Source: Thermoplasmata archaeon (GTDB lineage Archaea; Thermoplasmatota; Thermoplasmata; RBG-16-68-12; JAJISG01). Taken from it: a stretch of 64,000 nt of DNA. Under the pieces are notes generated by a model. It did no database searches, was not told where the DNA came from, and was given only the letters and a program-made list of their open reading frames with translations. Shown in pieces: positions 1 through 64,000 of this stretch. Within the stretch, counting starts at the first letter, position 1; each line of letters opens with the position of its first letter. A program made the translations under genes and the position numbers. Where the stretch lies: assembly GCA_046758325.1 (NCBI GenBank), contig JBHHZZ010000001.1:17016-81015 (forward strand), in the 5' to 3' direction.

Positions 1-193
1 CAACCTCCTTCACACCCTTCCCGGGGCAGTAGACCACCTCTGGAAAGCCCCTCCTGACAGACCTATGGGTGTCTACCTTGGCAAACCCCAGGTCCTCGAA
101 GGGGAGCCTTCGAAGGGCCTCCATAGCTTGTCCCACGTCCAGCTTTCCCTTCTTAAGCTGCGCCAGAATCGATCTGAGCTTCTCCCTGTCCAT
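1..193 (-). CDS. LarB-like (PurE-family nickel-pincer cofactor biosynthesis) protein, N-terminal fragment running off the window
   Basis: Reverse translation MDREKLRSILAQLKKGKLDVGQAMEALRRLPFEDLGFAKVDTHRSVRRGFPEVVYCPGKG matches the LarB N-terminus; the ATG is the reverse complement of cat at 191-193. Confidence 0.4.
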   Translation of the reverse strand, partial: MDREKLRSILAQLKKGKLDVGQAMEALRRLPFEDLGFAKVDTHRSVRRGFPEVVYCPGKGVKEV

Positions 194-201
194 GGGACCC
201 C

Positions 202-1512
202 TCAGCCAACCTTCTCCCACTTCTCCAGTTCCAACACGCTGGAGAGAGTCCCCCCGCGCTTGATCTCCTCTCGAATCCTGTTCTCCCTCTCAAGGACGTC
301 CAGGGCCCTGTTGGCTATCTCCACCGCCACCTCCTGGGGAACGACGACCACACCGGTCTCGTCCCCGACGATCCAGTCTCCTGTCCTGACCCTCCGACCC
401 CCACAGATGATCTCCGGGCCGATCTCTCCGTGCCCCTTGGGCTCACCCGCGTGGGGAACAAGCCAGCGGGCAAAGACCGGGAAGTCGATGTCCAGGATGG
501 TGTCGATGTCCCTGGTAGCGCCGTCGATGACCACGCCCGCCACGCCCTTCACCTTGCAGCTCCACGATGCCAGTTCGCCCCACACCGCCGTCTTCCCACC
601 GCCAGCTTCCACCACGATGACCGTCCCCTTGGTGGCCTTGTCTATGGCCTCGACGGGTTTCGCCCAGTCGCCGTCGGCCGTCTTCACGGTGAGGGCCCGG
701 CCCACCATCTTGGTCCCCCTGTTTATCCTCGGGATGATTCCCTCCATGGGTCCCCTCTTCTGCATGGCGTCAGCGATGTTGGGGGTCGAAACCTTGCTGA
801 AGGCCCCGTAGAGCTCCTCCTTCCCGTATTTCTTGTACAGTCCGGTGCGTATCGACCTGACCTCATCTATGGCCTTCCTGAGGGCCTCCGTGGCCTGGGT
901 GACGTTGGGCTCCTTTATGATGGCGCCACCCACGATGATGATGGTGGCTCCCGCCTTCAGGGCCTGGGCCACCGTCTCTGAGTTTAGGCCCCCGGCCACG
1001 GCGATGGGTATGTTCACGGCCTCGGCCAGGGCCTTCAGCTCCTCCAGCGGGGTCCTGGCTATCATCTGCTCATCGATGCTCACGTGATGACAGAGGTAAT
1101 CCACGCCCAGGGCCTCGACCTCCTTCGCCCTCCTGACCTTGTCCTGGACGGCCATCAGGTCCCCCATGATCTTGGCACCATAGCGGCGGGCGGCCTTGAC
1201 AGCTTCCAGGACCGTGGCGTCGTCGGTCACCACCATGACGGAGATCACCTCCGCACCGGCCTTGGCCGCCATCTCCACCTCGAAGGCTCCGGTGTCCATG
1301 GTCTTCAGGTCAGCAACGATCACCCTGTCAGGAAAGGTCCGCTTCAGGGCCCTAACGGCCTCCAAGCCTTCGCTCTTTATGAGGGGGGTCCCCGCCTCCA
1401 GCCAATGGGCGCCGCCCTTGACGGCCTCCTCGGCCGCCTGTAGGGCCCTCTTGAGATGCATGAAGTCGAGGGCCACCTGAAGGACTGGCCGCTCTAGCAT
1501 GTCACGTTCCAT
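202..1512 (-). CDS. 3-hexulose-6-phosphate synthase (OMP-decarboxylase-like TIM barrel) fused to an RraA-like (MenG/RraA family) C-terminal domain
   Basis: N-terminal PVLQVALDF...VIVADLKTMD...IAVAGGL matches the HPS/KGPDC family. C-terminal ...GTKMVGRALTV...GTVIVVEAGG...GVVIDGATRD... matches the RraA fold. Start taken at internal MERDML. Confidence 0.6.
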   Translation of the reverse strand: MERDMLERPVLQVALDFMHLKRALQAAEEAVKGGAHWLEAGTPLIKSEGLEAVRALKRTFPDRVIVADLKTMDTGAFEVEMAAKAGAEVISVMVVTDDATVLEAVKAARRYGAKIMGDLMAVQDKVRRAKEVEALGVDYLCHHVSIDEQMIARTPLEELKALAEAVNIPIAVAGGLNSETVAQALKAGATIIIVGGAIIKEPNVTQATEALRKAIDEVRSIRTGLYKKYGKEELYGAFSKVSTPNIADAMQKRGPMEGIIPRINRGTKMVGRALTVKTADGDWAKPVEAIDKATKGTVIVVEAGGGKTAVWGELASWSCKVKGVAGVVIDGATRDIDTILDIDFPVFARWLVPHAGEPKGHGEIGPEIICGGRRVRTGDWIVGDETGVVVVPQEVAVEIANRALDVLERENRIREEIKRGGTLSSVLELEKWEKVG

Positions 1513-1649
1513 ACCGATGGCGATGTTAAAGCTTTGTCTGCGGCGCCGGTCCGTGGGAAGTCCCACGCCGCGCCGAGACCAGAGACTCAAAATCCTGGTT
1601 GATAACGATTGAGAAAACATGATAAGCGGAGGCCTAGGATAGCAGTTCT

Positions 1650-2399
1650 GTGTCCAAGACCGTGGAGGCTTCTGAACGGGAGAGGTGTTTGACGGGCATC
1701 GACGCTCTAGACAACATCCTCAACGGAGGCATCCCCTGGGGCAACACCGTGCTGGTGACGGGGAGCTGCGGCACCGGGAAGACCTCCCTCAGTCTGGAAT
1801 TCATCCTCCACGGGGCGGAGGAGGGAGAGATCGGCCTCTTCGTCGCGGCCACTGAGACTCCGGAAAAGCTCATAGGGAACATGATACCCTACGACTTCTT
1901 CGATTCGATGATGATGGAGGATGGGATGGTCCATCTGGTGGACCTCCATGACCTCTACAAGGCCGCTGGGATAGGAGAGCCAGAGATCGACAGGAAGAAG
2001 GCTGAGGCCCTGGTGAAGGCCATCGTTGCCGCCGTCAAGGAGAGGAAGGCGAAGCGGCTCGTGATAGACTCCATAACCTCCATCTGCGCGAGGCTAAACA
2101 CCGGAGACAGGATTCGGGAATTCATCACCGCCCTCAGCCACGCTCTCGCCAAGCAGGGCTGCACCGCCCTCCTGGTCTCGGAGGTCTCGGCGGGCTCCCA
2201 CGTCTACTCCCCCTACGGCGTGGAGGAGGCCGTGGTGGATGGCGTCATCCTCCTCGGGAACCTGGAACGAAGGGGAGACCTGCTGAGGACCTTGCAGGTA
2301 GTCAAGATGAGGGGAACGACCCACTCCAGGGCCATGTACATACTGGACCTCACCTCCTGCGGCGTCCTGCTGGCCCCCCTCCTCAAGGGAGGTGGGTAG
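1650..2399 (+). CDS. KaiC-like single RecA-domain ATPase
   Basis: GIDALDNIL...VTGSCGTGKTSL Walker A with a KaiC/RadA-like core; GTG start. Confidence 0.7.
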   Translation: MSKTVEASERERCLTGIDALDNILNGGIPWGNTVLVTGSCGTGKTSLSLEFILHGAEEGEIGLFVAATETPEKLIGNMIPYDFFDSMMMEDGMVHLVDLHDLYKAAGIGEPEIDRKKAEALVKAIVAAVKERKAKRLVIDSITSICARLNTGDRIREFITALSHALAKQGCTALLVSEVSAGSHVYSPYGVEEAVVDGVILLGNLERRGDLLRTLQVVKMRGTTHSRAMYILDLTSCGVLLAPLLKGGG

Positions 2400-2966
2400 T
2401 TGGCCCTCGCTACGGATGCCATGGGCAAGCTGCTGGAAATGCCGCCAGCATCGGCCGTCGCTATGGTGATGAAGGCGGAGCATTACTTCGATGCCGTCAG
2501 GGTGATCCTGGACGTGTTCGCTCCCAAGAGAGACGTTCATTCCATCTACGTCACGGCCACCATACCCTCCAAGTCCATCATCAACGCCCTGGAGGTCCTA
2601 GACGTGGACCTGAAGAGGACCTACTTCGTCGACTGCGTCTCGAGCATGATGATGGGCATCGGCGAGAGACATGAGAAGGCGGTCTATGTGGAGAGCCCCA
2701 GCATGCTGGAGAACATCATGCTCAAGGTGGAGTTCCTCATCAGGAAGCTGAAGGGGGTGGACTGCGTCGTCGTCATCGATTCCATAAACTCCCTGGCGAT
2801 CCACAACAGCCCCAAGATCCTCTCTGAGTTCCTACACATCCTCATCAACCATCTGCGATCCAGGAACGCGTACACCGTCATCTTCGCCATGGAGGAGTAC
2901 GCCACCGAGGAGATAGGAAACATCCTGAACCTGGTCTGTGACGACTCCGTCACCTTCACCGGCTAG
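2400..2966 (+). CDS. Degenerate KaiC/RecA-like domain protein lacking a Walker A motif
   Basis: Layout resembles a KaiC second domain (VVVIDSINSL, TVIFAME) but has no P-loop. It begins at TTG one nt after the TAG stop of the upstream KaiC-like gene, with GGAGGTG 7 nt upstream. Confidence 0.45.
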   Translation: MALATDAMGKLLEMPPASAVAMVMKAEHYFDAVRVILDVFAPKRDVHSIYVTATIPSKSIINALEVLDVDLKRTYFVDCVSSMMMGIGERHEKAVYVESPSMLENIMLKVEFLIRKLKGVDCVVVIDSINSLAIHNSPKILSEFLHILINHLRSRNAYTVIFAMEEYATEEIGNILNLVCDDSVTFTG

Positions 2967-3057
2967 GCGAATACCATTGGTGAGAATCGTAGGAAAGGGT
3001 TTATCTAGATTCCATCAGACCTCCTCCTTCGTAGGGAAACCTACAGGAGGACAGAAC

Positions 3058-3516
3058 TTGAGAAAGCCATGGGCGATCCGAAAGGATCAGGCCGCAGTGT
3101 CGCCGGTTATTGCTACCATCCTCATGGTGGCGATCACCGTCGTCCTGGCCGCAGTCCTGTACGTAATGGTATCAGGACTAGTCAGTGGTCCTGGGTCGAC
3201 GCCTGAAGTCATACTAGTCTCGGTCAGAAAGACCACAGACGGCACCAACTGGGAACTGACCTTCCAGGACGTTCCCACGGGGAAGAGCCTATCTTCCGTC
3301 TATCTGATTGTCTTCTACGGCAACGGAACCGTTGCACTGACGAAGACTGCCCTTAGCTCGCTAAGCGGCAACGCCCAGTTCGTACAGATAGATACTAGCG
3401 CAACAAGCATACAGGCCGGAGACAGGTTGCTGCTGAGCGTCACTACGTACGCAGCAGGCTCCACCTTCCAGTTGGTGGATGACAACGGCGTCCTAGCAAC
3501 GGGAACACTACAGTAG
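3058..3516 (+). CDS. Archaeal class III signal peptide (type IV pilin-like) protein
   Basis: MRKPWAIRKDQAAVSPVIATILMVAITVVLAAVLYV is a prepilin-like N-terminus. TTG start sits 8 nt downstream of GGAGG; an alternative ATG at 2938 overlaps the upstream gene. Confidence 0.5.
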   Translation: MRKPWAIRKDQAAVSPVIATILMVAITVVLAAVLYVMVSGLVSGPGSTPEVILVSVRKTTDGTNWELTFQDVPTGKSLSSVYLIVFYGNGTVALTKTALSSLSGNAQFVQIDTSATSIQAGDRLLLSVTTYAAGSTFQLVDDNGVLATGTLQ

Positions 3517-3523
3517 ACAACGC

Positions 3524-3556
3524 GGGAGTTTCCCGCACCTCCCCCTTTTTATTTTT
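3524..3556 (+). terminator. Hairpin (gcggga-gtt-tcccgc) followed by the oligo-T run ccccctttttatttttcg
   Basis: Inverted repeat plus T-tract immediately 3' of the pilin-like gene. Confidence 0.4.
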
Positions 3557-3766
3557 CGTTATTCTTGTAAACGGAAGTGGAAGCCAGAGGAGGACTTTCG
3601 TCGGGTAGACTTCGGGTCGGCCCAACCGATGCGGACGACTGCTTCGAGAAAAGTCGGTGCCACTCAGATCGCCCATCATTCATCATCCTCAGCGTCGGTA
3701 CTTGTCATCACAGCGGCCTTATTGTTATGAACCTCCGATGCCTTATTGGTTGCGGTACGAGGTATC

Positions 3767-4270
3767 ATGGCTGTCATCAGACTCTACGCATACCACCAGG
3801 AGCTCTGTGATCCCAAGAGGTGCACCTCGAAAAAGCTCGCCCGGCACGGATTGCTTCGACTGGTGAGCCGCCTGAAGAATCTGCCCAGGGGTTCCGTAGT
3901 CCTGAACCCCGTGTCGGGGACCGCCCTCTCAAGAAAGGACGCCGCCGCCGCGGGACACCATGGCCTGTGTGTCCTGGACACCTCATGGAGGTCCGGGAGC
4001 TTTCCTAGGGTGAGGGGATGCAGGGAGCGGACCCTCCCCTATCTCGTCGCCGCAAACCCGGTGAACTATGGGAAGCCCATCAAGCTCTCCAGCGCTGAGG
4101 CCCTGGCCGCGGCGCTGTACGTCATGGGGTATGCAGAGCAGGCCGAGAAGCTGTTGTCGAAGTTCAAGTGGGGCCCCATCTTTCTGCAGCTCAACGCTGA
4201 GCCCCTGAAACTCTATCGAGAGGCTGAAGACAGTTCAGAGGTCGTTGCGGCCCAGGCCGAGTTCATCTGA
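3767..4270 (+). CDS. tsr3: Tsr3 (DUF367) 16S rRNA aminocarboxypropyltransferase
   Basis: IRLYAYHQELCDPKRCTSKKL signature. Confidence 0.65.
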   Translation: MAVIRLYAYHQELCDPKRCTSKKLARHGLLRLVSRLKNLPRGSVVLNPVSGTALSRKDAAAAGHHGLCVLDTSWRSGSFPRVRGCRERTLPYLVAANPVNYGKPIKLSSAEALAAALYVMGYAEQAEKLLSKFKWGPIFLQLNAEPLKLYREAEDSSEVVAAQAEFI

Positions 4271-4439
4271 GGTCGGGAGGCAGGAGGTTTGGAATGCCCT
4301 CCTTTATCTCATAAGTGTAGTCGCACTGATGGCAGATGAGCCGCCCCTCCAATACCTCATCCTCCTCCACATCCACCTTGAGTTCCAAGTCGCCCTTGCA
4401 GACAGGACAGCAGAGGATGTCCATCAGTTCTCGCTTCAT
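4263..4439 (-). CDS. Trm112-like small zinc-finger protein
   Basis: MKRELMDILCCPVCKGDL...GRLICHQCDYTYEIKEGIPNLLPP. Confidence 0.55.
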   Translation of the reverse strand: MKRELMDILCCPVCKGDLELKVDVEEDEVLEGRLICHQCDYTYEIKEGIPNLLPPDLR

Positions 4440-4552
4440 CCGTGACCATAGACTTCCAGGCGAACTTAAACCCTTCGTCGGCCATTTAATCAGGAACCCG
4501 CTGGAAATAGATAAATAGGGGCGCCCTGTCAGTATCCAATCCAGGTGGGGCC

Positions 4553-7500
4553 TTGGCCGAAGCAAAGACCATTAGGCAGACAATCAGCGTCACCCTCATT
4601 CTAGGTGGCATCTTCGCCCTCGCCGTCTTCATCCGGGCCTACTTCGCCTACGACCTGGCCCTCCGGGACTTCCTCGTGTCGGGAGGTTCCGACGCCTTCT
4701 ACTACAAACGCATCATCGACTACATCGTCTCCACGGGGAAGCACCTCGTCCGGGATGAGATGCTGAACTATCCCTTCGGAATGAACAACCCCAGGCCCCC
4801 CATCTACGCCTGGAGCGTGGCCCTCATCGGCATCCTGCTGGGCAACGTGCAGGGCTCCCTGGAGCTCGGAATATGGCAGAGCTTTCTCTTCTCCACCGCC
4901 TTCTGGGGCGCCCTCACCATCTTCCCCACCTACTTCCTGGCCCGGGACATCTTCGGCCGTCGGGTCGGGTTCGTGGCTGCATTCTTCTTGGCGATCCTCC
5001 CGGCCCACATTCAGAGGACGCCCCTGAGCAACGGGGACCACGACGCCCTCGTCCTCTTCTTCGTGGTGACTGCCTTCTACTTCTTCCTGAGGGCCTTGGG
5101 AGAGCTCAAGGAGAAGACCTGGGTGGACAACTGGATCAGGCCCACCACCGTATATCGGGGTTTGAGGCAGCTCATCGGGGAGAATAGAAGACCCGTCCTC
5201 CTATCGATCATGTCCGGCACGGCCATAGCGGTGGTGGCTCTCACCTGGCAGGGGTGGGCCTATGCCCCGGTGGTCGTAATAGCCTACTTCCTGGTCCAGC
5301 TCCTGGTGCACAAGTTGAGGAACCAGGACCCCCTGGGCACCCTCCTGTGCTTCACCGTGGCCCTGGGAACCGCTCATCTCCTGGCCGCTCCCTACTACAT
5401 CGCAACCGGCTTCGTCCGCACATGGTTCGACGTGCCCCTATTCCTCTTCGCCGCCTCTGTTGCCCTGGGCTTCCTCTTCGCCATCTTCCATCGCCTACCA
5501 TGGATGTTGGTCATCCCGCCCATCGTCCTTGGCTTCGGGGCCGGTCTTGCCATCGCATCCCTCTACAGTCCGGCGGTGGCCCAGACCCTGACCTCCGGTC
5601 TCGGTTACTTCGTCAGGACGAAGGTCTATGAGACCATCGCCGAGGCCCAGCCCCCTAACCTGAGCCAGGCAATCCTCTCCTTCGGCGCCGTGACATATTA
5701 CCTCTCCATGGTCGGCATCGTCTGGATGGCCATCCAGTTTGTTCGGAGGCCAAGGCTCCATTATCTCTTCGCCCTAGCGTGGAGCGCTGCGGCCATCTTC
5801 ATGGCCATGTCAGCCGTCCGGTTCATCTTCAACGCTTCCCCCGCCTTCGCCATCACCTCGGCGTGGGTGACGGTCCTCATCGTGGAGAGGCTGGGGCTAG
5901 AGCAGGTGAGGAAGGCCGTGGTATCCACGGGCGGGAGCAAATGGGTGGCCCTCAAGAGGGGGATAAAGGTCAGGCATGTGGCCGGAGCCCTCTTCGTTGC
6001 CCTTCTCCTCATCCTTCCTAACACCTGGTACGCCGTAGACGCTGCCATACCCTTCGAGAAGAAGCAGGAACTGGATCTGGAGGTGTACAGGAGCACGCCG
6101 GAGCCCCTGAGGCCCCAGGGCTACAGGGAGGGGAGTCTCTTCTACTTCGGCGCCTTCGGTTACAGTCTTCCCCTACCCAACAGGTACTTCCCGAAAGCTT
6201 GGGAATGGCTACGCCAGCAGGACGCCGACATAGTGCCGTATTGGGAGCGACCTGCCTTCCTGAGCTGGTGGGACTACGGGTTTGAGGCCATCCAAGAGGG
6301 CAGGCACCCGACAGTGGCGGACAACTTCCAGAACGGTCTCGAGTTCGCGGGTCACTTCCTGGCGGCCCAGAGCGAGAACGAGGCCATCGCGGTACTGAAC
6401 ATACGCCTCCTCCATGGAGACTTGACCCTCAACCGCGGCAGCTTCAGCGCGGGGGTCCGACAGGCCCTGGCCGATAAGGGCCTGGACCCTGATTTCGTGA
6501 AGGACGTCCTTCGCAGGCCCGCCGTCTACGTCCCCCTCATTAGGTCAGACCCGGATCGCTTCGGGGAATGGGATGTCCGACTCTCCAGCAAGAACGTGAG
6601 GGTGATCTTCCTCAAGACCGTGCTGACGGAGACGCTGGACCTGGACGGTCAGGCTGATCTCTATAGGGACCTGAGAAGCGCCACGGGCAACTCCGTCCTC
6701 TATTTCGCAGTCGACTCCCGACTCGTGCCCTTCTCAGGGACGAACACCGGGATATTCTACGCACCCATCAAGCTCACAGACCACAGAACGGTGGAATTGC
6801 CCGATGGCAGGAGCATACCCGTAGACTTCTACAGACTGGTGGCAGAGACAGACCGGGGGGAATATGACCTCGAAAAGGTGCCGCCAACGGCCAGGGTCAT
6901 CAACATCCGCATCGAGTACAAGGAGATGTTCTACAACAGCATGCTGTACAGAATCTTCTTCGGAACTCGCGGCCAGGACGTGGGTAAGGAGGACGATGGG
7001 CTTCCCGGGATATCTGGACAGCTGCAAGCAGAGGCACCCAGCCAAGGCCGAATGCTGAAGCACTTCAAAATGGTTTATCGAACGGCGTATTTCAACCCGA
7101 ACCCGCCCGACGAGGCCGCCAACAGAACGGAGGACTGGAGTGCCATCAACCTGTTCGACGCTCTGGAGCTGCAACAGAGCATCGAACGCGGGGAAGCAGA
7201 GGGGACCGTGGACATCTCGGCCCGAGCAAGTCTGCAACAGGGAATCGTCATCCTGAAGTACTACGACGGGGCCATCCTTAGGGGCCAGGTCACGACTCAG
7301 GCAGGCAGACCGCTGGAAGGAGTAAGGATAACAGTGCTCGACGACCTTTCCATACCCCACGATGTCACCTTCACAGACTCCAAGGGATTCTACGAAGCCC
7401 TGCTGCCCTTTGGGGAGGTCCGGGTGGTGGCCTCCGTGGGAGATGTGGACGGCGCTACCCAGACTGGGAGAACTGTCCTGGGCGAGAAAGAGCTGACGGT

Positions 7501-10500
7501 GAGCGAGGACCAGGCAATGAACCTCCCTCTGGACGTCGACGGCGATGGTCGCCCTGATTACCTCCTAGAGGAGCTGTTCCAGATCCAGGGGGCATCCCTG
7601 GAGGGCGTCGCCTTCCTGGACCTCAATGGAAACACGAGGAAGGACATGGAGGAAGGCACGCTTGAGGGACTGCAGGTGGAGGTTACGGACAGTAAGGGTG
7701 GTACCGTTGCCGCGACCCTGACGGACGCCGACGGGTTTTATCGGGTCACTGACCTCCTACCTGGCACCTACAACATCTCTCTCAGACGCGCGGACGCAAA
7801 GGTGGTGGAAACGGAAGTGACCATAACCCTGGGCGAGCGCAGGACTCAGGACCTGCCCGTCTTCGTCAAGCAACTGGCTGGCAGGGTGGTGGACGAGTTA
7901 GGTGGACCGGCGGAGGGAGCCCTAATCCAGCTGACGGAAGAGGCCACAGGCGTGCGGATCGTGACGGTGGCGAACGGCAAGGGAAACTACACCTTCGAAG
8001 GGCTCTTCGAGGGCAACTATACGCTGGAGGCCACCCTCGGAGAACGGGGCTCCCTCCCCAGGAGGTTGAGGATTGTACGGGGACAGAACACCACCGGAGA
8101 CCTAGAGGTGGAACCCATGGGCGAGCTCACAGGGAGATCCCTCCTTTCGTTTGTGCCGGCGCCTTTCGTGTCCTTTACATTGTTGAGGAGAGGGGACGGT
8201 CTTGCCGCAACCGTCATTAGCGACTCCTCAGCTCGCTTTGACGTGAGGTTGCCTGAAGGCACTTATGATGTCTACGCCTTGCACTTCGAGAGGAGCAGAC
8301 CCTACAGCTTTTTGGGAGCCCTCCAAGTGGGCGAAGGGAGCGTTCAGACTCTAGAGTTGAACCTCCAGCCCGCCTTGAGGGTCCATGGAAGCATCGTACA
8401 AGAGGACGGGACCGGGGCGGGCGGGGCCCACATTACTTTCGAGATGTCCGGGGCACAGACTACCCTCGTATCTGACAATGACGGCTCCTTCCTGGTGTAC
8501 CTACCACCTGGACCCTACAACTTGTGGGCCCTCTCGGAGGAGGGACAGCATGTATCCTCCTTGCTCTTGGAGACGACCACAAGTCTGGAGGTTCTCCTAG
8601 TAAGCGGGACGCCCGTGGAGGGAAGGGTTTTCTACGACAAAAACCGGAACGCCACGTGGGATGCCGGAGAGGGGCTGGAGGGCGTGCGGATTCAGCTCGT
8701 CGATTCCTCTGGAAGAGCCCTGTCTGTCATCACCCAGGAAGAGGGGAGGTACCGGGTTCCGCTCCTAAAGGAGACGAGCTACCGGCTGAGCATCGATGAG
8801 GCTGGTTTCACACCTATATCCCTCGGACCCTTCACGGCGACAGAGATGGCCGGCGTCGCCATCATCGAGCTGAGGCCTGAGACCCTTCAGGTTTCCGGAC
8901 GCCTCGAGGGGTCGGTGGACCTGGCGGGTATCGGTGTCCTCCTCGACGCCATCGGGGACGGCGCGACCTCCGTCGAGGTGACGACAGACGCCGCGGGCGC
9001 CTTCTCTGCCGAGGTCCTCCCTGGACTTTACAGGTTGGTAGTCGACGTCAGGGAGGACGGTGGCGGCGATGGCGTGAGAATCCAGAACCTGCAGGAGGAG
9101 ATTCTGAGGGTTCCCGTAGGAAAGGACGTGGGGCCCATCCTCATTCGAGTGGTCAGAAGGGTACTGGTGGAGGGGCAGATTGATGTGGAAGGGGGCCCCT
9201 TTGAGGGGGCACTTTCATTTATCGGCCCTGAGGAGGCCTCTCTCAACATCCAGGGGGAGTTCGCAACATACCTGCAGCCGGGAAACTACACTATCTACGC
9301 GACCGCCCAGCTGAACTTCAAGAAGTATGCGCTCCTGGAGCACAGAGACCTCACATCACCGGCAAACCTCTCCTTCACCCTAGATGAGGCCGCGGTTCTG
9401 TCAGGGGGTGTGAAGGTGGGAGATTCCATCGTCTCAAACAGCATTCCCCTGAGCTTCCTCCGCCAGGATGGGGCAAGGGTGGAGCTGCAGACTGAGGTCT
9501 CAGGGACCTACCTGGCAATCCTCTCTGGTGGTACATATCAGGTAAACCTCGAGTGGCGGGGCCTGGACGAGGTTGACGGCCTTCGGAGATTCGTTCGCTA
9601 TACCTTCAGTCAGGAGGTAACGGTCCAGGGAGGACAACCGGAACAGCTTGACCTCACGCTGAGCAGGTCCCTGGACAACGCTACCCTTGTGACTGAAGTG
9701 CTCCTCTCTGACCAGCTGGTCTCAGCTACCCTCACCTTTGAGGCAGCAAATGAGACAGCGGTGTCCACAACTGTCAAGGCTCCCGCTGGGACCTCTTTTG
9801 AGGTCTCTTTGGCGCCTGGAACCTACAGCATCTACGCCTACAGGGACACGGGCAAGTCGGTAAACCTGACCATGCTGGAGGTGGTGCCCTACATGAGCAA
9901 CGAGGCCACACTTCGCCTGGAGGCTGGATATAGAGTCGCCGGCGTCGTCTCTCTCGAGGATGGCACCAAGGAGACAGCGAGGATAGAGTTCACGTCGGTG
10001 GCAAGCATTAGCTTCGACTCCGACGGGCTAGGCATCTTCGAGGCGTATCTCCCCAAGGGCCAGTACCAGGTGACGGCCACCTCCCAGAGGCTCGAAAGGG
10101 GGATGCTCGTCGACTACGAGTTCTCTGGTCCCCTGGACATCAGGGAGAGTACCCTCCTGAACCTGCAGCTGGCCAGGGTAACCTTCCAGGGCGTGGAAGT
10201 CATATGGGATCCGTTGGAGAGGACCAGCGCCCTTCCAGGAGAGGGAGCGGTGTACACCCTGACCTTGAGGAACACGGGAAACGTGGAGGACAGCTTCAGA
10301 CTGGAGGGCCGACCCCAGGACTGGGGATTCGACTTCGACCCCCCAGTCGTGACCCTGCCCTTCGGTGAGAGTAGCGAGACTACCGTCAAGCTTACCATCA
10401 CCTCTCCCGACGACGCCGAGGTGGCTCATGAGCCTCTCGTCATCGAGGCCGTCTCCACCTCCAATGCCAGCGTTATGGAATTCACCCAGGTTGAGCTCGA

Positions 10501-11020
10501 CATACTTCAGATCAGGGGAGTCGTCCTACGTCTTTCGGAGGAGCCCCCTGTGCTGTCACCCGGGGCACTGGAGTACGAGGTCGAGGTGTTCAACGAGGGG
10601 AATGGGGAGGATATCTACACCCTCATCCTGACGAACCCAGAGACCCTCTCCATCCAGGGATGGAGAGCGAAGCTTCTCTACAAAAACCAGACCTCCCCAG
10701 ACAGGACGGAGGATGTCGCGGTCCCAGCTAGGGAGGCGAGGTCAGTGACCCTGAGGCTGGAGACAACGGGCCCCGTCAGCGCCTCCAAGGTTGTTCTGCT
10801 GGCCTTTTCCCAGGATGATCGCAATGTGGAGTCTTACCTAGAGGTGAAGCTCTCCTTCCCTTCCCTTGACATTCCCATTGAGGATGTAAGCCTCGAAGGG
10901 AAGAACGTGAGGTTGGGACCTCCGGAGTTCCCACTGATCCTCTACGCGGCCATAGCAGCGGCCGCCGTCCTCGCGGCCATCATCCTCATTCGGTACAGAC
11001 AGAAGAGGTGGCGCCGTTGA
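4553..11020 (+). CDS. aglB: Giant AglB/STT3 oligosaccharyltransferase (2155 aa): N-terminal multi-TM STT3 domain with WWDYG, then about 8 tandem CarboxypepD_reg/Cna-B (SdrD-B-like) beta-sandwich repeats and a C-terminal TM anchor
   Basis: WWDYGFEAIQ catalytic motif near nt 6268. Repeats of the form G.V.D..G.PLEGV.I.L.D......TDA.GFY....L.PG.Y.L span about nt 7250-10850. Hydrophobic LILYAAIAAAAVLAAIILI lies at the C-terminus. TTG start. Confidence 0.8.
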   Translation: MAEAKTIRQTISVTLILGGIFALAVFIRAYFAYDLALRDFLVSGGSDAFYYKRIIDYIVSTGKHLVRDEMLNYPFGMNNPRPPIYAWSVALIGILLGNVQGSLELGIWQSFLFSTAFWGALTIFPTYFLARDIFGRRVGFVAAFFLAILPAHIQRTPLSNGDHDALVLFFVVTAFYFFLRALGELKEKTWVDNWIRPTTVYRGLRQLIGENRRPVLLSIMSGTAIAVVALTWQGWAYAPVVVIAYFLVQLLVHKLRNQDPLGTLLCFTVALGTAHLLAAPYYIATGFVRTWFDVPLFLFAASVALGFLFAIFHRLPWMLVIPPIVLGFGAGLAIASLYSPAVAQTLTSGLGYFVRTKVYETIAEAQPPNLSQAILSFGAVTYYLSMVGIVWMAIQFVRRPRLHYLFALAWSAAAIFMAMSAVRFIFNASPAFAITSAWVTVLIVERLGLEQVRKAVVSTGGSKWVALKRGIKVRHVAGALFVALLLILPNTWYAVDAAIPFEKKQELDLEVYRSTPEPLRPQGYREGSLFYFGAFGYSLPLPNRYFPKAWEWLRQQDADIVPYWERPAFLSWWDYGFEAIQEGRHPTVADNFQNGLEFAGHFLAAQSENEAIAVLNIRLLHGDLTLNRGSFSAGVRQALADKGLDPDFVKDVLRRPAVYVPLIRSDPDRFGEWDVRLSSKNVRVIFLKTVLTETLDLDGQADLYRDLRSATGNSVLYFAVDSRLVPFSGTNTGIFYAPIKLTDHRTVELPDGRSIPVDFYRLVAETDRGEYDLEKVPPTARVINIRIEYKEMFYNSMLYRIFFGTRGQDVGKEDDGLPGISGQLQAEAPSQGRMLKHFKMVYRTAYFNPNPPDEAANRTEDWSAINLFDALELQQSIERGEAEGTVDISARASLQQGIVILKYYDGAILRGQVTTQAGRPLEGVRITVLDDLSIPHDVTFTDSKGFYEALLPFGEVRVVASVGDVDGATQTGRTVLGEKELTVSEDQAMNLPLDVDGDGRPDYLLEELFQIQGASLEGVAFLDLNGNTRKDMEEGTLEGLQVEVTDSKGGTVAATLTDADGFYRVTDLLPGTYNISLRRADAKVVETEVTITLGERRTQDLPVFVKQLAGRVVDELGGPAEGALIQLTEEATGVRIVTVANGKGNYTFEGLFEGNYTLEATLGERGSLPRRLRIVRGQNTTGDLEVEPMGELTGRSLLSFVPAPFVSFTLLRRGDGLAATVISDSSARFDVRLPEGTYDVYALHFERSRPYSFLGALQVGEGSVQTLELNLQPALRVHGSIVQEDGTGAGGAHITFEMSGAQTTLVSDNDGSFLVYLPPGPYNLWALSEEGQHVSSLLLETTTSLEVLLVSGTPVEGRVFYDKNRNATWDAGEGLEGVRIQLVDSSGRALSVITQEEGRYRVPLLKETSYRLSIDEAGFTPISLGPFTATEMAGVAIIELRPETLQVSGRLEGSVDLAGIGVLLDAIGDGATSVEVTTDAAGAFSAEVLPGLYRLVVDVREDGGGDGVRIQNLQEEILRVPVGKDVGPILIRVVRRVLVEGQIDVEGGPFEGALSFIGPEEASLNIQGEFATYLQPGNYTIYATAQLNFKKYALLEHRDLTSPANLSFTLDEAAVLSGGVKVGDSIVSNSIPLSFLRQDGARVELQTEVSGTYLAILSGGTYQVNLEWRGLDEVDGLRRFVRYTFSQEVTVQGGQPEQLDLTLSRSLDNATLVTEVLLSDQLVSATLTFEAANETAVSTTVKAPAGTSFEVSLAPGTYSIYAYRDTGKSVNLTMLEVVPYMSNEATLRLEAGYRVAGVVSLEDGTKETARIEFTSVASISFDSDGLGIFEAYLPKGQYQVTATSQRLERGMLVDYEFSGPLDIRESTLLNLQLARVTFQGVEVIWDPLERTSALPGEGAVYTLTLRNTGNVEDSFRLEGRPQDWGFDFDPPVVTLPFGESSETTVKLTITSPDDAEVAHEPLVIEAVSTSNASVMEFTQVELDILQIRGVVLRLSEEPPVLSPGALEYEVEVFNEGNGEDIYTLILTNPETLSIQGWRAKLLYKNQTSPDRTEDVAVPAREARSVTLRLETTGPVSASKVVLLAFSQDDRNVESYLEVKLSFPSLDIPIEDVSLEGKNVRLGPPEFPLILYAAIAAAAVLAAIILIRYRQKRWRR

Positions 11021-11781
11021 GGGCACTCCTGGTCCTTCTCCTCCTCGTCCTGGCCCTGATTCCCCTCCCCTCCCAAGCCCAAGGGCCTGTCGCCATCTTC
11101 ATATCGACCCCAGATGTTGCCGGAACGGGCAAGGACGTGCCCGTCAGCGTAACCGTAGCGGGAGGTCCGGGGGAGGACAACGGGACCTTCAGCATCAAGG
11201 TCTACCTGCGGGGAGAGGATATGGAGGGAGCGGCGCCTCTGGAGGAGTCTCCCCTGGAGAAGTCCTCCTCAGATAAGACCTTCGACTTCAACGTAACCAT
11301 GCCCCTCGCGGAGCAACAGGTGGAGATTGTCGTTGAAGCCAACTCCACCAAGGGTGGCCAGTGGAGCGTCAGTTCCTCCAGCAAGACGGTCACCGTGTTA
11401 GTGCCTCTGATCGTCTCGGCCAGCGTGGTGAACACTGGAGATGTGGAGATCAAGGACGTCCCCGTCTTCCTCTACCTAGACGGAAAACAGGTCGCGGAGA
11501 CAAGGCTGGGCAGCCTTAAACCCGAGGAGTTCGAGGAGGTCAGCTTCGAGTACCTGCCAGTAGGCCTATCCGTCGGGACCCACAGGCTAGAGATCAGGGT
11601 CGACCTCAATGAGGACGGGAACATCGACCCTGCCATGGGCGAGGTCGTGCTTCAGATGACCTTCGTGAAGGAAGCGGAGCCCATAAACCCCCTCTACATC
11701 GTGCTGGCCGTCATCGGGGCCTTCGTCGCGGCCCTCTTCGTCGGTGCCGCCATCCGCCAGCGGAGGGCCACCAAGAAGTAG
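11008..11781 (+). CDS. Secreted Ig/CARDB-like protein with signal peptide and C-terminal TM anchor
   Basis: N-terminus MAPLRALLVLLLLVLALIPLPSQAQG; C-terminus LYIVLAVIGAFVAALFVGAAIRQRR. The GTG start overlaps the aglB TGA stop. Confidence 0.45.
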   Translation: MAPLRALLVLLLLVLALIPLPSQAQGPVAIFISTPDVAGTGKDVPVSVTVAGGPGEDNGTFSIKVYLRGEDMEGAAPLEESPLEKSSSDKTFDFNVTMPLAEQQVEIVVEANSTKGGQWSVSSSSKTVTVLVPLIVSASVVNTGDVEIKDVPVFLYLDGKQVAETRLGSLKPEEFEEVSFEYLPVGLSVGTHRLEIRVDLNEDGNIDPAMGEVVLQMTFVKEAEPINPLYIVLAVIGAFVAALFVGAAIRQRRATKK

Positions 11782-12432
11782 CTACGACTTCCCACTCAGC
11801 TCATCCAGCTTCTTCTCCAGCTCGAAACTTCGAAGGGCGACGGCGACCTCTCCCCTGGTCTTCTCCAGCAGGCTCCGGGCGATGTCCTGCTTTCTCTTGA
11901 TGGCCACCACCGCCTTGGGGTAGTCAAACCTCATGAGGCCTTGATATATGGTTTCCATGGCCTCCAGGGCCTTCTTCGATCCCTCCAACTGTCCTTCCCG
12001 CAGCCTCTCAAGGGCATACCGCCTCAACTCCCCAACGACGTCTCCCAGGCCTAGTACGTACGCCCTGCTGGTGACGGCCAAGTCCTGTGGTCTGGGCAGA
12101 GGCGATCCCTTAAGGAGACTAAAGGCCACCGCGGCCTCCGTTATGTCCTGATGGGCGTTCTCCACAAAGCCCGAGTGGAAGATATCCGGGTGTTCCTTGA
12201 GGAGGCTCCTCAGCCTGAGGGCCTCGTCCCGGGCCTCGTCCAACAGCTTCCGCACATCCTCCCCCCGATGAAGGCCTCCCAGGGCGCTGACGGACAAGCG
12301 GGCTATGGCTCGACTCGACTTCAGGGCCAGCTCCCTGACAGTATCCTTCTCCTCCATCTCCTCCTCAATGCCGTCTAGAATGTCCTCCAGATTCTTCGCC
12401 TTCGTTTTGTCCATCAAGGGCATGTCACTCAC
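11782..12432 (-). CDS. Translin-family protein
   Basis: Helical protein with translin-like blocks ([30 protein letters not shown]). Confidence 0.5.
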
Positions 12433-13747
12433 CCCTCAAGACCCTCATCCTCTTCACCTTCCCCTCCAGTATCCACGGCTTTCCTATGTCATGGCGCATG
12501 TAGACCTTTCCCTTCGCGTGCGCCAAGCCGGCCTCCGCCAGGGATTCGGCCGAGGCCAGGTCCTCGGCAACGCCGACGATCGCCAAGGCCCTCGAGGTGG
12601 TCGTGAATATCGCTCCATCCCGCTCGTCCACCGAGGCGTAGAAGAGATAGGCGCCATTCCCACGGACGGCCTCCTCGTCGACGAACAACTCCTCGCCTGC
12701 CTTGGGAACGGTGCCGTAGCCCTCGGGAACCACGTACTTGCACACCGTCGCCTTCTTCTCGAACCGAACGCTCTCCGCAAGTTTCCCATCAACGATGGAC
12801 CAGCAGATGTCCAGAAAGTTCTCATCGAGTATCGGAAGGACGTTCATGGCCTCAGGATCCCCGAAGCGGGCGTTGAATTCCAGAATCTTCGGGCCGGCCC
12901 TCGTGAGTATGAAACCACCGTAGAGAACGCCCCTGTAGGTCAGCCCTTCGGACTGCATGGCGTGGACCGTCCTTCTCATGATGTCCACCGACGCCTCGTA
13001 ATCCTGCCTCGACATGAAGGGGAGGATGCCGTCAGCGTCGGATATGGACCCCATGCCCCCCGTGTTCGGGCCCTCGTCCCCCTCGTATGCCCGCTTGTAG
13101 TCCTGAACCACGGGCATGGGTGCGAGATTTTCTCCATCGGTGAAGGCCTGGAGGGAGAACTCCTCCCCCTCCTCCCTCCTCTCGATGAGGACCCTGGACT
13201 CTCCGCCGATTCGCTTCTCCAAGACCTCTCGAACGTAGCCAACGGCCTCCTCCTTTGTGGAGAAGTGGTCCCCCATCACCTTCACGCCCTTACCACCGGT
13301 GAGGCCGATGGGCTTCACCACCACCGGATAGTCCACCTCCCGCAGGAAACGCCTGGCCTCTTCTACGCTCTCGAAGGCGCCATACTCCACAAGGCCTGAG
13401 ATTTCGTGTCGCCTCATGAGGTCCCGGGCGAACTTCTTGGAGAGCTCTATCCTGGCAGCAGCCCTACTGGCTCCCACGGTGGGAATCCCCTTGCCCTCCA
13501 ACCGATCCGTCAGCCCGAAGCCCAGGGGGGCCTCCGGGCCGATGACGGCCAAATCCACTCCCATGCGATTCGCCCAGGCCACCACTTTGTCTACACGAGT
13601 CTCCTCACAGAGAAGGACCCGTTCCGAGGACCTCGCTATCCCTGGGTTCCTGTTCTTCATGACTGAGAAAACCCTGGCATCGCTCCTCCTCAAGGCCTCC
13701 ACAATGGCGTGTTCCCGACCACCCCCGCCTACAGCCAGAACCTTCAA
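12425..13747 (-). CDS. purD: Phosphoribosylamine-glycine ligase
   Basis: [15 protein letters not shown]... ATP-grasp protein with end-to-end PurD similarity. Confidence 0.85.
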
Positions 13748-13777
13748 AGAACCACTGCTCCCCTAACCGGCTGCGAG

Positions 13778-14665
13778 TTAAAATCTTTCCCGGATGCCTA
13801 GCTCGGCGGCTGCTACCGTGTTCTTAAGGAGCATGGCCACGGTCATCGGTCCCACGCCCCCCGGGACAGGAGTGATGGCACCAGCCACCTTGGCAGCCTC
13901 TTCAAAGGCCACGTCCCCCACGAGCCTATACCCCTTCGGCTTCCTCGCGTCCTCGACCCTGTTGATGCCCACATCGATGACCACGGCGCCCTCCTTCACC
14001 ATATCTCCCCGAATGAAACGAGGACGTCCTATGGCCACCACCAGGATGTCGGCCCTTCTTGCATGGTCCCCCAGGCCCTCTGTGGCAGAGTGACAGAGAG
14101 TGACTGTCGCATTCGCCCCAGGGGCCTTCTGCATCAGGAGGGCAGCCAGAGGCTTCCCGACGATGTTGCTTCGCCCTATGATGACCACTTCTTTCCCGTC
14201 CGGTGGATGGTTGCTGCGCAGGAGGAGCTCCCGAATCCCGAGGGGCGTGGCCGGGACGAAGGAGGGCCTTCCCGTCAGCAGCCTTCCCAGGTTGTGGGGA
14301 TGAAAGCCATCCACGTCCTTGACGGGATCCACGACCGCCAAGACCTCATCCTCGGAGATATGATCCGGAAGGGGCTGCTGGACGAGGATGCCGTGAAACC
14401 GGGGGTCCCTGTTGAGGGCCTCTACCCTATCTACCAGGTCCTCCTGGGTGATGCTCGCAGGAAGCTCTACTATCTCGGAGTGGATTCCGGCCTCCAGGCA
14501 GGCCCTCCTCTTCGTCTTGACGTAGATCCTCGACGCCGGGTCCTGCCCCACTAGGACCGCAGCGAGGCCAGGTCTCACGCCCCTTCTAGAGAGCTCGGTG
14601 ACCTCGGCCTTCACCTCTGCCCTTACCTCCGCCGCTATGCCCTTGCCGTCGATGATTTCGGCCAT
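13778..14665 (-). CDS. folD: Bifunctional methylene-THF dehydrogenase/methenyl-THF cyclohydrolase
   Basis: VLVGQDPASRIYVKTKRRACLEAGI...IIGRSNIVGKP...PVPGGVGPMT. Confidence 0.85.
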   Translation of the reverse strand: MAEIIDGKGIAAEVRAEVKAEVTELSRRGVRPGLAAVLVGQDPASRIYVKTKRRACLEAGIHSEIVELPASITQEDLVDRVEALNRDPRFHGILVQQPLPDHISEDEVLAVVDPVKDVDGFHPHNLGRLLTGRPSFVPATPLGIRELLLRSNHPPDGKEVVIIGRSNIVGKPLAALLMQKAPGANATVTLCHSATEGLGDHARRADILVVAIGRPRFIRGDMVKEGAVVIDVGINRVEDARKPKGYRLVGDVAFEEAAKVAGAITPVPGGVGPMTVAMLLKNTVAAAELGIRERF

Positions 14666-14827
14666 TCTCTGTCCTAGCGAAACGCCTGAGTTCAGTTAAG
14701 CCTTGTCGTGAGTCAGGTGGGCAGGGGACCTGCCGACGCCATAGGAAAAAAAGAGGTGTCGGATGGGTGGGGTTTTCAAGGAGGGGGGAGGTTGCCCATT
14801 CGACACCCAAGATTTCTACTGGCGGGG

Positions 14828-14838
14828 TATATATAAAG
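14828..14838 (+). promoter_or_regulatory. TATA-like box (tatatataaag) in the folD/metF divergent intergenic region
   Basis: AT-rich element in an otherwise GC-rich spacer, about 110 nt upstream of metF. Confidence 0.3.
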
Positions 14839-14947
14839 GTTTCTTTGCGAATCGTTGAAAGGGTCGTGACGCTGTTTTTAACCCGCTAATGCTGAACCTG
14901 CATGAAAGGAAAAGGGTTATAAAACTCCTAGTCCTTTTCCCTCGCCC

Positions 14948-15886
14948 ATGGGGAGGGGCACGGTCCAGCTCAAGGCTGACAGCAGGCTCGAGCGGTTAGC
15001 CTCCGATGGCGCCTTTGTGGTAACCGCAGAGGTGAATCCGCCCGCCTCCGCCTCTCCCGAGAGGATCAGAGAGGTGGCCAACCTCCTTCGTGGCTGTGCG
15101 GATGCCTACAACGTGACGGACAACATAAGGGCCTTCGTGAAGATGTCCAGCCTGGCAGCCTCAATCCTCCTGCTGAGGGAAGGCCTCGAGCCCGTCATGC
15201 AGATGGTCACTCGCGACAGGAACCGTATCGGGCTCCAGTCCGACATCCTGGGCGCTACCGCACACGGCATTCGAAACGTCCTCTGTCTGAGGGGGGACAA
15301 TCCTCGTCACGGTGGCGAGGGCGGGACCTCGGCGGTGGAGGATGTGACACCGGAAGTGCAGATCGGCATGTTCCGGCGGCTCAGGGATGAGGGCGTCCTC
15401 CTCGGCGGCGAGAGGGTCCAGGAGCCTCCCAAACTCTACATAGGTGCCACCTCGAACCCCTTCGGGGGCAGCTACGAGATCGGGGCCGACATCCTTGAGC
15501 AGAGGGTACAATCCGGGGCAGACTTCATCCAGACCCAGGCCATCTACGACCTGGAGGGATTCGAGGAGTTCCTGCGAATCGTCAGGTCCCGGAATCTCGA
15601 TCGTAGGGTGAGGATACTGGGAGGAGTGGTCCCCCTGAAGTCTCAGAAGATGGCTCGCTTCATGAGGGACAAGGTCCCGGGGATCTTCATCCCTGATGAA
15701 GTGGTGGAGAGGATGGAGAGGGCGAGCCATCCCGGCAAGGAGGGGATGAGGATATGTCTAGGGACCCTGGACAGGCTCCAGGACATGAGGGGCTTGACAG
15801 GAGTCCACATAATGCCAGTGGGATGGGAGAAGCGTCTTAGAGAGATAGTGGACGGGGCGGGCCTCTACCCGAGACCTGGCGTCTAG
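14948..15886 (+). CDS. metF: Methylenetetrahydrofolate reductase
   Basis: MTHFR TIM-barrel family (FVVTAEVNPP..., NVTDN, LCLRGD). Confidence 0.75.
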   Translation: MGRGTVQLKADSRLERLASDGAFVVTAEVNPPASASPERIREVANLLRGCADAYNVTDNIRAFVKMSSLAASILLLREGLEPVMQMVTRDRNRIGLQSDILGATAHGIRNVLCLRGDNPRHGGEGGTSAVEDVTPEVQIGMFRRLRDEGVLLGGERVQEPPKLYIGATSNPFGGSYEIGADILEQRVQSGADFIQTQAIYDLEGFEEFLRIVRSRNLDRRVRILGGVVPLKSQKMARFMRDKVPGIFIPDEVVERMERASHPGKEGMRICLGTLDRLQDMRGLTGVHIMPVGWEKRLREIVDGAGLYPRPGV

Positions 15887-16044
15887 CCTGGGTCTTTCCA
15901 GGGAAGGTGCGTCTGCCTGATGTATCCCTGCAGGAGGGCTATGAGTCACCGGGGCTCTCTCGGCCCCGGGTAGAATCCACCCCCCGGATGCCACGCTAGA
16001 GAAACGCTTAATTAAGTTTCTACCATAGTAAGCTGGTAATAGTC

Positions 16045-17589
16045 ATGGTTTCCTCCCGCTGGGCCCTCCTGAGCACCTTCAACAAGGAGGGGATAGAGGA
16101 CCTATCAAGGGAGCTTCTGGATTGGAACTACGGGTTGCTGGCCAGCGATGGAACGGCCTCTCACCTCACTGCCAAGGGTCTAAGAGTTCGGACGGTGGCA
16201 AGCCTCACGGGTTGGGAACAGCTCCTCCATGGAAGGGTCAAGACCCTCCATCCGAGGATAATGGCTGGGATACTGGCTGACAGGGACAAGGAACACGACA
16301 TGAAGGAGCTGGAGGGACTTGGCGTGTCCCCCATCGACGTCGTGGTCGTCAACCTGTACCCTTTTGAGGAGATGGCTAAGACAGGCACCGCGCCCCTGGA
16401 AGCAGTGGAGATGGTGGATGTGGGCGGTGTCGCCCTGATCAGGGCGGCGGCCAAGAACTGGCCCCACGTGAGTGTCCTCACGAGCTCCTCCCAATATGCA
16501 GCCTTCGTCCAGGAGCTGAGGTCGTCGCAGGGAGAGGTGTCGAAGGAAATCAGACGTCGACTGGCCGTTGAGGCCTTCGCCGTCACCAGCCGCTACGAGG
16601 CTTCCATCTACAACTACCTATCCCGGACCCTCAACGAGGACGCCTTTCCTGCAGAGCTTCGCATCGCCTATGGGGGGGCTGCAAAGCTCAGATACGGGGA
16701 AAACCCCTACCAGAAGGCGGCCTTCTACAGGGACCCTGGATATGAGGGAGCCTCCGTCGCCCAGTCAGAGGAGCTGTTCGGGAGGGGCCTCTCCTTCAAC
16801 AACATCTTGGACCTGGACGCCGCTCTTGAACTCATCATGAAGTTCGATAGGCCTACGGCGGCCATCATCAAACATACCAACGCCTCAGGCGTGGCCAGCT
16901 CCGACGTCCTGGGGGAAGCCTACAAGCTTGCCCGCGCCACCGATCCGAAGTCAGCCTATGGGTCTGTGGTGGGCTTCAACCGGAAGGTGGATGGGGGTAC
17001 GGCGGAGGCCATGAAGAAGCACTTCATCGAAGCTGTGATCGCGCCCGATTTCGAGGAGGGAGCCCTTGAGATTCTCAGGCAGAAGAAGAAGCTGCGAGCC
17101 TTGCGGACGGGAAGGGATACGCGGTGGGAGCCTTGCACCCATGCCCTAGGCATCCGAGGCGGCATCTTGGTGCAGACTAGGGAGCGGGTCCCGATTCGAC
17201 CTGAGAGCATGAAGACGGTGACCAAAGTGAAGCCCACACAGGACCAGGTGAGGACGATGCTCTTCGCCTACAAAGTGCTCGGACACGTCAAGTCCAACGG
17301 TATCGTCCTGGCCAAGGATGAGAGGACCGTGGGCATCGGCAGTGGACAGATGAGTCGTGTGGATGCGGTCGTCGTGGCCGGGATGAAGGCCGGAAAGGAG
17401 GCCAATGGCTCCGTGCTGGCCAGCGATGCCTTCTTCCCTTTCAGGGATGGTATCGATGAAGCAGCCAGGGTGGGGGTGGAGGCCATCGTCCAACCGGGGG
17501 GCTCCATAAGGGATGATGAGGTCATCCAGGCCGCCAACGAGCATGGCATGGCCATGGTATTCACTGGCGTGAGGGTGTTCAAGCACTGA
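16045..17589 (+). CDS. purH: AICAR transformylase/IMP cyclohydrolase
   Basis: MGS-like N-domain followed by the AICARFT domain, 514 aa. Confidence 0.85.
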   Translation: MVSSRWALLSTFNKEGIEDLSRELLDWNYGLLASDGTASHLTAKGLRVRTVASLTGWEQLLHGRVKTLHPRIMAGILADRDKEHDMKELEGLGVSPIDVVVVNLYPFEEMAKTGTAPLEAVEMVDVGGVALIRAAAKNWPHVSVLTSSSQYAAFVQELRSSQGEVSKEIRRRLAVEAFAVTSRYEASIYNYLSRTLNEDAFPAELRIAYGGAAKLRYGENPYQKAAFYRDPGYEGASVAQSEELFGRGLSFNNILDLDAALELIMKFDRPTAAIIKHTNASGVASSDVLGEAYKLARATDPKSAYGSVVGFNRKVDGGTAEAMKKHFIEAVIAPDFEEGALEILRQKKKLRALRTGRDTRWEPCTHALGIRGGILVQTRERVPIRPESMKTVTKVKPTQDQVRTMLFAYKVLGHVKSNGIVLAKDERTVGIGSGQMSRVDAVVVAGMKAGKEANGSVLASDAFFPFRDGIDEAARVGVEAIVQPGGSIRDDEVIQAANEHGMAMVFTGVRVFKH

Positions 17590-17600
17590 AGGGTGAGATC

Positions 17601-18236
17601 ATGGGCAGAATCAACGTGGGGGTGCTGGCTTCTGGAAGGGGAACGGACTTCCAGTCCATCGTCGACGCCGTGGAGCGGGGGGACCTCGACGTCAACATCG
17701 CCATTCTGGTCTGCAACCATAGGGACGCACCGGTGATTGACAGGGCGAAGAGGCACGGAGTTCCGTGGGTCTTCATCGACCATCGGGGAAAGGGTAGGAA
17801 GGAATTTGAGGAGGAGGTGGTGAAGGTCCTCCAAGAGAAGGAAGTGGACCTGATCGTCTTCGCCGGCTTCATGCGCATCGTGACCTCCTACTTCATCGGC
17901 CAGTTTCGGGGCAGGATAATCAACATACACCCCTCCCTTCTCCCATCCTTTCCTGGAACCCACGCCCAGAAGGATGCCCTGGACTGGGGGGTCAGAGTCA
18001 GCGGCTGTACCGTCCATATCGTGGACGAGTCGGTGGACGGGGGACCTATCATATTCCAGAAGGCCGTGCCCGTCTATCCCGAGGACGACCCGGATACGCT
18101 AGCCGCGAGGATCCTGAAGGAAGAGCACAAGGTTCTGCCATACGTGATAAGGCTCTTTGCAGAGAATCGCCTCAAGGTCGTTGGCAGAAAGGTCTTCATC
18201 GACGAGAAGGGAATCGAGCCTCTCTCACCTGTCTAG
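17601..18236 (+). CDS. purN: Phosphoribosylglycinamide formyltransferase
   Basis: INVGVLASGRGTDFQSI...NIHPSLLPSFPG. Confidence 0.8.
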   Translation: MGRINVGVLASGRGTDFQSIVDAVERGDLDVNIAILVCNHRDAPVIDRAKRHGVPWVFIDHRGKGRKEFEEEVVKVLQEKEVDLIVFAGFMRIVTSYFIGQFRGRIINIHPSLLPSFPGTHAQKDALDWGVRVSGCTVHIVDESVDGGPIIFQKAVPVYPEDDPDTLAARILKEEHKVLPYVIRLFAENRLKVVGRKVFIDEKGIEPLSPV

Positions 18237-18398
18237 GGTCCTGGTGGAGGACCCTGGCCCTCACAAGGATGTCTCGGAGGCTGGTAAACCTCTGGAATCC
18301 GGTGTGACAGAACGACGTGTCAACCGTCATCCATGGGTGAGGGCATCAATCCCTAGGGCATCTAGGAACATCGGCCAGGGCCGGGACGATCTGTCGAG

Positions 18399-19352
18399 TC
18401 AGCTTGCCCTTCTGGCCCTCCTCGGGGAAACCTCTAGGCCAAGAGCCGATGCGATGCTCGTGTACCTCACCCTTATGGTTACCTCAGAGACCCCGGCGAC
18501 CTCGCTGATACTCTCCTGAGAAACCTTCCTACCAGTCAGGATTGAGGCGAGGTAGATGCAAGCCGCCACGGTCCCAGCGGGTGCCTTGGAGTGGAACCGC
18601 TCCGCCAGCTCCGTCTTGCGAACGAGCTCCAAGGCCTTGAGTTCCACATCCATGGGGAGCTTCAGCTTGCTCGCGAACCGCTTAACAAAGTCCTCGGCCT
18701 TGGGTGGTCGAAGGCCCAATCCCAAACCCCGGACGATGGCTTTGTATGACAGGGTGAGCTCCTTCTTCTCGACCTCTAGCAGATGCGAGACCTCGTCCAG
18801 GGTCCTGGGGACCATCATGACCCTGCAGGCTATGTAGATGGAGGCGGCCACCATGCCCTGAATGGTCCTGCCCCGGACGAGCCCACGGGCCGCCGCCTTT
18901 CTGTAGACCAGGGCCGCCTCATCCCTAATCTGCTGCGGTATCCGCATGACCGAGGCCATTCTGTCCAGCTCCATCAGCGCCTCTGCGAGGCTCCTCTCTC
19001 CCGACCTGGAATACTTCATCCGCCTCTGAAGCATCCTCATACGGTAGATTCTCACCTTATCGCCGCCAGGCAGTGGTCTGCCGTGGAAGTCCCTTGCACT
19101 GGAAGATATCTCCGTCGTCAAGCCCTTGTCGTGGACGCTGACGCTGGAAGGGGACCCGGTCCTGATCCTGGCGGCCGCTTCGATGCCACTACCCGTCCAC
19201 TCGGGGCCCTTGTCGATGTAGTTGTCACTGACAACAAGCCCGCAGCTCTCGCACACCAGCTCCCCCCTGACATAGTCCCTCACCAGATGGCTGCTGCCAC
19301 ATTCTGGGCACACGTCCTCGTCTGCACGCTGTTCTAAGGTACTGGCCTCCAT
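18399..19352 (-). CDS. tfb: Transcription initiation factor IIB (TFB)
   Basis: Zinc ribbon CPECGS...CESCG followed by two cyclin repeats. Confidence 0.85.
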   Translation of the reverse strand: MEASTLEQRADEDVCPECGSSHLVRDYVRGELVCESCGLVVSDNYIDKGPEWTGSGIEAAARIRTGSPSSVSVHDKGLTTEISSSARDFHGRPLPGGDKVRIYRMRMLQRRMKYSRSGERSLAEALMELDRMASVMRIPQQIRDEAALVYRKAAARGLVRGRTIQGMVAASIYIACRVMMVPRTLDEVSHLLEVEKKELTLSYKAIVRGLGLGLRPPKAEDFVKRFASKLKLPMDVELKALELVRKTELAERFHSKAPAGTVAACIYLASILTGRKVSQESISEVAGVSEVTIRVRYTSIASALGLEVSPRRARRAS

Positions 19353-19461
19353 TCGCCTCCTCCCGGCTGCCTTCTACAAGCTGGAGACAGGGACGTAACA
19401 GTGGTCCCGCTGTAATAAAATATGTTCTTCAAATGTTTGATGAGTGGTTGAAAGGTCTTCT

Positions 19462-19752
19462 CTAGCCCCAGCTTATGACTAGCAGCACAGCGAAGGCCGA
19501 AGCCTCGGCGATGCTGAGGTAGAGCATCGGCAAAGCAACCTCGGGGCCAAAGCCCTGTTCTGACAGTTGGAAGTAGGAGAATATGCCCACAAGGTTCTCC
19601 ACGAGGAATAGGAGCGCGAAGATGAGAAGGCCCAGGGCAAAGGGCGACCTCGCCTTCCTGAAATTCCTCCCATAGACAAACGTCAGGCCGAGGAGCAGGG
19701 CCACACTTATGCTCCCCACGACGATGTCCATGAGCCAAATAGTGCCTACCAT
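19462..19752 (-). CDS. Small 3-TM membrane protein; paralog of the 42397-42678 gene
   Basis: Three hydrophobic helices, 96 aa; alignable with the 42397 ORF. Confidence 0.45.
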   Translation of the reverse strand: MVGTIWLMDIVVGSISVALLLGLTFVYGRNFRKARSPFALGLLIFALLFLVENLVGIFSYFQLSEQGFGPEVALPMLYLSIAEASAFAVLLVISWG

Positions 19753-19801
19753 GAGGGTTCAGCCTCCAGGCCACAGCCGACCATCCTTTCATCCTCCACT
19801 T

Positions 19802-20086
19802 CTACTTTTTCCCAACCTTCTCCCAAATCTCCTCAAACTCCTTCCAGAACCTGAGTATGGTAGGGGTGAGGAAGTATAGGGTTCCGTATTCCTCCCCCTC
19901 GGAAGTCATCACCAGATCGTTCCTCTTCAGCACCTTGAGATGATGCCTCACCGTCTTGTAGTCCACTCCTAGCTCCGACGCGAGGCTGTTGGCGTTGTAG
20001 GGACGCTCCTTCAGGAGTACCAGGATGCGAGCGCGATTGATACCGCCCCCGGTCCCCACGACCAGGTGCCAAAGGAGCTTCTTCAA
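19802..20086 (-). CDS. Winged-helix (ArsR/PadR-like) transcriptional regulator
   Basis: RARILVLLKERPYNANSLASELGVDYKTVRHHLKVLKRNDLV is an HTH plus wing. Confidence 0.6.
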   Translation of the reverse strand: MKKLLWHLVVGTGGGINRARILVLLKERPYNANSLASELGVDYKTVRHHLKVLKRNDLVMTSEGEEYGTLYFLTPTILRFWKEFEEIWEKVGKK

Positions 20087-20199
20087 GGAGATCGAACGGC
20101 CAAGGGCCTCGGATTATTTTACTCTACGCAACTCCAGGGGGTTGAAGAATGTCTACAAGATTGAAACTCCTTTTATAACAGAAGCCCCCTCTCAGGGGC

Positions 20200-20862
20200 A
20201 TGGCCCTGAAGGTTCTACAGATCGCCACCCTGGGTGATGAGGAGGATCCGATCTATGTCGGTATACGAGAGTATCCAATAAGCAAGCTCGTTCTCATCCA
20301 TGAGCCAGAGAAGAGGCTACGGGCGGCTGAGATTACTGGGAAGCTACGGGAGCTCCGCATCCCAGTGGAGAGGAGAGAGGTACAGAATCCTGCCCGGGAC
20401 ATGTATCAGGTCATCAGCTCCATAATCAAGGAGGAGGGGAAGAGGTTTGACGACATTATCATCAACGTCTCCAGCGGGAGGAAGCTGATGACGTGTTCTG
20501 CCATCAGCGCCGCCTTCGTCAACGGCCTCAAGGCCTTTCACGTGGAGGACGACACGCCCATGATGCTTCCAGTGCTGAAGTTCAGCTACAGCGAGGTCAT
20601 CTCGCCGAGCAAGGTCAGCATCCTGAGGGCCCTGGACAGGATGGGCGGCGTTGCCGACTCCCTCAGCGACCTCAGCAAGATATCCGAAGTGGAGAAATCC
20701 CTGCTGAGCTACCATCTGAGAGGTGGTAGGGAGTCGAAGGGGCTAGAGACGCTGGGCCTGGTGGAGATCGACCGTGGCACCCAGGGCAGGCTGCTGATCA
20801 AGCTGACGGAGATGGGTAGGCTCCTCCTCATAGGCCAGGAGGAGGTGGATAGCCCAAGCTGA
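20200..20862 (+). CDS. CARF-domain plus wHTH (Csa3-like) regulator, orphan with no cas genes in the window
   Basis: N-terminal Rossmann-like domain with LQIATLGD (motif 1) and NVSSGRK ([DN]x[ST]xxx[RK], motif 2); C-terminal wHTH ILRALDRMG...LSYHLRGGRE..GLVE. Confidence 0.5.
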   Translation: MALKVLQIATLGDEEDPIYVGIREYPISKLVLIHEPEKRLRAAEITGKLRELRIPVERREVQNPARDMYQVISSIIKEEGKRFDDIIINVSSGRKLMTCSAISAAFVNGLKAFHVEDDTPMMLPVLKFSYSEVISPSKVSILRALDRMGGVADSLSDLSKISEVEKSLLSYHLRGGRESKGLETLGLVEIDRGTQGRLLIKLTEMGRLLLIGQEEVDSPS

Positions 20863-20896
20863 CCGATGGCTTCCCTGGGGTAGGAACATTAAAAGG

Positions 20897-21076
20897 CTAA
20901 TCCTCTACAACTTCCCCGAAGGCCATCCTTCTGAGGACACGGGTGATCTTAATCTTCACCCTGTCCCCAATCTTGGTACCAGGAACAAAGACGACGAAGT
21001 TCTCAATCCTAGCGAGGCCGTCTCCTTCCCTTCCCAGATCCTCGATTGTGGCCTCATAGACCTTACCTTCCTCCAC
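20897..21076 (-). CDS. TRAM-domain small protein (59 aa), absent from the ORF track
   Basis: Reverse-strand translation M(GTG)EEGKVYEATIEDLGREGDGLARIENFVVFVPGTKIGDRVKIKITRVLRRMAFGEVVED is a classic TRAM fold. Confidence 0.55.
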   Translation of the reverse strand: MEEGKVYEATIEDLGREGDGLARIENFVVFVPGTKIGDRVKIKITRVLRRMAFGEVVED

Positions 21077-21271
21077 AGGGGCTTGGTATGGTCCAGAGCC
21101 GAATCCTCTATTCAGTAGCTCAACTCCCGCGATGGTATCGCACCATCAAGATTTGGTGCCATGTATTTAAAATCTTTGAACTGAGAACTCTGAGACGCTG
21201 CTCGATGAGAGGTGCAGACGCTCAAATCCACGGCTCTATCTTTAAATCGTAGTCTCCTCTACTCAAAGGTG

Positions 21272-23401
21272 ATGGCCAAGATATTCCTGGGCGTTGCCTG
21301 GCCCTATGCCAGCGGACCGAGGCATATAGGACATGCAGCGGGTGCATACATCCCCGCGGACATCTTCGCCCGCTACCACCGCATGGCAGGGAACGAGGTC
21401 CTCATGGTGAGCGGTAGCGACATGCACGGCACTCCAACGACGGTGAGGGCAGACGAGGAGGGCGTCCCGCCTGACGTAGTCGCCGAGCGATATCACGCCC
21501 TCCATACAAAGAACTTCGACGAACTCGGCATATCGTTCGACCTATACTGGAAGACTTCAGCCTCCGCCCACAAGGCCGTCGTGCAGGACGTCTTCCTTCG
21601 GCTCATGGAGAAGGGCCATGTTTACGAGGATACCATGGAGGCGTCCTGGTGTCCCACATGCGAGAAATTTCGACCCGATCGCTACATCGAGGGTGAATGT
21701 CCCCACTGCCACTTCTCGCGCAGCCGCGGCGATCAGTGCGAGGAGTGCGGTCGGATGCTCGACCCCTTTGACCTGATCCAGCCCCGCTGCAAGGTCTGTG
21801 GGGAACCCGTCGAGCGGCGCGAAACCCGTCACTTATTCTTTCGACTGAGCGGCTTCCAGAAGTCAATCAAGGACTGGCTGAAGACAAAGGGCCACTGGAG
21901 ACCACACGTCCTTCACTTCACCCTGGCGTGGCTGGAGGAGGGTCTCAGGGACCGGCCCGTGACTCGGGACATTGACTGGGGAATCGAGATTCCCCTGGAG
22001 GGCTACGATTCGAAGAGGATTTACGTTTGGTTTGAGGCTGTCATGGGCTACCTAACCGCCAGCATGGAGTGGGCCCGATGCCGCGGCGAGGAGGATCTGT
22101 GGAAGTCGTGGTGGTTAGACTCCGACGCCCGTCACTACTACTTCGTAGGCAAGGACAACATCGTGTTTCATACGATAATCTGGCCCGCGATCCTCATGGG
22201 ATACGACGAGGAACTTGGACTTCCTTACGATGTACCAGCGAACCAATACATGAACTTCGGAGGCGAGAGGATGTCTACCGGGCGCGGAGTGGGGGTGTGG
22301 CTTCAGGACCTCCTGGAGGCCTTCGAACCGGATACCTTGCGGTACTACGTCAGCGCGGCCATGCCGGAGAACAGAGACTCTGAGTTTTCCTTCGAGGAAC
22401 TCGAACGCCGGACAAACACGGAACTCGTCGCAGTCTACGGTAACCTCGTCCACAGGGTCCTCACCTTCACGTACAAGAACTTCGGAAAGGTGCCACCGAC
22501 CATCGACCTAGCAGAGGAAGATGAGTCCTTGTTGAGGGAGATGAGGGAGAGGTGGAGGAAAGCGGGACAGAACCTGGAGTATTGCCACTTCAAGGACGCC
22601 CTGAAGGAGGTAATGCAGCTGGCCCGCCGGGGAAACCAGTATTTCGACGGTAAGGCCCCCTGGGACCTGATCAAGGAGAACCGGGAAGCCTGCGGAACCG
22701 CACTGCACGTCTCCCTGAGACTGGTGAAAGCCCTGGCCATTCTGACGGCTCCCTTCTTGCCCTTCTCCGCTGACAGACTCTGGAGAATGCTAGGGTATGA
22801 GGGAAGTGTGCACAATGTATCCTGGGAGGAGGCCCTGGAGGACGTGCCTACGGGTCAGACCCTGGTCCCGCCGCGACCCTTGTTCAGGAGGATAGAGGCC
22901 GCAGGGGCTACTGTGGAGGAGGAGGCCCAAAGACTGGACATTAGGGTCGGGCGTGTCGTCAAGGTAGAGAATCATCCCAGGGCCGACAAACTCTACCTAG
23001 TAGAGGTGGACCTCGGGACGGAGCGGAGGAGGCTCGTGGTGGGCATCAGACAGGAGTACAAGACCTCCGAGATTGAGGGTAGGAGCATCGTCGTCCTCTG
23101 TAACCTCAAGCCCGCTACCTTCAGGGGAATCAAGTCCGAGGGCATGCTCCTGGCCGCCGTCGAGGGGGACGTCATATCCATCCTGCTGGCAGGGAATGCA
23201 GCCCCCGGAACCCAGGTCCTGGGTAGCCCTGAGGCGCCCGAAATCTCCTTCGAGGAGTTCAGAAAGCTGAAGATTCGGACGGATGAGGAAGGGAGGGTGC
23301 ACTTCTACGGGACCGCCGACGGCGAGGGTGTACCATTGAGGGCGGGCGATGAGTTCATAAAGGTCGACCGACCCGTCCAGTCAGGCTCCGAGGTAACCTG
23401 A
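21272..23401 (+). CDS. metG: Methionyl-tRNA synthetase with C-terminal EMAP/Trbp111-like tRNA-binding domain
   Basis: Begins MAKIF; PYASGPRHIGHAAG (HIGH motif), zinc knuckle CPTCEKF..CPHC, C-terminal RVGRVVKVENHP. Confidence 0.85.
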   Translation: MAKIFLGVAWPYASGPRHIGHAAGAYIPADIFARYHRMAGNEVLMVSGSDMHGTPTTVRADEEGVPPDVVAERYHALHTKNFDELGISFDLYWKTSASAHKAVVQDVFLRLMEKGHVYEDTMEASWCPTCEKFRPDRYIEGECPHCHFSRSRGDQCEECGRMLDPFDLIQPRCKVCGEPVERRETRHLFFRLSGFQKSIKDWLKTKGHWRPHVLHFTLAWLEEGLRDRPVTRDIDWGIEIPLEGYDSKRIYVWFEAVMGYLTASMEWARCRGEEDLWKSWWLDSDARHYYFVGKDNIVFHTIIWPAILMGYDEELGLPYDVPANQYMNFGGERMSTGRGVGVWLQDLLEAFEPDTLRYYVSAAMPENRDSEFSFEELERRTNTELVAVYGNLVHRVLTFTYKNFGKVPPTIDLAEEDESLLREMRERWRKAGQNLEYCHFKDALKEVMQLARRGNQYFDGKAPWDLIKENREACGTALHVSLRLVKALAILTAPFLPFSADRLWRMLGYEGSVHNVSWEEALEDVPTGQTLVPPRPLFRRIEAAGATVEEEAQRLDIRVGRVVKVENHPRADKLYLVEVDLGTERRRLVVGIRQEYKTSEIEGRSIVVLCNLKPATFRGIKSEGMLLAAVEGDVISILLAGNAAPGTQVLGSPEAPEISFEEFRKLKIRTDEEGRVHFYGTADGEGVPLRAGDEFIKVDRPVQSGSEVT

Positions 23402-24070
23402 ATGTTGAGGCTGGACCTCCACGTTCACAGTAAGTACTCGCCGGACAGTTCCTGCGAGGTGAGGGACATCCTGAGGGGTGCCACCGCTAGGGATCTCCAC
23501 GGGGTCTCCATCACGGATCACCATTCCCTGAAGGGGAGCCTCAAGGCGCTGGAGATGGCGAGAGAGGAAGGCATCATTCTCGTCCGGGGGATGGAGGTCT
23601 CCTCCCGGAATGGACACATCCTTGCCTACGGCCTGGAGGAGGAGATTCCTGAAGGCCTCAGTGCCGAGGAGACTGTGGAGAGGATTACGGAGTCCGGGGC
23701 TTTCGCCGTGGCAGCCCATCCCTACCGCTTCTGGTCCGGCCTGGGGGAGGACGTCATAAGAGGGGCTCGCTTCCAAGGCCTGGAGGTCCGGAACGCCAGA
23801 TCCGTCGTCGGCCACAACCGGAGGTCCGAGAGCCTGGCCCTGGAGCTGGGGCTGCCCGCGACGGCAGGTAGCGATGCCCACGCCACTTCCGAAATAGGCA
23901 GGGCCGTCGTCCTGCTCCCAGATGGGCTGGATAGCGAGGAGGAGGTGCTTCTGGCCCTGCGGAAGGGCCTGGGCAGGACGGCGGGGGTGAGCAGGGACAC
24001 CGTCAGGACCCTTCGATACGTGGCCAAGTGTGTGGGCGGGTGGTTCTTGCGGGGATTCAAGAAGATCTAG
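23402..24070 (+). CDS. PHP-domain metal-dependent phosphoesterase
   Basis: LDLHVHSKYSPDS...ITDHH...AAHPYR...GSDAH; the ATG abuts the metG stop. Confidence 0.6.
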   Translation: MLRLDLHVHSKYSPDSSCEVRDILRGATARDLHGVSITDHHSLKGSLKALEMAREEGIILVRGMEVSSRNGHILAYGLEEEIPEGLSAEETVERITESGAFAVAAHPYRFWSGLGEDVIRGARFQGLEVRNARSVVGHNRRSESLALELGLPATAGSDAHATSEIGRAVVLLPDGLDSEEEVLLALRKGLGRTAGVSRDTVRTLRYVAKCVGGWFLRGFKKI

Positions 24071-24430
24071 TCAGAGGTACTCCTGGAGGCGGTCCGAGTA
24101 GGCGATCAGGGAATCCTTCAGACGACTCACTCTCACCTCCCTGGAGACTCTCAGGACGAAGAGCGCCTTCGGCCCGTCCGCTATGACCACCACCTTGGAG
24201 TTCTCCAGATTCACTACTACACTGGACAGCTGCTCCCTGAGCTCAGCCGTAGCCGTATCGGCCGCCCCAAGCAGCACCGCGAACATGCTGGCGTACGTCT
24301 CGGCGTGGACCTCGGACGGCAGCTTACCAGCGATGTACATGCCGGATCTGGATACCAGAATGGCCTCGTTGACCCCCTCGAGGGACTCGATATCCCGGAG
24401 GATTTCCTCGATCTTGGCACTGTCGGCCAT
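24071..24430 (-). CDS. Roadblock/LC7 (MglB-like) domain protein
   Basis: LEGVNEAILVSRSGMYIAG...VVVIADGPKALFVL matches the roadblock fold pattern. Confidence 0.55.
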   Translation of the reverse strand: MADSAKIEEILRDIESLEGVNEAILVSRSGMYIAGKLPSEVHAETYASMFAVLLGAADTATAELREQLSSVVVNLENSKVVVIADGPKALFVLRVSREVRVSRLKDSLIAYSDRLQEYL

Positions 24431-24492
24431 GGGTCCACACCTACATCCCGAGGGAGTCGGTCCCTTCCTTATTGAGGGTATCCATATAACCT

Positions 24493-24924
24493 TTATCGGG
24501 AGGAGGGTCGGCCAGAGAGCTGCTTCACGGCCTTCAGGAGCTTTGCCACGCTCTCCACAGCTTCCCTTGCCTTCTCAACCCGGTCGAGGGCTTGGAGCTT
24601 GGTCTCTCCATGGCCCGATATGCCCAGGCCGATGGGCTTCTCGTACTCCACCGCCAGGTCGGCAATCTTCCGCGCCGTGTGCTGCATCACCACCTCATCG
24701 TGCTTCGTCTCCCCCTCGATAACGGCGCCGATGGCGACCAGGGCGTCGATGTCCTTCCTCTGTGCCAGCTTCTTCAGAATCAACGGCATGTCATAGACAC
24801 CGGGCACCTTCACGATCTCCTTGACCGTCATACCGAGAAAGGCCGCATGGTCCTTGGCCCTCTCCAGCATGACAAATGTCACGTCCGCGTTGAACTCACT
24901 AACCACAATTCCCAGATTCGGCAT
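24493..24924 (-). CDS. ribH: 6,7-dimethyl-8-ribityllumazine synthase
   Basis: MPNLGIVVSEFNADVT... Confidence 0.8.
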   Translation of the reverse strand: MPNLGIVVSEFNADVTFVMLERAKDHAAFLGMTVKEIVKVPGVYDMPLILKKLAQRKDIDALVAIGAVIEGETKHDEVVMQHTARKIADLAVEYEKPIGLGISGHGETKLQALDRVEKAREAVESVAKLLKAVKQLSGRPSSR

Positions 24925-24933
24925 CCAAAGCAC

Positions 24934-25416
24934 CTACCTGTAGGAGGACTTGAGCGGACCCACATCCTTGAAGCCCTCCCTCAAGCCCATGCCAGCGTTC
25001 TTCCTCAACACTTGGGGCCGGAAGAGGAGATGATAAGCGTTCCGAGCGTGTTCCCGGGCCCTCCTCTCTGCAAGCCAGGCCAGCTCCTTCGCATCCGCCG
25101 CCTCGTCCTCATACACGAAGACGCCCAATATGGGAGCGTTGGCGGAAATCTGAGCCTCCTGCAGGCCGATGTCGGCCACCAGGGCGCTCTGTTTATCCAC
25201 CGGCAGCGGCCCCGGCATCCCCATGGCAAGGACCAAGTCGCATCCATCTTCCTCGATGAGCCGTTTGCAGGCTAGGGGGAGGTCCTTGATCCCAGGAACG
25301 GTCCGCCTTACGACCTTGAAGCCCGTGCCCATTCCCTTCAGCTCGGCCTCCGCCGCCCGTCCCATGTCGTAGCGGGCGAAGGTGGTGTCGGCAATCCCGA
25401 TGCGTCGCAGGCTCAC
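24934..25416 (-). CDS. ribC: Archaeal-type riboflavin synthase
   Basis: IGIADTTFARYDMG...VPGIKDLPLACKRL...ALGMPG...LAWLAERRAREHARNAYHLLF closely parallels MJ1184-type RibC. Confidence 0.75.
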   Translation of the reverse strand: MSLRRIGIADTTFARYDMGRAAEAELKGMGTGFKVVRRTVPGIKDLPLACKRLIEEDGCDLVLAMGMPGPLPVDKQSALVADIGLQEAQISANAPILGVFVYEDEAADAKELAWLAERRAREHARNAYHLLFRPQVLRKNAGMGLREGFKDVGPLKSSYR

Positions 25417-25880
25417 TCCTCCGATGTCGGGCTGCCTTCGATCCTCTCCAGCCTCTTCTGAAAGGACCAGAGGCTAATCACCTTGTTGATTATCTTGGTC
25501 GTTCCATCAAGGTCCCCCTCCAGTCTCCCAAGGCGGACCACCTTGACGTCGACCCCTCGCTTCCTGCACTGCGCTTCGATATCCTTGGGGTCGAAGGCCT
25601 GATCCCAGCCCAGGGTTATGATGTCGGGCCGCACGTCCTCGACCGTCCTATATATGTCCCTCTCATGGCCCAGGATGGCCCTGTCCACGGGCTTCAGAGC
25701 GTCCACCAGCTCCCTCCTCATCTCCTCCGGGGTCACCGGTTCGTGCTTCATCCTCCTCACCGTAGAATCCCTGGCCACGACCACCACTAGCTCGTCTCCC
25801 AGTTCCTTGGCTTGTCTAAGATAGTGAAGGTGCCCTAGGTGGAGGATATCGAAGACTCCTGTAGCCATGACCCTGACCAT
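25413..25880 (-). CDS. ribL: Archaeal FAD synthetase (cytidylyltransferase-like)
   Basis: VMATGVFDILHLGHLHYLRQAKELGDELVVVVARD. Confidence 0.7.
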   Translation of the reverse strand: MVRVMATGVFDILHLGHLHYLRQAKELGDELVVVVARDSTVRRMKHEPVTPEEMRRELVDALKPVDRAILGHERDIYRTVEDVRPDIITLGWDQAFDPKDIEAQCRKRGVDVKVVRLGRLEGDLDGTTKIINKVISLWSFQKRLERIEGSPTSEE

Positions 25881-26566
25881 TTCCGCCAAGCCTCGAGGAT
25901 TTTCTCCCCTTCGATGAAGACCAGATTGCGAGCTCTTGCATATTTCTTTGCATCTTCCTTCCTCAAGGCTCCTCCATCGTCGCTCATCATCTCGCACAAC
26001 GTGGCGGATGGGATGAGATCCGCCATGATGGACAGGGCGGTGGCGAGCTCCGTGTGGCCTTTCCTGGCCTCCAGGACGGGCTCGGCGGCGATGAGCAGAT
26101 GCACATGTCCCGGTGACCTGAACTCCCTCGCGAAGAGCTCCCTGGCCCAGCCATCATCGGTCCCCTGAGCCTCGTGACACACCACGGCCAGGGTAGAGAT
26201 GGTAAGGGCTCTGTCCCTGTCCGTGATCCCAGTGTACGTCTCGCGGTGGTTGACCGTCAGGCTGAAGGCGGACCGAGCATCGTAGGGTGGAGCACCCCTC
26301 AGGAGCCCTTCCAGCACGGGATAGACTGGAGAGAGCTTCTCCAGGGCCTCCTCGAGCAAGGGTAGGCCCAAGCTGCTCGCAACAGAGCTCGGCAGGGTCG
26401 TGCAGATGAGGCCGCCGGCCTCCCGCCTCATGGTCCTGACGACCTTCGGCGTGACGAACTGAGAGCAAATCACCAAGTCAGTTTCCTCCTCCCTGCCGTC
26501 AGCATCATATACTAGGACCAACCTCCCTCTTCTGAGAGCTTCCAGTGCCTGCTCAATGGAGCTCAT
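25835..26566 (-). CDS. ribB: 3,4-dihydroxy-2-butanone 4-phosphate synthase
   Basis: MSSIEQALEALRRGRLVLVYDADGREEETDLVI; start at the internal Met of the listed ORF. Confidence 0.8.
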   Translation of the reverse strand: MSSIEQALEALRRGRLVLVYDADGREEETDLVICSQFVTPKVVRTMRREAGGLICTTLPSSVASSLGLPLLEEALEKLSPVYPVLEGLLRGAPPYDARSAFSLTVNHRETYTGITDRDRALTISTLAVVCHEAQGTDDGWARELFAREFRSPGHVHLLIAAEPVLEARKGHTELATALSIMADLIPSATLCEMMSDDGGALRKEDAKKYARARNLVFIEGEKILEAWRKWSGSWLQESSISST

Positions 26567-26668
26567 GGTTGGGCACGACGACGGTTCCTCTAATAATATT
26601 TTTGTAATTACCAGCAATATGGTTGATTCGCACCATAACCCTTTGTAAGCACCGTCCAATGACCAGAC

Positions 26669-27715
26669 GTGCTGGACGACCCCCGGAGGATAGCACAGGT
26701 TGACAGCAAGGGCATGATCGGTATTCTCTCCTCCCTCCCGGAGCAGCTGGAGGAGGGGCTCGGCCTCTGTAGTAACCTGAGAATTGAACCTCCAAGGCAT
26801 GGCCGCATCGTCGTTGCAGGGATGGGGGGCTCCGCCATTGCGGGGGACATAACGGCGGCGGTGGCCCATCAGACAACTGAGCAGGAGGTCCTGGTAGTCA
26901 GAGGTTACGGACTCCCTCCCTTTGTCGGTCCCGAGGACCTTCTGATCTTCATCAGCTACTCGGGAGACACGCAGGAAACTCTCTCGATGTATGGAGAGGG
27001 ACTGAGGAGGGACTGTCGCTGCCTGACCGTCAGCTCAGGGGGCGAGCTCCGAGAAATAGCGTCATCACGAGGGGACCCCCACGTGAGGGTGCCCCGAGGC
27101 CTCCCGCCCCGAGGCGCCTTGGGGTATCTGCTCGCGGCCCCTCTAACCGTCCTCTCCACCACCTCCCCCTCACTGAGGGAGGGGATGACGAAAGCCATCG
27201 ATCATCTCAGCAGGGTGCGAGAGGGGTGGACACCGGCGGCCCCCACTGCTGAGAACCGAGCGAAGCAGCTGGCCCTGGCCCTCCAGGACAAGACGCCGAT
27301 CGTATACGCCCCGTCGAGCCTCCAATGCGTCGCCAGGCGCTGGCAGACACAACTCAACGAGAACGCCAAGGTGGTGGCATGGAACAGCGCTCTTCCAGAG
27401 GCCAGCCACAACGAGATTGTGGGCTGGGTGGAGGACCCCCAGGCATCGCGCTTCATGCCCATCGTCCTCATCGGTCCAAAGGACGGGTCAGAAGAAGTCC
27501 ATATCGATGAGGTGGTGAGACTGCTCAGAGAGAATGTGGAGGTCCAGACGGTGCGCTCCTCGGAACGGGGAATCCTTTCTCATCTCCTGGAGTTCATCCT
27601 CCTCGGAGATTTCGTGAGCGTCTATCTCGCGGTCCTGAGGGGAGTCGACCCCCTCCCCGTCACGCCGATTGACCGTCTCAAGAGGGCCATCAGGTCCCGG
27701 TCGGGCGAACCCTGA
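26669..27715 (+). CDS. Bifunctional phosphoglucose/phosphomannose isomerase (SIS domain)
   Basis: IVVAGMGGSAIAGD...FISYSGDTQETL. Confidence 0.7.
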   Translation: MLDDPRRIAQVDSKGMIGILSSLPEQLEEGLGLCSNLRIEPPRHGRIVVAGMGGSAIAGDITAAVAHQTTEQEVLVVRGYGLPPFVGPEDLLIFISYSGDTQETLSMYGEGLRRDCRCLTVSSGGELREIASSRGDPHVRVPRGLPPRGALGYLLAAPLTVLSTTSPSLREGMTKAIDHLSRVREGWTPAAPTAENRAKQLALALQDKTPIVYAPSSLQCVARRWQTQLNENAKVVAWNSALPEASHNEIVGWVEDPQASRFMPIVLIGPKDGSEEVHIDEVVRLLRENVEVQTVRSSERGILSHLLEFILLGDFVSVYLAVLRGVDPLPVTPIDRLKRAIRSRSGEP

Positions 27716-27731
27716 CTAGAAGAGCGGTAAG

Positions 27732-27830
27732 CGCCGAGGGGGAGATTTGAACTCCCGAGGCGGTTGCCCGCCACGAGCTCTCCAGGGGTTCTCTCCAGGC
27801 TCGCGCCCTACCGGACTAGGCGACCTCGGC
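27732..27830 (-). tRNA. tRNA-Ser (anticodon GGA) with a putative 13-nt intron in the anticodon loop; no encoded CCA
   Basis: Minus-strand cloverleaf: GCCGAGG acceptor; D-arm GCCT/GGGC; anticodon stem CGAGC/GCTCG enclosing CTGGAGAGAACCCCTGGAGA (duplicated heptamer CTGGAGA); long variable arm GGCGG-GCAA-CCGCC; T-arm GGGAG-TTCAAAT-CTCCC; acceptor 3' CCTCGGC-G. Confidence 0.55.
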
Positions 27831-27890
27831 CCTTTCAGCCATGTCTGAGATGAAAATGGAGTTCCTACTCATTAAACCTACCGCGGTGGC

Positions 27891-28847
27891 CTACTTCCAC
27901 AGATCCGGGTAGGTGCCGGGATTCATGAGGACCCTCTCCAGTCCCACGGCCACACCGCTGCCGGCGGACAACATCTGCTCTGAGTTCATCTGGGCGGCTC
28001 CCAGGGCCACCACCTCTCCCTTCCGCGTGAATATGGCCACCAGGTCCCCTCTGGTGATCCCTGAGTCGATCTCCATGATGCCCGGAGCGGCCAGGCTGGC
28101 CCCGTGACAGAGAGCCCCCACGGCCGTATCCTTCACCACCACCTTCCTCAAGTGCCTCAGCAGGTCTTCCATGGGCCTGACAATCTTACGGAACCCTGTC
28201 TCATCCCCCTCTTCCTTCCAGAAGACGAAGGCGTCCCTCAGGTCGTTCAGGGATACCGCATCTTCCTCCGTGATACCCGCCGTCCTGGTCCTCCTGAGAT
28301 CCTGCATGTGCCCTCCTACGCCGAGAGCCTCGCCCAGGTCAACACAGAGGGTCCTGATGTACGTTCCAGACTCACAGCAGACCCTGAAGAGGTAGTCCCT
28401 TCCCAACCGGTCCAGGATCTCCATCTCGTAGATCCGGCGGACCCTGAGTTCCCTCTTGACGGCAGCCCTTACCGGGGGCATCTGATATATCTCGCCCACG
28501 AACTCCTCCATGACCTCCCTGACCCTCTCCTCGGGGACGTCTTGGTGCAGTCTAAGGACCGCCACATACTCCTTGTCCCCCACATGGAGGGCGTCTAGGG
28601 CCCTTACCGCATCGCTGAGGGCTATCGGGAGGACGCCTGTGACCCTGGGATCCAGCGTACCGCCGTGGGCTGTCTTTCGAAGGCCCAGGAGGTCCCTGAC
28701 CCAGGCAGAGACCTGGTGAGATGTGGGGCCCTGGGGCTTATCCACGACCACCATCCCTGCATCGAGGAGCTCCTCGAGGCTCCGTTCCTCAGGTCTCTTC
28801 CCATACCTGGATTTGCTGAGGTCTTCCACCTTGACGAAGGGGGTCAC
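27891..28847 (-). CDS. cbf5: H/ACA RNP pseudouridine synthase Cbf5 (TruB family plus PUA)
   Basis: VVDKPQGPTSHQV...HGGTLDP core and a C-terminal PUA domain. Confidence 0.85.
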   Translation of the reverse strand: MTPFVKVEDLSKSRYGKRPEERSLEELLDAGMVVVDKPQGPTSHQVSAWVRDLLGLRKTAHGGTLDPRVTGVLPIALSDAVRALDALHVGDKEYVAVLRLHQDVPEERVREVMEEFVGEIYQMPPVRAAVKRELRVRRIYEMEILDRLGRDYLFRVCCESGTYIRTLCVDLGEALGVGGHMQDLRRTRTAGITEEDAVSLNDLRDAFVFWKEEGDETGFRKIVRPMEDLLRHLRKVVVKDTAVGALCHGASLAAPGIMEIDSGITRGDLVAIFTRKGEVVALGAAQMNSEQMLSAGSGVAVGLERVLMNPGTYPDLWK

Positions 28848-29389
28848 AGGCCTGTCTCCTTTGTCAGGAGCTCCACCACCTCGGACGGCGTCTTGTCGGA
28901 GGTGTCCACCACGTAGTCGTATACGTCCATGTCCTTCAGATCGATGCCGTATATCTCCCTGTACCTGCGGGCCTCAACGGCCTCCCTCTCCTTCACCTCT
29001 CGGAGGGCCACCTCTTCGGACTTGGTCTCCCTCCCAGATATCCTCTTCACCCTGACCCTGAGGGGGGCGTGCAGCCACACTTTCAAGGTCCTGAGGCCTG
29101 TCTTGTCCAGAAGATGGGCCTGGAGTCGGCCCTCCACCACTACGTCCTCTCCACGAGAGGCGTGCTCCTTGACCATCTGCGCAACCCTCTCATCCAGTCC
29201 GACATCGATGGAGTGGTCCCTCTCAGCCAGCTCGCCAAACTCGTCCAGGGTGAGACCCCTCTCCCGGGCCATCTGCCTGAAAAGGCGTCCGGCAGACACG
29301 AGTTTGAAACCCCTTCTCTTGGCCAGCAGCTCCGCCACGGTGGTCTTGCCACTTCCCGGCGGCCCGCCTATCACGACAGTGGTCGCCAT
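28844..29389 (-). CDS. cmk: Archaeal cytidylate kinase
   Basis: VVIGGPPGSGKTTVAELLAKRRGFKLVSAG. Confidence 0.8.
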   Translation of the reverse strand: MATTVVIGGPPGSGKTTVAELLAKRRGFKLVSAGRLFRQMARERGLTLDEFGELAERDHSIDVGLDERVAQMVKEHASRGEDVVVEGRLQAHLLDKTGLRTLKVWLHAPLRVRVKRISGRETKSEEVALREVKEREAVEARRYREIYGIDLKDMDVYDYVVDTSDKTPSEVVELLTKETGL

Positions 29390-29400
29390 AACGGCTTCCT

Positions 29401-30060
29401 CTAACCCTCCCCCATTTCCCTCAGCTTTCTGCTGAAGGTTATGAACTTGAGCACCCGGGAGAGGACCATGCTCAGCGGCAGGGTCAGGAGGGAGTACAAC
29501 AGGAGCCAGTGGGGCAGCACCGTGGCCTCTCGCAGGAAGGCGTTGTAGGACCAGGGAACGGCGAAGGTGGGTGCCACCCAGGGATTGTACACGAAGCTGC
29601 TGAGCCAGGCGAAGATGATGATGAAGAGTATCATGGTAAAGCCCGTGGGTTTCAGCTGGGCCATCTGCACGGGCAGGAACTCCTTCATGATCTCCGACCT
29701 CGCCTCGTTGAGTTTCTTCATCTTCGCCATGTTCTTCTTGGCCATGGTCTCCCTCATCTCCTTGCTGAGGGCCTTGTTGACGGCGGCCATCTTCGCCGCG
29801 GCTATCCAGTCTACCATGTAGTGACGCAGGAGGGTGGAGATGACGATGGGTATCGTGCCGGCCAGCAGGATGGTGAGGACGGGGAACTCTCCCCCGAAGC
29901 CTATGGCAGGTTCCAGCAGGAAGCCCGCGGCCCTACCCAGGCCTAGACGGGCCTCAGGTATGAAGAGGATGAAGAGGGCCACGAAGAACATGACCATCAT
30001 CAGCATCTGCTGGGATGCCTGAGGTGAGGGTTGAGACTTGTCCGCCATACGCTTCACCAT
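29401..30060 (-). CDS. DUF106 membrane protein (archaeal YidC/Oxa1/EMC3-like)
   Basis: 3-TM protein with a coiled-coil insert, in the conserved position next to cmk. Confidence 0.55.
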   Translation of the reverse strand: MVKRMADKSQPSPQASQQMLMMVMFFVALFILFIPEARLGLGRAAGFLLEPAIGFGGEFPVLTILLAGTIPIVISTLLRHYMVDWIAAAKMAAVNKALSKEMRETMAKKNMAKMKKLNEARSEIMKEFLPVQMAQLKPTGFTMILFIIIFAWLSSFVYNPWVAPTFAVPWSYNAFLREATVLPHWLLLYSLLTLPLSMVLSRVLKFITFSRKLREMGEG

Positions 30061-30090
30061 GGGCGCCGCTCACTTAATCGTTTTGGACGT

Positions 30091-30465
30091 CTAGCCAGCT
30101 CCCGTTCCGGGGGACATTCCCGTCCCGCCGAGGGCCTGGGTGATCTGTTGCTGCATCCTCTCGTACCTCTCCGCCAAGGTCTTCTCCTGCTTCTCGAGCG
30201 TCTTCACCCTGATGGCCAGCGTCTCCCTCTGATCCTCCAGCTCCTTTCGGACCTCGTCCCTCTCTTTCGCCCGGATCAGTAGGCTGCCGATGCTCTTGTA
30301 GATGGGAGCCTCCTCATCCGCCTTTGACAGCTCCTCCAGAGTCACCTGAACCTCCTTCAGCCTGGTCTCCAGCTGAACTCTCTGGGCAGTAATCATCTGG
30401 AGCTGCTGCTGCAGCTGCTGAAACTGGTTGATCTGGTTCTGTAGCTGGGGCGGTATCTCCCTCAT
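30091..30465 (-). CDS. pfdB: Prefoldin beta subunit
   Basis: QLQQQLQMITAQRVQLETRLKE...APIYKSIGSLLI coiled-coil/beta-hairpin pattern. Confidence 0.7.
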   Translation of the reverse strand: MREIPPQLQNQINQFQQLQQQLQMITAQRVQLETRLKEVQVTLEELSKADEEAPIYKSIGSLLIRAKERDEVRKELEDQRETLAIRVKTLEKQEKTLAERYERMQQQITQALGGTGMSPGTGAG

Positions 30466-30695
30466 CCCTTCGCCTCCTCTATCATCTTGAGAGCCGTGGA
30501 GGCCCACCTGAGATATGAGTTCAGGGCCGCCCTCAAGGCGCTAGTGTCCTGGGCGACCACCTCCAAGCGAAACTCGTCCCCCCTGGCATGAAAGGAGATG
30601 CTGGTCCTGGGCAAGGCTCGTGTGGCTTCTGGATTTAGAGAGGCCTCCAGGGTCGCTCCCGCATCTGTCCTCACCCTGACCACGGCCTTCCTCAA
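30462..30695 (-). CDS. pcc1: KEOPS subunit Pcc1-like
   Basis: 77 aa with ...LRAALNSYLRW...; sits in the conserved superoperon slot between rpoP and pfdB. Confidence 0.5.
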   Translation of the reverse strand: MRKAVVRVRTDAGATLEASLNPEATRALPRTSISFHARGDEFRLEVVAQDTSALRAALNSYLRWASTALKMIEEAKG

Positions 30696-30830
30696 CTAAC
30701 GCACCTTGATGACCTTCTTTACGTTGGGCCTCTCCTTGTAGAACATCTTGGAACCGCAATGCTCGCACTGTATGCCCACCGTATCGATGTTGGCCCTGAC
30801 GGGCTCCTTGCACACGGCGCACTTGTACAT
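30696..30830 (-). CDS. rpoP: RNA polymerase subunit P (Rpb12/RpoP), 44 aa, absent from the ORF track
   Basis: Reverse translation MYKCAVCKEPVRANIDTVGIQCEHCGSKMFYKERPNVKKVIKVR is a C4 zinc ribbon. Confidence 0.6.
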   Translation of the reverse strand: MYKCAVCKEPVRANIDTVGIQCEHCGSKMFYKERPNVKKVIKVR

Positions 30831-30832
30831 AA

Positions 30833-31129
30833 TCACTCCTCCAGGCCCTCGGGGGCCTCCACATCTTCCAGGGAGATTCTACGGGACACCTGCCGCTTGA
30901 CGGAAGTGGTGACCACCGGTCTGTAAGCGCCACCCGCAAAGGTGTAGTCGCACCTCCTGCACCTCCACACGCCGCTGCTCACCCTCTTCACGGAGGGATG
31001 CCTGCATCGGGGACACGGGTGCCACCGGGACTTCTCCTCCAGGATCTCCCTGATCCTTCGCCTGGCCTTGACGCCATACCGCGGTCCAAGGGACCCCGAG
31101 GGCCCGACCTTTTTCGTCCTTCGAGACAT
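30833..31129 (-). CDS. rpl37ae: Ribosomal protein L37Ae (eL43)
   Basis: CPRCRHPSVKRVSSGVWRCRRCDYTFAGGAY. Confidence 0.8.
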   Translation of the reverse strand: MSRRTKKVGPSGSLGPRYGVKARRRIREILEEKSRWHPCPRCRHPSVKRVSSGVWRCRRCDYTFAGGAYRPVVTTSVKRQVSRRISLEDVEAPEGLEE

Positions 31130-31134
31130 GATCC

Positions 31135-31914
31135 CTAGGCCTCCAAAATGCTCTTCCTCACCTCAGCCCCGATCTTCTGAGACAGGGAGATGACTCGGTT
31201 GACCTCATCAAGGGTAAGGCTGCCCTTTAAACCTTTCTGCATGGCGCGGATGTGGCCCTCCTCATCGGTGGTGACGGTGAGGCGAGCATCGGCAATCCTC
31301 TCCTCATCCAGCGAGGGATCGATGAAGAGGACGTCTCCTATCTTACAGGCCGTTACGGAGACGGGATGGTGGACGACCTCCAGGGGGAAGTCCTCCCCCT
31401 CACCCAGCTTCTTGGAGGCCGGGACGATGGTGTTGGTGAGGGCGGCCAGGGCGCCCGAGCTGCTGGCATCGAAGAGGTTCCCGTCGTAGTCCAGAACATG
31501 GATGTCTATGAAGAGTAACCAGACCTTCTCCCCAGGCTCGATACAGAGCTTCTCCAGGTCCACGGTCCCGGTCTCCCTGATGCCCCTGTCCACCACCCGG
31601 GCCAGCTCGATGGCCTCCGGTCTGGGTGGGCCAGACTCGAAGGTGGGGCTCGCCATAGGGATGAGTTCTGCATTGGTGATCAGCACTCCGGAGTTGGGGG
31701 TGTCGGGATAGGGGTCCCCCAGCTCCAGCTTGACGCCCACCAGGACATCCGTGTTTCCCAGCCTCACGCGGGCGCTTCCCTCGGCGGATTCGACGTAGCC
31801 CTTCTGCACTGTGAGGGGTCTGTAGTCCTCCAGGCCGCGGCCGTCGACGCGTTTGCCGGCGTCGGCCAACTTCTGAATGTGACTCCTCATCAGCTCGTGA
31901 ACCACTTCCACCAT
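31135..31914 (-). CDS. rrp42: Exosome subunit Rrp42 (RNase PH-like)
   Basis: RVDGRGLEDYRPL...GSARVRLGNTDVLVGVK. Confidence 0.8.
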   Translation of the reverse strand: MVEVVHELMRSHIQKLADAGKRVDGRGLEDYRPLTVQKGYVESAEGSARVRLGNTDVLVGVKLELGDPYPDTPNSGVLITNAELIPMASPTFESGPPRPEAIELARVVDRGIRETGTVDLEKLCIEPGEKVWLLFIDIHVLDYDGNLFDASSSGALAALTNTIVPASKKLGEGEDFPLEVVHHPVSVTACKIGDVLFIDPSLDEERIADARLTVTTDEEGHIRAMQKGLKGSLTLDEVNRVISLSQKIGAEVRKSILEA

Positions 31915-31915
31915 C

Positions 31916-32674
31916 TCAGGCCTCCTCCTTCACGGCCTCTTCCAACTCAAGCTCCTCCATAGTGACGGCATACCTCCTCTTGAGGGCGTCCTTCTGCATC
32001 TGGTAGATCTCCTTGCAGGCATCGATGGCCATGCTGAGGCCTCCCTGAAGCTCCTCCACTGAGAGGTCGCCATCCATCTGCAGGAGGACGATCTCCTCCG
32101 TTCGGGGCACGATGGCTATGGGAACGTCCGCCTCGCCGAAGTTGTCCTCCTCCTTGTCCAGATCTAGGACCACGACGCCCTCCACCCTTCCCACGGCACA
32201 GGAGGATACCAGGTCCCTCATCGGGATGCCCGCGTCAGCCAGGGCGACGGCGGCGCAGGTTATGCCGGCGCACCTCGTCCCCGCATCTGCCTGCAGGATC
32301 TCTATGAAGATGTCGATAGTCGTCCTCGGGAACTGCTCCAGGAAGACCACGGAGGAGAAGGCCTCCCCCACGACCTTCGAGATCTCGATGGAGCGGCGGT
32401 CGGGTCCAGGTCTCTTCCTATCGCCGACGGAGAAGGAGGCCATGTTGTAACGGCACTGCACCACGGCCTTGGCCGGGTTCTGCAGGTGCCTAGGATGGCA
32501 CTCCCTGGGTCCGTAGACCGCTGCCATAACCTTGTTCTTTCCCCACTCGACGTAGGCGCTACCGTCGGCGCGCTTCAGCACCCCCGCCTCGATCCTTAAC
32601 GGGCGGAGCTCGTTGGGCTTTCTTCCGTCCAGTCTCAAACCTTTTGAGTCGATCAGCTTGGGCTTTTCTACCAT
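31916..32674 (-). CDS. rrp41: Exosome catalytic subunit Rrp41
   Basis: [13 protein letters not shown]...[13 protein letters not shown]. Confidence 0.85.
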
Positions 32675-32690
32675 GACTTACCACCTAAAA

Positions 32691-33380
32691 CTACTCGCTT
32701 TTTCCATACACACTGTCGAGGAAGGCCTTGACCGTCTCCGTAAGGCCCATAACCTGGGCCTGTTCCTCGACCATCTTCACCACGGCCACGGCATTAATCA
32801 TGTCATCGATGCTGCCGTCAATCCAGATTCGGCCGTTCTGGCCCACGAACATCCTACACTTGGTGTAGCTCTTGATCAGGTTGATCATGCTCCCCTTTTT
32901 CCCTATGACCCTCGGGACCTTGGCGTGGGAGATTTCGACGATCTGACCGCCCGTCAGCTTCCTGCTGGTGTGGTCCTTCATCGTGAGGTTCACCCTCTTG
33001 GTCTCGTCCACGCTCAGGACCTTGGCCAGGATGGCGTCCTCGACATCCAGGTAGCGAGCCGTGTCGCCGAAGTCCACCCTCCAAGGCACCTCGTTCACGT
33101 GCATGGGAGCTGGGTAGGGCGAGTCGATGTCCACCACCCAGTAGGTGGGGCCCACGTCCACCACCTTGCCTATGACGGCGTCCCCGGGCCTGGGAATGTA
33201 CCTGCCGCCCAGGGGTATGATATTCACGTATCCCGCCCGCTCGCTCTTTATGCCTAGGAGAGCGGAGTATATGGGGCCCCCCTCGCTGAACGTACCCACG
33301 CCCGGCTTGAGGTCACCACCATCCAGAAGATCTCCGGGAACTACTACTTCCCGCTTGACAGGAGTACCCATTAAACTCAC
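32691..33380 (-). CDS. rrp4: Exosome RNA-binding subunit Rrp4 (S1 plus KH)
   Basis: VVPGDLL... S1 domain and a KH domain (VIGKKGSMINLI). Confidence 0.75.
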   Translation of the reverse strand: MSLMGTPVKREVVVPGDLLDGGDLKPGVGTFSEGGPIYSALLGIKSERAGYVNIIPLGGRYIPRPGDAVIGKVVDVGPTYWVVDIDSPYPAPMHVNEVPWRVDFGDTARYLDVEDAILAKVLSVDETKRVNLTMKDHTSRKLTGGQIVEISHAKVPRVIGKKGSMINLIKSYTKCRMFVGQNGRIWIDGSIDDMINAVAVVKMVEEQAQVMGLTETVKAFLDSVYGKSE

Positions 33381-33407
33381 TCTTTTTCGGAATGATAGGT
33401 ATGCTGC

Positions 33408-34133
33408 TTACTTAAGAATTTTCGTATCAACGTTCCCGTGGGTCCTCTCGTTCAGACGGTCGAGGAACTCCCCCTGGAGGCCAGCGGGGACCTCGACGAC
33501 GCCGATCCAGGAGCCGTCTGCCTGCCACTCCTCCTTCAGAATGGACCCGTAGGAGCGGATCTCTCCATAGCACCTGCCGACGTCCGACGGCATGAGCTTG
33601 ATGGCTATCTTGGCCTTCTCGATCCTGATGGGTATCAAGGGGCGGAGGGCATCTAGGACATGGCCCACCTGCTCCTCCACGGACTTGAAGGGATCCAGGT
33701 TGACCTTCGCCTCCTCCATGGCGAGCTCGATCCTCTGGGGCGGATGGGGGGTTCCCGTCTGCGGGTTGATGGCGTTGGCCGCTATGTAGGAGACTATCCT
33801 CTTCCTCTTGGCCTCCTGCAGGGCCCTCCTCTGCTCGGTGCTGAGATGGATGGTCCCCTTCTTGATGATGATTTCCGCCACCTTGACGGGGTCGCTCGTG
33901 CCGAAGACCTCCTTCATCTTCTCCTCCGACGCCCGGAGGCCCTTCTTCACGTCTCGGAAGATGGCATCGATGGCCAGGCTCTCCACAAGATCTACTTCCT
34001 GACCATCCCTTATCATCTCCACCGCCCGTGGCTTCACCAAGATCTCGAAGGTCTCGCCGCCACTATCGAGGCGGGCGGTCACCATCTCCTTGAAAATCTC
34101 ATCCCTTCGAGTGGTGCGTAGCTCCTTCGGCAT
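33408..34133 (-). CDS. sdo1: Ribosome maturation protein Sdo1/SBDS
   Basis: EIFKEMVTARLDSGGETFEILVKP... Confidence 0.75.
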   Translation of the reverse strand: MPKELRTTRRDEIFKEMVTARLDSGGETFEILVKPRAVEMIRDGQEVDLVESLAIDAIFRDVKKGLRASEEKMKEVFGTSDPVKVAEIIIKKGTIHLSTEQRRALQEAKRKRIVSYIAANAINPQTGTPHPPQRIELAMEEAKVNLDPFKSVEEQVGHVLDALRPLIPIRIEKAKIAIKLMPSDVGRCYGEIRSYGSILKEEWQADGSWIGVVEVPAGLQGEFLDRLNERTHGNVDTKILK

Positions 34134-34141
34134 GGACGCCC

Positions 34142-34861
34142 CTAGGTCTCACTGAGCCTCCTCAGGTAGGCCCCCACCTCTTCCACCGTGAGCCTTCTGA
34201 ACCTCTTGCCAGTCTCCATCAAGCCCACCTCGATGGTGTCGGCCTTCAGCTTCTCATCAGAGGCCTTCTGAAGGGCCTCGAGGCCGAGGAGGATAGCCAC
34301 GTCCTCTTCCATCCCCTCCTGATACTTCTCCTCGAAAACCTCCCTCACCGTGTTGCTTCCAGAGCCTATGCTCCCGGCCTTGTAGGAAACCAGGGCACCG
34401 CTGGGGTCCGTCTCGTACAGGTGCACTCCCTGGTCGTCCACGCCCCCGATGAGGAGGGCGGTCCCGAAGGGCCTCACGCCACCGTACTGGGTGTAGTTCT
34501 GCTTGTAGTCGCACACCCTCTTCACCAGGAGGTCCACGGAGATGGGCTCCCGGTAGGTGACCTTGTTTATCTGAGCCATGATCCTGGCATAGTCCACCAG
34601 TACCCGGGCGTCGGCCACCAAGCCCGAGGTGGCGCAGCCGATGTGATCATCTATCTGGAAGATCTTCTCGATGGAGGAGGACTCCATCAAGCGGCTGCTC
34701 AGTCCCTTGCCCGCTAAGAGGACGACTCCGTCCTTAAACTTCAGCCCGGCCGTGGTCGCTCCCCTAGTAACGGCCACCCTAGCGTACTCCACCTGGAACA
34801 GGCGGCCGTCGGGAGAGAATACGGTAATTGCACGATCGTAGGCCATTTGACCTGGTTGCAT
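34142..34861 (-). CDS. psmA: Proteasome alpha subunit
   Basis: YDRAITVFSPDGRLFQVEYA. Confidence 0.85.
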   Translation of the reverse strand: MQPGQMAYDRAITVFSPDGRLFQVEYARVAVTRGATTAGLKFKDGVVLLAGKGLSSRLMESSSIEKIFQIDDHIGCATSGLVADARVLVDYARIMAQINKVTYREPISVDLLVKRVCDYKQNYTQYGGVRPFGTALLIGGVDDQGVHLYETDPSGALVSYKAGSIGSGSNTVREVFEEKYQEGMEEDVAILLGLEALQKASDEKLKADTIEVGLMETGKRFRRLTVEEVGAYLRRLSET

Positions 34862-34938
34862 TACTTCACCTTGGTCCGACTATCGGCCGCAAAATAATAA
34901 ACCTTCGGTCCAATTATGCGCGGACCGATAACGACACT

Positions 34939-35268
34939 TCAGGGCTGGTTTCCTCCCTGGGATGAGGGGGCCATGTACTTCTTCATCGCCCTTCGGACCG
35001 TCCCCGAGGTTCCCAGCGTCCTTATCCGAACCTCTCGACCCCCAGCCTCCCGGATGGACTGTAGCAGCTGGATGACCTCCTCCTTGTGGATGTGGGAGCA
35101 CCTGACGATGCCTTGACCTCGGCGGAAGAGGACGAGCCAAGGACGAGCGTCCTGGGCGAGGGATGTCGAGGCCTCTTGGAGGGCCTGAATCATCTCCCCC
35201 GTCTCCAGATTCTCCCCGCCCTCCACCTGGAAGACGACGTAGCGATGCCTGCCCACCCTGTCCTTCAC
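34939..35268 (-). CDS. RNase P protein subunit Pop5 (Rpp14)-like
   Basis: RHRYVVFQVEG...LVLFRRGQGIVRCSHIHKEEV. Confidence 0.5.
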   Translation of the reverse strand: MKDRVGRHRYVVFQVEGGENLETGEMIQALQEASTSLAQDARPWLVLFRRGQGIVRCSHIHKEEVIQLLQSIREAGGREVRIRTLGTSGTVRRAMKKYMAPSSQGGNQP

Positions 35269-35299
35269 GACCGTGGTGATCCCAGCACGGAAAAGGAGA

Positions 35300-36424
35300 T
35301 TAACGGATAAGGTCTATCTCCCCCTCCACGATGTGCCCCGTCTCCTTTCCGAGGAGGTGTTCGCCCTCCACCCCTGTCAGAACCACGAGGACGCGGACAT
35401 CCTCCTTCAGGTTGGGATCCACCGAACAACCCCAGATGATGCGGGCCATGCTGTTTATCCTGTCCCCTATGAGTTCGGCCGCTCGCTCGGCCTCGGACAC
35501 CGTCAGGTCGGTGCCGCCGACCACCCGGATGAGGGCCCCACCGACCTGGCTGAGGTTGACCTCTCCCAGGAGGGGTGATTCCAGGGCCTCGGCCACCGCC
35601 ACGTCGATCCTATCCGTCTCGCCTCCACCCTCCCCCATGCCGATCATGGCCACCCCGCCATCCTCGATGATCGTCATGAGGTCGCTGAAGTCGATGTTCA
35701 CCAATCCTGGCCTCGTGACTATCTCGGTCATGCCCTTTATGCTCTGCATGAGGATTTCGTCCGCGACCTTGAAGGCGGCCTCGATGGGCAGCTTTGGGAC
35801 GAGCTCCAGGAGCTTGTCGTTCTCGATGACGGCCGTGGTGTCACAGTAGCGTCGAAGCTTGTCGATGCCGCCGTCAGCGTTATCCCTCCTCATGCCCCCC
35901 TCGGCGGTGAAGGGCATGGTCACCACGCCCATGACGAGGGCGCCAGTCTCCTTCGCCAGTCGCGCAACAACATGAGCGCTACCGGTCCCCGTTCCCCCTC
36001 CAAGGCCCGCCGTCACGAAGACGACGTTGGCTCCCTGCAGGAACGCCCTGATCTCCCCCTCACTCTCCCTAGCCGCCTTCTCACCTATCTCAGGGATGGC
36101 CCCGGCACCCAAACCCCTGGTAATGCGCCGGCCGATGAGCATCTTCTTGGGGGACCTGATATGGAGGAGATGCTTGGCGTCGGTGTTGATGGCGCAAAGC
36201 TGAGCGCCCACTATGCCGGCCTCGCACAGCCTGCTAATGGTGTTGGACCCTCCGCCGCCGCAACCCACAATCTTGATGCTGACGCTCAGGGACTCCACAA
36301 TGCCCCTTAGCTCCTCGTCCTCTTCTGCAATGGGGAGGTTCATGGCCTCGTGAGGCTCTCCCCCTCCGACCCCCTCAAACCTGGCGATGGCCCTGTCGAC
36401 AATGGACTTCATAGAGCATCCCAT
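35300..36424 (-). CDS. ftsZ: Cell division GTPase FtsZ
   Basis: [18 protein letters not shown] tubulin signature. Confidence 0.85.
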
Positions 36425-36476
36425 CCCGTAGGAGGGCCTGATTTCCCTCAGCGTATTTAAAACTAATCAGGTCGAC

Positions 36477-37652
36477 CTACCAGGCGCCCTTGCCACGGCG
36501 GAAGATCGCGGCCGAGGCGGCGGCGGTGACGGCCACCCCAAGGAGGACGTACATGATGACACCTGGCGTAAGCTCCCGGATGGGACCCTCCAACAGCTCC
36601 CCGATGGTGAGTATCTTGGTGGAGAGCTCGGGGATGTAGACCAGGAAGATGATTCCGTTGGGTCCCGTGGCGGCATAGTATCTGGGGGAAGAGGAGGAGG
36701 ATGAGGGAATCTCGTCCGCGTTGTTCGTCCTTTCGACGGGGTTGCCGTCCAGTTCCACAGATAGCCTGTCCATGTCCGCAATCTTGAGGACCTCATGGTG
36801 CAGGTTGATGGCAACCACGATGCCCGGCGATGGGACCGCTGTCTGGGAATCCCGGGAAATTGTGACCTCCACGTTTCCCGCCGCGTCGAGGCTCGACTTC
36901 ACAGATATGTCGGAGTAGAGGACCGCGTCCTCCATGATGCCCCCCTCAAAGGCAACCAGGAAGAGCTCCGCGCCCAGCCTCTGCCGGGCCAAGGCGTTGA
37001 AGACGGTCGCCTGGGCCCAGGAGCCGACCGCCCCTTCATCATCTGCTGGATGGGCCCTGAAGGAGATGACGCTGCCCTGAGACAGGCCGACTCTGACGAC
37101 GTTCGGCTCTACTGAGGTCGTGCTCGACCCGGGCGTGGCGAGCTGACCGCTGAAGCCCGTCCCTGAGACGAGGACGGAATCGCTCTGGAGGGCGAAGAAG
37201 ACGCCTGGAGCGGCTGTGAAGGTGATGCTGAGCTGTTGGGCCATGGAGCGGTAGACGAGGGCCCGGCTGGGATTGTTATGGATACTGACCGATACGTCCG
37301 TACCTTCAAACAAGAGGGCGGGTGACTCTTCAGGTGCTAGGGCCCAAGCTCCAGTCTCCGTGGTGCCTTCGACCTCGACCTGTGCAAACACCTCTGTTGA
37401 CACACCGTCCCTCACGATGCTAAAGGAGGCTAGGCTGCCGTCTGTTCCGAGCATCTCTGCTTCCACGAAGGCGCCCTCGAGAACGCCACCCTCGAACGAG
37501 AGTGGGCCGAACATTCCGACACTTTGGGCTAGATCGAGAGCCTCTTTCCTCCATTCAGCACCGAAAGGTGGCTCGAAGGGGGGCTGAGCCGCGCCTGCCC
37601 CTACGAGTAGGATGACGGATGCGAACACCACTGCCAGGTAGACTCCCCTCAT
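36477..37652 (-). CDS. Secreted surface protein with signal peptide and C-terminal TM anchor
   Basis: N-terminal MRGVYLAVVFASVILLVGAGAAQ; C-terminal IMYVLLGVAVTAAASAAIFRRGK. Confidence 0.5.
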   Translation of the reverse strand: MRGVYLAVVFASVILLVGAGAAQPPFEPPFGAEWRKEALDLAQSVGMFGPLSFEGGVLEGAFVEAEMLGTDGSLASFSIVRDGVSTEVFAQVEVEGTTETGAWALAPEESPALLFEGTDVSVSIHNNPSRALVYRSMAQQLSITFTAAPGVFFALQSDSVLVSGTGFSGQLATPGSSTTSVEPNVVRVGLSQGSVISFRAHPADDEGAVGSWAQATVFNALARQRLGAELFLVAFEGGIMEDAVLYSDISVKSSLDAAGNVEVTISRDSQTAVPSPGIVVAINLHHEVLKIADMDRLSVELDGNPVERTNNADEIPSSSSSSPRYYAATGPNGIIFLVYIPELSTKILTIGELLEGPIRELTPGVIMYVLLGVAVTAAASAAIFRRGKGAW

Positions 37653-37843
37653 TCCACATCACCCTCCGTGGGCCCCCTGGTGGACCACCACGGGAGCTGC
37701 TCGGGGCCCACAGGAAGACGAGCGCCCAGCCCGAGTACGATCTGTCGGGGCCCTTGGTTCGCATCCTCCGGCCCCCTGGAGAATCCGAGAGGATGAGGGG
37801 AGGCCTCCACATCGTCCCCGAGGAGCGCTGTCTCTGCAGGCAC
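37649..37843 (-). CDS. Putative small leaderless ORF (64 aa, Pro/Gly/acidic-rich) coupled by ATGA to the downstream surface protein gene
   Basis: ATG lies about 28-30 nt downstream of the TATA at 37868-37879. Its TGA stop overlaps the ATG of the 36477-37652 gene. Confidence 0.3.
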   Translation of the reverse strand: MPAETALLGDDVEASPHPLGFSRGPEDANQGPRQIVLGLGARLPVGPEQLPWWSTRGPTEGDVE

Positions 37844-37867
37844 ACTGGAGATTACGCGTCCGGGGCC

Positions 37868-37920
37868 TTAAATAGAATTTGGCACAAATCTCGAACCGCT
37901 TCATACGACCATCGAACTCA
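37868..37920 (-). promoter_or_regulatory. Promoter: TATA (ccttaaatagaat) plus two TCGAAC-core boxes 21 nt apart
   Basis: cacaaatcTCGAAcc at 37883-37897 and cgaccaTCGAActca at 37906-37920; same architecture as at 41297-41352 and 42272-42325. Confidence 0.45.
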
Positions 37921-37928
37921 CGTGGCCC

Positions 37929-39023
37929 TCACAGGGCTTCAAGAAGATCGAGACCTTGTATCAGCCCGTATCCGTATAGGTCGTCGTGGGGGACCTCCTG
38001 GTCATCCAGCTCGCGGGCCGTCTCCATCAAAGCCATCTTCAGCTGGAGCACGCCACTCGAAGATGATGCGATCTTGAGAGAGGGCATGCCCTGTAGGATC
38101 AGGGCGAGGAGGGCGGAGACGAAGGCAGCGGCGGCTGAGGTGCCCGAGATCCTCACGTACTTTCCGTCGAGACTCGCGGTTACCAAGTCCACGCCAGGGG
38201 CCACCGCCTCCGGCTTCTTGTTGGGGTCCGTCCTACCTTCAGGGTTGAAAGGTCTCGGCCCATTGTTGCCCCCCTGGCTGAAGGGCGCTATTCGGAGGGA
38301 GCTGTCCACCGCTCCTACAGCTATGACGAGGGGTTCCGAGGCAGGGCTCTGAACATCTCGAGCGGCGGACCCCTCGTTTCCCGCAGCCGCCACGACAAAG
38401 ATGCCCTTGGACACCGCTTCCGCCGCTGCGGCCGCGACCTCGTCCTCCTGGACGGGGCGCGTGGAGCCCCCTAGGGAGAGAGAGATGATGTGAGACCTAG
38501 TGTTGTTTCCAAAGGGGTCCATACAGAACGTGATGCCTTCCAGGACGACTGAGGAGCCGCTCTCCCCCGTCTCCGTGATGGCCTTTACCACAACGAGGGA
38601 GACCTTGGGCGCGAGGCCCGATACCTGCCCCTGAGCGGCGATAAGGCCCACCATGGCGGTCCCGTGGCCCTCGTCGTCGTAGGGGTCTTCCCTCCCGTTG
38701 ACAAGGTCCTTCCACGCCAGAAGGTTAACATCCGATAGTCCAGGATGCTGCAAATCTACGCCAGTATCGACGACGCAGAGAATGACTCCGCTACCGTCTA
38801 GCCCCTTCGCATGCAGCTGTGTAGCCTGTGTGACGGACCAGGCCCACTCGTTACCTGGGACCAAACCTAGGAGCCTCTCCAGCTCCGGGAGGACCGGCAG
38901 CAGGGTGATTCCCACGATTCCTAGAAGCAGAACGATGACGACGACGGCCGCCCACCTCCGGCGTCGCCCGGACCTTGGCTCAGGGCCTGGTAAAGCCGTA
39001 TCCCTCATGCTCTGGATTTTCAT
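37929..39023 (-). CDS. Subtilisin-like S8 serine protease with N-terminal membrane anchor/signal
   Basis: VVDTGVD...HGTAMVGLIA...GTSAAAAFVSA gives the D/H/S triad. Confidence 0.8.
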   Translation of the reverse strand: MKIQSMRDTALPGPEPRSGRRRRWAAVVVIVLLLGIVGITLLPVLPELERLLGLVPGNEWAWSVTQATQLHAKGLDGSGVILCVVDTGVDLQHPGLSDVNLLAWKDLVNGREDPYDDEGHGTAMVGLIAAQGQVSGLAPKVSLVVVKAITETGESGSSVVLEGITFCMDPFGNNTRSHIISLSLGGSTRPVQEDEVAAAAAEAVSKGIFVVAAAGNEGSAARDVQSPASEPLVIAVGAVDSSLRIAPFSQGGNNGPRPFNPEGRTDPNKKPEAVAPGVDLVTASLDGKYVRISGTSAAAAFVSALLALILQGMPSLKIASSSSGVLQLKMALMETARELDDQEVPHDDLYGYGLIQGLDLLEAL

Positions 39024-39093
39024 AGGAGTCAGCGGGTATTAGGCCCTTGGGTCTCTTCTGCTCCAGGCGCAGTCCCAGCTCTCCCGCCTAGGG

Positions 39094-41034
39094 TTACCCT
39101 CCATCCCCCTTTCTCATGAGCTTGAACACGAGGAAGCCTAGGACCGCCAAGAGAGTGGCTATCCCAACCGCGACATAGAACAAGCTCGTGCTGGTCAGGG
39201 GAGGCGGGAAGTCGCTGAAGGTCAGGGTGATGCTTTCGGAGCTGTTGAGCTCAGTCTGGGCCGATTGAACGCCCGAGTCATAGAGTGAGCCCATGTACGA
39301 GGTCACGTAACGAGCCTGGACTGTGTAGCTGCCCCCGGGCAGGAGCAGCACGACTGTGCCGTCTGGACCGGTAAGGCCAGCGTCATAGACGAGACCCGTG
39401 GAATCTGTCAAGCTGACGAACACGCCCGAGAGCGCCTGTCCGTCTCCCGACATGGTGGTGACGGTGAGCTTGTAAACGGCCGTCCTGAAGGCGATGATAT
39501 CGTTGCCCACCACGTCACCGCTTCCGTTGAAGACGTCGACCCCCCGCCAGGCTGCCAGGAGGGCGTATGTGCCTACCGGGACCTGGCTGAGGGTGACCTG
39601 GCCGCTTCCGTCGGTCTTGTAGGGGCCGAGTTTCTCCCCGTTTGGATGAATGAAGATCAGCGAAGCCCCCGCCAGGGCAGAGCCGTCTGAATCCTCAGCC
39701 TGGAAGACGGGGTAGTACACCTGTGTGTCGATTACCAGAGGGTTCGACTCTGTGATGTTGGACTGGACATCCTGAAGCGAGGAGGCGACCCTCACGTCTT
39801 GCCAATAGACCTGGAACTCGTACGCGGCCTTGGCCATGGTAAAGTTCACCATTCCATCCGGGTCCGTCGTCTTGGCGTCTACGATGAAGCCGCCACTTAC
39901 CAGTTCCACCCTCGCACCTGCCAGGGGCACGCTCTTGGAGTCGACCGTCTTTACGTTTGCATAGACGGGCAGCCCGTCGATGAAGAACGTCGATGTAGCG
40001 GTATCGGGATAATCGTCATAGTCGAACTGCTGGAAGAAGTGGTAGTAGTTGTGACCGTTGTTGTCGAGCGCCCAAACCTGCATCGTGTATTCCCCGATTG
40101 CCTGGTCCGTGTAGTTCCAGACGACCTCGAACACGCTGTCGTAGCTCCTAGGGGTGCCAGAAATGTGGGCCATGGAGACGTTGTCCAGGAGGACGACGCC
40201 GAACGGAGACATGAGGGTAAGGTTGACCCAGCGGATGTCGTACCCGCCTAGGGGGTCGGTAACATTGGCCTGGATGTACACCGTCTTGTTTTCAGCCACA
40301 GGATCGAAGTTGATTTCTGGGTTCCGATTCCAGTCCAGGGTCGCGATTGTGGCAACATCCAGGGAATCGGGTCCACGAAAGCTAATGCGGCTGTTGACCT
40401 GGGGTGTGTCGTAATGAAGCCAGATCCCTTGCAGAGCTCCCGGCGTGACGGTCATCCGCAGCTCGATGGAAGATCCGGCTCGGAAGGTGTGAGGGGACAC
40501 AAAGGTCGCGTTCCAGCTAGCCAGTGTCGGTGTGACTGGAAAGTCCTGACTGCCCAAGTTCTCCTCATGGACCAACGTGGAGGTCGTCGTATTCAGCTCG
40601 AAAATCTCCAGGGTGACCTGCGCGTTGCTGCTCGCTCCCGTAGAGGAATTGGCCCAGATTCGCAGGGTGAATCCATCCGCGCTGAAATCGCCCACCAAGG
40701 CAGGGACTGAGAACCACTGCATCACTTTCTGCGTTCCCTCGACCAGAACGCTTACGTTCACGTCGTTGAAGTCCAGGGTCGTATCGAAGTAGGTGAGTGT
40801 GCTGCCACCGTCCGGCAAGGGCTTTGCCGTCTCTGTTGCGTTGACCGAGTGGAGCAGAAAGGTCATGTCTTTTGTCACGCCGTTGACGGCGTGGACCGTG
40901 GGGGCCGGAAGCGTGACCACGAGTAGGGCGGACAGGACGAGCAGCGGAAGAGCGAGCAACGTCAAGGCCTTGGACGCAGTCGATCTCGTTCCTGCATACC
41001 GGAGAGGGGTCTTTTCTCGGGTCATGGGAAGCAC
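39094..41034 (-). CDS. Large secreted glycoprotein candidate: signal peptide, CarboxypepD_reg-like repeats, many N-x-S/T sequons, C-terminal TM anchor
   Basis: GARVELVSGGFIVDAKTTDPDGMVNF..., GASLIFIHPNGEKLGPYKTDGSGQVTL..., GVFVSLTDSTGLVYDAGLTGPDGTVVL...; at least 14 sequons; C-terminal LFYVAVGIATLLAVLGFLVFKLMRK. Confidence 0.55.
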   Translation of the reverse strand: MLPMTREKTPLRYAGTRSTASKALTLLALPLLVLSALLVVTLPAPTVHAVNGVTKDMTFLLHSVNATETAKPLPDGGSTLTYFDTTLDFNDVNVSVLVEGTQKVMQWFSVPALVGDFSADGFTLRIWANSSTGASSNAQVTLEIFELNTTTSTLVHEENLGSQDFPVTPTLASWNATFVSPHTFRAGSSIELRMTVTPGALQGIWLHYDTPQVNSRISFRGPDSLDVATIATLDWNRNPEINFDPVAENKTVYIQANVTDPLGGYDIRWVNLTLMSPFGVVLLDNVSMAHISGTPRSYDSVFEVVWNYTDQAIGEYTMQVWALDNNGHNYYHFFQQFDYDDYPDTATSTFFIDGLPVYANVKTVDSKSVPLAGARVELVSGGFIVDAKTTDPDGMVNFTMAKAAYEFQVYWQDVRVASSLQDVQSNITESNPLVIDTQVYYPVFQAEDSDGSALAGASLIFIHPNGEKLGPYKTDGSGQVTLSQVPVGTYALLAAWRGVDVFNGSGDVVGNDIIAFRTAVYKLTVTTMSGDGQALSGVFVSLTDSTGLVYDAGLTGPDGTVVLLLPGGSYTVQARYVTSYMGSLYDSGVQSAQTELNSSESITLTFSDFPPPLTSTSLFYVAVGIATLLAVLGFLVFKLMRKGDGG

Positions 41035-41035
41035 G

Positions 41036-41278
41036 CTACCGGGTGACTAAGCTCTTCGCTGCAGCCGCAATCGCGGCCCCGATACCACCCCCTGCGGCTC
41101 CACCGGCGAGGGCGTTCGAGACCGCTGAGACCACCGTGTAGCCATGCGTTCCCTGCGGGATGTGGGCGAGGGCGACGCCCAGCCCCGTGACGTCTCCTGT
41201 TGTCACCGACATAATCCCCATGGTGACTGCTCCGATCGCCGCCCCAACGGCGGCCGCGATGGGTATTGATATCATCAT
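41036..41278 (-). CDS. Small Gly/Ala-rich (glycine-zipper-like) membrane peptide, first gene of the surface operon
   Basis: 80 aa with AAAVGAAIGAVTMGIM...GGAAGGGIGAAIAAAA. Its stop is 1 nt from the downstream start. Leaderless, with the ATG about 24 nt from the TATA. Confidence 0.45.
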   Translation of the reverse strand: MMISIPIAAAVGAAIGAVTMGIMSVTTGDVTGLGVALAHIPQGTHGYTVVSAVSNALAGGAAGGGIGAAIAAAAKSLVTR

Positions 41279-41296
41279 TGTTTCGATGAGGCACTG

Positions 41297-41352
41297 TGTT
41301 TAAGAGCGCTTTGGCTCAAGCAACGAACAGTGTGGAACAAGCTTCGAACAAG
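41297..41352 (-). promoter_or_regulatory. Promoter: TATA (tgtttaagag) plus two CAAGCnnCGAAC boxes 21 nt apart
   Basis: caagcaACGAAc at 41317-41328 and caagctTCGAAc at 41338-41349. Confidence 0.5.
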
Positions 41353-41593
41353 AGTCTCTCAGTCATGGACTAGGCGCACGGAAGGCGAACGGGACCGCCC
41401 TAGGATGCCCGCAGACGGCTGCTGGGGAAGGGACTGGACACCGGCATCGGCCGCGACCGGTCGGTTTTCGGGAACGTGCATCGAGAACCGGTGCGCTCCT
41501 CGGTTCACTTGATGGAGAGTGCCGCTGTCTGGCTCCTTGAGGACACGCTTAGGGTGTGTTGGAAGAGCCGGCAAAAGAAAACCGGGGGAAGGG

Positions 41594-42250
41594 CTAGTGC
41601 CTCTTCCGCAGGGCCACCGTGGCAGCTAGCAGGACGATGACGACCGCCAGTGTGATGAGGGCCCAGCCCATGGCGGTGAGGCCGTCGGCTCCCAGTATGG
41701 TGCCGATGTCTGAGGTCGTCGGGGATATCTCGATGTACTGGACCGAGAAGTGCGTGATCACGAAGACGTAGACCTCCGCACCACCTGCATCCACTGAGCT
41801 GGTCACGCCCTGGTAGTTCACCCCCTCCGAGACCTCGATGGATAGACTGCTTTCATCACTCTCGACGTAGGTTTCTATGAAGTCCTTGTTGACGAGGAGG
41901 GTCACCAGATTGGTCGGGACCCCGTCCTCCGCCTCTATGGAGAGGGCCTTTGTGTCCGTGGAAAGGGAGACGGTTACCCTGTCGATCCCGTCCGGCGTGC
42001 CGGCGTTGACGACCAAGGCTGCCCACGGCTCGATGTCATCTGTAAAGATGAACGTGGCGACGCCTATCCTGGCGGCGTCGTTAGCGGTGCCGATGGCCGA
42101 TTCCGTGTCCTTTCCTGGTACTGACGGAAGGTCGATCGTCAGAGGGGACTGGGCGGAAGCCAGACCCCCGAAGACGAGGGCCAGACCGATGAGGAAGGCT
42201 ACCCTCACCATTGCTGCCCCCGTTTCCATCCTCGTAGTCCTCAGCTCCAT
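41594..42250 (-). CDS. Secreted protein with signal peptide and C-terminal TM anchor
   Basis: N-terminal VAFLIGLALVFGGLASAQS; C-terminal WALITLAVVIVLLAATVALRKRH. Confidence 0.5.
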   Translation of the reverse strand: MELRTTRMETGAAMVRVAFLIGLALVFGGLASAQSPLTIDLPSVPGKDTESAIGTANDAARIGVATFIFTDDIEPWAALVVNAGTPDGIDRVTVSLSTDTKALSIEAEDGVPTNLVTLLVNKDFIETYVESDESSLSIEVSEGVNYQGVTSSVDAGGAEVYVFVITHFSVQYIEISPTTSDIGTILGADGLTAMGWALITLAVVIVLLAATVALRKRH

Positions 42251-42271
42251 GGTACTGGCTCTGCCAGGAGA

Positions 42272-42325
42272 CCTTATATTCTGTTTGGCACAAGCCTCGA
42301 ATCGCCTAGCACAGGCTTCGAACGG
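42272..42325 (-). promoter_or_regulatory. Promoter: TATA (ccttatattc) plus two CA(A/G)GCyTCGAA boxes 21 nt apart
   Basis: caagccTCGAAt at 42291-42302 and caggctTCGAAc at 42312-42323; the ATG is about 27 nt from the TATA (leaderless). Confidence 0.5.
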
Positions 42326-42396
42326 AATGAACTGCTATTATCGATACTAAAAACAGAAGCTTTTTACCAGCCCCTAGGCTATTTCCGTTTGATTAC

Positions 42397-42678
42397 ATGG
42401 TTTCCCTGAGCGAAGTTGAGCCCTTCTTTCGGGTATCCTTGATGGGATTTGCCCTGCTCCTTACGATCCTCATGGGCGTGACCACCTACCGTGTGAAGAG
42501 CGGGAAGCTCCTCCTGGTAACTCTGGGATTCCTGGCCTTCTTCATCAAGGGACTTCTCCTGACCTTGGGAATCTTCTTGACCGCGTTCAGAGACGCTTTC
42601 CAGGCCAACCCGGAGATAATGCTGATGGACTTCGCCATCCTCGTCCTGATCTACGCGGGGATGGTAAAGGGCTCCTGA
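42397..42678 (+). CDS. Small 3-TM membrane protein; paralog of the 19462-19752 gene
   Basis: 93 aa with three hydrophobic helices; alignable with the 19462 ORF. Confidence 0.45.
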   Translation: MVSLSEVEPFFRVSLMGFALLLTILMGVTTYRVKSGKLLLVTLGFLAFFIKGLLLTLGIFLTAFRDAFQANPEIMLMDFAILVLIYAGMVKGS

Positions 42679-42688
42679 GGACAGGCCC

Positions 42689-43210
42689 ATGGGAGAGGAG
42701 GAGGTCCTGGACCTCGAGAGACGCAGAATGGTCTACCAGTTCATCAAGTCCCATCCGGGGCTCCACATGAGGGGCCTGGAGAAGCGCCTAGGCATCTCCC
42801 TGGGGGACCTAAGGTACCACCTGGACTATCTCGAGAAAAAGGAGTTGATAACCAGCCGGAGCGATGGCTACAGGAAGACTTACTTCTCCACTAGGGATGT
42901 CTACCTCCAGGATAGGGACCTTCTGGCCCTGCTGCGGCAACGTGGGCCCAGGAAGCTCATCCTGCATCTCATGCTCACCCAGAACGCCTCCTTCGACGAG
43001 CTCCGCCAGGTCTTGGGAGTGTCGAAATCCACCCTCTCCTTTCACTTAAGAAAGCTCACAGACAAGGGTATCGTGAAGGTCCTGAGGCGGGAGGGAAAGA
43101 ACGCCTACTACGTGGAGGACAAGGAGAACGTTGCAGAGCTGCTGATTACCTACAAGGGGAGCTTCCTGGACGAAGCGGTTGACAGGGTGTTGCAGGTCTG
43201 GCTTCCCTAG
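42689..43210 (+). CDS. Transcriptional regulator with two tandem wHTH domains
   Basis: Two repeats: ...FIKSHPGLHMRGLEKRLGISLGDLRYHLDYLEKKELI... and ...ASFDELRQVLGVSKSTLSFHLRKLTDKGIV.... The first resembles the 19802 regulator. Confidence 0.6.
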   Translation: MGEEEVLDLERRRMVYQFIKSHPGLHMRGLEKRLGISLGDLRYHLDYLEKKELITSRSDGYRKTYFSTRDVYLQDRDLLALLRQRGPRKLILHLMLTQNASFDELRQVLGVSKSTLSFHLRKLTDKGIVKVLRREGKNAYYVEDKENVAELLITYKGSFLDEAVDRVLQVWLP

Positions 43211-43968
43211 GCCTCCTCCGCGTGGACGAGAATGCCGCCCTCCTTGATCTCCATGGGGACGATGTACTCCAAGTGGCTGGAGCCCTTGTACTTCTCGATG
43301 GAGATGAACCTCTTGATGCCGTTCTCGTGACGGAACTTGTACAGTCTGATCTCGCCCCTGGCCAGGAATGTCTCCAGCTTCGATCCTGTGTTATCCGGTG
43401 TCTCCACCGTCATCAGGGCCGTTTTCCCCGACTCCGTGAGGAAGCGGATGAAGGACTGGGTACTCACGTTCTCCTCGAAGTCCCGCATGCAGAACTGCCT
43501 CAGAGCCGTCAGACTGTCGATGACGACCCTCTGGTAGTCCCTCCTCGTGAAGAGGTTCTTGAGGGCCTGTTGCAGGGAGTGGACCGTCACCTCCCGGGAT
43601 TCCCCCTCAGGACTCTTCCTGATCTTGAAGGGAACGTTTTTCATGGGTACGGCGCCAATCTCCGAGGAGATCTCCAGAATCGGTTTGGGCTCGAACCTGC
43701 GGATGTCGGAATTTGCGTCCAGGATCTCCACGTCCCCGACCTTCCATCCATAGGACTCCATGTTATACCTTATCTCGTTTGGCGGCTCCTCCAAGGCAAC
43801 GAAGAGGACCCTCTGCCCCTCCTTCAGCCCCTGCAGGAGGAACTGCATGCATAGGGTGGTCTTCCCACTGCCCAGGGGGCCGGAGACGATGTAGGGCCTT
43901 TTGGGGATGAGGCCTCCCTTGAGCATGCGATCGACCCCCTCTATGCCCGTCGTAACCTTGTCCACCAT
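43207..43968 (-). CDS. KaiC-like single-domain ATPase
   Basis: GIEGVDRML...VSGPLGSGKTTLCMQF. Confidence 0.7.
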   Translation of the reverse strand: MVDKVTTGIEGVDRMLKGGLIPKRPYIVSGPLGSGKTTLCMQFLLQGLKEGQRVLFVALEEPPNEIRYNMESYGWKVGDVEILDANSDIRRFEPKPILEISSEIGAVPMKNVPFKIRKSPEGESREVTVHSLQQALKNLFTRRDYQRVVIDSLTALRQFCMRDFEENVSTQSFIRFLTESGKTALMTVETPDNTGSKLETFLARGEIRLYKFRHENGIKRFISIEKYKGSSHLEYIVPMEIKEGGILVHAEEA

Positions 43969-43971
43969 GGC

Positions 43972-45027
43972 CTACCTCTCGATCAGCCTCTTCGCCACGG
44001 CCTTCTCCTTCCTCTCCCTCAGGACCTGCAGTAGGGAAAGGGACTGTCTCAGCACATCCTCATGTCTGCCCAGGTGAAGGTATATCATGACGCGATAGAT
44101 GCGGGGGCTCAGGTCTCCGACGTCGATTCCCCTCACCTCGCAGTCCTCCCACAGCCTTATGATCTCCTCTAGGAACTCGGAGGCCTCCTCGGACATGATG
44201 TCCTGCAGGAAGTGGCCCACGAAACCGTCGGTCCTCTGGCCGTGGAGGGAAACCTCTCCGTCCGCCAGGACGAATATTCCCTTGCTCCCGATCACCATCG
44301 GCCTGAAACGATCGTCGAAGGGGGAGCCCCTGAGCCTCTCTATGGAGATGGCTCTCCTCACGGCGTTGGACTCAAACCACTTATGGAGCCTGATCTCGCC
44401 CCTGGCAAGCAGGAACTCCGTCTCGACTTCTCCGGGGTTCGGTAGCTCCGTGATGATGAGGGTTGTGGCCTCCAACTCCGAGAGGAACCGCATGAAGGAC
44501 TGGATCAGTATGCGCCTGTCCTCTCCCCTCATTCCAAACATCTTGAGGCTGGTCATGGAGTCGATGACGACCCTGGTGTACCTCTTCCCCGTGGCCTTGA
44601 AATGCCCCTGAAACTCCTGCTTGAGCATCTTCTGGACTGAGTGGATGGACACTTCCATGACCCGGAGCTGTTGGCTCTTCCTCATCTCAGTGACCTGCTC
44701 CATGTCGCGGACGTCGAGGGTGGTGCCCACATCGATGATCGTCTTTGTCTTGCTGTGGGAACGGATGTCGGGGGTGGCATCGAGGATACGAAGACGGTCA
44801 AGACTCCACCCGAAATGGGCCATGTTGGTCTTGATCTCGTTGGGTGGCTCGTCTACCGCCACCATGATGACGCTCTCGCCGTTCTTTATGCCCTCCAGGA
44901 GGAAATGGATGCCGAGAATGCTCTTGCCGCTTCCGGGAGGGGCTGTGACCACGTATGGACGGCCGGGAATCAGACCTCCGTAAAGCATCTTGTCTAGACC
45001 CTCGATCCCCGTCGATACCCTGTTCAT
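43972..45027 (-). CDS. KaiC-like ATPase with roughly 100 aa helical C-terminal extension
   Basis: GIEGLDKML...VTAPPGSGKSILGIHF plus a C-terminal tail. Confidence 0.7.
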   Translation of the reverse strand: MNRVSTGIEGLDKMLYGGLIPGRPYVVTAPPGSGKSILGIHFLLEGIKNGESVIMVAVDEPPNEIKTNMAHFGWSLDRLRILDATPDIRSHSKTKTIIDVGTTLDVRDMEQVTEMRKSQQLRVMEVSIHSVQKMLKQEFQGHFKATGKRYTRVVIDSMTSLKMFGMRGEDRRILIQSFMRFLSELEATTLIITELPNPGEVETEFLLARGEIRLHKWFESNAVRRAISIERLRGSPFDDRFRPMVIGSKGIFVLADGEVSLHGQRTDGFVGHFLQDIMSEEASEFLEEIIRLWEDCEVRGIDVGDLSPRIYRVMIYLHLGRHEDVLRQSLSLLQVLRERKEKAVAKRLIER

Positions 45028-45445
45028 CAGGAACCGCCTAGGTTCGTTCCATGGAGCCCTGGGGCTGATAAGCTTATCCTTTCAATTCTTACGGGCGATA
45101 AGGTGGAGGGGTTCTGCCGTGGCACTCATTCAAACCGCCACCCACCTACGCCGCCGCGATGCACTCACCAAGGGGCGATGCGTTCAGGGCCATGACGAGG
45201 TCGTGAGTCTCCGAGAAAGATAGGGTCATAGCGGGGCCTGGAAGTTCAGTCCGGGGATGACGGTTTGAGACCGCCCCCGGGCATTTGAACCAGGGATCTC
45301 CGGGTTATGAGCCCGGCGGGATTTTAGGCTCCGACTCCCCGGGAAGGGCATCCGGGATCCGGGGTTTCCTAGCTACCCCACCCCGCTTCTGCTTCATAGA
45401 CCGTAGCGTCGAATATTAATGTATCGCCACCCGGAGGCCAATGGA

Positions 45446-45775
45446 CTAGGATAGCAGCTTCCTGAACCGTAAGGCGTCCTCCAGAGAGGCCTTGATCTTG
45501 AGCTTTCCGGTGGCGAGGGCTTTGAAAGGGGGTATGCGACCCTCGAAGACGCCTCTCAGAGTCTCCTCATCAGCGAGTACAGACAGGTCCGCTGACTCGA
45601 GCTGCCCCTCCTCCAGATCCCCGATCTCGCCGTCTCGGAGGGTCATGTGGAACTGTTGCTTCTCTGTGACGACCTGTATGGTCTTCTCCAGACCCCCAAG
45701 CTCTTCCCGCAGCCCATCGTCCGTTCGAACCCTCTCGTTGAAACGGGCGATAAGTCTCTCCAACGACTCTCTCAT
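45446..45775 (-). CDS. SCP2 sterol-carrier-like domain protein
   Basis: ...GEIGDLEEGQLESADLSVLADEETLRGVFEG...GKLKIKASLEDALRF. Confidence 0.5.
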   Translation of the reverse strand: MRESLERLIARFNERVRTDDGLREELGGLEKTIQVVTEKQQFHMTLRDGEIGDLEEGQLESADLSVLADEETLRGVFEGRIPPFKALATGKLKIKASLEDALRFRKLLS

Positions 45776-45776
45776 C

Positions 45777-46424
45777 CTAATCCCACTCCGTCAGCTTCCT
45801 CAGCCTGGCCCTCGACAGCAACCTCTGCGATGTCCTCCAAGACATCCTGACGTGGGAGGGCATCTCCTTATGGTTCTTCAGCCAGCCCTTCAGGAAGGCG
45901 AGGGTCTGGGGGTCGTGGGCATAGCCGCTCCCTACAGGCTGTCCGATCTCCTCACCTATGCGTTTCATCTCCTCATCCCTCCTGACCTTTGCGATGATGG
46001 AAGCGGCGGAAACGATGGGGTACCTCTCGTCGGCCCCGTGCTCCACCCGAAGGGATAGATCGTAGCCCAGATGTCTCAGGATGGCGCGCTCGAACCTGGC
46101 CGGGGAGGTATCGCAGCAGTCCACGTAGACCTCTTCTGGGGAGAGGTCACGAATGATGTCGGCGAAGTAGCGGGCCTCAAGCTGGTTCAGGGAGGCCTCG
46201 CCCATGGCATCGTCCAGCTCCGCTGCCGAGACTACCCGTTCCTTGCACTCCGCCACGCTTCGGATCTCCTCAGCCAGACCCATCCTCCTCTGGGGGGTCA
46301 GCTTCTTGGAATCCCTCACCCCCAAGCGTCGGAGGACCTCCTGATCCGTATGCAGGACCCCTGCCAGGACCATCGGGCCCATGACAGGCCCACGACCAGC
46401 CTCGTCAACGCCAAGAATCCTCAT
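45777..46424 (-). CDS. rnhB: Ribonuclease HII
   Basis: MRILGVDEAGRGPVMGPMVLAGV. Confidence 0.8.
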   Translation of the reverse strand: MRILGVDEAGRGPVMGPMVLAGVLHTDQEVLRRLGVRDSKKLTPQRRMGLAEEIRSVAECKERVVSAAELDDAMGEASLNQLEARYFADIIRDLSPEEVYVDCCDTSPARFERAILRHLGYDLSLRVEHGADERYPIVSAASIIAKVRRDEEMKRIGEEIGQPVGSGYAHDPQTLAFLKGWLKNHKEMPSHVRMSWRTSQRLLSRARLRKLTEWD

Positions 46425-47673
46425 GGCCCAGCTCCGCCCTCATTCTCCCGACATCCTCCCTCAGGACCTCTATGTCCACCGTCCTAAGCGCCGCATCCTC
46501 GACCACGTGAGCGCCGGAAACCACGACGTGCCTCACCTGAGCGCCCTCCGCCACATATACGAGGTAGGATATGATTTCTTCCGGCCCCGTAGGTAGGGAT
46601 ATGCGCCGTTGGGGGTCCAGGACGACCACGTCCGCAACCCTCCCCTCCTCCAGGCTTCCTCCATCGAGACCGAGACACTCCGACGATCTCACGGTGAAGA
46701 GGTCCAAGATGAGCTGCGCGGGGACCGCAGCGGCGTCCCACCTGTTCCCCTTGTGGAGGCTGCCACAGAGCCTCATGTGATGGAAGGGGTCCAGGGTCCC
46801 ACAGAGGAAGGGCGAGTCCGTTCCGATCCCCACGGCGAGGCCCTCGTGGAGCATCTCCTGGAGGGGCATGGGCCCTCCCGCACCCGTCATCTGGTTGGAA
46901 GCTGGACAGTGAATGACTTTGACCTCGGCTCGGGACAGGGATCGGATCTCGTTGAGCGTGAGCCAGATACAGTGGAGGGCGATGAGGTCCGCCGATAGGA
47001 GTTGCCCCTTTGCCAGCCACTCCACGGGCCTCGCGCCCGTCTCCCTCTGAAAACGATAGACGGCTGTCCTGGTCTCTGAGAGGGGGACGCACCACCTCGT
47101 TCCGTACTTCCTGGCCAGATCCCTCACGGCCTCGGCCTGACTCAGATTCCCGGTTCCGACAAGCGGGACTATCCTCTCCCGGCTTTTGAAGCGGCTCAGG
47201 TATTGCTCGCAGGCATCCAGGTCCTCCGCCGCTTCTCCCACATCCCACGCCAGGAAACCCCGCATGCCCACATGGGCAACGGCCCGGGACACCTCATCCT
47301 CCCAGGTGAAGAGGTCCAGGAAACTCGTGGTCCCACTCTGCAGCATCTGCGCAGCGGCAAGGGCTGCAGCCATCTGGACATCCCGACGGGTCAGCCTCTC
47401 CCTCAAGGCCTCCATCTTTCGGTGGGCCGACTCAGGGGAGAGATCCTTCGGCGGGCCCAGGAGGGTGTGGGCGACCCGGGTGTATCCGTTGACCAGGCCC
47501 GGCAGGACCAAGCAGCCCGAGGCGTCAATCACCGAGTCGGCGGATCGGTCGGGACCCGCCACTTCCACGATCTTGTCCCCCTCCACGTACAGGTTTCCCT
47601 CAAGCACCCTACGAGACTGGTCCTGGGTGACGAGCAGGCCGTTCTTGATCAGGATCGACACTCCTCGAGCCAT
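46405..47673 (-). CDS. Amidohydrolase-superfamily (MtaD/SAH-deaminase-like) protein with a substituted N-terminal HxH metal motif
   Basis: LPGLVNGYTRVAHTLL where LPGLVNTHTHAAMTLL is expected; downstream HCIWL and GIGTDSP ligands are retained. Confidence 0.6.
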   Translation of the reverse strand: MARGVSILIKNGLLVTQDQSRRVLEGNLYVEGDKIVEVAGPDRSADSVIDASGCLVLPGLVNGYTRVAHTLLGPPKDLSPESAHRKMEALRERLTRRDVQMAAALAAAQMLQSGTTSFLDLFTWEDEVSRAVAHVGMRGFLAWDVGEAAEDLDACEQYLSRFKSRERIVPLVGTGNLSQAEAVRDLARKYGTRWCVPLSETRTAVYRFQRETGARPVEWLAKGQLLSADLIALHCIWLTLNEIRSLSRAEVKVIHCPASNQMTGAGGPMPLQEMLHEGLAVGIGTDSPFLCGTLDPFHHMRLCGSLHKGNRWDAAAVPAQLILDLFTVRSSECLGLDGGSLEEGRVADVVVLDPQRRISLPTGPEEIISYLVYVAEGAQVRHVVVSGAHVVEDAALRTVDIEVLREDVGRMRAELGHEDSWR

Positions 47674-47683
47674 CTTGAGTCCC

Positions 47684-47693
47684 GTATATAAGG
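47684..47693 (+). promoter_or_regulatory. TATA box (gtatataagg) upstream of the ATL-EndoV gene
   Basis: Only AT-rich element in the spacer; about 135 nt upstream of the ATG at 47826. Confidence 0.35.
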
Positions 47694-47825
47694 TCTGAGA
47701 GAGGAGGCAAACCAGTGGGGATTTGAACTCCGCCCGGTGGAGGACTACGGCCCAGCCCGCTTCTCGCCTTGCTGTCCCTTATCGGATGGGCGTGAGAGTT
47801 TAAGCTCCCTAGCCGATAGTCCATC

Positions 47826-48752
47826 GTGGACTTCCAGCATGAGCTCCAGAGACTCTTGGACCAGGTGCCGCCGGGCCGAGTGACATCCTTCAAGGCCCTG
47901 GGAGAGGCGCTGGGAGATGCGAGGGCCGCCAAGGCCATCTTTCAGATTCTCAGGGACGAGAGGCCCCGGGGTTGGCATCGGGTGGTAAGGTCTGACGGAA
48001 GCCTCTCCTTTCCTGAAGCCTCTCGAACGCTGAGGACTGAGGGAGTCAGCGTGTCGGCTGACCGGGTCGGTGGGTTCCAGCAGTCCATGTTTGCGGAGTT
48101 CGACTCCCCGAGGCCCTTGGAGAGACTGCGCGAGGAGCAGAGGGCCCTCTCCCGAAGGGTAGTTCTGGAAGACCTCTTCGGAGAGCTTGCGACCGTGGCG
48201 GGGTTCGACGTCTCCTACGAGGGACAACGGGCATATGCAGCCGCCGTTGTGCTGGATTGGCCTGACCTCGGAGTCGTGGAAGAGGCGACCGTCAGAACCC
48301 GTGCATCCTTCCCCTACATCTCCACCTATCTCGCGTACCGGGAGTTTGAGCCCATCGCCCGCTGTTATCGACGTCTTCAACGCGAGCCGTCCCTCATCCT
48401 GGTGGACGGAAACGGCGTCCTGCACCCGGCATCCTTCGGTATCGCCTGCCTCACAGGCGTCAAGCTGGACAGGCCCACCATCGGGGTCGCCAAGAGCCTG
48501 CTGATGGGGACCCTTGAGGCCGTCCCCATGAAGCAGGGGGAGGTGTCACCCGTCGCCCACCGGGGAAGGGTCCTGGGCTATGCCTACAAGTCGGCCAGAC
48601 AGGGAAAGCCCATCTACATCTCACCGGGGCACAAGGTCAGCCCTCAGACCGCAGTGAGACTGGTGAAAGGCCTATGCAGGGACAGGATTCCGGAGGCCCT
48701 GCGCCTGGCTCACCTGGCCTCTCGGCGGCTGAAGAGGGAGAGGGCGGCCTAG
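47826..48752 (+). CDS. nfi: Alkyltransferase-like (ATL/MGMT DNA-binding) domain fused to endonuclease V
   Basis: N-terminal ...AKAIFQILRDERPRGWHRVVRSDGSL has Trp in place of the MGMT active-site Cys. C-terminal GFDVSY...AAAVVLD...LVDGNGVLHPASFGIACLTGVKLDRPTIGVAKSLL is endonuclease V. Confidence 0.7.
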   Translation: MDFQHELQRLLDQVPPGRVTSFKALGEALGDARAAKAIFQILRDERPRGWHRVVRSDGSLSFPEASRTLRTEGVSVSADRVGGFQQSMFAEFDSPRPLERLREEQRALSRRVVLEDLFGELATVAGFDVSYEGQRAYAAAVVLDWPDLGVVEEATVRTRASFPYISTYLAYREFEPIARCYRRLQREPSLILVDGNGVLHPASFGIACLTGVKLDRPTIGVAKSLLMGTLEAVPMKQGEVSPVAHRGRVLGYAYKSARQGKPIYISPGHKVSPQTAVRLVKGLCRDRIPEALRLAHLASRRLKRERAA

Positions 48753-48787
48753 ACCACCTTTAATAGCCCTTTGAGGATTGATGGAGC

Positions 48788-49693
48788 GTGAGGTTCCTCG
48801 TGTTCGGGGCGGGGGCCCTGGGTAGCCTTGTGGGAGGCCTGCTGTCCCAAAGGCATGAGGTCGTGCTCGCAGGACGAAGACCCCATGTGATGGCGATACG
48901 CCGCAAGGGCCTGAGAATCACCGGGCGGACAGAACTCCTCGTGAAACCCCACTCGGTAGAGGACATCTCCGACGTGCCCACTCCCGACGTCATCCTGCTG
49001 ACGGTGAAGGCCTACGATACGCCACAGGCCGTCGACGCACTGGAACCCTTCTGGAGGACATCCATCTTCCTGTCCCTGCAGAACGGCCTGGGAAACGAGG
49101 ACGTGCTGGCAGCGAGGGTGGAGCGGGTCCTCGGAGGGGTAACCAACCACGGGGTGACCTTCCTCGGACCGGGGGAGGTGTACCATGCGGGGGTTGGAGA
49201 GACCTATGTGGGTCCCTACAAGGGCACGGTCCCGCAGGACGGTGCCGAGGTTGTGAAGGCCTTCCGGGAGTCCGGCATGCCCGCCAGCCTGGTGGAGGAC
49301 ATAGGGAGGGAGCTCTGGCTCAAGGCTTTGCTGAACGCCTGCATCAACCCCCTGACCGGGCTTCTGAGGGTGAGGAATGGATACATCCTGGAGAGGGATG
49401 CTCTGAGGGATTCCGTAGGGATGATCGTCGAGGAAGGCATCAAGGTGGCCCACAGCTACGGAATCCACCTGGAGAGGGATGAGGTCTTGGAGAGGGTCTG
49501 GACCGTCGCCAAGGCTACGGCGGAGAACAGGTCCAGCATGCTGCAGGACCTGGAGAGGGGACGGGGGACGGAAGTGGACGCCATCAACGGGGCCATCGTG
49601 GAATTGGGGAGGGCCAAAGGTGTGAGCTGCAGGGTGAACTCCCTGCTGACCCTTCTGGTCAAGGCCGCAGAGCAAGCGTCCGGGGTCAGATGA
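48788..49693 (+). CDS. panE: 2-dehydropantoate 2-reductase
   Basis: MRFLVFGAGALGSLVGGLL Rossmann N-terminus with a KPR C-domain. Confidence 0.7.
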   Translation: MRFLVFGAGALGSLVGGLLSQRHEVVLAGRRPHVMAIRRKGLRITGRTELLVKPHSVEDISDVPTPDVILLTVKAYDTPQAVDALEPFWRTSIFLSLQNGLGNEDVLAARVERVLGGVTNHGVTFLGPGEVYHAGVGETYVGPYKGTVPQDGAEVVKAFRESGMPASLVEDIGRELWLKALLNACINPLTGLLRVRNGYILERDALRDSVGMIVEEGIKVAHSYGIHLERDEVLERVWTVAKATAENRSSMLQDLERGRGTEVDAINGAIVELGRAKGVSCRVNSLLTLLVKAAEQASGVR

Positions 49694-50792
49694 CCTGCAG
49701 GTCTCGGGTGTACTCGTCGAACCTCTTGGCCTTCCCGCTGTGCATGTAGACGATGTTCTCTATCCTGACCCCGAACCTCCCGGCCAGGTATATGCCTGGC
49801 TCCACACTGAAGGTCATCCCGTTCTCTAGGGGCCTCCGGTTTCCCTGGACGATGTAGGGCTCCTCGTGTACCTCGAGGCCGATGCCGTGACCCGTCCTGT
49901 GGATGCACCTGTCCCCGTAACCGCCGTCGGCGATAGTCTTTCGTGCCGCCTGGTCCACGGCCTCAGCCGGCGTCCCTGAGGTAGCCGCCTCCACGGCCGC
50001 CTCGTTGGCCTCTCTGACTAAATCGTAGACCTCCCTCTGCTCATCGTTCGCGAAGCCCAGGAAGACCGTGCGGGTGATGTCGGTGTAGTAGCCACCGAAG
50101 ACGCCGCCGAAGTCCAGCACCACCGCGTCTCCCCGGCGAAGGCGGCGGTCGCCGTACCTGTAGTGAGGCTGGGAGCCATTGGGGCCCGATGAGGCTATCG
50201 GCATGAAGGAGGTAGCATCTGCACCGCGCTCCATCACGGCCGACTGTATCAGCGATGCCGCTTGGCGCTCCGTCATCCCCTCCTTCAGCGAGCTTACCAC
50301 CATCTCCATGGCCTTGTCCGTGGCCCTGAAGCCCCTCCTCATGGCCTCAATCTCCTCCTCCCCTTTGACGATCCTGAGCTCATCCATGACGATACATGCG
50401 TCCGCGAACGCTGCCCTGGGCAAGGCCTCCCGGAACATGAGGACGAATCGGGCCCACATCCTGGTGTCCAGGGCCACCTTTTTCCCACCTTCGTCGAGTT
50501 CCTTCAGGGCCTCCGACAGCAGCCTCAGGGGGTCCTCCGCGTCCCGCCACACCCGCATGTCCTCTATCCAGGAAGCCCTCGCCACCTGTTCCTCGTAGAG
50601 CTCCGGGACTATGAAGAGCGGGTCTCCCTCCAGGGGGAGGAGGGCCGTGAGTAGCCTCTCCCCAGGCTCCTCCCGGAAGCCCGTCATGTAGGTCATGTTG
50701 GGACCCGGAGTGAGGACCATCAGGTCCACCCCGGTCTCGCCCAGGAGTTCCCGGCAGCGCCTCCATCTCTTCAGGTATACTCGCCTCTCCAT
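49686..50792 (-). CDS. M24-family Xaa-Pro aminopeptidase/dipeptidase
   Basis: HRTGHGIGLEVHEEP...FSVEPGIY...GVRIEN. Confidence 0.75.
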   Translation of the reverse strand: MERRVYLKRWRRCRELLGETGVDLMVLTPGPNMTYMTGFREEPGERLLTALLPLEGDPLFIVPELYEEQVARASWIEDMRVWRDAEDPLRLLSEALKELDEGGKKVALDTRMWARFVLMFREALPRAAFADACIVMDELRIVKGEEEIEAMRRGFRATDKAMEMVVSSLKEGMTERQAASLIQSAVMERGADATSFMPIASSGPNGSQPHYRYGDRRLRRGDAVVLDFGGVFGGYYTDITRTVFLGFANDEQREVYDLVREANEAAVEAATSGTPAEAVDQAARKTIADGGYGDRCIHRTGHGIGLEVHEEPYIVQGNRRPLENGMTFSVEPGIYLAGRFGVRIENIVYMHSGKAKRFDEYTRDLQVI

Positions 50793-50937
50793 GGGATACC
50801 CCCGGTCAGCGGGGGGAACAAAGCAACAGGCCTATTTCTCCTTTCCCGATTCTGAACCTGGTGGACAGATGAGAGAGACAAAGCCTTTATAAGGAGTCTC
50901 AAAATATAGGTGGAGCAGCGGAAACGTTTTTATCCGC

Positions 50938-51501
50938 GTGGGAGGAAGAGGTTTGGCCAAGATAAAAATAGAGAATGTTGTGGCATCGACCTCCCTGGGG
51001 GGCGAGCTAGATCTGCAGGCCATCGCCCTCGCCCTCGGAGGAGCTGAGTACGAGCCAGAGCAGTTTCCGGGGCTCATATACCGACTCAAGGAGCCCAAGA
51101 CCGCCACCCTTCTCTTCAGGAGCGGGAAGGTGGTGTGCACCGGAGCCAAGAGCCTCGAGCATGTCAGAATTGCGATTCAGACCGTGGCCAAGCAGATAGA
51201 GGCTGCGGGCATCAAGATAGACAAGAATCCAGACATCGAGGTCCAGAACATAGTCGCATCCTCGGACCTGGGTCAGGAGATCAACCTCAACGCCATCGCC
51301 ATCAGTCTCGGGCTCGAGAGGGTGGAGTACGAGCCTGAGCAGTTTCCTGGATTGGTCTACCGGCTGGACGTCCCCAAGGTAGTCGTCCTTCTCTTTGGTA
51401 GCGGCAAGCTCGTCTGCACCGGCGCCCGAAAGCCCCAGGACGTCGAAAGAGCTGTGGAGAGGATTACGGAGGAGCTGCAGGCGGCGGGGCTTCTCAGGTA
51501 A
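50938..51501 (+). CDS. tbp: TATA-box binding protein
   Basis: IENVVAS...AEYEPEQFPGLIYR repeated twice. GTG start at 50938, or TTG at 50953 preceded by GGAGG; TATA elements at 50885-50907. Confidence 0.85.
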   Translation: MGGRGLAKIKIENVVASTSLGGELDLQAIALALGGAEYEPEQFPGLIYRLKEPKTATLLFRSGKVVCTGAKSLEHVRIAIQTVAKQIEAAGIKIDKNPDIEVQNIVASSDLGQEINLNAIAISLGLERVEYEPEQFPGLVYRLDVPKVVVLLFGSGKLVCTGARKPQDVERAVERITEELQAAGLLR

Positions 51502-51518
51502 CCAAGGGTGCGCAGGCC

Positions 51519-52388
51519 TTGTTCGAGCCCGGCAAGCTGCTGCGCGGCATACCCATCACCGACGATCACATTCACCTCAGGCCCGAAGGCCGAATGGTGG
51601 AGGCAGTCAGGGAGTTTCACCGCCAAGGAGGAACCCGCCTGCTGCTCGTCCACACCCCGTACGAGGACCTGATGGCTGCCAGGGTGGGCAGTTTCGAGGC
51701 TGGGTACCAGAGGACTCTTTCCATAGCGAAGCGGGTGCGGGAGAGGGGAGGGGTGGAGATTCACGTCGCCCTGGGGCCCCATCCCGTGGAACTCCTCGCC
51801 CTGGAGGAGGCCGTGGGTCTGGAGAGGGCCGTGGACACGATGAGGTCTGGCCTAGAAGCTGCTTCTCGCCACGTCGTCGACGGACAGGCCATCGCCATAG
51901 GGGAGATAGGGAGACCCCACTTCCCGGTGGACAAGACAATCTGGAAGCACTCAAACGAGCTGATGGCCCACGGGATGCAGCTTGCCAAGGAGGCGGGGTG
52001 CGCCGTCATACTTCACACCGAGGAGGCCACGCCGGGGACCTTCAAGGAACTGGCTGAAACGGCGGACGCCGTGGGGATACCTCGCGGGAAGGTGGTTAAG
52101 CACCACTCTGCCCCTCTCGTTCTCCAGGAGGAGAACCACGGCATCTTTCCCTCCGTGATAGCCAAGGGGGACAATCTGCTGAGGGCGGCCAGAAAGGATC
52201 TGAGGTTCTTGACGGAGACGGACTACCTGGATGACCCAGAGAGGCCCGGAGCTGTTCTTGGACCAGGAACCGTTCCCAGGCGCTGTGCTCGACTCCTGCA
52301 GAAGGGCATCCTCTCAAGGGAGGATCTCCATAAAATTCACGAGGACAACGTGCGTCATGTCTACGGAGCGCGGTTTACCTCCGAATGA
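51519..52388 (+). CDS. TatD-related metal-dependent hydrolase
   Basis: DDHIHL...IGEIG...ILHTEEA...KHH matches the TIM-barrel amidohydrolase/TatD pattern. Confidence 0.5.
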   Translation: MFEPGKLLRGIPITDDHIHLRPEGRMVEAVREFHRQGGTRLLLVHTPYEDLMAARVGSFEAGYQRTLSIAKRVRERGGVEIHVALGPHPVELLALEEAVGLERAVDTMRSGLEAASRHVVDGQAIAIGEIGRPHFPVDKTIWKHSNELMAHGMQLAKEAGCAVILHTEEATPGTFKELAETADAVGIPRGKVVKHHSAPLVLQEENHGIFPSVIAKGDNLLRAARKDLRFLTETDYLDDPERPGAVLGPGTVPRRCARLLQKGILSREDLHKIHEDNVRHVYGARFTSE

Positions 52389-52650
52389 AGAAGTCCTCGA
52401 ACTCCCCCTCATAGTCCTCCCAGGAAACCTTGGCCTCGGTGACCCTGGCATAGGGCTGACGGGTCCGGCACCAGTCGACGAGCTCCTCCACCCTATCCTT
52501 GGATCCCTCCAAAACGGCCTCCACGGAGCCATCCCTCAGGTTCCTGACCCAGCCCACGACTCCCAACTCCTCCGCCTTCCGGCGGGTGTTGTCTCTGAAG
52601 AAGACCCCCTGAACCCTTCCGAGGAAGATGACATGAGCCCGAACATTCAT
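52375..52650 (-). CDS. acyP: Acylphosphatase
   Basis: VRAHVIFLGRVQGVFFR...GWVRNLRDGSVEAVLEG. Confidence 0.7.
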   Translation of the reverse strand: MNVRAHVIFLGRVQGVFFRDNTRRKAEELGVVGWVRNLRDGSVEAVLEGSKDRVEELVDWCRTRQPYARVTEAKVSWEDYEGEFEDFFIRR

Positions 52651-52708
52651 CGCAAAGTTCAAGGATGAACATACATATGATTGTGTCGGCGCCCCCCAAG
52701 CTCATATA

Positions 52709-53899
52709 TTGATGGCGCGTAGGGAGACCCTTCGGACAGTGACGCAGATGAGAAGCCGGACCATTCTTGACTTCAGGGTCAAAGACCTCATGTCCACCAA
52801 GCCTGTGACGGCCAAGCCCGACGAGGATGTCTCAGAGATCATGGGGAAGATGAAGAAGTACGATGTACACGATGTCCCCGTCATCCAGGGAAGAAGACTC
52901 TTGGGGACGGTATCCTACAGCACCCTTCTGAAGAGAAGGAACCTGCCCATGACGACCAGGATCGACAGCCTTCTCATGAGACCTCCGAAGGTCGGGGAGG
53001 AGGACGACCTCCCCCATATCGCTGAAATCCTCATGTCTTCGGGTTACAGGGCCCTGCCGGTGGTCAGAGACGACACCCTGGTGGGCATCATCTCTAGGAC
53101 AGATGTGGTGAGGGCTATCGCCGAGGCAGAGGAGTTTTCCGGCCTGGAGATAAGCGCCATCATGACGCCGGACCCCCAGGTCGTGAGGGAGGAAGATACC
53201 ATCCTCAGGGCCCGGGAGATGATGAGGGCGCTGGACGAAAGGGCGATTCCTGTTGTGAACGAGGCGGGAAGGGTTACGGGAGTCGTTGGTCTCAAGGACC
53301 TAGTAGAGGTCCTCACCAGGCCTAGGAAGAAGGCCACCACCGGCGATGTGTCTGGGGAGAAGACCCCCGTGGAGGCGGAGGTAAAGGGTTTCATGAGCGT
53401 ACCGCCGATAACCGTGAGACCTGAAGAGAGCGTGGCAGAGGCGGCCAGGCTCATGGAGGAGTTCGGCATCTCCAGCGTTGTGGTGGTAGAGGATGGAAAG
53501 CCTGTAGGGATCGTCACCCAGGTAGACCTTCTGGAACACGTAGCGGCCCTGAAGGGGAGGGAGGAGGTCTTCGTCCAGATAAGCGGGTTGGATGAGGAGG
53601 ACTGGTGGACCTACGAGAGCCTCTACTCCGTCATCGGAAGGGGGCTTCGAAGGATAGCCAGCATAGTGAGGCCCACCATCTTCAGCGTCCACGTTGTGAC
53701 CCATCGGAGCGGGGGCGACAGGGCCAAGTATTCCATCGGGGCAAGGCTCACCACGGAGAACGGCCTGTACATCGCCAGAGACTACGACTGGGACCCCAAC
53801 ATGGCCATGCACAAGGTCATGAATCAGCTGGAGCGGCGCATCAAGAAGGAGAAAGAGCTGAAGGTAGGGCTGAAGAAGAGTCACAGAGACAAGGGCTAG
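52709..53899 (+). CDS. Four-CBS-domain protein fused to a C-terminal HPF/RaiA (ribosome hibernation factor)-like domain
   Basis: Two CBS pairs; C-terminal VQISGLDE...IFSVHVVTHRSGGDRAKYSIGARLTTENGLYIARDYDWDPNMAMHKVMNQLERRIKKEKE parallels the S30AE/HPF fold. Confidence 0.5.
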   Translation: MMARRETLRTVTQMRSRTILDFRVKDLMSTKPVTAKPDEDVSEIMGKMKKYDVHDVPVIQGRRLLGTVSYSTLLKRRNLPMTTRIDSLLMRPPKVGEEDDLPHIAEILMSSGYRALPVVRDDTLVGIISRTDVVRAIAEAEEFSGLEISAIMTPDPQVVREEDTILRAREMMRALDERAIPVVNEAGRVTGVVGLKDLVEVLTRPRKKATTGDVSGEKTPVEAEVKGFMSVPPITVRPEESVAEAARLMEEFGISSVVVVEDGKPVGIVTQVDLLEHVAALKGREEVFVQISGLDEEDWWTYESLYSVIGRGLRRIASIVRPTIFSVHVVTHRSGGDRAKYSIGARLTTENGLYIARDYDWDPNMAMHKVMNQLERRIKKEKELKVGLKKSHRDKG

Positions 53900-53919
53900 G
53901 GGATGCCATTGCTCGAAGC

Positions 53920-54284
53920 CTCGTGATACGCTTCCCCGTGGGAAGACGAAGGCGGAGCTGACGGGAGAGAACCCTAGGACGGCGGAGGCGATCTGGGCCC
54001 GCCTGCCCATCGACGGCAAAGCCCTGCGTTGGGGGAAGGAGGTCTACTTCTACGTGGACTTCGACCTGCCTCGGGAGAACGGGCGGGAGGTCCTGAAGGT
54101 GGGGGAAGTGGGCTACTGGCCTGAGGGCAAGGCCGTCGCCATCTTCTTCGGGCCGACGCCTTCAAGCCGCGGGGAGGAGCCAAGAGCGTACTCGGAAGTG
54201 AACGTCTTCGCCCGCCTCGTGGACGATCCTATGATACTCGACGCTGTGCGAGAGGGCGAGAGAGTGGAAATCCGTCAGGGATAG
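53920..54284 (+). pseudogene. Cyclophilin-like (PF04126-type) small protein with an apparent frameshift near 53940
   Basis: Frame A reads V(GTG)IRFPVGRRRRS* to 53960. Frame B, open from 53874 and lacking a canonical start, reads KTKAELTGENPRTAEAIWARLPIDGKALRWGKEVYFYVDFDLPRENG...GYWPEGKAVAIFFGPTP...VNVFARL; the joined product resembles the complete family. Confidence 0.35.
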
Positions 54285-54289
54285 GAAGG

Positions 54290-55584
54290 TCAGAGCTGTT
54301 TGAACTCCCTGGTGAGAAGGGCTCTCTGCCTCTCCACCAAGGCGAGAAGGTCGATGGGTATGATGAGCTTCGCACCCGTGGACGGTACGGTGTCCTTCAG
54401 GGTCTGGAGGAGCTTCATCACCTCGGTAAAGCTGTTCTGGACGAAGAGGTACTCCACGCCGTCCAGAAGCACGACTCCCTTCTCCTCCCTGGACAGGAAC
54501 TTGTCGATCCTGTCCGCCAAGGATTCCAGGGAACTGACGGCTTCCTTTTCCTTCGCCTGTCCGTTGGTGAGCCAGTAGACCTTCGCACCTTCCAGGTCCC
54601 AGCTTCCCTTCAGCTTGTCAGGATAGGTGCGGGTTATGCATAGCCCGCTATGCCCCTTCTTCAGCTCTTGGGCGAAAACCTTGAGGGCCTTGTTCTGCCC
54701 CTGGGTAACCAGGTAGGCCTCTCCAGGCTCGAGCTCGGGGGGCTTCTCCGACCTCGACCCGTCAGCCCTCATGTCCCGGCCCTGGAAGCCGTTCCTCCTC
54801 TTTTTCACGTGCCGAGCTGCGATGTAGAGGCCCACGAGGGACGTCATGAACAGCAGGAGAAACATGGTGGCGGCCCTGTCCTGGGAGTCCTCCGCGAAGG
54901 CGGTGCCCACGCTGAAGCTGGAGGTTGCGGCCACCTCCTTGACCCCTCCATAGGTCGCGACAACGTAGAGGTCCTGTCCCACCCCCGACACCGGCCACAC
55001 GCTTGAGGCCCTTCCCTCGGGGGTCGGGAACCTGCTTTCGGCGAAGACCAAGTCACCAGGTGACCTGTACCACTGGAAACTGACCTCCTCCAGGAGGGTG
55101 GCGTTTCCCGCGTATGTCAGGATGGCGGTGGCGGTGGCCGTCCCTCCGGGGTCGACGACGGGACTGCCTAACTCCAGCCGGATGTCCATCACCACGGCCA
55201 TGTCCTCGGGATTGAAGGCCTCAAAGGACAGGTTGTAGGCCAGGGATGTGGCGTCTGATGTCAAGACGACGTCTAGGTAGTAGACGCCTGTCGTCGGCAG
55301 GAGCAGGGTGGAAGAGGCTGAGGCCGAGCGGGGTCCCTCAGTGTCTAGGATGGCGGACTCCACGGTCACATTTCCATCCGGGAGGAACCATCGGAAGGTC
55401 ACGGTGTCGGTCCCATCGGGCGTGGAGGAGTAGGAGGCCATCGCCCTGGCCGTAGCGGTCATCCCTCTCACGTATGCGGGGGAGTCCATAGAGGCGTAGA
55501 TGGCCTCAGGACTGGCGGTGCCGCCTGGAATCAGCGAGAGGGAAAGCAGACTCAGGACTAGGAGGAAGGGGTACAGCCCTTTCA
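54290..55584 (-). CDS. Membrane receptor-like protein: signal peptide, extracellular domain, one TM, cytoplasmic DUF835 (degenerate KaiC/RecA-like) domain
   Basis: MKGLYPFLLVLSLLSLSLIPG signal; TM MFLLLFMTSLVGLYIAARH; C-terminal GLCITRTYPDKL...VYWLT...VVLLDGVEYL...KLIIPIDL matches the DUF835 pattern. Confidence 0.5.
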
Positions 55585-55737
55585 TTGACTCGGACGAAGC
55601 CATCGAAGGGTCTGCTTAAATCCCTAATGCAACCATTTTCTTTCTTGATTCCATCTATCGATATCGACCGTTAGGCGTGAGAGAACCGGAGCTCGGAGGC
55701 TTTAAGACGGCGTATCCCTTCAAACCCCTGGAAGACC

Positions 55738-55857
55738 ATGCCTCGGTGCCACCAGTGCGAGAGGAACGTGAGGGAGCCCTCAGAATTCTACTACTGTCCT
55801 ACCTGCGGTGACACCCTGTGCCCCCAGTGCAGGAAGAGGCATGCTCACGCCGACTAG
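55738..55857 (+). CDS. Small zinc-ribbon protein (39 aa, three CxxC pairs), absent from the ORF track
   Basis: MPRCHQCERNVREPSEFYYCPTCGDTLCPQCRKRHAHAD; TATA-like ctttaaga about 30 nt upstream. Confidence 0.3.
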   Translation: MPRCHQCERNVREPSEFYYCPTCGDTLCPQCRKRHAHAD

Positions 55858-56942
55858 ATCTCCAGCAGCTCCTTCGTGGCTGGAGTGAGCACCTCCACGC
55901 CCTTCGAGGTCACCATGACGTCGTCTTCGATTCTGACACCCCCATATCCCGGAAGGTAGACTCCCGGCTCGACGGTGATGGCCACCCCTTCCTGGAGGAC
56001 GAAGCCCTCGGAGGCCCTCATAGCTGCCCCGTCGTGAACCGCGAGGCCGATGGTATGACCGAGGCCGTGGGTGAAGCGGCCCCTGAACTCCGTGGCATCG
56101 ATGATGTCTCGGGCAACCTCATACACCTCCTGGCCTCCAACCCTGGGCCTCATGGCATCCAGGGCGGCCTGTTGGGCCTGAAGGACGACCTCGTAGACCC
56201 TCCTCTGCTTCTTGTCCGCCCTGCCCAGGACTAGGGTGCGGGTGATGTCTGAGACGTAACCTTTGTAGAGGGCCCCGAAGTCCATCAGCAGGAAGTCCCC
56301 CTCCTGGAGGCGCCTCTCCCCGGTGGAGTAGTGGGGCAGGGCGGAGTTCGGGCCCGAGGCGATTATAGGAGGGAACGAGGGTCCTGAGGCTCCCTTGCTC
56401 TGCATCAGGTAGACGAGTTCCGCGGCGATCTCGGCCTCCGACCTGCCCGTCTCGATGTAGGGGAGGAGTTCCTCGAAGGCGCTCACCGCGATCTCGCAGG
56501 CCCTCCTTATGCTCTCAATCTCGGCCTGGTCCTTCACCTGCCTGGCCCCTATGATGGCCTCGGACACGTCCAGCAGCGCGGCCTCCGGGCACGCGGATTG
56601 CACTTCAGTGAAACTGGAATAGGTGATTTCCTTGCCGTTTACCCCTATCGATCTGCAGCCGCTGAGGAGCTTCCTCAGGGCGGCCTTCCATTCCTCCCTG
56701 GTGGAGAAGACCTCCACAGGGCTCCCATAGGCCCTGGCGATGTCGGCCTCTAGCTTGGAGGAGAGGATGTGACAGCCGCCGTCAGGACGGAGGAGGGCGA
56801 CGCATCCCTCAAAGAGGCCCGCCTGGATGCCGGTGGAGTAGAAGAAAGTGCGGTCGATGTGGGGCTCCACGCCGTTGGCGATGACGATGATGTCTACCGG
56901 CTTCTCCAGGTGCCGGAAGATCCTCTTTATCCTCTCCTTCAT
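55854..56942 (-). CDS. M24-family Xaa-Pro dipeptidase, second paralog
   Basis: HGLGHTIGLAVHDG...ITVEPGVYLPGYGGVRIED. Confidence 0.75.
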   Translation of the reverse strand: MKERIKRIFRHLEKPVDIIVIANGVEPHIDRTFFYSTGIQAGLFEGCVALLRPDGGCHILSSKLEADIARAYGSPVEVFSTREEWKAALRKLLSGCRSIGVNGKEITYSSFTEVQSACPEAALLDVSEAIIGARQVKDQAEIESIRRACEIAVSAFEELLPYIETGRSEAEIAAELVYLMQSKGASGPSFPPIIASGPNSALPHYSTGERRLQEGDFLLMDFGALYKGYVSDITRTLVLGRADKKQRRVYEVVLQAQQAALDAMRPRVGGQEVYEVARDIIDATEFRGRFTHGLGHTIGLAVHDGAAMRASEGFVLQEGVAITVEPGVYLPGYGGVRIEDDVMVTSKGVEVLTPATKELLEI

Positions 56943-57011
56943 ACGGAAACCTAGGAAAGGGCCGGGGATAAAGCTTCTGAAGTTTTAAGCTGTAAGGCCA
57001 TTGAGGAGGCT

Positions 57012-57356
57012 GTGCCGAGGAGAAGGAAGGGGCTGGAGAGGAGAATCGCCAGGGAGAGGATCGAGATTCTCTTCGGCCTGGCTGAGGAGGAGGCCGCCAA
57101 GGGGAACCGGCCAAGGGCGGCCCGGTACGCTCAGCTAGCCCGGAGGATTGGCATGCGCTATAATGTTCCCCTTCCGAGCCCCTTCAGGAGGTTTTTCTGC
57201 AGAACCTGTGAGGGCTACCTGGATCCAGGTTCCAGCGCCTCGGTACGGCTACGGCGATCGCGGGTCATCATCACCTGTAAGGCCTGTGGTTCCATCTACC
57301 GATATCCCTACCTTCGGGAGGTCAAGGAGAGACGACGGGCCTCTAGTAGGCGGTAG
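57012..57356 (+). CDS. RNase P protein subunit Rpp21 (Rnp4)
   Basis: ...CRTCEGYLDPGSSASVRLRRSRVIITCKACGSIYRYPY zinc ribbon. Confidence 0.65.
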   Translation: MPRRRKGLERRIARERIEILFGLAEEEAAKGNRPRAARYAQLARRIGMRYNVPLPSPFRRFFCRTCEGYLDPGSSASVRLRRSRVIITCKACGSIYRYPYLREVKERRRASSRR

Positions 57357-58059
57357 TCATGTCTATCTTCCCCTTCTTTCTGGCTAGGTATTCAGCGTAA
57401 CGGAATACCCCCAGAGAGACCAAGAAGAAGAGGGCCGTGGCCCCGGCCAGGTAGACGAGGAGGAGGGAGTCTGGTATTGAGATGAGGAAGGGGTCACCAT
57501 GAATCCCGGGCAGCATGGCCCTCCTGAGGCCCTCGAACCAGTAGGTTAACGGTATGTACCTGCCGAAAACCTGACCCCATTCCGGCAGGACGGACAGAGG
57601 GAATATGACCCCAGAGAACACGTAGAAGATGCCGGCTACGCCCTCGCTCATACCGCTCCCGTGCCTGGCTGTGAGGAAGGTCACCCCCGAAAGAGCGATT
57701 CCGATGGCCACGGTGCAGAAGGCCCCTAGCAGGAGAATCGCCAGAAAGAAGGGCAGCTGTCCGAGGCTGAGATGGATCGGGAGCTTCAGCAAGAACTTTC
57801 CGAAGAGGAGGACGATGGTCACACCGAAAGCAGCAACCGCCATCTGGGTGACTCCCCTCCCCGCAACATACGTGTAGTAGCTTATGGGGGATATGTAGAT
57901 GTATCTGATCGTCTGGAACCACTCCCTATCTCCCTGGATTACCTCAAAGAGCCCGAAGAAGGCCTGGAAGACGAACATGTAGAAGGCGCTGCCAACGTAC
58001 ATGAAGGCCAGCCTCTCAAGGCCGGCTCCCCCTCCGGCGAAGGTGGCCAAATAGTACAT
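57343..58059 (-). CDS. ABC-2 family permease (second subunit); the N-terminus probably extends upstream without a canonical start codon
   Basis: 6-TM permease. The in-frame upstream 47 codons (to 58257) align with the paralog N-terminus (RALKTGAWLGWQYGSNWTDPWLFAIYSVIKPIAG vs RALAGRAYPRVIGAQREPSWIFFETFLPLLTIAA). Confidence 0.6.
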   Translation of the reverse strand: MYYLATFAGGGAGLERLAFMYVGSAFYMFVFQAFFGLFEVIQGDREWFQTIRYIYISPISYYTYVAGRGVTQMAVAAFGVTIVLLFGKFLLKLPIHLSLGQLPFFLAILLLGAFCTVAIGIALSGVTFLTARHGSGMSEGVAGIFYVFSGVIFPLSVLPEWGQVFGRYIPLTYWFEGLRRAMLPGIHGDPFLISIPDSLLLVYLAGATALFFLVSLGVFRYAEYLARKKGKIDMTTAY

Positions 58060-58190
58060 GAAGACGAGGATAAGGGTTCCTGCGATGGGCTTTATGACGG
58101 AGTAGATGGCGAAGAGCCAGGGGTCGGTCCAGTTGGAGCCGTACTGCCAGCCCAGCCAAGCTCCCGTCTTGAGGGCCCTCCATTGCCCGG

Positions 58191-59027
58191 CTACTGATGG
58201 CGTAGGGTCAGCCTCCCTTCCTCTTTCGCAAGCCTCTCTAGATAGGCCAAGGCGACTCTAGCGAGGTAGATGAAGATGGGCGCTAAGCCCAGGAGGATGT
58301 ACAGCTCTAGCTGGGGTGCGAGAAGGCCCCAAGGCAGCAGTTCCGGAAAGAGAAGCTGCCTCATGGCGTCGAGGCCCAATGTCATGGGAATTATGGAGGC
58401 TCCAGCGGCCACCCAGAAGCCTCCCGCGCCCAGCCTCAGCCCGAAGGTCTTTACGGGGAAGTAGAACCCGGACGCGAGGAACACCGGCTCCTGCAAGAGG
58501 TTCGAAGCGTGCCATGCCTCCCGGCCATACAGCAGGTAGACGGAGGCGAAAATCATGCCCATGCCGTAGAGAGCGGCCAAGGTTGTCAGAAAGATGGCCA
58601 CCAGGAGGAGGGGGTCCAGGACCACGAGAGTGATCTGGAAGATGAGCACACCTAGGACAAGGGTGGCCGCCGCTCGGGTAGAGGTCATCACCGCGCCCCC
58701 CACCGCCATGCCTCCCAGGAGAGCCATCCTCGACATGGGCGCCATCATGTAGAGCTGCAGGTTTCCTATCTGCTTCTCCCAGTATAGCTGGGCGGCCATG
58801 CTCCAGAGCACGTTCATCCAGAAGGCCACCATGGTGCCTCCCAGGATGACGAAGCCGATGAACTGGGGCACGCCGAGGTATTGGTAGATGTAGACGTAGG
58901 CAGCGATGGTAAGGAGGGGCAAGAAGGTCTCGAAGAATATCCAGCTCGGCTCTCTCTGGGCACCGATGACCCGCGGGTAGGCCCGTCCTGCGAGGGCTCT
59001 AAGGTTCAAGGGGATCTCGATCTTCAT
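58191..59027 (-). CDS. ABC-2 family permease
   Basis: 278 aa multi-TM; its start overlaps the ATPase gene end. Confidence 0.65.
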   Translation of the reverse strand: MKIEIPLNLRALAGRAYPRVIGAQREPSWIFFETFLPLLTIAAYVYIYQYLGVPQFIGFVILGGTMVAFWMNVLWSMAAQLYWEKQIGNLQLYMMAPMSRMALLGGMAVGGAVMTSTRAAATLVLGVLIFQITLVVLDPLLLVAIFLTTLAALYGMGMIFASVYLLYGREAWHASNLLQEPVFLASGFYFPVKTFGLRLGAGGFWVAAGASIIPMTLGLDAMRQLLFPELLPWGLLAPQLELYILLGLAPIFIYLARVALAYLERLAKEEGRLTLRHQ

Positions 59028-60025
59028 TCCAGACCTCTCCCAACAAGGCTGATGAAGACTTCCTCCAGGGTGGGCTCGGTCTTCCTGAGGGAGTGCACCT
59101 TGCTGCCCTGGTTCAGAACCTCGGACATGATTTCGGCAATGGGGGTCTCATCCTCCAGGATGAATGTTACGGTCATGCTGTTGCTCTTTGCGTCCTCGGA
59201 GACAGCAAAGTTCTTTATCCCTGCAATCGGCCGAAAGACGTTCGTGTCCTTCAGACGATTTGTCTCAATCTTCAGCGTGACATCTCTCTTCACCATCCTC
59301 TTGAGCCTCTCCGGGGTATCGCAGGCCAGGATACGACCCCGGTCTATGATGGCGATCCGATCGCAGAGCTCATCGGCTTCCATCATGTAGTGGGTCGTCA
59401 TGAGGACGGTCTTACCGTCCTGCTCCTGAATCCAGCGCTGAATGAACTTACGAATGGACCTGGCCGCATTGACATCTAGGCCGAGGGTGGGCTCATCCAG
59501 GAAGACGATCTCCGGATCCGTCACGAACCCCCTTATCATGTTCATCTTCTGTCTCTCACCGGTTGAGATGGTGCGGACCTTGGCATCCCTGCGGTCCCAC
59601 AGGTCGAACTCGTGGAGTAGACGGTCGATCTCCTCCTTCGCCTGCCGTGAGGGTATGCCGTAGAACTGAGAGAACATCCAGATGTTCTCCCTGGTGGTGA
59701 GCAGGCCGTACCCTGAGGTCTCGCCTCCGGAGACCATGTTTATCTTCTTCCTTATCGGGAAGGGGTCCTTGCTGACATCGTAGCCAGCCACGTAGGCCTC
59801 CCCCGATGTCGGTAGGAGCAGGGTGGCAAGGATCTTGATCAGCGTGGTCTTGCCGGCGCCGTTGGGGCCAAGGAGGCCGAAGAGTTCTTCCCGGGCAACA
59901 TCCAGGTCGACGGAGTCCAGGGCCACTACCTCCTTCGGAGCTTCTCGCTTCCGCTGTAGCCGCCTTGGCTTTCCGCCAAAGACCCTCGTCAGGTTCCTGG
60001 TTAATATTGCTTCTTCCACAGCCAA
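59024..60025 (-). CDS. ABC transporter ATP-binding protein (ABC-2/DrrA-like)
   Basis: LLGPNGAGKTTLIKIL Walker A, LSGGE signature, Walker B. Confidence 0.8.
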   Translation of the reverse strand: MAVEEAILTRNLTRVFGGKPRRLQRKREAPKEVVALDSVDLDVAREELFGLLGPNGAGKTTLIKILATLLLPTSGEAYVAGYDVSKDPFPIRKKINMVSGGETSGYGLLTTRENIWMFSQFYGIPSRQAKEEIDRLLHEFDLWDRRDAKVRTISTGERQKMNMIRGFVTDPEIVFLDEPTLGLDVNAARSIRKFIQRWIQEQDGKTVLMTTHYMMEADELCDRIAIIDRGRILACDTPERLKRMVKRDVTLKIETNRLKDTNVFRPIAGIKNFAVSEDAKSNSMTVTFILEDETPIAEIMSEVLNQGSKVHSLRKTEPTLEEVFISLVGRGLE

Positions 60026-60060
60026 ACCTCAAAAGATTAGGGGGGTTCCGGGCAGCGGCA

Positions 60061-60252
60061 TCATGTTTCCTGTATCTGCTTCAACCGGGTCACGTAACCT
60101 GCAATTCTGTTCCTCATCGTCGTGGTACTCACGTCAGTGAGTTCCGTCACAACCTTCTTGTTGTGCTCGAAGTCCTCATTGAACTGCTCCGGAAAGAGCC
60201 TTATGAGCTCTAGGGCAACCCGCTTGATGTAGGTCGGTCTGATGTTTCCCAT
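60061..60252 (-). CDS. rps17e: Ribosomal protein S17e
   Basis: MGNIRPTYIKRVALELIRLFPEQFNEDFEHNKKVV. Confidence 0.75.
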   Translation of the reverse strand: MGNIRPTYIKRVALELIRLFPEQFNEDFEHNKKVVTELTDVSTTTMRNRIAGYVTRLKQIQET

Positions 60253-60507
60253 GTTCGAATCCCTGACCCTCGAAGTTAGGGCTTATCCTCACGCTGGAGC
60301 ATATAGATAAACCTTACTGGGGGAATGCAGGACCTAGGCCGGTCAGTCTCGCCCGGGACTGCCGTCACGGTTCTGAATTCCGCCGATCGGTTCGCCTCGT
60401 CTTGACTCGTTGAGCGTAGCGGCCTTTCCTGGCCACGTCCCATAACGCTTAAATATGGCTCGAAGATGAACTACCCAGGGAAATCAGGTGGGTGAGAGGC
60501 GCGAGGG

Positions 60508-60681
60508 ATGACGGTAGAGGAGTCCCTTGTCAATGTGGAATTCCTCAAGAGCTCGAACACCTACATTGCCAGGGTGCAGAGCGAGCTTGGCGGCTTGAGG
60601 GAATACAGGAGTTCCACTTTCGAGGAGGTGCTGGAGCAGGTCATCATCGACCTTCAGGAAGAGTTTGAAAGCACTCCGTAG
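60508..60681 (+). CDS. Small UPF0150/HicB-like fold protein (57 aa), absent from the ORF track
   Basis: MTVEESLVNVEFLKSSNTYIARVQSELGGLREYRSSTFEEVLEQVIIDLQEEFESTP; TATA cttaaatatgg at about 60452-60462. Confidence 0.35.
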   Translation: MTVEESLVNVEFLKSSNTYIARVQSELGGLREYRSSTFEEVLEQVIIDLQEEFESTP

Positions 60682-60682
60682 G

Positions 60683-61465
60683 CTAGGTACCTCGGAACAC
60701 AGGCTTTCTCTTCTCGGTGAAGGCCCTCAGCCCCTCCGTTTTGTCGTCGGTGGAGAAGACAAGACTGAAGGCCTCTGCCTCGTAGGCCAGGCCCGCTGAC
60801 AGGCCCGTTTCCTGAGACTGCTGGATGGAGGCCTTGGCCAGCCTCAAAGCGACGGGGCCGCGTCCCAACATCCTCCTCCCCAGTTCCTTGGCCTCCTCCA
60901 TGAGCCTCTCGTGGGGAACCACCCTGTTCACCAGCCCTATGCGCTCCGCGGTATCCGCGTCCACGGGATCCCCGGTGAATATGACCTCCGAGGCCCTCCC
61001 GCGTCCTACGAGTCGCGTCAGGCGTTGCGTGCCGCCGAAGCCCGGGAAGATGCCAAGGCCCACCTCTGGCAGCCCGATCTTGGCCCTCTCCGAGGCTATC
61101 CTGATGTCGCAAGCCAGAGCCAGTTCACAGCCACCGCCCAGGGCGTAGCCGTTGATGGCTGCGATGACCGGCTTTTCCATCCTCTCCAGAATGCGGGTGA
61201 CCTCATGGCCCAGAGAGGCGAAACGCCTCGTCTCCACGGGCTCCATGGGGAGCATCTCCCTGATGTCCGCTCCCGCCACGAAGGCTTTGTCCCCCGCACC
61301 CGTGAGAATGAGGACCCTCAGGTCCTTCCTCCTCTCTATCTCCTTGAGCGCATCCCTCAGCTCCTTCAGCACCTCGGTGTTGAGGGCGTTGAGGGCCTCC
61401 TGGCGGTCGACGTAGAGGATGGCAAGGCCGTCCTCCTCTTCGAGCCTCACGTGCTCAGGGCTCAT
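60683..61465 (-). CDS. Enoyl-CoA hydratase (crotonase family)
   Basis: LNALN...LTGAGDKAFVAGADI...; the ATG lies 1 nt after the hbd TAG. Confidence 0.75.
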   Translation of the reverse strand: MSPEHVRLEEEDGLAILYVDRQEALNALNTEVLKELRDALKEIERRKDLRVLILTGAGDKAFVAGADIREMLPMEPVETRRFASLGHEVTRILERMEKPVIAAINGYALGGGCELALACDIRIASERAKIGLPEVGLGIFPGFGGTQRLTRLVGRGRASEVIFTGDPVDADTAERIGLVNRVVPHERLMEEAKELGRRMLGRGPVALRLAKASIQQSQETGLSAGLAYEAEAFSLVFSTDDKTEGLRAFTEKRKPVFRGT

Positions 61466-61466
61466 C

Positions 61467-62336
61467 CTATGCACTCCTGTAGTCGTATACCCCCCTGCCT
61501 GCCTTTCTACCGAGGCGGCCAGCCCGGACGTACTGCCGGAGCAGAGGGGAGGGTCGAAACTTCGGATCCCCCGTCTCCCGATGCAGGACCTCCATGACCG
61601 CCAGGCCCACATCCAGACCGGTGAAGTCAGCCAGCTCAAAGGGGCCCATAGGCATGTTGGTGCCCAGTTTCATCGCCTTGTCTATGTCCTCAGCCGAGGC
61701 GGTGCCCTCCATGAGGAGGTTGAAGGCCTCGTTCATCATCGGCACTAGGAGGCGGTTCACGACGAAGCCTGGGGATTCCTTCACCACGACGGGCTCCTTT
61801 CCGAGCCTGTGACTCAGTTCCCGGGCCAACGTCATGGTATCGTCCGAGGTCTCCGAGCCCCTGATGAGCTCGATGAGCTTCATGACGGGGGCCGGGTTGA
61901 AGAAGTGCATGCCTAGGAACCGGTCCGCCCTGGAGGTGGCGGCGGCCATCTCGGTTACGCTGAGGGACGAGGTGTTGGTGGCAAAGACCACCTCTGGACG
62001 ACACAACCTGTCAATCTCCCGATAGAGCTCCTTCTTCACTTCCATGTTCTCGAAGATGGCCTCGATGACGAGGTCTGCGTCCTTCACGGCCTCCTCAAGA
62101 TCGACGGTGCCGTGAATGTGCCCGATGATCTCCTCGACCTCATTCTGCGTCATCTTTCCCTTTCGGACCCTCCTCTCCAGAGGGGTGCGGATCCTCTCGT
62201 AACCGGCTTCCACCAGCTCCTCCGTCAGGTCCCGCATGATGACCTTGTACCCCGCCTGGCTGCAGGTCTGCGCTATCCCAGCGCCCATGGTTCCCGCTCC
62301 CAGTACGCAGATCCTTTCGATGTCCTCTGCCTTCAT
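61467..62336 (-). CDS. hbd: 3-hydroxyacyl-CoA (3-hydroxybutyryl-CoA) dehydrogenase
   Basis: ICVLGAGTMGAGIAQ Rossmann N-terminus with a 3HCDH C-domain. Confidence 0.8.
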   Translation of the reverse strand: MKAEDIERICVLGAGTMGAGIAQTCSQAGYKVIMRDLTEELVEAGYERIRTPLERRVRKGKMTQNEVEEIIGHIHGTVDLEEAVKDADLVIEAIFENMEVKKELYREIDRLCRPEVVFATNTSSLSVTEMAAATSRADRFLGMHFFNPAPVMKLIELIRGSETSDDTMTLARELSHRLGKEPVVVKESPGFVVNRLLVPMMNEAFNLLMEGTASAEDIDKAMKLGTNMPMGPFELADFTGLDVGLAVMEVLHRETGDPKFRPSPLLRQYVRAGRLGRKAGRGVYDYRSA

Positions 62337-62374
62337 GCTCCTCCCTAGAATCGGCCATCATCCCCACCGTATAA

Positions 62375-63334
62375 TTAGTTTCCTTGAAAGTCCTCAGGTA
62401 GGCTGCACTCCCCAGGCTTCAGGTCCGGTCTTAGCCTCAGGAAGACAGGGGCCCTCAACTTTCCATCCTCCGTGAACTCCAGGTACTTGACCTCGCAGAC
62501 CAGGGCAGGTCTCAGCCAGGTCAGGACACCTGGGTCCACTTGGGGTTCTCGGGGAAAGGGGCAGCGGCTCACAAGGCTTCTGGCTGCCTCTTCGATCTCG
62601 ACCACCCTGGCTTCGTCGAACCCGGTGCCGACCTTTCCCAGAAAGTGGAGTTCCCCCTCCTTGTAGGCTCCCAGGATGAGGGCACCGAAGCGGCCCGCTC
62701 TGGTCCCTCTTCCCACGGTCAGGCCACACACAATGCAGTCCAGGCTCTTGTAGGTCTTTATCTTCAGCCAGTGGCCCACCCGCCTGCCAGGTTCGTACAG
62801 GCCCTTCAGCCTCTTGGCCATGATACCCTCCAGACCCCTCTCTTTGGCCGCCTCGAAGAAGGCTATGCCCTCGCCCCAGACGGGCTCGCTCAGGGACACG
62901 TTCTCGTCAGGTTCCAGCACATCCTCGAGGACGCGGCGCCGCTCTGCGAGGGGCATAGACAGGAGGCTCGTGTCCTCAAAGTGAAGGATGTCGAAGACGA
63001 CATAGGTGGCCGGGAACTCCCTGGCTAGGAGGGACGCCTTGAAGGCATCGCCGGCCCTCTCCCTCTGCTGCAGCCTCTGAAAATCAGGTCTCCCCCGGTG
63101 CATGACGACGATCTCGCCGTCGAGGACCGCTCTGCCCCCGACCTTTGGCTCGATTTCCGGATATCGCCGGGTGATGTCCGTGAGCCGTCGGTTCTGAAAC
63201 CTGTGCTTCTCCTCACAGAAGGCTATCACCCTCGTCCCGTCCCACTTGATCTCGAAAAGGTAGTCCTCGGAGTCGAAGGGTTCGCTCCTGGCCGTGGCAA
63301 GCATGGGCTTGATGGGACCTTTGGGAAACGGCAT
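62375..63334 (-). CDS. ATP-dependent DNA ligase, small LigD-ligase-domain type
   Basis: EIKWDGTR (KxDG motif I) in a 319-aa OB-fold ligase. Confidence 0.75.
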   Translation of the reverse strand: MPFPKGPIKPMLATARSEPFDSEDYLFEIKWDGTRVIAFCEEKHRFQNRRLTDITRRYPEIEPKVGGRAVLDGEIVVMHRGRPDFQRLQQRERAGDAFKASLLAREFPATYVVFDILHFEDTSLLSMPLAERRRVLEDVLEPDENVSLSEPVWGEGIAFFEAAKERGLEGIMAKRLKGLYEPGRRVGHWLKIKTYKSLDCIVCGLTVGRGTRAGRFGALILGAYKEGELHFLGKVGTGFDEARVVEIEEAARSLVSRCPFPREPQVDPGVLTWLRPALVCEVKYLEFTEDGKLRAPVFLRLRPDLKPGECSLPEDFQGN

Positions 63335-63335
63335 G

Positions 63336-64000
63336 TCACGATGGCTTCTTCACGGATTCCAGACTGGCTTTCAAAGCCGCCATGAGATCCTCGGGGGACT
63401 CCCGCTGCTCCACCGCGGGGGCCTCGACCTCCCTTCCCTCAACCTTGGCCTCGATGACCTCCAGGATGGCCTCCCTGTAGCGGTCCTTGAACTTGCTCAT
63501 GTCGAAGGGCGCGGTCAGGGTCTGAATCAGGTTGAGAGCGAGTTCCACCTCCCCCTCGGACACCGTCACGGGTTTTTCGGCGGGAATCGCCGGCGGCTCC
63601 CTGACGTCGTCTTCGTAGTAGAGCGTGGAGAGCACCAAGTGGTTGCCTCGCGGCCGGATGATGACCACCTGCTCCTTCTTCCATATAGTGGCCTGGGCCA
63701 CAGCGGCCTTGTTAGTGAGTTCCAGGGCCTGCCTGAAGAGTTCGAAGGGCTTGACACTGGTCTCAGTGGGCGCCAGGTAGTAGGTGGACTCGTAGAGAAT
63801 GGGGTCCACCTCCTCCCGGTCTACAAAGCCCTGGACCTCCAGGGCCTTGCTGCTCTCTAGAGGCACCTTCTGAAAGTCCTCATCCACGAGAATGACATAC
63901 TGGCCCTTGGCGTACTCGTACCCCTTCTGAATGTCATCGTAGGATACCTGCACCTCGCAGGTGGGGCAGTAGTACGGTCTCTTCAGGGGCGTATTGCACT
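63336..64000 (-). CDS. ku: Ku protein (NHEJ), 5' end outside the window
   Basis: ...YESTYYLAPTE... Ku core. The ORF continues past the window edge as KRPYYCPTCEVQ. Its stop abuts the ligase ATG. Confidence 0.7.
   Translation of the reverse strand, partial: CNTPLKRPYYCPTCEVQVSYDDIQKGYEYAKGQYVILVDEDFQKVPLESSKALEVQGFVDREEVDPILYESTYYLAPTETSVKPFELFRQALELTNKAAVAQATIWKKEQVVIIRPRGNHLVLSTLYYEDDVREPPAIPAEKPVTVSEGEVELALNLIQTLTAPFDMSKFKDRYREAILEVIEAKVEGREVEAPAVEQRESPEDLMAALKASLESVKKPS

Follow-up and report, generated by a model that had tools for sequence, protein, structure and literature searches.

The archaeal oligosaccharyltransferase (OST), AglB, is commonly regarded as an enzyme of ~600–1050 residues that works on its own as a single subunit. 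The window analyzed here, a 64,000-nucleotide stretch of a contig from a Thermoplasmata archaeon, contains an aglB gene of 2155 codons whose stop codon is overlapped by a small downstream reading frame. This raises the questions of whether a single protein of this size is really encoded and, if so, what the additional sequence and the small partner gene could be doing. The length of 2155 residues given in the original prediction was reproduced by the open reading frame list and by translation of the gene. The protein had been put at roughly twice the usual size, and it is indeed more than twice as long as the structurally characterized AglB-L, an 875-residue chain in the PDB. A protein from an NCBI Thermoplasmata metagenome-assembled genome (P0001) is identical to it. 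The features located in the gene pair are listed in Table 1. The neighbors of aglB are housekeeping genes, which rules out a surrounding glycosylation gene cluster. A sigma-70 promoter scan upstream of aglB gave no match, the scan model being inapplicable to archaea, and an Rfam scan of the window gave zero matches.

Table 1. Features of the giant aglB gene and its partner (window coordinates)
Feature	Position	Strand	Basis and remarks
Putative archaeal promoter/RBS region	4511..4549	+	Read from the sequence; inference only
TATA-like element gataaatagg	4511-4520	+	Read from the sequence; putative
Shine-Dalgarno-like GGTGGGG	4543-4549	+	Directly 5′ of the aglB TTG start; putative
Giant aglB	4553..11020	+	TTG start; 2155 aa, 237 kDa; ORF list and translation
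GT-C transmembrane core, aa 1-500	4553..6052	+	Pfam STT3, hydropathy, 3WAJ alignment, 7E9S fold match
Extracellular catalytic/globular domain, aa 501-897	6053..7243	+	AF2 model; matches to AglB-S C-terminal domains (3vgp/3vu0); invariant columns
WWDYG, aa 572-576	6266-6280	+	Translation
D1, first transthyretin-like beta-sandwich, aa 898-985	7244..7507	+	AF2; Pfam TTR_TEN1-4 at aa 907-949
D2-D11, aa 1014-1868	7592..10156	+	Ten transthyretin-like / CarboxypepD_reg / SdrD_B-type domains
D12-D13, aa 1869-2102	10157..10858	+	Two CARDB-like / FixG_C-like beta-sandwiches, membrane-proximal; NTGNVED and NEGNGED motifs
C-terminal TM helix (aa 2128-2150) and basic tail RYRQKRWRR	10934..11017	+	Hydropathy, AF2 helix
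Partner gene, type-I membrane protein, 254-257 aa	11008..11781	+	Starts at GTG 11008 or TTG 11017

The window comes from a metagenome-assembled genome, and the giant gene was therefore checked for being an artefact; no evidence for one was found. It is highly improbable that mis-assembly or read-through fused a conventional aglB with the gene of a distinct surface protein. The same architecture recurs in 266 related protein clusters, which stem from NCBI, JGI, ENA and Logan assemblies, and the isolate genome of the cultured Methanomassiliicoccus luminyensis B10 carries both the giant aglB and the partner gene. Moreover, there are no tandem repeats at the DNA level in the aglB region, and GC content is even across the gene. 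The assembly error for which the prediction had allowed is thus contradicted, and orthologues with the repeats in a separate gene were not found: the two candidates for a naturally split aglB both lie in frameshift-ridden long-read contigs with fragmented neighbor genes and were rejected. A recent tandem duplication or assembly collapse was likewise rejected, since the DNA repeats are absent and the domains are individually orthologous between species.

The length of the protein is held within narrow limits. Members of the 266 clusters measure 2161 ± 30 aa, and the family alignment is almost without gaps at ~35% whole-protein identity; identities fall to ~35% for the whole protein and to ~29% for the core only. 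The duplications that gave rise to the domains are old, and the number of domains does not vary. Matches were obtained in 340 species-representative genomes, and in the best 80 of these essentially all proteins are full-length. Methanomassiliicoccales and related Thermoplasmata have giant AglB as their standard form, passed on vertically, so that the architecture, which had been called unusual, is so relative to studied AglBs but not within these lineages. When the gene was sought in Methanomethylophilus, which lacks an S-layer, the RumEn M1 query proved to be a member of the Methanomassiliicoccus group, and no giant AglB named Methanomethylophilus was present among the matches listed. In databases these proteins go under inconsistent and often misleading names, among them 'carboxypeptidase regulatory-like domain-containing protein', 'STT3 domain-containing protein' and 'glycosyltransferase family 39 protein'. 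A full-text literature search returned no description of an extended AglB in these lineages, although an earlier mention is possible. The main survey of AglB diversity is reportedly that of Nikolayev et al. 2020. Giant AglB and its partner appear to have gone unstudied so far.

Residues 1–900 are a complete AglB/STT3 oligosaccharyltransferase with intact catalytic motifs. The Pfam STT3 model matched aa 46–433 with an E value of 2e-17, over its cut-off, and hydropathy placed the N-terminal hydrophobic/helical segments at aa 7–499. An AF2 model of aa 1–1000 was obtained with pLDDT 88.4 and pTM 0.84, and the best fold match of the core was 7E9S (E 2.8e-26, TMt 0.66), followed by STT3A/B and PglB. 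The WWDYG motif, predicted at about residue 572, begins exactly there and is kept in 265 of the 266 standard-class members. The closest point of comparison is AglB-L of Archaeoglobus fulgidus (AfAglB-L; 3WAJ/3WAK/5GMY/7E9S), in which a GT-C core is likewise followed by an extracellular domain. Four of its motifs align with those of the giant protein: besides WWDYG, the first acidic catalytic residue, in external loop 1 (GGSD47 with GGND47 of 3WAJ), the metal-binding D-x-H second acidic motif (D162-H163-D164 with N-D-H) and the TIxE motif of external loop 5 (T361-I-A-E364 with TIAE). D47, T361, I362 and E364 were invariant in family alignments of both 30 and 61 sequences. D162, H163 and D164 were all invariant in the smaller alignment; in the larger one H163 was invariant and D162 and D164 were at least 90% conserved. 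In the model aa 349–351 have low pLDDT, which would be compatible with a flexible external loop 5.

The two enzymes share only ~17% sequence identity and differ in layout. AfAglB-L has 875 residues and ends after the globular domain, whereas the giant protein has a ~100-aa helical insertion (aa ~608–711) after WWDYG, 13 beta-sandwich domains, a second transmembrane (TM) anchor and a dedicated partner gene. The lysine of the DK-type motif of AfAglB-L is absent at the equivalent position, with K740 found a few residues further on. This residue belongs to a block, I734-x-Y736-A737-x-x-K740-L741-x-D743, which is conserved in the alignments of 30 and 61 sequences; the HMM alignments to AfAglB-L end at about aa 634 or before, short of this block, which is a candidate for the DK or MI motif that completes the +2 Ser/Thr pocket. 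Membership of the archaeosortase-A-associated AglB subfamily (TIGR04154, archaeo_STT3) was rejected, as the match scored 218.9 bits against a cut-off of 450 and covered profile positions 3–601 of 831 only. On the strength of its motifs, giant AglB is probably catalytically competent.

Fusion of the core to ~1200 aa of tandem Ig-like repeats was borne out by Pfam and by AF2. The two models, of aa 1–1000 and aa 956–2155, together resolve aa 898–2102 into 13 beta-sandwich domains. The model of aa 956–2155 is all-beta (pLDDT 89.4), and its pTM of 0.51 leaves the long-range geometry loose. The repeats, which had been left to HMM searches for verification, were detected as CarboxypepD_reg (E 6e-56, five stretches) and SdrD_B (E 8e-24, three stretches). 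The predicted types are therefore present, but the predicted number, at least 7–8, was too low, and hhalign divides the 13 domains of the AF2 models into two families, 11 transthyretin-like and two CARDB-like. D1 is the best conserved of all, with 46% identity to distant orthologues, and is modelled in a defined position beside the catalytic domain. D2–D11 are 21–31% identical between lineages, and this comparison brought out no surface motif that is conserved in them. A loop resembling a Ca site, D994-V-D-G-D-G, lies just before D2.

The second, C-terminal hydrophobic anchor that had been predicted was confirmed. The sole hydrophobic segment past aa 499 lies at aa 2123–2150 by hydropathy and is followed by the basic tail, and a TM segment with a basic tail is present in 264 of 266 family members. 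A second TM segment with a positive-inside tail would tie down both ends of the ectodomain, which would therefore have to span the membrane surface as a loop or arch. The sequence 'PEF' before the TM segment is confined to the nearest clade. A PEF-CTERM/PGF-CTERM archaeosortase signal was rejected, as the family as a whole does not keep the motif and the tail gave no NCBIfam sorting-signal match.

The tight coupling of the downstream gene to aglB also stood. The partner gene lies directly downstream in all 79 of the loci that retain downstream sequence, M. luminyensis having it as well, and across loci it overlaps aglB or starts within a few nucleotides of it. In M. luminyensis B10 the giant protein is P0143, on CAJE01000020.1, and the gene after it encodes 245 aa. 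Its start had been placed at a GTG within the aglB stop region. The frame is indeed open from GTG 11008, overlapping the stop codon, but TTG 11017 is the more likely start to judge from sequence, because start and stop would then overlap as TTGA, in keeping with the -4 overlaps seen in orthologous loci. In the product a signal peptide is followed by two beta-sandwich domains, a TM segment at aa 228–249 and the tail RQRRATKK. It had been described as secreted. The signal peptide agrees with this, but together with the C-terminal TM segment and basic tail it makes the partner a membrane-anchored protein of type I. CARDB (Pfam PF07705) matched aa 124–201 with 42.3 bits against a gathering score of 22.7 and was also recorded for partners at loci L001, L003, L005 and L087; a sequon at N95 is conserved in 57 of 76 partners. 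In an hhalign comparison the partner aligned with aa 1891–2079 of AglB (92% probability, E 7e-7), colinear with D12–D13. The CARDB-type likeness of the partner to D12–D13 is partly generic. In Methanomassiliicoccaceae an apparent OST3/6-like thioredoxin subunit beside the partner gene turned out to be an ordinary cytoplasmic WCGPC thioredoxin.

Among known proteins the ectodomain most resembles eukaryotic NOMO, a subunit of the BOS complex (9C7V). In both, a long series of transthyretin-like Ig domains lies on the non-cytoplasmic face of a protein-translocating membrane, and the chain ends in one C-terminal TM segment and a short tail. When the family profile was compared with PDB sequences, NOMO2 came out best (E 8.6e-29). 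Pfam NOMO-type domain models match giant AglB weakly, and NOMO was not among its top 50 Foldseek hits. NOMO, with about 12 such Ig domains, differs in having its own signal peptide and no enzyme fusion. Membership of the NOMO family was rejected, since the matched stretches are not colinear, the chain is fused to AglB and it ends in two CARDB-like domains; the lack of colinearity means that the likeness is one of repeat type and not of orthology. The Ig folds of NOMO1 make up a rod of ~27 nm, and the ER lumen becomes wider when this rod is lengthened (PMC8327139). Scaled from NOMO1 and from BaTIE, in which four Ig domains measure 19 nm, a 13-domain chain anchored at both ends would stand roughly 15–30 nm high.

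The staphylococcal adhesins SdrD and UafA share with giant AglB only the match of their Cna-B-type B-repeat domains. Giant AglB lacks the LPXTG/sortase signal, the ligand-binding A domain and the SD repeats of the MSCRAMM adhesins. Repeat numbers of MSCRAMMs vary between strains, whereas the domain number of giant AglB is fixed across an order. NCBIfam SdrC/SdrD models scored 26–30 bits against cut-offs of 1700–2500, and MSCRAMM Sdr membership was rejected. Eukaryotic OST, with STT3, ribophorin I/Ost1 and OST48/Wbp1, offers a functional analogy, namely a catalytic subunit with a single-pass, beta-rich partner.

We consider that giant AglB and its partner form a two-subunit, surface-embedded OST in which the extension is a length-constrained, NOMO-like strut or arch, and put the probability of this reading at about 0.5. 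The pair would then be a two-gene, vertically inherited N-glycosylation module. Its AglB core, as its motifs suggest, would transfer a lipid-linked glycan to Asn-X-Ser/Thr in proteins as they come out on the external side of the cytoplasmic membrane. From D1 the chain would continue as the NOMO/SdrD-like string D2–D11 and return through the CARDB-like D12–D13 to the membrane as a loop or arch. Such an extension would probably act as a length-defined structural strut or spacer and not as a variable adhesin or ligand-binding array, because domain number and length are nearly invariant while the domain sequences drift. NOMO1 offers an analogy for a spacer role of this kind. The partner may pair as a second subunit with the membrane-proximal D12–D13 module; this is suggested by its layout of two beta-sandwiches, TM segment and basic tail, which matches that of the last module of AglB. 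Enzymes are normally low in copy number, which is an awkward fit with a bulk structural role.

The prediction had instead seen in the ectodomain an extended, probably self-glycosylated stalk that may organize the glycocalyx of an archaeon poor in S-layer. A chain of ~1200 aa is present, but a standard deviation of 30 aa in length argues against a freely variable stalk. The corresponding alternative, that the Ig chain displays N-glycans added by its own enzyme as a protective coat on wall-less cells, appears unlikely. The repeats had been called rich in sequons, and the Ig region does hold 12 where 5.0 ± 2.2 are expected from composition. Enrichment, about two-fold family-wide, was seen in 30 of 30 aligned orthologues (z 1.2–8.3), and a few positions (N857, N1709) are conserved. 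In absolute terms, however, the density is modest at ~1 per 100 aa (12 in 1220 aa), and most positions are not conserved. The ectodomain is acidic (pI 4.5) and Cys-free, as would suit a coat, and among cultured species of the order at least M. alvi lacks an S-layer (PMC10673518); the giant aglB is known here from M. luminyensis. It is hard to see why a coat would require a domain count that never changes, a second anchor or a partner of its own.

We give no more weight to a platform for substrate handling, in which the arch and partner would dock the Sec translocon or hold nascent chains at the active site. The position modelled for D1 beside the catalytic domain (pTM 0.84), its conservation and its recurrence in shorter relatives would fit such a role, as would the strictly conserved gene pair and the parallel with accessory subunits of eukaryotic OST (ribophorins, OST48/Wbp1), several of which are single-pass with a lumenal-side beta-sandwich, as is the partner. 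Against it are the low identity of D2–D11 with no conserved surface motif identified, a spacer of ten domains that exceeds what docking requires, and the absence of ribophorin, OST48, Swp1 and malectin from the sequence and fold hits listed for the extension and the partner. Considerably less probable is that the rod bridges the inner and outer membranes of double-membraned relatives with its C-terminal helix in the outer one. M. luminyensis, which carries the gene pair, is reported to have two membranes (PMC10673518; PMC6098224), and a fixed rod length would suit a fixed distance between them. However, the poly-Arg tail past the last TM segment obeys the positive-inside rule for the cytoplasmic membrane, there is no known machinery to insert such an anchor into an archaeal outer membrane, and the family spans many lineages besides this double-membraned species.

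An order-level archaeal radiation, including the human-gut methanogen M. luminyensis, thus uses an AglB with a length-invariant extracellular superstructure of 1250 residues. If both the pairing with the partner and the structural role of the extension are true, this would be a prokaryotic multi-subunit OST, and N-glycosylation would be tied directly to envelope building in cells without an S-layer or with a second membrane. A bolder version, which we hold to be quite improbable, makes the OST itself a principal architectural element of the surface in Thermoplasmata that are wall-less or unusual in other ways; the enzyme and its partner would build arches of fixed height bounding a pseudo-periplasmic layer, as an archaeal counterpart, and possibly a relative, of Ig-rod spacers such as NOMO beside the ER translocon/OST. 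Since a cultured species carries the operon, its role is directly testable.

Relatives of other lengths also bear on the connection between the anchor and the partner. Longer versions of AglB, of 2300–2775 aa, have a CARDB domain built in. In 12 longer relatives the chain itself includes a partner-type CARDB domain and TM segment; at the single locus of this kind that was examined, a separate partner gene is absent. In one protein, P0270, the AglB anchor is followed in the same chain by the whole partner, and the resulting TM-TM-ectodomain-TM topology is consistent. This fusion is known from one contig of one sample, Logan SRR22388244, and a 1-nt error in two overlapping reading frames could mimic it. 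Shorter relatives of ~1150 aa have no second anchor, and in the one locus examined there is no partner gene; D1 is recognizable in all four of those inspected.

Pfam analysis of the giant AglB placed STT3 at aa 46-433 and a weak AglB_core-like match around the WWDYG motif. By sequence, Archaeoglobus fulgidus AglB-L (3WAJ) is the solved protein closest to it, and the two align at GGSD47 (GGND47 in 3WAJ), D162-H163 (D-H), T361-I-A-E364 (TIAE) and W572-WDYG (WWDYG). Alignments of 30 and 61 orthologues show D47, D162-H163, TIAE and WWDYG to be invariant or almost so. For aa 1-1000, an AlphaFold model built on 61 sequences (pLDDT 88.4, pTM 0.84) had AfAglB-L as its top fold match (7E9S, E 2.8e-26, TMt 0.66); human STT3A/B, yeast Stt3 and PglB came next. 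From the motifs, the alignment and the fold matches we regard the N-terminal ~900 residues as a bona fide AglB, predicted from its appearance to be catalytically competent. The original prediction of an AglB core with WWDYG was thus correct, and the protein is predicted with high confidence to be an active AglB. It differs from AfAglB-L in a helical insertion of ~100 aa (aa ~608-711), which separates WWDYG from the block I734-x-Y-A-x-x-K740-L-x-D743; this block is conserved in the family, and its K740 is a candidate for the DK-motif lysine. Membership of the archaeosortase-associated subfamily TIGR04154 was rejected (218.9 bits, under the 450-bit cut-off).

The aglB reading frame is uninterrupted. 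GC content is uniform over the aglB region, and Tandem Repeats Finder detected no tandem DNA repeats there except three trivial 22-28-nt matches. An NCBI 'Thermoplasmata archaeon' MAG encodes an identical protein (P0001) on a contig of 156 kb. A word-indexed search found 445 relatives, the best 120 of which are 1870-2205 aa long (all except three 2139-2205) with 35-69% identity. Scanning of species-representative genomes revealed relatives in 340 stretches, of which the best 80 are nearly all full-length and belong to MAGs of Thermoplasmata, Methanomassiliicoccales and Methanomassiliicoccaceae. When only the core was used as query, an exhaustive HMMER search gave 305 representative clusters at E <= 1e-30. 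When lengths were compared, as originally proposed, 266 of the 370 collected family proteins formed a standard class of 2161 +/- 30 aa, ending in a TM helix and basic tail (264/266) and carrying WWDYG (265/266). One member (P0143, 2173 aa) comes from a cultured type species, Methanomassiliicoccus luminyensis B10. An alignment of 30 sequences is almost without gaps at ~35% identity. Split genes were suspected in two hits (P0171, P0220), both of which proved to be frameshift artefacts; neighbouring housekeeping genes in the same contigs are also fragmented. The giant AglB is a true family, not an accident. On one complete MAG chromosome of 1.99 Mb (L047, CP070767.1) the orthologue is a 1860-aa ORF matching from query residue 342 onward only, and may be frameshifted or 5'-truncated.

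Coordinates of genes in the window and at related loci (L numbers)
Feature	Sequence	Position	Strand	Remarks
Giant aglB ORF	window	4553-11020	+	TTG start, 2155 aa, uninterrupted
Partner ORF	window	11008-11781	+	GTG start; frame differs from aglB (ORF reading)
Trm112-like ORF	window	4263-4565	-	TTG start at 4565 as mechanically listed
Two KaiC-like ATPase genes, then protein with archaeal type IV pilin N-terminal domain	window	1650-3516	+
646-aa protein	window	39094-41034	-	CarboxypepD_reg, SpaA, macroglobulin-type domains
KaiC-like ATPase, unannotated 186-aa gene, pilin	L001	3830-5823		order similar to that in the window; distant orthologous locus, upstream of aglB
Thioredoxin, 107 aa	L087	13437-13760		3' of partner
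Thioredoxin, 107 aa	L003	15432-15755		3' of partner
NosD/beta-helix repeat protein	L087	from 16775		M. luminyensis
NosD/beta-helix repeat protein	L003	from 19184		related MAG
1523-aa protein	L005	648-5219	-	no Pfam match
Mid-size relatives P0317, P0338, P0353, P0360	L089	2616-6080		~1150-1190 aa; core + D1, ~3 Ig-like domains
Super-giant P0316	L091	5001-13328
P0270	L093	1751-9754		2667 aa

A model of aa 956-2155 (pLDDT 89.4, pTM 0.51) is all-beta until the final helix, and the two AlphaFold models together contain 13 beta-sandwich domains (D1-D13) across aa 898-2102. Tandem Ig-like domains had been predicted correctly; their number, counted as at least 7-8, is larger. Profile-profile comparison showed that D1-D11 are homologous to one another, mostly with 90-98% probability, and that D12 and D13, which are CARDB/FixG_C-like, are mutually homologous (97%) and unrelated to D1-D11. 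Past D13 a low-confidence linker leads to the expected C-terminal anchor, a TM helix at aa 2128-2150, and then to RYRQKRWRR; no other hydrophobic segment is present after aa 499. Placing the STT3 C-terminal domain outside the cell and the positive tail inside gives a self-consistent topology, in which both ends of a 1650-residue ectodomain are anchored to the same membrane. This ectodomain is acidic (pI 4.5) and cysteine is absent.

Conservation in the 30-sequence alignment is ~0.6-0.75 across the enzyme part versus 0.4-0.5 across the domains; identity to distant orthologues is highest for D1 (46%), then D12 (36%), and 21-31% for the rest. Because domain number and length are invariant while the sequence drifts, D2-D11 look like a spacer or strut and not like a ligand-binding array or strain-variable adhesin; their role is the weakest step of our proposal. 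Among PDB sequences the family profile matched best to NOMO2, a eukaryotic BOS-complex subunit (E 8.6e-29), above AfAglB-L. NOMO is the nearest solved relative of the extension's repeat type, and since the matched stretches are not colinear the likeness reflects a common repeat type, not orthology. NOMO acts as a length-setting rod (PMC8327139). Based on this analogy and the spacer signature we favour, with a probability of roughly 35-40%, a fixed-geometry arch that would embed the enzyme in the outer layer of these unusual envelopes or contribute to building that layer. Alternatively, the extension may form a self-glycosylated coat, a platform for docking of substrate or translocon, or a tether between membranes. 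M. luminyensis is reported to have two membranes (PMC10673518; PMC6098224); the cultured M. alvi, of the same order, has a single membrane and neither cell wall nor S-layer (PMC10673518).

The partner has a signal peptide and two beta-sandwich domains, with a CARDB match (E 9e-11) at aa 124-201; a TM helix follows, and its tail is RQRRATKK. The original prediction of a signal peptide and of a start overlapping the aglB stop was borne out; given this layout, the protein is a type-I membrane protein and not a secreted one. TTG 11017, in the partner frame, makes TTGA with the aglB stop and has a GAGGTGG motif 7 nt upstream; orthologous loci likewise have a -4 overlap or a few-nt gap. A partner homologue lies directly 3' of aglB in 79 of 86 loci examined, the remaining seven having a contig end or a broken frame close to one (L052). 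Partners evolve fast (median identity 25%) and retain their layout; sequon N95 in 'FNVTMP' is kept as N-x-S/T in 57 of 76. In profile comparison the partner aligns colinearly with D12-D13 of AglB (aa 1891-2079; probability 92%, E 7e-7). Given the strict gene pairing, translational coupling, the common layout and in-line versions, it is likely to be a second subunit that docks on the D12-D13-TM module near the membrane. In Methanomassiliicoccaceae a thioredoxin gene with a weak precomputed OST3_OST6 match follows the partner; its product has WCGPC and no signal peptide and was dismissed as an ordinary cytoplasmic thioredoxin.

The core search also identified a short class (~1100-1300 aa, 36-40% core identity) with the common core, D1 and two or three more domains. 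The second anchor is missing in 23 of 24, and at the single locus examined (L089) no partner gene or adjoining CARDB gene follows; a separate 317-aa CarboxypepD_reg protein is encoded ~900 nt downstream. At the other extreme are 'super-giants' of 2300-2775 aa (P0316, P0283, P0284, P0285 and others), several of them with additional Ig-like domains and a true CARDB in-line ahead of the final anchor. The core aligns in two stretches in many longer forms, which points to a putative insertion following it, and direct reading of P0316, P0285 and P0283 revealed extra hydrophobic segments after the core. The CARDB+TM half of the partner HMM matches the protein's own C-terminus in 12 long representatives (2228-2775 aa), and no separate partner gene follows P0316, the single such locus examined. 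P0270 carries an entire partner behind the AglB anchor (partner HMM E 1.4e-37) in the order TM-RR-TM-ectodomain-TM, with TMs at aa 2348-2367, 2374-2403 and 2640-2658. It may be a true Rosetta-stone fusion or else the product of a 1-nt assembly error; we give it little weight because it comes from one contig of one sample and a single-base error in two overlapping ORFs could create it.

Public names for the family (P0001, P0134, P0143, P0157, P0210 and others) are inconsistent: 'carboxypeptidase regulatory-like domain-containing protein', as for P0001, and 'glycosyltransferase family 39 protein', both misleading, 'STT3 domain-containing protein' and 'AglB'. JGI labels many members OST. The full-text literature, in a search whose scope did not extend to the key AglB-diversity survey, yielded no description of the extended AglB or its partner. 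The sequences are already public and the enzyme kind is known, and we classify the extended form as a variant. The locus is worth following up because a cultured organism carries it.

aglB lies among housekeeping genes, with Tsr3, Trm112, KaiC-like ATPases and a pilin on its upstream side and translin, purD and folD on its downstream side. Synteny is kept across lineages, which argues for vertical inheritance. The larger window ORFs scanned showed no glycosylation cluster. As listed, the Trm112-like ORF extends 13 nt into the aglB start; given orthologues of 54-107 aa and an internal ATG near 4453, the actual gene is likely to be shorter, with ~100 nt of divergent intergenic DNA between the two. 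The 646-aa protein is probably a further surface protein of the same domain kind. The NosD/beta-helix protein (~1900-2100 aa), encoded a few genes 3' of the aglB operon, is possibly a major surface protein. In a Methanomassiliicoccales MAG, a few genes lie between the 1523-aa protein and the giant aglB downstream of it.

Follow-up and report, generated by a model that had tools for sequence, protein, structure and literature searches.

Two non-paralogous operons in a Thermoplasmata genome pair a three-helix membrane protein with an ArsR-type regulator

Regulators that are controlled from the membrane include Mlc-PtsG, BlaI/BlaR1, the anti-sigma/ECF sigma pairs, and the membrane-bound ArnR of Sulfolobales, while operons of the ArsR/SmtB regulators (ars, cad, czr) classically encode their own effectors. 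In Bacillus subtilis, the membrane protein SdpI is thought to sequester the ArsR-family autorepressor SdpR at the membrane (PMC2910880). Within the SdpI family, the homologues with three transmembrane segments (TMS) correspond to the half of the protein that is proposed to bind SdpR, and SdpI homologues in general are often encoded beside winged helix-turn-helix (wHTH) regulators (PMC2910880). In Haloferax volcanii, the regulator HVO_0163 was more abundant under hypochlorite stress (PMC10294847). The literature searched contained no published function, operator, or partner of HVO_0163, no relevant paper on the membrane protein families DUF8036 and DUF7471, and nothing relevant on archaeal pairs of an ArsR regulator and a small membrane protein.

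The window (the whole stretch of 64,000 nucleotides that was analyzed) is derived from a Thermoplasmata MAG and contains two gene pairs, each of a small membrane protein and a regulator, whose four ORFs were all found where the original prediction had placed them. Module A (19462-20086, minus strand) begins with regA (19802..20086), which has a TTG start and encodes a minimal ArsR-type wHTH regulator of 94 aa; after 49 nt it is followed on the same strand by memA (19462..19752), which encodes a three-helix membrane protein of 96 aa belonging to Pfam DUF8036 (PF26119). In module B (42397-43210, plus strand), the membrane protein gene memB (42397..42678) comes first and codes for a three-helix protein of 93 aa from an unnamed family, herein called famB, while regB (42689..43210) starts 10 nt past memB and encodes a protein of 173 aa with a tandem pair of wHTH domains (HTH_HVO_0163_N and ArsR HTH_5) as well as a C-terminal helix that is conserved. 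The order of the regulator and membrane protein genes is therefore inverted between the two sites, as had been claimed, and the shared wHTH is indeed single in the 94-aa regulator and double in the 173-aa one.

The likeness of these pairs to Mlc-PtsG, BlaI/BlaR1, anti-sigma/ECF sigma, and ArnR would be that the product of a nearby membrane protein gene sets the activity of a cytoplasmic DNA-binding protein. However, those systems belong to other protein families and their membrane partners have sensor or enzymatic domains of considerable size; memA and memB, in contrast, are about 95 residues long and have almost no extramembrane mass. As in SdpR/SdpI, an ArsR-type repressor and a polytopic membrane protein share one operon, and in module A the regulator is likewise the first gene. 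Unlike SdpI, neither DUF8036 nor famB shows detectable sequence similarity to that family, since SdpI models gave no match for memA or memB at E ≤ 1, nor for 37 and 36 members of the two families at E ≤ 0.01. Furthermore, the regulators stayed far below the cut-off of 100 bits that NCBIfam sets for its SdpR subfamily (NF033789; 34.7 bits for regA and 29.1 bits for regB), no toxin partner was evident, and module B differs in its opposite gene order and its double-wHTH regulator. Both pairs appear to be analogous to SdpI/SdpR without being members of that family, and it is SdpI/SdpR that provides the best available analogy (PMC2910880) for the earlier suggestion of a membrane-tethered anti-regulator acting on a regulator.

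The original prediction had further held that each membrane protein is conserved together with its wHTH partner and that the pairs should co-occur in other archaeal genomes, and this was amply borne out by locus searches seeded with the regA alignment (A6) and a narrow regB alignment (A12). Of the 80 best genome matches, 77 had a readable locus, and in all 77 a DUF8036-like ORF was present directly 3' of regA, the three apparent exceptions being two truncated loci and one with Ns, and a famB gene was present directly 5' of regB in all of the 75 readable metagenome loci. The regA-DUF8036 pair spans Thermoplasmata to methanogens and Asgard, and a search from the DUF8036 side led to the same pair in five independent contexts, Woesearchaeota included. 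Similarly, when the search started from the membrane protein, famB was followed by regB in eight of eight contexts, with identities as low as 34%, and a small ORF with three transmembrane (TM) segments preceded the regB-like gene in six of seven haloarchaeal plasmids inspected. The gene order is fixed inside each family and opposite between the two (about 150 loci). Tandem duplication of whole modules was seen at three Methanobacterium loci. Since the pairing is effectively obligate, it is very likely that the membrane protein and its wHTH partner are functionally coupled. DUF8036 is a family without a described function, and the present data show that it is obligately paired with a single, specific subfamily of ArsR regulators.

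The memA protein is identical (100%, full length) to database protein P0001, and its DUF8036 membership rests on the precomputed PF26119 annotation of this identical copy, an annotation that is also carried by all 120 listed memA homologues. The 17 close homologues of memB had no Pfam annotation, and a profile search collected 76 cluster representatives of famB at E ≤ 1e-3. In size and three-TM architecture, famB equals DUF7471 (PF24283), a small haloarchaeal membrane family. Yet memB itself did not match DUF7471 at E ≤ 1; matches at E ≤ 0.01 were obtained for 5 of 37 distant famB members, famB relatives scored 13-20 bits, with all individually inspected scores below the 27-bit cut-off, and the haloarchaeal partners of regB-like genes reached 20 bits. 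Judged by these scores, famB is at best a distant relative of DUF7471 and not a member of it. The AF2 models of memA (pLDDT 93.9; helices 2-34/37-66/70-95) and memB (pLDDT 85; helices 4-33/36-60(+62-67)/72-92) are both confident three-helix bundles with nearly equal length and helix boundaries, a fold that is too simple for structural comparison to discriminate. In both families, conservation is highest at TM1-loop1-TM2 and lowest in loop 2. The most conserved residues of memA (Y27, N30, S36, F38, G41, L42, and F45) are found around the basic loop 1, and those of memB are R32, F45, F48, and G52. In addition, a polar pair (E/Q52-N53) is conserved within TM2 of DUF8036, and in famB K51 and D78 are invariant in the 17 close homologues, K51 being replaced in several distant members. 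The positive-inside rule and variant architectures suggest that the basic TM1-TM2 loop is cytoplasmic and the variable loop 2 faces outward: because some DUF8036 variants possess an additional N-terminal TM and a Pro-rich or N-glycosylation-rich linker, the N terminus of the core would be outside and the basic loop inside.

As for the regulators, Pfam HTH_5 (PF01022; cut-off 22 bits) was matched by regA with 40.0 bits and by regB with 48.5 bits (two stretches; HTH_5 match at residues 88-130), and the solved structures nearest to both were ArsR-family proteins. The N-terminal domain of regB matched PDB 5duk (E = 2e-17) and, at residues 10-69, PF24266 (HTH_HVO_0163_N; 56.0 bits versus a cut-off of 31), so that regB, like the HVO_0163-type regulators (PF24266 plus HTH_5), is above threshold for both domains. 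Its homologues on haloarchaeal plasmids share 31-35% identity over 88-98% of the query length. Unlike HVO_0163-type proteins, regB represents a Thermoplasmata branch with its own candidate operator and a surface-protein neighborhood. Relatives of regA numbered at least 581 in species-representative genomes, and the features invariant in its family are W6, GT.GG, DYKT, HH, and a C-terminal G.K. No Cys is present in regA or regB, no canonical ArsR/SmtB metal-ligand motif was found in regA, the C-terminal helix of which (RFWKEFEEIWEKVGKK) is devoid of His, and neither regulator has the metal- or thiol-ligand residues looked for (Cys in alpha3/alpha3N, His/Asp/Glu in alpha5). Likewise, the alignments of families A4 and A3 contained no conserved Cys or His column. 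Both proteins are therefore best described as probable cytoplasmic ArsR-type winged-helix regulators lacking a recognizable ligand site.

A possible DNA target was apparent for module B. The paired repeat GCACA-N4-TCGAA, present twice in a 21-bp register, occurs three times in the window (at up to three mismatches; none in 100 shuffles) and adjoins the TATA boxes of secreted-protein genes that neighbor the module. The exact copy, candidate O1 (42288..42322, plus strand; GCACAAGCCTCGAA-N7-GCACAGGCTTCGAA), is flanked by the TATA box of a divergent gene (about 42274-42279) on one side and by the promoter of memB-regB (about 42357-42368) on the other, and it is the sole strongly conserved block in an intergenic alignment of five loci (34-58% protein identity), with the register kept. 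The divergent gene (41594..42250, minus strand) encodes a 218-aa protein with a signal-like N-terminal segment, a C-terminal TM anchor, and no Pfam family; its orthologues hold the same divergent position in loci L004, L006, L007, and L012, and we regard it as a putative regB target. Candidate O2 (41314..41348, plus strand; three mismatches; preceded by TTTAAGAG-N4-TTTGG) is located upstream of a putative regB-controlled unit (39094..41278, minus strand) composed of a small membrane ORF rich in Gly and Ala (80 aa; 41036..41278, minus strand) and a surface protein gene (39094..41034, minus strand) whose 646-aa product carries CarboxypepD_reg/SpaA-like domains and has large homologues adjoining the module in L006 and L007. 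Candidate O3 (37882..37916, plus strand; three mismatches; preceded by TTAAATAG-N3-TTTGG) precedes a minus-strand unit whose last gene (36477..37652, minus strand) encodes a secreted protein of 391 aa that is anchored C-terminally and has no Pfam family; a possible 64-aa leaderless ORF (37649..37843) is situated between O3 and this gene. In a comparison of the two putative targets, the 218-aa and 391-aa proteins did not turn out to be paralogues. Only 12 of 75 loci carried the repeat at up to three mismatches; these further loci have 1-3 copies each, at intervals of roughly 0.7-1.8 kb, and the repeat was not detected in more distant loci. From this co-conservation we infer that regB may bind the repeat. 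The original prediction had placed the second pair beside both a surface regulon and a KaiC-like pair. The link to the surface genes is reinforced by the shared conserved cis-element; the KaiC pair does lie next to module B in the window, but this arrangement recurred in none of the seven related loci with readable downstream DNA. We therefore rejected the KaiC pair as a part of the module and regard its association as coincidental.

These findings led us to propose that each pair consists of a membrane sensor, or anti-regulator, and an ArsR-type regulator, in analogy with SdpI/SdpR, a reading to which we give close to an even chance. The three-helix protein would be the signal-input subunit and would sense a perturbation of the membrane or envelope; its cytoplasmic face would hold or release the regulator, as SdpI sequesters the autorepressor SdpR, and this would determine how strongly the pair and its variable neighboring cargo are expressed. 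In module B, a single 14-bp GCACA-N4-TCGAA unit, with its half-site centers separated by 9 bp or about one helical turn, is probably recognized by the two wHTH domains of one regB chain, and two chains would occupy the two units 21 bp apart, beside the BRE/TATA of the surface-protein promoters. In favor of a sensor, the TM1-loop1-TM2 hairpin, which is presumably cytoplasmic, is the most conserved part of both membrane families, and the rise of HVO_0163 under hypochlorite stress (PMC10294847) points the same way. The lack of sequence similarity to SdpI speaks against it. The presumed cytoplasmic surface of the membrane proteins is tiny, about 10 residues, which is also a point against a sensor. 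We extend this proposal more tentatively, and with some doubt, to the families as a whole: DUF8036 and the famB/DUF7471-like three-helix proteins may be dedicated transmembrane input subunits of ArsR-type regulators, forming a widespread archaeal "split one-component" signaling architecture. If so, this design would exist in Thermoplasmata, methanogens, Halobacteria, DPANN, and Asgard, with a role like that of bacterial anti-sigma/ECF sigma or SdpI/SdpR, and module B would already offer a readable candidate operator and a surface-protein regulon. Few archaeal routes from an envelope signal to transcription have been characterized, and two obligate and very widespread pairs would then represent a common, unstudied solution. 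The DUF8036, HTH_HVO_0163_N, and DUF7471-like proteins can now be approached with testable hypotheses on their partners, candidate operator, and candidate targets, and the hypochlorite-responsive HVO_0163 of the genetically tractable Haloferax volcanii is an entry point.

The membrane protein might instead be a regulated effector, that is, a tiny product co-transcribed with an autoregulated ArsR-type repressor. It could, e.g., protect the membrane under stress, form part of a channel or transporter, or assist neighboring efflux or redox systems as an accessory subunit. We consider this rather unlikely, though it has a clear precedent in the ArsR/SmtB operons that encode their own effectors, as is common among ArsR operons, so that the membrane protein could itself be cargo. 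The conserved polar pair of DUF8036 and the K51 and D78 residues of famB would also suit an effector, and so would a second DUF8036 gene that was found at one locus after an ABC ATPase and without a regulator. The genes next to module A in other genomes, which have detoxification, efflux, and extracytoplasmic thiol-redox functions (aldo/keto reductase, 9; MacB/FtsX, 4; ABC, 2; PCYCGC, 2; MatE, 1; thioredoxin-like, 1; operons of Thioredoxin/DsbD_TM/AhpC-TSA in three distant genomes), can be viewed in two ways: the membrane protein is constant while the cargo varies, as would befit an effector, but the pairing is kept whichever cargo comes next. Furthermore, with regulators that have no recognizable ligand-binding residues, the input would be missing if the membrane protein were only an output, and the strongest conservation lies in the hairpin inferred to be cytoplasmic rather than in the loop inferred to face outward, which is the most variable part.

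With regard to the origin of the two modules, the original prediction described the 96-aa and 93-aa membrane proteins as clear paralogs within a duplicated module. This did not hold, as the formal alignment of memA and memB revealed no significant similarity, either pairwise (BLASTP E = 1.6 over 6 residues) or between profiles (hhalign probability of 1% with narrow and 9% with deep family profiles). The deep HMM of each family gave the window protein of the other 1.0 and -2.0 bits, and no bridging sequence was found among the 212 collected homologues (top cross-family score, 9.5 bits). The regulators can be aligned with each other (28% identity, E = 5e-5; 27.9 bits for regB with the regA HMM), but they have only the generic wHTH in common and, by sequence, belong to different ArsR subfamilies. 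With different membrane protein families, different ArsR subfamilies, and an opposite, fixed gene order, the two-gene operons of the window share a design but are independent of each other and not paralogous. It is improbable, in our opinion, that both descend from one very ancient pair of a membrane protein and an ArsR regulator that diverged beyond sequence recognition, with a flip of gene order and a wHTH duplication in one lineage. Such an ancestor would account for the equal length and nearly identical helix boundaries of memA and memB, and for the mutually detectable ArsR-type partners; moreover, the sole hhalign match is in register over TM1-loop-TM2, superposes the conserved R29/R32, G41/G44, and F45/F48, and scores 20.2, more than any of the 30 column-shuffle controls (maximum 16.3). 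However, family B aligned with its own reversed sequences scores 19.4, the likeness of the regulators is weak evidence given that ArsR wHTH domains are ubiquitous, the fold is too simple to discriminate, and the gene order, opposite and fixed in about 150 loci, speaks against common descent. A common ancestor concerns origin and is compatible with a sensor as well as with an effector mechanism.

It is very improbable that the pairs are toxin-antitoxin or defense-like selfish modules made of a membrane-damaging small protein and a wHTH antitoxin or repressor, as their compact two-gene operons of a small hydrophobic and a DNA-binding protein might suggest. Pairs like module B are also present on megaplasmids of haloarchaea, in some cases close to integrases or IS elements. 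Against such a role, the pairs show stable local synteny in related genomes, a housekeeping context (TFB, MetRS), a very broad distribution in which none of the 80 module A loci has more than two copies, and 30-60% identity across classes, unlike fast-evolving toxins of such systems.

In the lineage studied here, module A is followed downstream by a TFB gene with its own TATA box; we considered TFB as a component of the module and rejected it, as it accounts for just 5 of the 53 genes downstream of the module, all in close relatives, and its TATA region is conserved separately. The k-mer counts over 78 regA upstream regions disclosed no family-wide operator, only TATA-like words and clade-specific blocks, e.g., GACTATT..GATAGTAATATTAG in one Thermoplasmata clade, and the short inverted repeats near regA were unconvincing. 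An alignment of eight related upstream regions revealed two conserved elements. The first, a TATA-like sequence, AAAATAAT (20113..20120, minus strand), coincides with a conserved AAATAA block 27-34 nt 5' of the regA start codon and is likely the regA-memA promoter. The second, TATAAAA..GGTTTCAA(A)TCTTG (20155..20178, minus strand), lies in the intergenic region between regA and the divergent gene, includes the TATA box of this plus-strand gene (at 20200), and might serve as an operator shared by both.

At site A of the window, regA (19802-20086, minus strand), a 94-aa regulator ORF with a TTG start, is followed after 49 nt by memA (19462-19752, minus strand), which encodes a 96-aa membrane protein. 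At site B the membrane-protein gene comes first: memB (42397-42678, plus strand; 93 aa) is separated by 10 nt from the 173-aa regulator ORF regB (42689-43210, plus strand), with which two KaiC-like genes converge. The four ORFs were thus confirmed, in size and in inverted order, as originally described, and the wHTH said to occur once in the smaller regulator and twice in the larger was borne out by domain matches. RegA is a single ArsR-type winged helix (HTH_5, 40 bits against a cut-off of 22), while regB combines an N-terminal HTH_HVO_0163_N domain (56 bits against 31) with a second ArsR domain of the HTH_5 type. The two share 28% identity (E=5e-5) in an alignment confined to the generic wHTH domain. 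Their closest solved structures are ArsR-family proteins, namely 2p4w for regA, 5duk for the N-terminal domain of regB, and HlyU, NolR and SmtB-like proteins for its second domain. Neither sequence contains a cysteine, and the His/carboxylate ligands of the alpha5 metal site are absent from regA; both look like ArsR-type DNA binders with no intrinsic sensor. A very long ORF, encoding 2155 aa (4553-11020, plus strand), also lies in the window.

The two membrane proteins had been described as clear paralogs, a relationship that did not withstand formal comparison. The 96-aa protein is a member of Pfam DUF8036 (PF26119), as annotated on an identical database copy and on all 120 listed homologues, while the 93-aa protein falls into a nameless family, here called famB, whose close relatives carry no Pfam domain. 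An exhaustive profile search yielded 76 famB cluster representatives, most of them about 88 aa long; five of 37 famB members matched the haloarchaeal DUF7471 at E<=0.01, with every score inspected individually under the family cut-off. BLASTP between the 96-aa and 93-aa proteins gave nothing (E=1.6), and profile-profile comparison of narrow family alignments returned a probability of 1%. Deepened profiles (36 and 37 diverse members) raised this to 9%, with a score of 20.2 across TM1-loop-TM2; column-shuffled controls reached at most 16.3, and family B against its own reversed sequences reached 19.4, so that a score of about 20 lies within the range of unrelated transmembrane profiles. Furthermore, a deep HMM of each family gave about 0 bits against the other window protein, and no bridging sequence was present among 212 collected homologues. 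AlphaFold models of both proteins were confident (pLDDT 93.9 for the 96-aa and 85 for the 93-aa protein) and consisted of three long helices with near-identical boundaries, and Foldseek found no significant match in the PDB for either model. A modelled three-helix bundle is too simple a fold to discriminate homology. Conserved R, G and F residues coincide in register, which is compatible with a very ancient relationship.

What proved robust was the pairing itself, whose recurrence in other genomes had been anticipated. DUF8036 proteins of 36-67% identity led to five unrelated contexts, one of them in a Woesearchaeota genome; in each, a gene for an HTH_5 protein of about 94 aa lay directly upstream of the DUF8036 gene on the same strand. 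At least 581 regA relatives turned up when one genome per species was scanned; among the best 80 of these loci, a DUF8036-like ORF stood directly downstream in 77. Of the other three, two stop at the regulator, and in the third the downstream ORF contains ambiguous bases. The loci represent Thermoplasmata, Methanobacteriaceae, Methanosarcinales/ANME, Methanomicrobiales, Hydrothermarchaeota, Thorarchaeota and Promethearchaeota. For module B (memB-regB), a regB-type gene followed the famB gene in all eight contexts approached from the membrane gene, at identities as low as 34%, and famB preceded regB in 75/75 metagenome loci with enough upstream DNA. A three-TM hypothetical protein of 95-106 aa was also encoded directly before the regulator in six of the seven haloarchaeal plasmid records inspected. 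Each pairing is effectively obligate. At every locus module A was regulator-first and module B membrane-first. The modules are two distinct conserved operons built to an analogous design and not, as had been proposed, copies of a duplicated module. Tandem pairs of complete regA-DUF8036 modules do occur in Methanobacterium genomes (L027, L089, L090; also L084), and at one locus (L093) an additional DUF8036-like gene, unaccompanied by a regulator, follows a MacB-type ABC ATPase.

The best-kept positions of both membrane families cluster at the end of TM1, in a short basic loop and in TM2 (Y27, N30, S36, F38, G41, L42 and F45 in DUF8036; R32, F45, F48 and G52 in famB), and variation is greatest in the second loop. 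Neither alignment contains a conserved Cys or His. By the positive-inside rule, the basic loop is probably cytoplasmic. This topology is supported by two types of DUF8036 variant, both predicted to put the N-terminus of the core outside: one with an extra N-terminal TM and a proline-rich linker (L021, L024, L036, L066, L073, L081; Thermoplasmatota and Thorarchaeota), the other with an N-terminal extension rich in N-x-S/T sequons (L050, L051, L054, L057; Methanobacteriaceae). On this topology the membrane protein would turn its invariant face to the cytoplasm, where it could meet a regulator that is just as invariant. Among described systems the nearest is SdpR/SdpI of Bacillus subtilis, in which an ArsR-family autorepressor is sequestered upon a signal by its co-transcribed membrane protein; 3-TMS homologues in the SdpI family match the half proposed to bind SdpR, and wHTH regulators are often adjacent (PMC2910880). 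The archaeal pairs would work alike on paper but are not members of that family: their membrane proteins have no detectable similarity to SdpI, and regA scored 34.7 bits against the 100 required for the SdpR subfamily. A literature search on DUF8036, DUF7471 and archaeal ArsR/membrane-protein pairs of this kind returned no paper. The originally proposed membrane-tethered anti-regulator with its regulator is thus retained as the best-supported reading by analogy with SdpR/SdpI, although the sequences are unlike SdpI, and we infer control of the regulator from the membrane only tentatively. The main rival, that the membrane protein is itself the regulated effector, appears somewhat less likely. 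The concept of a regulator controlled from the membrane has bacterial precedents, and the pairs, very widespread and uncharacterised, are now directly testable.

Alignment of the divergent intergenic region upstream of memB from five genomes, whose flanking proteins are only 34-58% identical, revealed one strongly conserved block (42288-42322), composed of two copies of GCACA-N4-TCGAA(C) in a 21-bp register. Allowing up to three mismatches over the 20 specified positions, three such repeat pairs were found in the window and none in 100 shuffles. These candidate operators, O1 (42288-42322), O2 (41314-41348) and O3 (37882-37916), all matched on the plus strand, are each preceded by a TATA-like element and TTTGG, and lie on the BRE side of minus-strand promoters of genes for secreted or anchored proteins. 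The putative targets are a 218-aa protein, an 80-aa Gly/Ala-rich ORF with a 646-aa CarboxypepD_reg/SpaA-like protein, and a unit ending in a 391-aa anchored protein. Related loci carry one to three copies upstream of their modules, roughly 0.7-1.8 kb apart. Half-site centres are 9 bp apart within a unit (about one helical turn) and the units two turns apart, a spacing by which one regB chain might read one GCACA-N4-TCGAA unit through its two wHTH domains, with two chains on the same DNA face beside BRE/TATA. The shared repeat reinforces the predicted link of the second pair to a surface regulon. The KaiC link gained no such backing: the KaiC-like genes adjoin module B in the window, but KaiC stands beside the module in none of the seven related loci whose downstream DNA could be read.

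The 80-aa small membrane ORF (41036-41278, minus strand; no Pfam family) starts about 25 nt downstream of the TATA-like element adjoining O2 and stops 1 nt before the GTG of the 646-aa gene; it appears to be a genuine gene, leaderless and first in its unit. The GTG start of a possible acidic ORF of 64 aa (37649-37843, minus strand) lies some 25 nt away from the TATA-like element next to O3, and the stop of this ORF forms an ATGA-type overlap with the ATG of the 391-aa gene. The putative regB-controlled surface-protein genes are flanked by an FtsZ homologue (Tubulin and FtsZ_C; 35300-36424, minus strand) and a subtilisin-like S8 peptidase (37929-39023, minus strand); the peptidase may belong to the unit downstream of O2.

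For regA, a family-wide operator was not found; a clade-specific conserved block lies between two divergent TATA boxes (20155-20178). Divergent from regA, at a position kept in close relatives (L001-L003), is a gene for a 220-aa protein (20200-20862, plus strand) with an HFX_2341_N/Csa3-like Rossmann (CARF-like) N-terminal domain and a weak C-terminal ArsR-type HTH, which could have the intergenic control region in common with module A. Between it and MetRS is a 59-aa ORF (20897-21076, minus strand), whose L002 counterpart is annotated as a TRAM domain protein. The TFB gene located 110 nt after memA (18399-19352, minus strand) was rejected as part of module A, since it follows only in the window organism's close relatives and has its own conserved TATA region.

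Across 53 loci the gene after module A varies by genome, including aldo/keto reductases (nine), MacB/FtsX permeases (four), ABC ATPases and PCYCGC proteins (two each), one MATE exporter and one thioredoxin-like protein; in ANME/Methanosarcinales a secreted Cys-rich protein is encoded there. Three distant genomes have the pair at the head of a thioredoxin/CcdA(DsbD_TM)/peroxiredoxin-like operon. A pair that stays constant while its cargo changes among detoxification, efflux and envelope-redox genes is consistent with a stress-responsive switch. HVO_0163, the prototype of the regB family, becomes more abundant in Haloferax volcanii after hypochlorite stress (PMC10294847). The secreted Methanosarcinales/ANME follower (about 140 aa; L025, 3684-4130; L026, L030-L032, L043, L044, L058, L060) has repeated thrombospondin type-3-like D-x-D-G-D-G-[IV]-C-D-N motifs, one Cys each, and GCGCG runs. 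On haloarchaeal plasmids (L095, L097-L099), a 'thrombospondin type 3 repeat' protein and an ApbE FMN transferase adjoin module-B-like pairs. Haloarchaeal 3-TM partners of regB-like regulators (L100:1196-1516, L101:518-793) start their last helix with an HH-x2-EH motif and may be a metal-sensing variant; one is encoded within a nos cluster (NosL, ABC transporter), with NosL between partner and regulator.

Follow-up and report, generated by a model that had tools for sequence, protein, structure and literature searches.

Paired direct-repeat boxes upstream of three promoters in a surface-protein gene island of a Thermoplasmata archaeon, and a candidate double winged-helix regulator

Genes of the island and their promoters

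The window, as we call the whole stretch of 64,000 nucleotides that was analysed (Thermoplasmata archaeon, GCA_046758325.1 JBHHZZ010000001.1:17016-81015), hosts an island of genes for surface proteins, all on the minus strand. The genes are transcribed from three promoters, denominated P1, P2 and P3, and are flanked by a short operon of opposite polarity.

36477..37652, minus: 391-aa surface protein, the P3 target (signal helix, β-rich ectodomain, C-terminal TM)
37653..37845, minus: P3 leader, about 193 nt, holding a non-conserved 64-aa ORF
37929..39023, minus: 364-aa S8 subtilase (PF00082, 1e-46) with an N-terminal membrane anchor
39094..41034, minus: 646-aa Ig-like/CarboxypepD_reg surface protein with N- and C-terminal TM segments
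41036..41275, minus: 79-aa Gly-rich membrane peptide, first gene of the P1 unit
41575..41593, minus: oligo-T terminator-like tract CCCCCGGTTTTCTTTTGCCGG, directly 3' of the 218-aa gene, predicted from sequence only
41594..42250, minus: 218-aa secreted/anchored protein, the P2 target (signal peptide, C-terminal TM)
42352..42368, plus: conserved block AACAGAAGCTTTTTACC, found by alignment 28 nt ahead of the ATG, probable BRE/TATA of the divergent operon
42397..42678, plus: 93-aa three-TM membrane protein, directly upstream of the regulator gene
42689..43210, plus: 173-aa double winged-helix protein (HTH_HVO_0163_N plus ArsR-type HTH_5), the candidate box-binding regulator

The oligo-T tract supports the notion that P1 and P2 serve separate transcription units. 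The 218-aa and 391-aa proteins exhibit no similarity to each other. Orthologues of the former are encoded behind the same paired-box module in several loci of other genomes (L003, L005, L030, L046, L097, L105, L124), and orthologues of the Gly-rich peptide were found in L086, L087, L097, L105 and L124. The gene for the 391-aa protein is divergent from the regulator operon in L047 and L048, and comparison of the loci indicates that it is the ancestral divergent partner of this operon.

The sequence elements identified at the three promoters, with boxes given as 14-nt units in gene sense and scores derived from a matrix built on other genomes, are the following.

41336..41349, minus: P1 distal box GTTCGAAGCTTGTT, 24.3 bits
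41315..41328, minus: P1 proximal box GTTCGTTGCTTGAG, the weakest box, 13.9 bits, backed by the exact 21-nt register
41310..41314, minus: P1 CCAAA, BRE-like, abutting the proximal box
41298..41306, minus: P1 weak TATA CTCTTAAAC, which in orthologues reads CTCTTAAGG
42310..42323, minus: P2 distal box GTTCGAAGCCTGTG, 24.0 bits
42289..42302, minus: P2 proximal box ATTCGAGGCTTGTG, 22.4 bits
42284..42288, minus: P2 CCAAA, BRE-like, abutting the proximal box and invariant in all sites
42273..42280, minus: P2 TATA box AATATAAG, with the ATG (42250) 22 nt downstream, a leaderless geometry
37904..37917, minus: P3 distal box GTTCGATGGTCGTA, 16.9 bits
37883..37896, minus: P3 proximal box GTTCGAGATTTGTG, 20.1 bits
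37878..37882, minus: P3 CCAAA, BRE-like, abutting the proximal box
37866..37875, minus: P3 TATA CTATTTAAGG

Start codons are found at +31/+34 (P1) and +33 (P2) after CCAAA, about 19-23 nt past the TATA; in the Gly-rich peptide it is the second ATG (41275, MISI…), at +34, that is conserved as the start. At P3, the gene for the 391-aa protein starts about 195 nt downstream, and has its own Shine-Dalgarno sequence (GGAGGGTGA). The 64-aa ORF lying in between (37649-37843) has no counterpart in any of the related loci compared, and no unusual structure was detected in the P3 leader (z = -0.72). All three promoters had been regarded as leaderless in an earlier note on this DNA; start geometry bears this out for P1 and P2, while P3 is leadered in this window, and its small ORF is not conserved. 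The TATA of P1 type (CTCTTAAGG) is weak and conserved; those of P2 and P3 look ordinary.

Architecture and significance of the paired boxes

The three promoters share, in gene sense, the module GTTCGArGCyTGTG(CCA)-N7-rTTCGAgGcTTGTG-CCAAA-N3-6-TATA. All sites lie within 4.5 kb, and the period from distal to proximal box is exactly 21 nt in each of the three. Boxes lack dyad symmetry, and are arranged head-to-tail as asymmetric direct repeats. In about 30 sites from this and other genomes the proximal box runs straight into CCAAA and the TATA begins 3-6 nt further on; without exception, boxes overlap neither the TATA nor the start site. CCAAA is probably the BRE, because it fits the layout of generic promoters in the window, in which rAAA is located 3-4 nt ahead of the TATA and paired boxes are missing. 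The invariant CCAAA after each proximal box had been overlooked in the earlier note, as had the tendency of the repeat unit to reach 17 nt (…TGTG-CCA).

The minimal pattern proposed at first, TCGAA-N16-TCGAA, is loose: in the window it has 16 matches at up to one mismatch, mostly in coding DNA, versus 3.15 expected. The 18-base pattern GTTCG-N17-TTCG-N4-TTG-N-GCCAAA is matched in the window without mismatches by P1, P2 and P3 alone, and no further match is encountered up to three mismatches (0.03 expected). About 128,000 window positions were also scored with a weight matrix trained solely on 25 distal boxes from other genomes. The six boxes rank as the top six (24.3, 24.0, 22.4, 20.1, 16.9 and 13.9 bits), and the next-best position scores 12.2 bits. 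Maxima in block-shuffled sequence average 13.9 bits and reach 17.5 bits; the P1 proximal box, at 13.9 bits, is not significant alone, and becomes so solely through its exact 21-nt register. The occurrence of paired boxes at three promoters is confirmed: all six were found where they had been reported, and pattern and matrix statistics agree on a non-random architecture common to the three.

Distribution of the module and linkage to the regulator gene

Boxes, CCAAA and TATA are retained, and spacers and flanks diverge, in loci retrieved through regulator homologues 62-82% identical (L001, L003, L005, L046, L047), and likewise in L030, retrieved by motif scan. The proximal box is still present in L048, where the regulator is 51% identical. 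Presence at orthologous promoters, suggested earlier as a check on the boxes, was verified over the range of 51-82% regulator identity. A GC-rich variant of the module precedes different genes in far more distant MAGs. When 32 offsets were tried on 33 sites outside the window, the second box scored best at exactly 21 nt in 29 of them. This set is in part ascertainment-biased, as the pattern used to retrieve some of its members imposes GTTCG at -21; in loci reached via the regulator protein, the distal box is present in 8 of 9 sites.

Genes located behind the module are mutually unrelated, and nearly all encode secreted or membrane-anchored products. Those found elsewhere include a Cys-rich secreted protein of 86 aa, a protein of 166 aa, a GT2, a BamB-like propeller and a PKD-repeat protein. 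Weak Pfam hits, below gathering cut-offs, mark two distant targets as cytoplasmic MinD/ParA-like ATPases, and for this reason the regulon is not made purely of envelope proteins. The idea of a dedicated regulon for secreted or envelope proteins survives in this form, as a small set of which nearly all members are secreted or anchored.

A DNA-only motif scan covered 185,579 species genomes. Fourteen of the 40 matches fall in 13 loci from MAGs of Thermoplasmata, Methanomassiliicoccales or Lutacidiplasmatales; the other 26 are single bacterial occurrences, scattered and close in number to the ~17 expected by chance. The motif is lineage-restricted. A regulator homologue is found beside the motif in 6 of the 13 loci, and in three of these (L035, L039, L042) it is a mere 33-35% identical. 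No homologue was found within the 8 kb examined in the remaining seven, as expected, although this is no proof, if they host other members of the regulon. Adjacency of motif and regulator gene is correlative.

In the window, the gene for the 173-aa protein is divergent from P2. It is always immediately preceded by a gene for a three-TM protein of ~93 aa, and the pair is kept down to 33-45% identity; KaiC-like ATPase genes are further neighbours. The N-terminal domain matches PF24266 (4.1e-15, 56 bits versus a cut-off of 31), and the C-terminal one is an ArsR-type HTH_5 (PF01022, 8e-13; NF033788, 66.7 bits versus a cut-off of 55). The AF2 model (pLDDT 90.7) features two complete wHTH units in one chain, and the recognition helix of the second, SKSTxSFH, is nearly invariant. 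By Foldseek the C-terminal half has the fold of CzrA, NolR and HlyU (target TM 0.7-0.78), and full-length matches are tandem-WH proteins such as ScpB. The order of an HVO_0163-type HTH and a second wHTH, in about 170-180 aa, is that of PF24266 double-wHTH proteins, of which ~1,020 full-length representative clusters were collected at E<=1e-10. No functional literature on these proteins was found, and the 173-aa protein is a member of an uncharacterised regulator family.

A probable operator, alternatives and related systems

The boxes are plausibly a conserved operator, most likely of the 173-aa protein, which would most probably activate a small envelope regulon; we give this reading a probability of about 0.6. 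In the ~17-bp asymmetric unit GTTCGA-N3-yTGTG-CCA, conservation is concentrated in two halves separated by about 9-11 bp, a spacing that would suit the two dissimilar wHTH domains of a single molecule, so that each box might accommodate one. With a period of 21 bp, two molecules would sit head-to-tail on one face of the helix, and the proximal molecule would be in touch with the BRE and could contact TFB/TBP. Genes under activation would be leaderless or short-leadered, and encode secreted and membrane-anchored proteins; locally they would be those for the 218-aa protein, for the Gly-rich peptide, the 646-aa Ig-like protein and the subtilase, and for the 391-aa surface protein. The 93-aa protein, co-transcribed with the regulator, may be the link by which the membrane or envelope, according to its state, influences regulator activity. 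Asymmetric direct repeats, and a candidate regulator with two dissimilar wHTH in a single chain, lend no support to the dimer-of-dimers envisaged in the earlier note. Activation is favoured because the site is immediately upstream of the BRE, a position given in PMC5512572 as typical of archaeal activators and described there for EarA, Ptr2 and the ara-box.

It is possible, if rather doubtful, that the same protein on the same operator acts as a repressor or in a dual manner, blocking TFB at the BRE or spreading cooperatively from the two boxes over the core promoter, with de-repression on a signal passed by the membrane protein. ArsR/SmtB-type domains like its C-terminal wHTH belong to a family of mostly repressors, no gap separates the proximal box from CCAAA, and a negative element directly ahead of a BRE is known from haloarchaea (phaRP promoter, as cited in PMC6085418). 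Most archaeal repressors, however, overlap the TATA or the start (PMC5512572), which the boxes leave clear in all ~30 sites. Simple occlusion would not require the distal box, which lies at about -60 to -73, and the conserved weak TATA of P1 suggests a need for help, as would be typical of activator-dependent promoters.

That the operator is genuine but belongs to another factor, for example the ArsR-type product of 19802-20086 or an unlinked one, the double-wHTH gene being a bystander or a regulon member, is improbable. Binding of the boxes by the double-wHTH protein is predicted from genomic linkage, and among regulators 39-45% identical a recognisable motif may be missing: none is near the gene in L125 and L128, a single box is present in L126 and a putative variant alone in L127. 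Against this, the motif-only search repeatedly reaches regulator homologues, among them ones of only 33-35% identity, in varied gene arrangements. Window scans by motif and matrix detected no box-like site near 19802-20086, and this gene recurs in none of the motif loci examined. Of the two regulators nominated earlier, the comparative evidence supports the product of 42689-43210; no motif link was found for the other.

That the basal machinery, such as an alternative TFB/TBP pair, reads the shared sequence as an extension of the core promoter is very improbable. CCAAA is BRE-like and contiguous with the proximal box, but the second box, 21 nt further upstream, is beyond known TFB contacts, generic promoters in the window do without paired boxes, and the module is confined to 2-5 promoters per genome, all of them beside or close to members of a single regulator family. 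Recent duplication of a promoter within the island, leaving a similarity devoid of regulatory meaning, is suggested by the closeness of the three sites and by an island gene content that varies between relatives. This reading is effectively refuted by conservation confined to boxes, BRE and TATA amid unrelated spacers, flanks and downstream genes, and by persistence of the module at 51-82% regulator identity and, in its GC-rich form, in MAGs of much greater distance upstream of different genes.

The 173-aa protein and its proposed operator have partial parallels. Proteins of the ArsR/SmtB group (CzrA, SmtB, NolR, HlyU) resemble its C-terminal half in sequence and fold, and the winged helix-turn-helix is shared. 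Each of their chains carries a single wHTH; they assemble into symmetric homodimers, and most act as repressors at inverted-repeat operators overlapping the promoter. The candidate regulator has two wHTH per chain, and the boxes are direct repeats in an upstream position. Among solved structures, the closest to the N-terminal wHTH is PDB 5DUK (E 1.7e-12), a 77-aa 'putative DNA binding protein', a single domain of no known function and hence mechanistically uninformative. Ptr2 of Methanocaldococcus jannaschii is an Lrp-family protein acting on paired palindromic sites, unlike the asymmetric direct repeats and the single-chain double wHTH described here. Its sites and the Sulfolobus ara-box are similarly placed just 5' of BRE/TATA, where they activate by recruiting TBP/TFB, according to PMC5512572, in which the ara-box factor goes unnamed. 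EarA is a winged-helix activator of the Methanococcus maripaludis fla (arl) promoter, proposed to help TFB at a weak BRE, and likewise involves short repeated sites immediately upstream of BRE/TATA at cell-surface genes (PMC5512572, PMC10117864). EarA sites, however, are four 6-bp motifs, rather than two 14-17 bp units with a 21-bp period, and by description EarA has one wHTH instead of two. Its gene always adjoins a methyltransferase gene, whereas the regulator gene here always adjoins that for the three-TM protein; no EarA-type context (methyltransferase gene and/or arl/che clusters beside the regulator) was found here, and arl genes are missing from the window and related loci.

The UAS responding to GvpE in haloarchaeal gas-vesicle promoters is bipartite and direct-repeat-like, and abuts the BRE in divergent promoters of a structural gene cluster. 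The boxes described here resemble it in bipartite organization, position against the BRE and location in a divergent promoter region; sequences and lineage differ, and GvpE is leucine-zipper-like, unlike the wHTH candidate. An interaction of GvpE with TFB figures among the references of PMC6085418. In line with upstream activating sequences in general, the boxes lie upstream of BRE/TATA without overlap, recur at several promoters and are conserved at orthologous ones.

Paired boxes in the window

The promoters P1, P2 and P3 feature each a distal and a proximal box. All six boxes lie at the exact coordinates that the earlier note had given for them, and the claimed spacing of 21 nt is exact in the three promoters alike. 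Proximal boxes are followed by an invariant CCAAA, absent from that description. Promoters, given in gene sense, and genes are as follows.

41315-41349, minus strand, P1: GTTCGAAGCTTGTT-ccacact-GTTCGTTGCTTGAG-CCAAA-gcgCTCTTAAAC
42289-42323, minus strand, P2: GTTCGAAGCCTGTG-ctaggcg-ATTCGAGGCTTGTG-CCAAA-cagAATATAAGG
37883-37917, minus strand, P3: GTTCGATGGTCGTA-tgaagcg-GTTCGAGATTTGTG-CCAAA-ttCTATTTAAGG
P1 unit, minus strand, first gene: 79-aa Gly-rich membrane peptide
P1 unit, second gene: 646-aa Ig-like/CarboxypepD_reg protein, with terminal TM segments
P1 unit, third gene: S8 subtilase, with N-terminal anchor
P2 unit, minus strand: 218-aa protein, with signal peptide and C-terminal TM anchor
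P3 unit, minus strand: 391-aa protein, with signal helix, β-rich ectodomain and C-terminal TM helix
42397-42678, plus strand: 93-aa three-TM protein, in the operon divergent from P2
42689-43210, plus strand: 173-aa candidate regulator, with two winged-helix domains (HTH_HVO_0163_N and ArsR-type HTH_5)

The window comes from a Thermoplasmata MAG, the closest relatives of which are labelled Methanomassiliicoccales. The oligo-T tract found directly 3' of the 218-aa gene supports the existence of separate transcription units. Between this terminator-like tract and the P1 boxes, 244 nt (41350-41593) are apparently non-coding, and host a 71-aa ORF (41359-41574). Pfam and NCBIfam searches gave no family match for the 218-aa, 391-aa, 79-aa and 93-aa proteins. 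AF2 modelled the 391-aa protein only moderately well (pLDDT 69), and Foldseek matches of this model, to β-supersandwich domains of glycosidases, are weak (TM about 0.25). Promoter similarity does not result from whole-gene duplication, because the 218-aa and 391-aa proteins proved unrelated when compared. The likeness of GTTCGAA to a tRNA T-loop was judged coincidental, in view of the lack of conservation at position 9 and of a wrong distance to CCA. The 36000-43500 region has no Rfam match at E<=1.

The pattern TCGAA-N16-TCGAA, suggested earlier for searches, has 16 matches in the window at <=1 mismatch (3.15 expected), and is a poor discriminator, as 13 of the 16 matches are irrelevant and mostly located in coding DNA. 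Too loose to define the element, it has been replaced by the 18-base pattern GTTCG-N17-TTCG-N4-TTG-N-GCCAAA, which in the window identifies the three promoters only, even at 3 mismatches (0.03 expected). Exact matches to the extended pattern TTTGGCNCAANNNNCGAA are similarly confined, in the window, to the three promoters. Since training a matrix with the six window boxes themselves is circular, the matrix was rebuilt with 25 distinct distal boxes, all from other genomes. The six window boxes are the six best matches to this independent matrix on both strands, ranging from 24.3 to 13.9 bits; the next-best window position scores 12.2 bits, and shuffled maxima have a mean of 13.9 and a top value of 17.5.

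Boxes in other genomes and metagenomes

Related contigs were retrieved through regulator homologues, L030 instead through the motif scan. At orthologous promoters box pairs are kept in L001, L003, L005, L046, L030 and L047.

Table. Box sites in related loci (in brackets, identity of the encoded regulator to that of the window)
L001 (82%): three box pairs at equivalent promoters
L003 (82%): two pairs and one proximal-only site
L005 (72%): without the island; trio of 215-aa protein, 93-aa protein and regulator kept, with a pair between
L046 (70%): at least three pairs
L030 (62%): two pairs; locus from the motif scan
L047 (62%): pair directly between the 391-aa orthologue and the regulator operon
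L048 (51%): proximal box and TATA only

Conservation in eight aligned divergent intergenic regions is limited to two places. One includes the boxes, CCAAA and the TATA; the other is the block AACAGAAGCTTTTTACC, located 28 nt before the ATG of the 93-aa gene, which is probably the own promoter of the 93-aa protein/regulator operon. Between the P2 distal box and this putative promoter, the palindrome TATCGATA (42338-42345) could be the site of a second factor; in the intergenic alignment it is found at the same place in L001 and L105, not in L003. The gene content of the island changes by gains and losses between close relatives: the S8 subtilase gene, intact in the window, is reduced in L003 to fragmented and frame-shifted remnants (3309-3627) upstream of a P3-type promoter.

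Thirty non-redundant sites fit the profile GTTCGA.gctTGtg-c.A..-gTTCGaggcTTGTG-CCAAA-..g.ataTAAgg, in which the search regex had fixed the proximal TTCG, TTG, G and CCAAA, but not the distal box. The sequence [G/A/C]TTCG occurs at exactly -21 in 27/30 of these sites, and in 8 of the 9 sites belonging to loci reached via the regulator protein, an unbiased subset. Among 32 offsets tried, exactly 21 nt gave the best second box for 29 of the 33 sites outside the window; a three-box array has it at 42 nt. In L086, three boxes with a 21-nt period precede the gene for the Gly-rich peptide (CTTCGAAGATTGTG-CCAAAgc-GTTCGCGACTTGCG-CCAAA, plus a degenerate unit further upstream), and denote that box number can vary.

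A single run of the 18-base pattern over 185,579 species-representative genomes retrieved 39 loci. Thirteen of these, with 14 matches, belong to Thermoplasmata, Methanomassiliicoccales or Lutacidiplasmatales MAGs. The remaining 26 are single matches scattered across unrelated bacteria, a number close to chance (~17 expected, 4^18 over 1.2e12 positions). Distant GC-rich MAGs feature the variant GTTCGGnnnTTGCG-CCAnnnn-GTTCGGnnnTTGCG-CCAAA. Thirteen further genuine loci, seven of which host two sites, have been identified in metagenomes, where recurrent targets are the Gly-rich peptide, starting at +34 after CCAAA, and the 218-aa family, at +33 to +46; a new target is a Cys-rich secreted protein of 86 aa. 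Distant targets include a PKD-repeat protein, a BamB-like β-propeller, a family-2 glycosyltransferase and two MinD/ParA-like ATPases (weak Pfam matches).

About 25 other metagenome matches were discarded as members of an unrelated low-GC repeat family. The corresponding contigs (GC 0.38-0.46) have in common a near-identical repeat of ~75 nt, GTTCGTCCGTCTGTccgtcacGTTCGTGAGTTGCGCCAAAacgaataaagatatcttcgaaattttttcaccatc, which matches the search pattern by chance (L053, L057, L058, L068-L071, L074, L077, L078, L083-L085, L089, L092, L093, L098, L101, L106, L110-L112, L117, L119, L121).

The candidate double-wHTH regulator and its proposed mode of action

A regulator homologue was detected by tblastn beside the motif in 6 of the 13 archaeal loci of the genome scan. 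In L035, L039 and L042, loci found from DNA alone, the homologues are only 33-35% identical to the window regulator, and in the latter two a small three-TM gene is kept between motif and regulator. Four more homologues (39-45% identity; L125-L128) are each preceded by a 90-96-aa gene, and the motif fades in their neighbourhood: in L126 a single good box with TATA precedes a TSP3-repeat protein, L127 features GTTCAC-N4-TTGTGTCA, possibly a variant, and no boxes were found near the regulator homologues of L125 and L128. Around the regulator gene of the low-GC L127 locus (39% identity) three sites (4549-4565, 5050-5066, ~3650-3690) have the sequence (GTTCAC)-N4-TTGTGT(C/T)A and then a TATA; a PepSY gene lies downstream of one site, the three-TM gene downstream of another. 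They may be a lineage-specific box variant. The ArsR-type gene at 19802-20086, also proposed as candidate regulator, received no support from motif and matrix scans of the window. The regulon interpretation of the earlier note is supported by genomics, through both conservation and operator-regulator linkage.

Two KaiC-like ATPase genes (43207-43968 and 43972-45027, both minus strand) face the regulator gene in convergent orientation. In L001, L003, L047 and L048 the gene order is FtsZ, 391-aa surface protein, [93-aa protein and regulator], KaiC-like, KaiC-like, and is thus kept down to 51% regulator identity; the ATPases may have a functional link to the regulator.

AF2 modelled the regulator with confidence (pLDDT 90.7), as two complete wHTH units (recognition helices 38-50 and 113-125) and, after these, two C-terminal helices. 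Similarity between the two halves is weak (36% over 25 residues, E = 0.008). Foldseek matched the whole chain, at low TM, to tandem-WH proteins such as ScpB, and the C-terminal half matched well ArsR/SmtB repressors; the only solved relative by sequence of the N-terminal half is the uncharacterised 5DUK. NCBIfam assigned the protein only to a generic ArsR/SmtB subfamily. At E<=1e-10 the family is large, with about 1,020 clusters at 50% identity, nearly all of which are full length. Literature searches retrieved no functional study of this double-wHTH family, and nothing useful on HVO_0163 and archaeal tandem winged-helix regulators. The wHTH-2 recognition helix (SKSTxSFH) is nearly invariant among homologues, and the wHTH-1 helix differs between the two motif variants; the co-variation of the boxes (GTTCGA…TGTG vs GTTCGG…TGCG) with this diverged helix is suggestive, with no half-site assignable.

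Generic promoters in the window read rAAA-N3-4-TTTATAA, with the start codon about 22-27 nt further on, so that CCAAA is most simply taken as a BRE. The approximate positions would then be -39 to -52 for the proximal box and -60 to -73 for the distal one. In archaea, binding sites immediately 5' of the BRE are typical of activators, and repressors overlap the core promoter or start site (PMC5512572); a negative element bordering a BRE on its upstream side is known too (PMC6085418). Boxes lack dyad symmetry and are arranged head-to-tail. Symmetric dimers, and hence the activator 'dimer of dimers' envisaged earlier, do not fit sites of this kind. They do fit a single chain with two different wHTH domains, one of which would read GTTCG and the other TTGTG-CCA, the conserved halves of each box, spaced by about 9-11 bp; on paired boxes, two such molecules would be two helical turns apart. 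We infer the binding geometry, the sign of regulation and any role of the three-TM protein as partner.

The elements described, with functional claims drawn from genomics, probably represent an upstream operator of archaeal type, linked to an uncharacterised family of single-chain double-wHTH proteins that pairs with a membrane protein. There is perhaps one chance in four that the small three-TM protein, the single-chain, pseudo-dimeric regulator and the head-to-tail 17-bp boxes next to the BRE form a previously unrecognised archaeal envelope-signalling circuit. Depending on the state of the envelope, the membrane protein would hold the regulator or let it go; once free, the regulator would bind one molecule per asymmetric box, two in helical phase, and recruit TFB, switching on surface-protein genes. 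Such a circuit would resemble an anti-sigma/ECF pair in the way it works, with archaeal components. If true, it would provide the first function and operator logic for a family of about 1,000 sequence clusters.

To our knowledge, operators have been defined for few transcription activators of archaea, none of them from Methanomassiliicoccales-related Thermoplasmata, for which a literature search found no promoter or TSS studies. Provided here are a cis-element that is sharply delimited and backed by phylogenetic footprinting, a specific candidate factor belonging to a large double-wHTH family as yet uncharacterised, its conserved membrane-protein partner and a coherent set of surface and secreted targets. 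Envelope-protein control in a wall-less or S-layer-poor archaeon becomes a question testable in vitro, and the two-box pattern can be used to annotate the regulon in other MAGs.

Leaders and start codons

P1 and P2 have the leaderless geometry attributed to them, the conserved P1 start being the second ATG, at 41275. P3, also claimed to be leaderless, with a small ORF, is instead followed in the window by a leader of ~190 nt. The 64-aa ORF located there was rejected as a real leaderless gene: it lacks homologues in any related locus, and in L001 and L003 the +34 start is that of the surface protein. Behind the window's leader, which is not unusually structured (z = -0.72), the 391-aa gene carries a Shine-Dalgarno of its own; a leader of ~190 nt is also found at the P3-type promoter of L097. 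Long untranslated leaders (~190-240 nt) with no sequence in common are found downstream of some box-bearing promoters (window 37653-37845; L097 ~5420-5610; L001 7995-8231; L003 8501-8694), and orthologous promoters elsewhere are leaderless.
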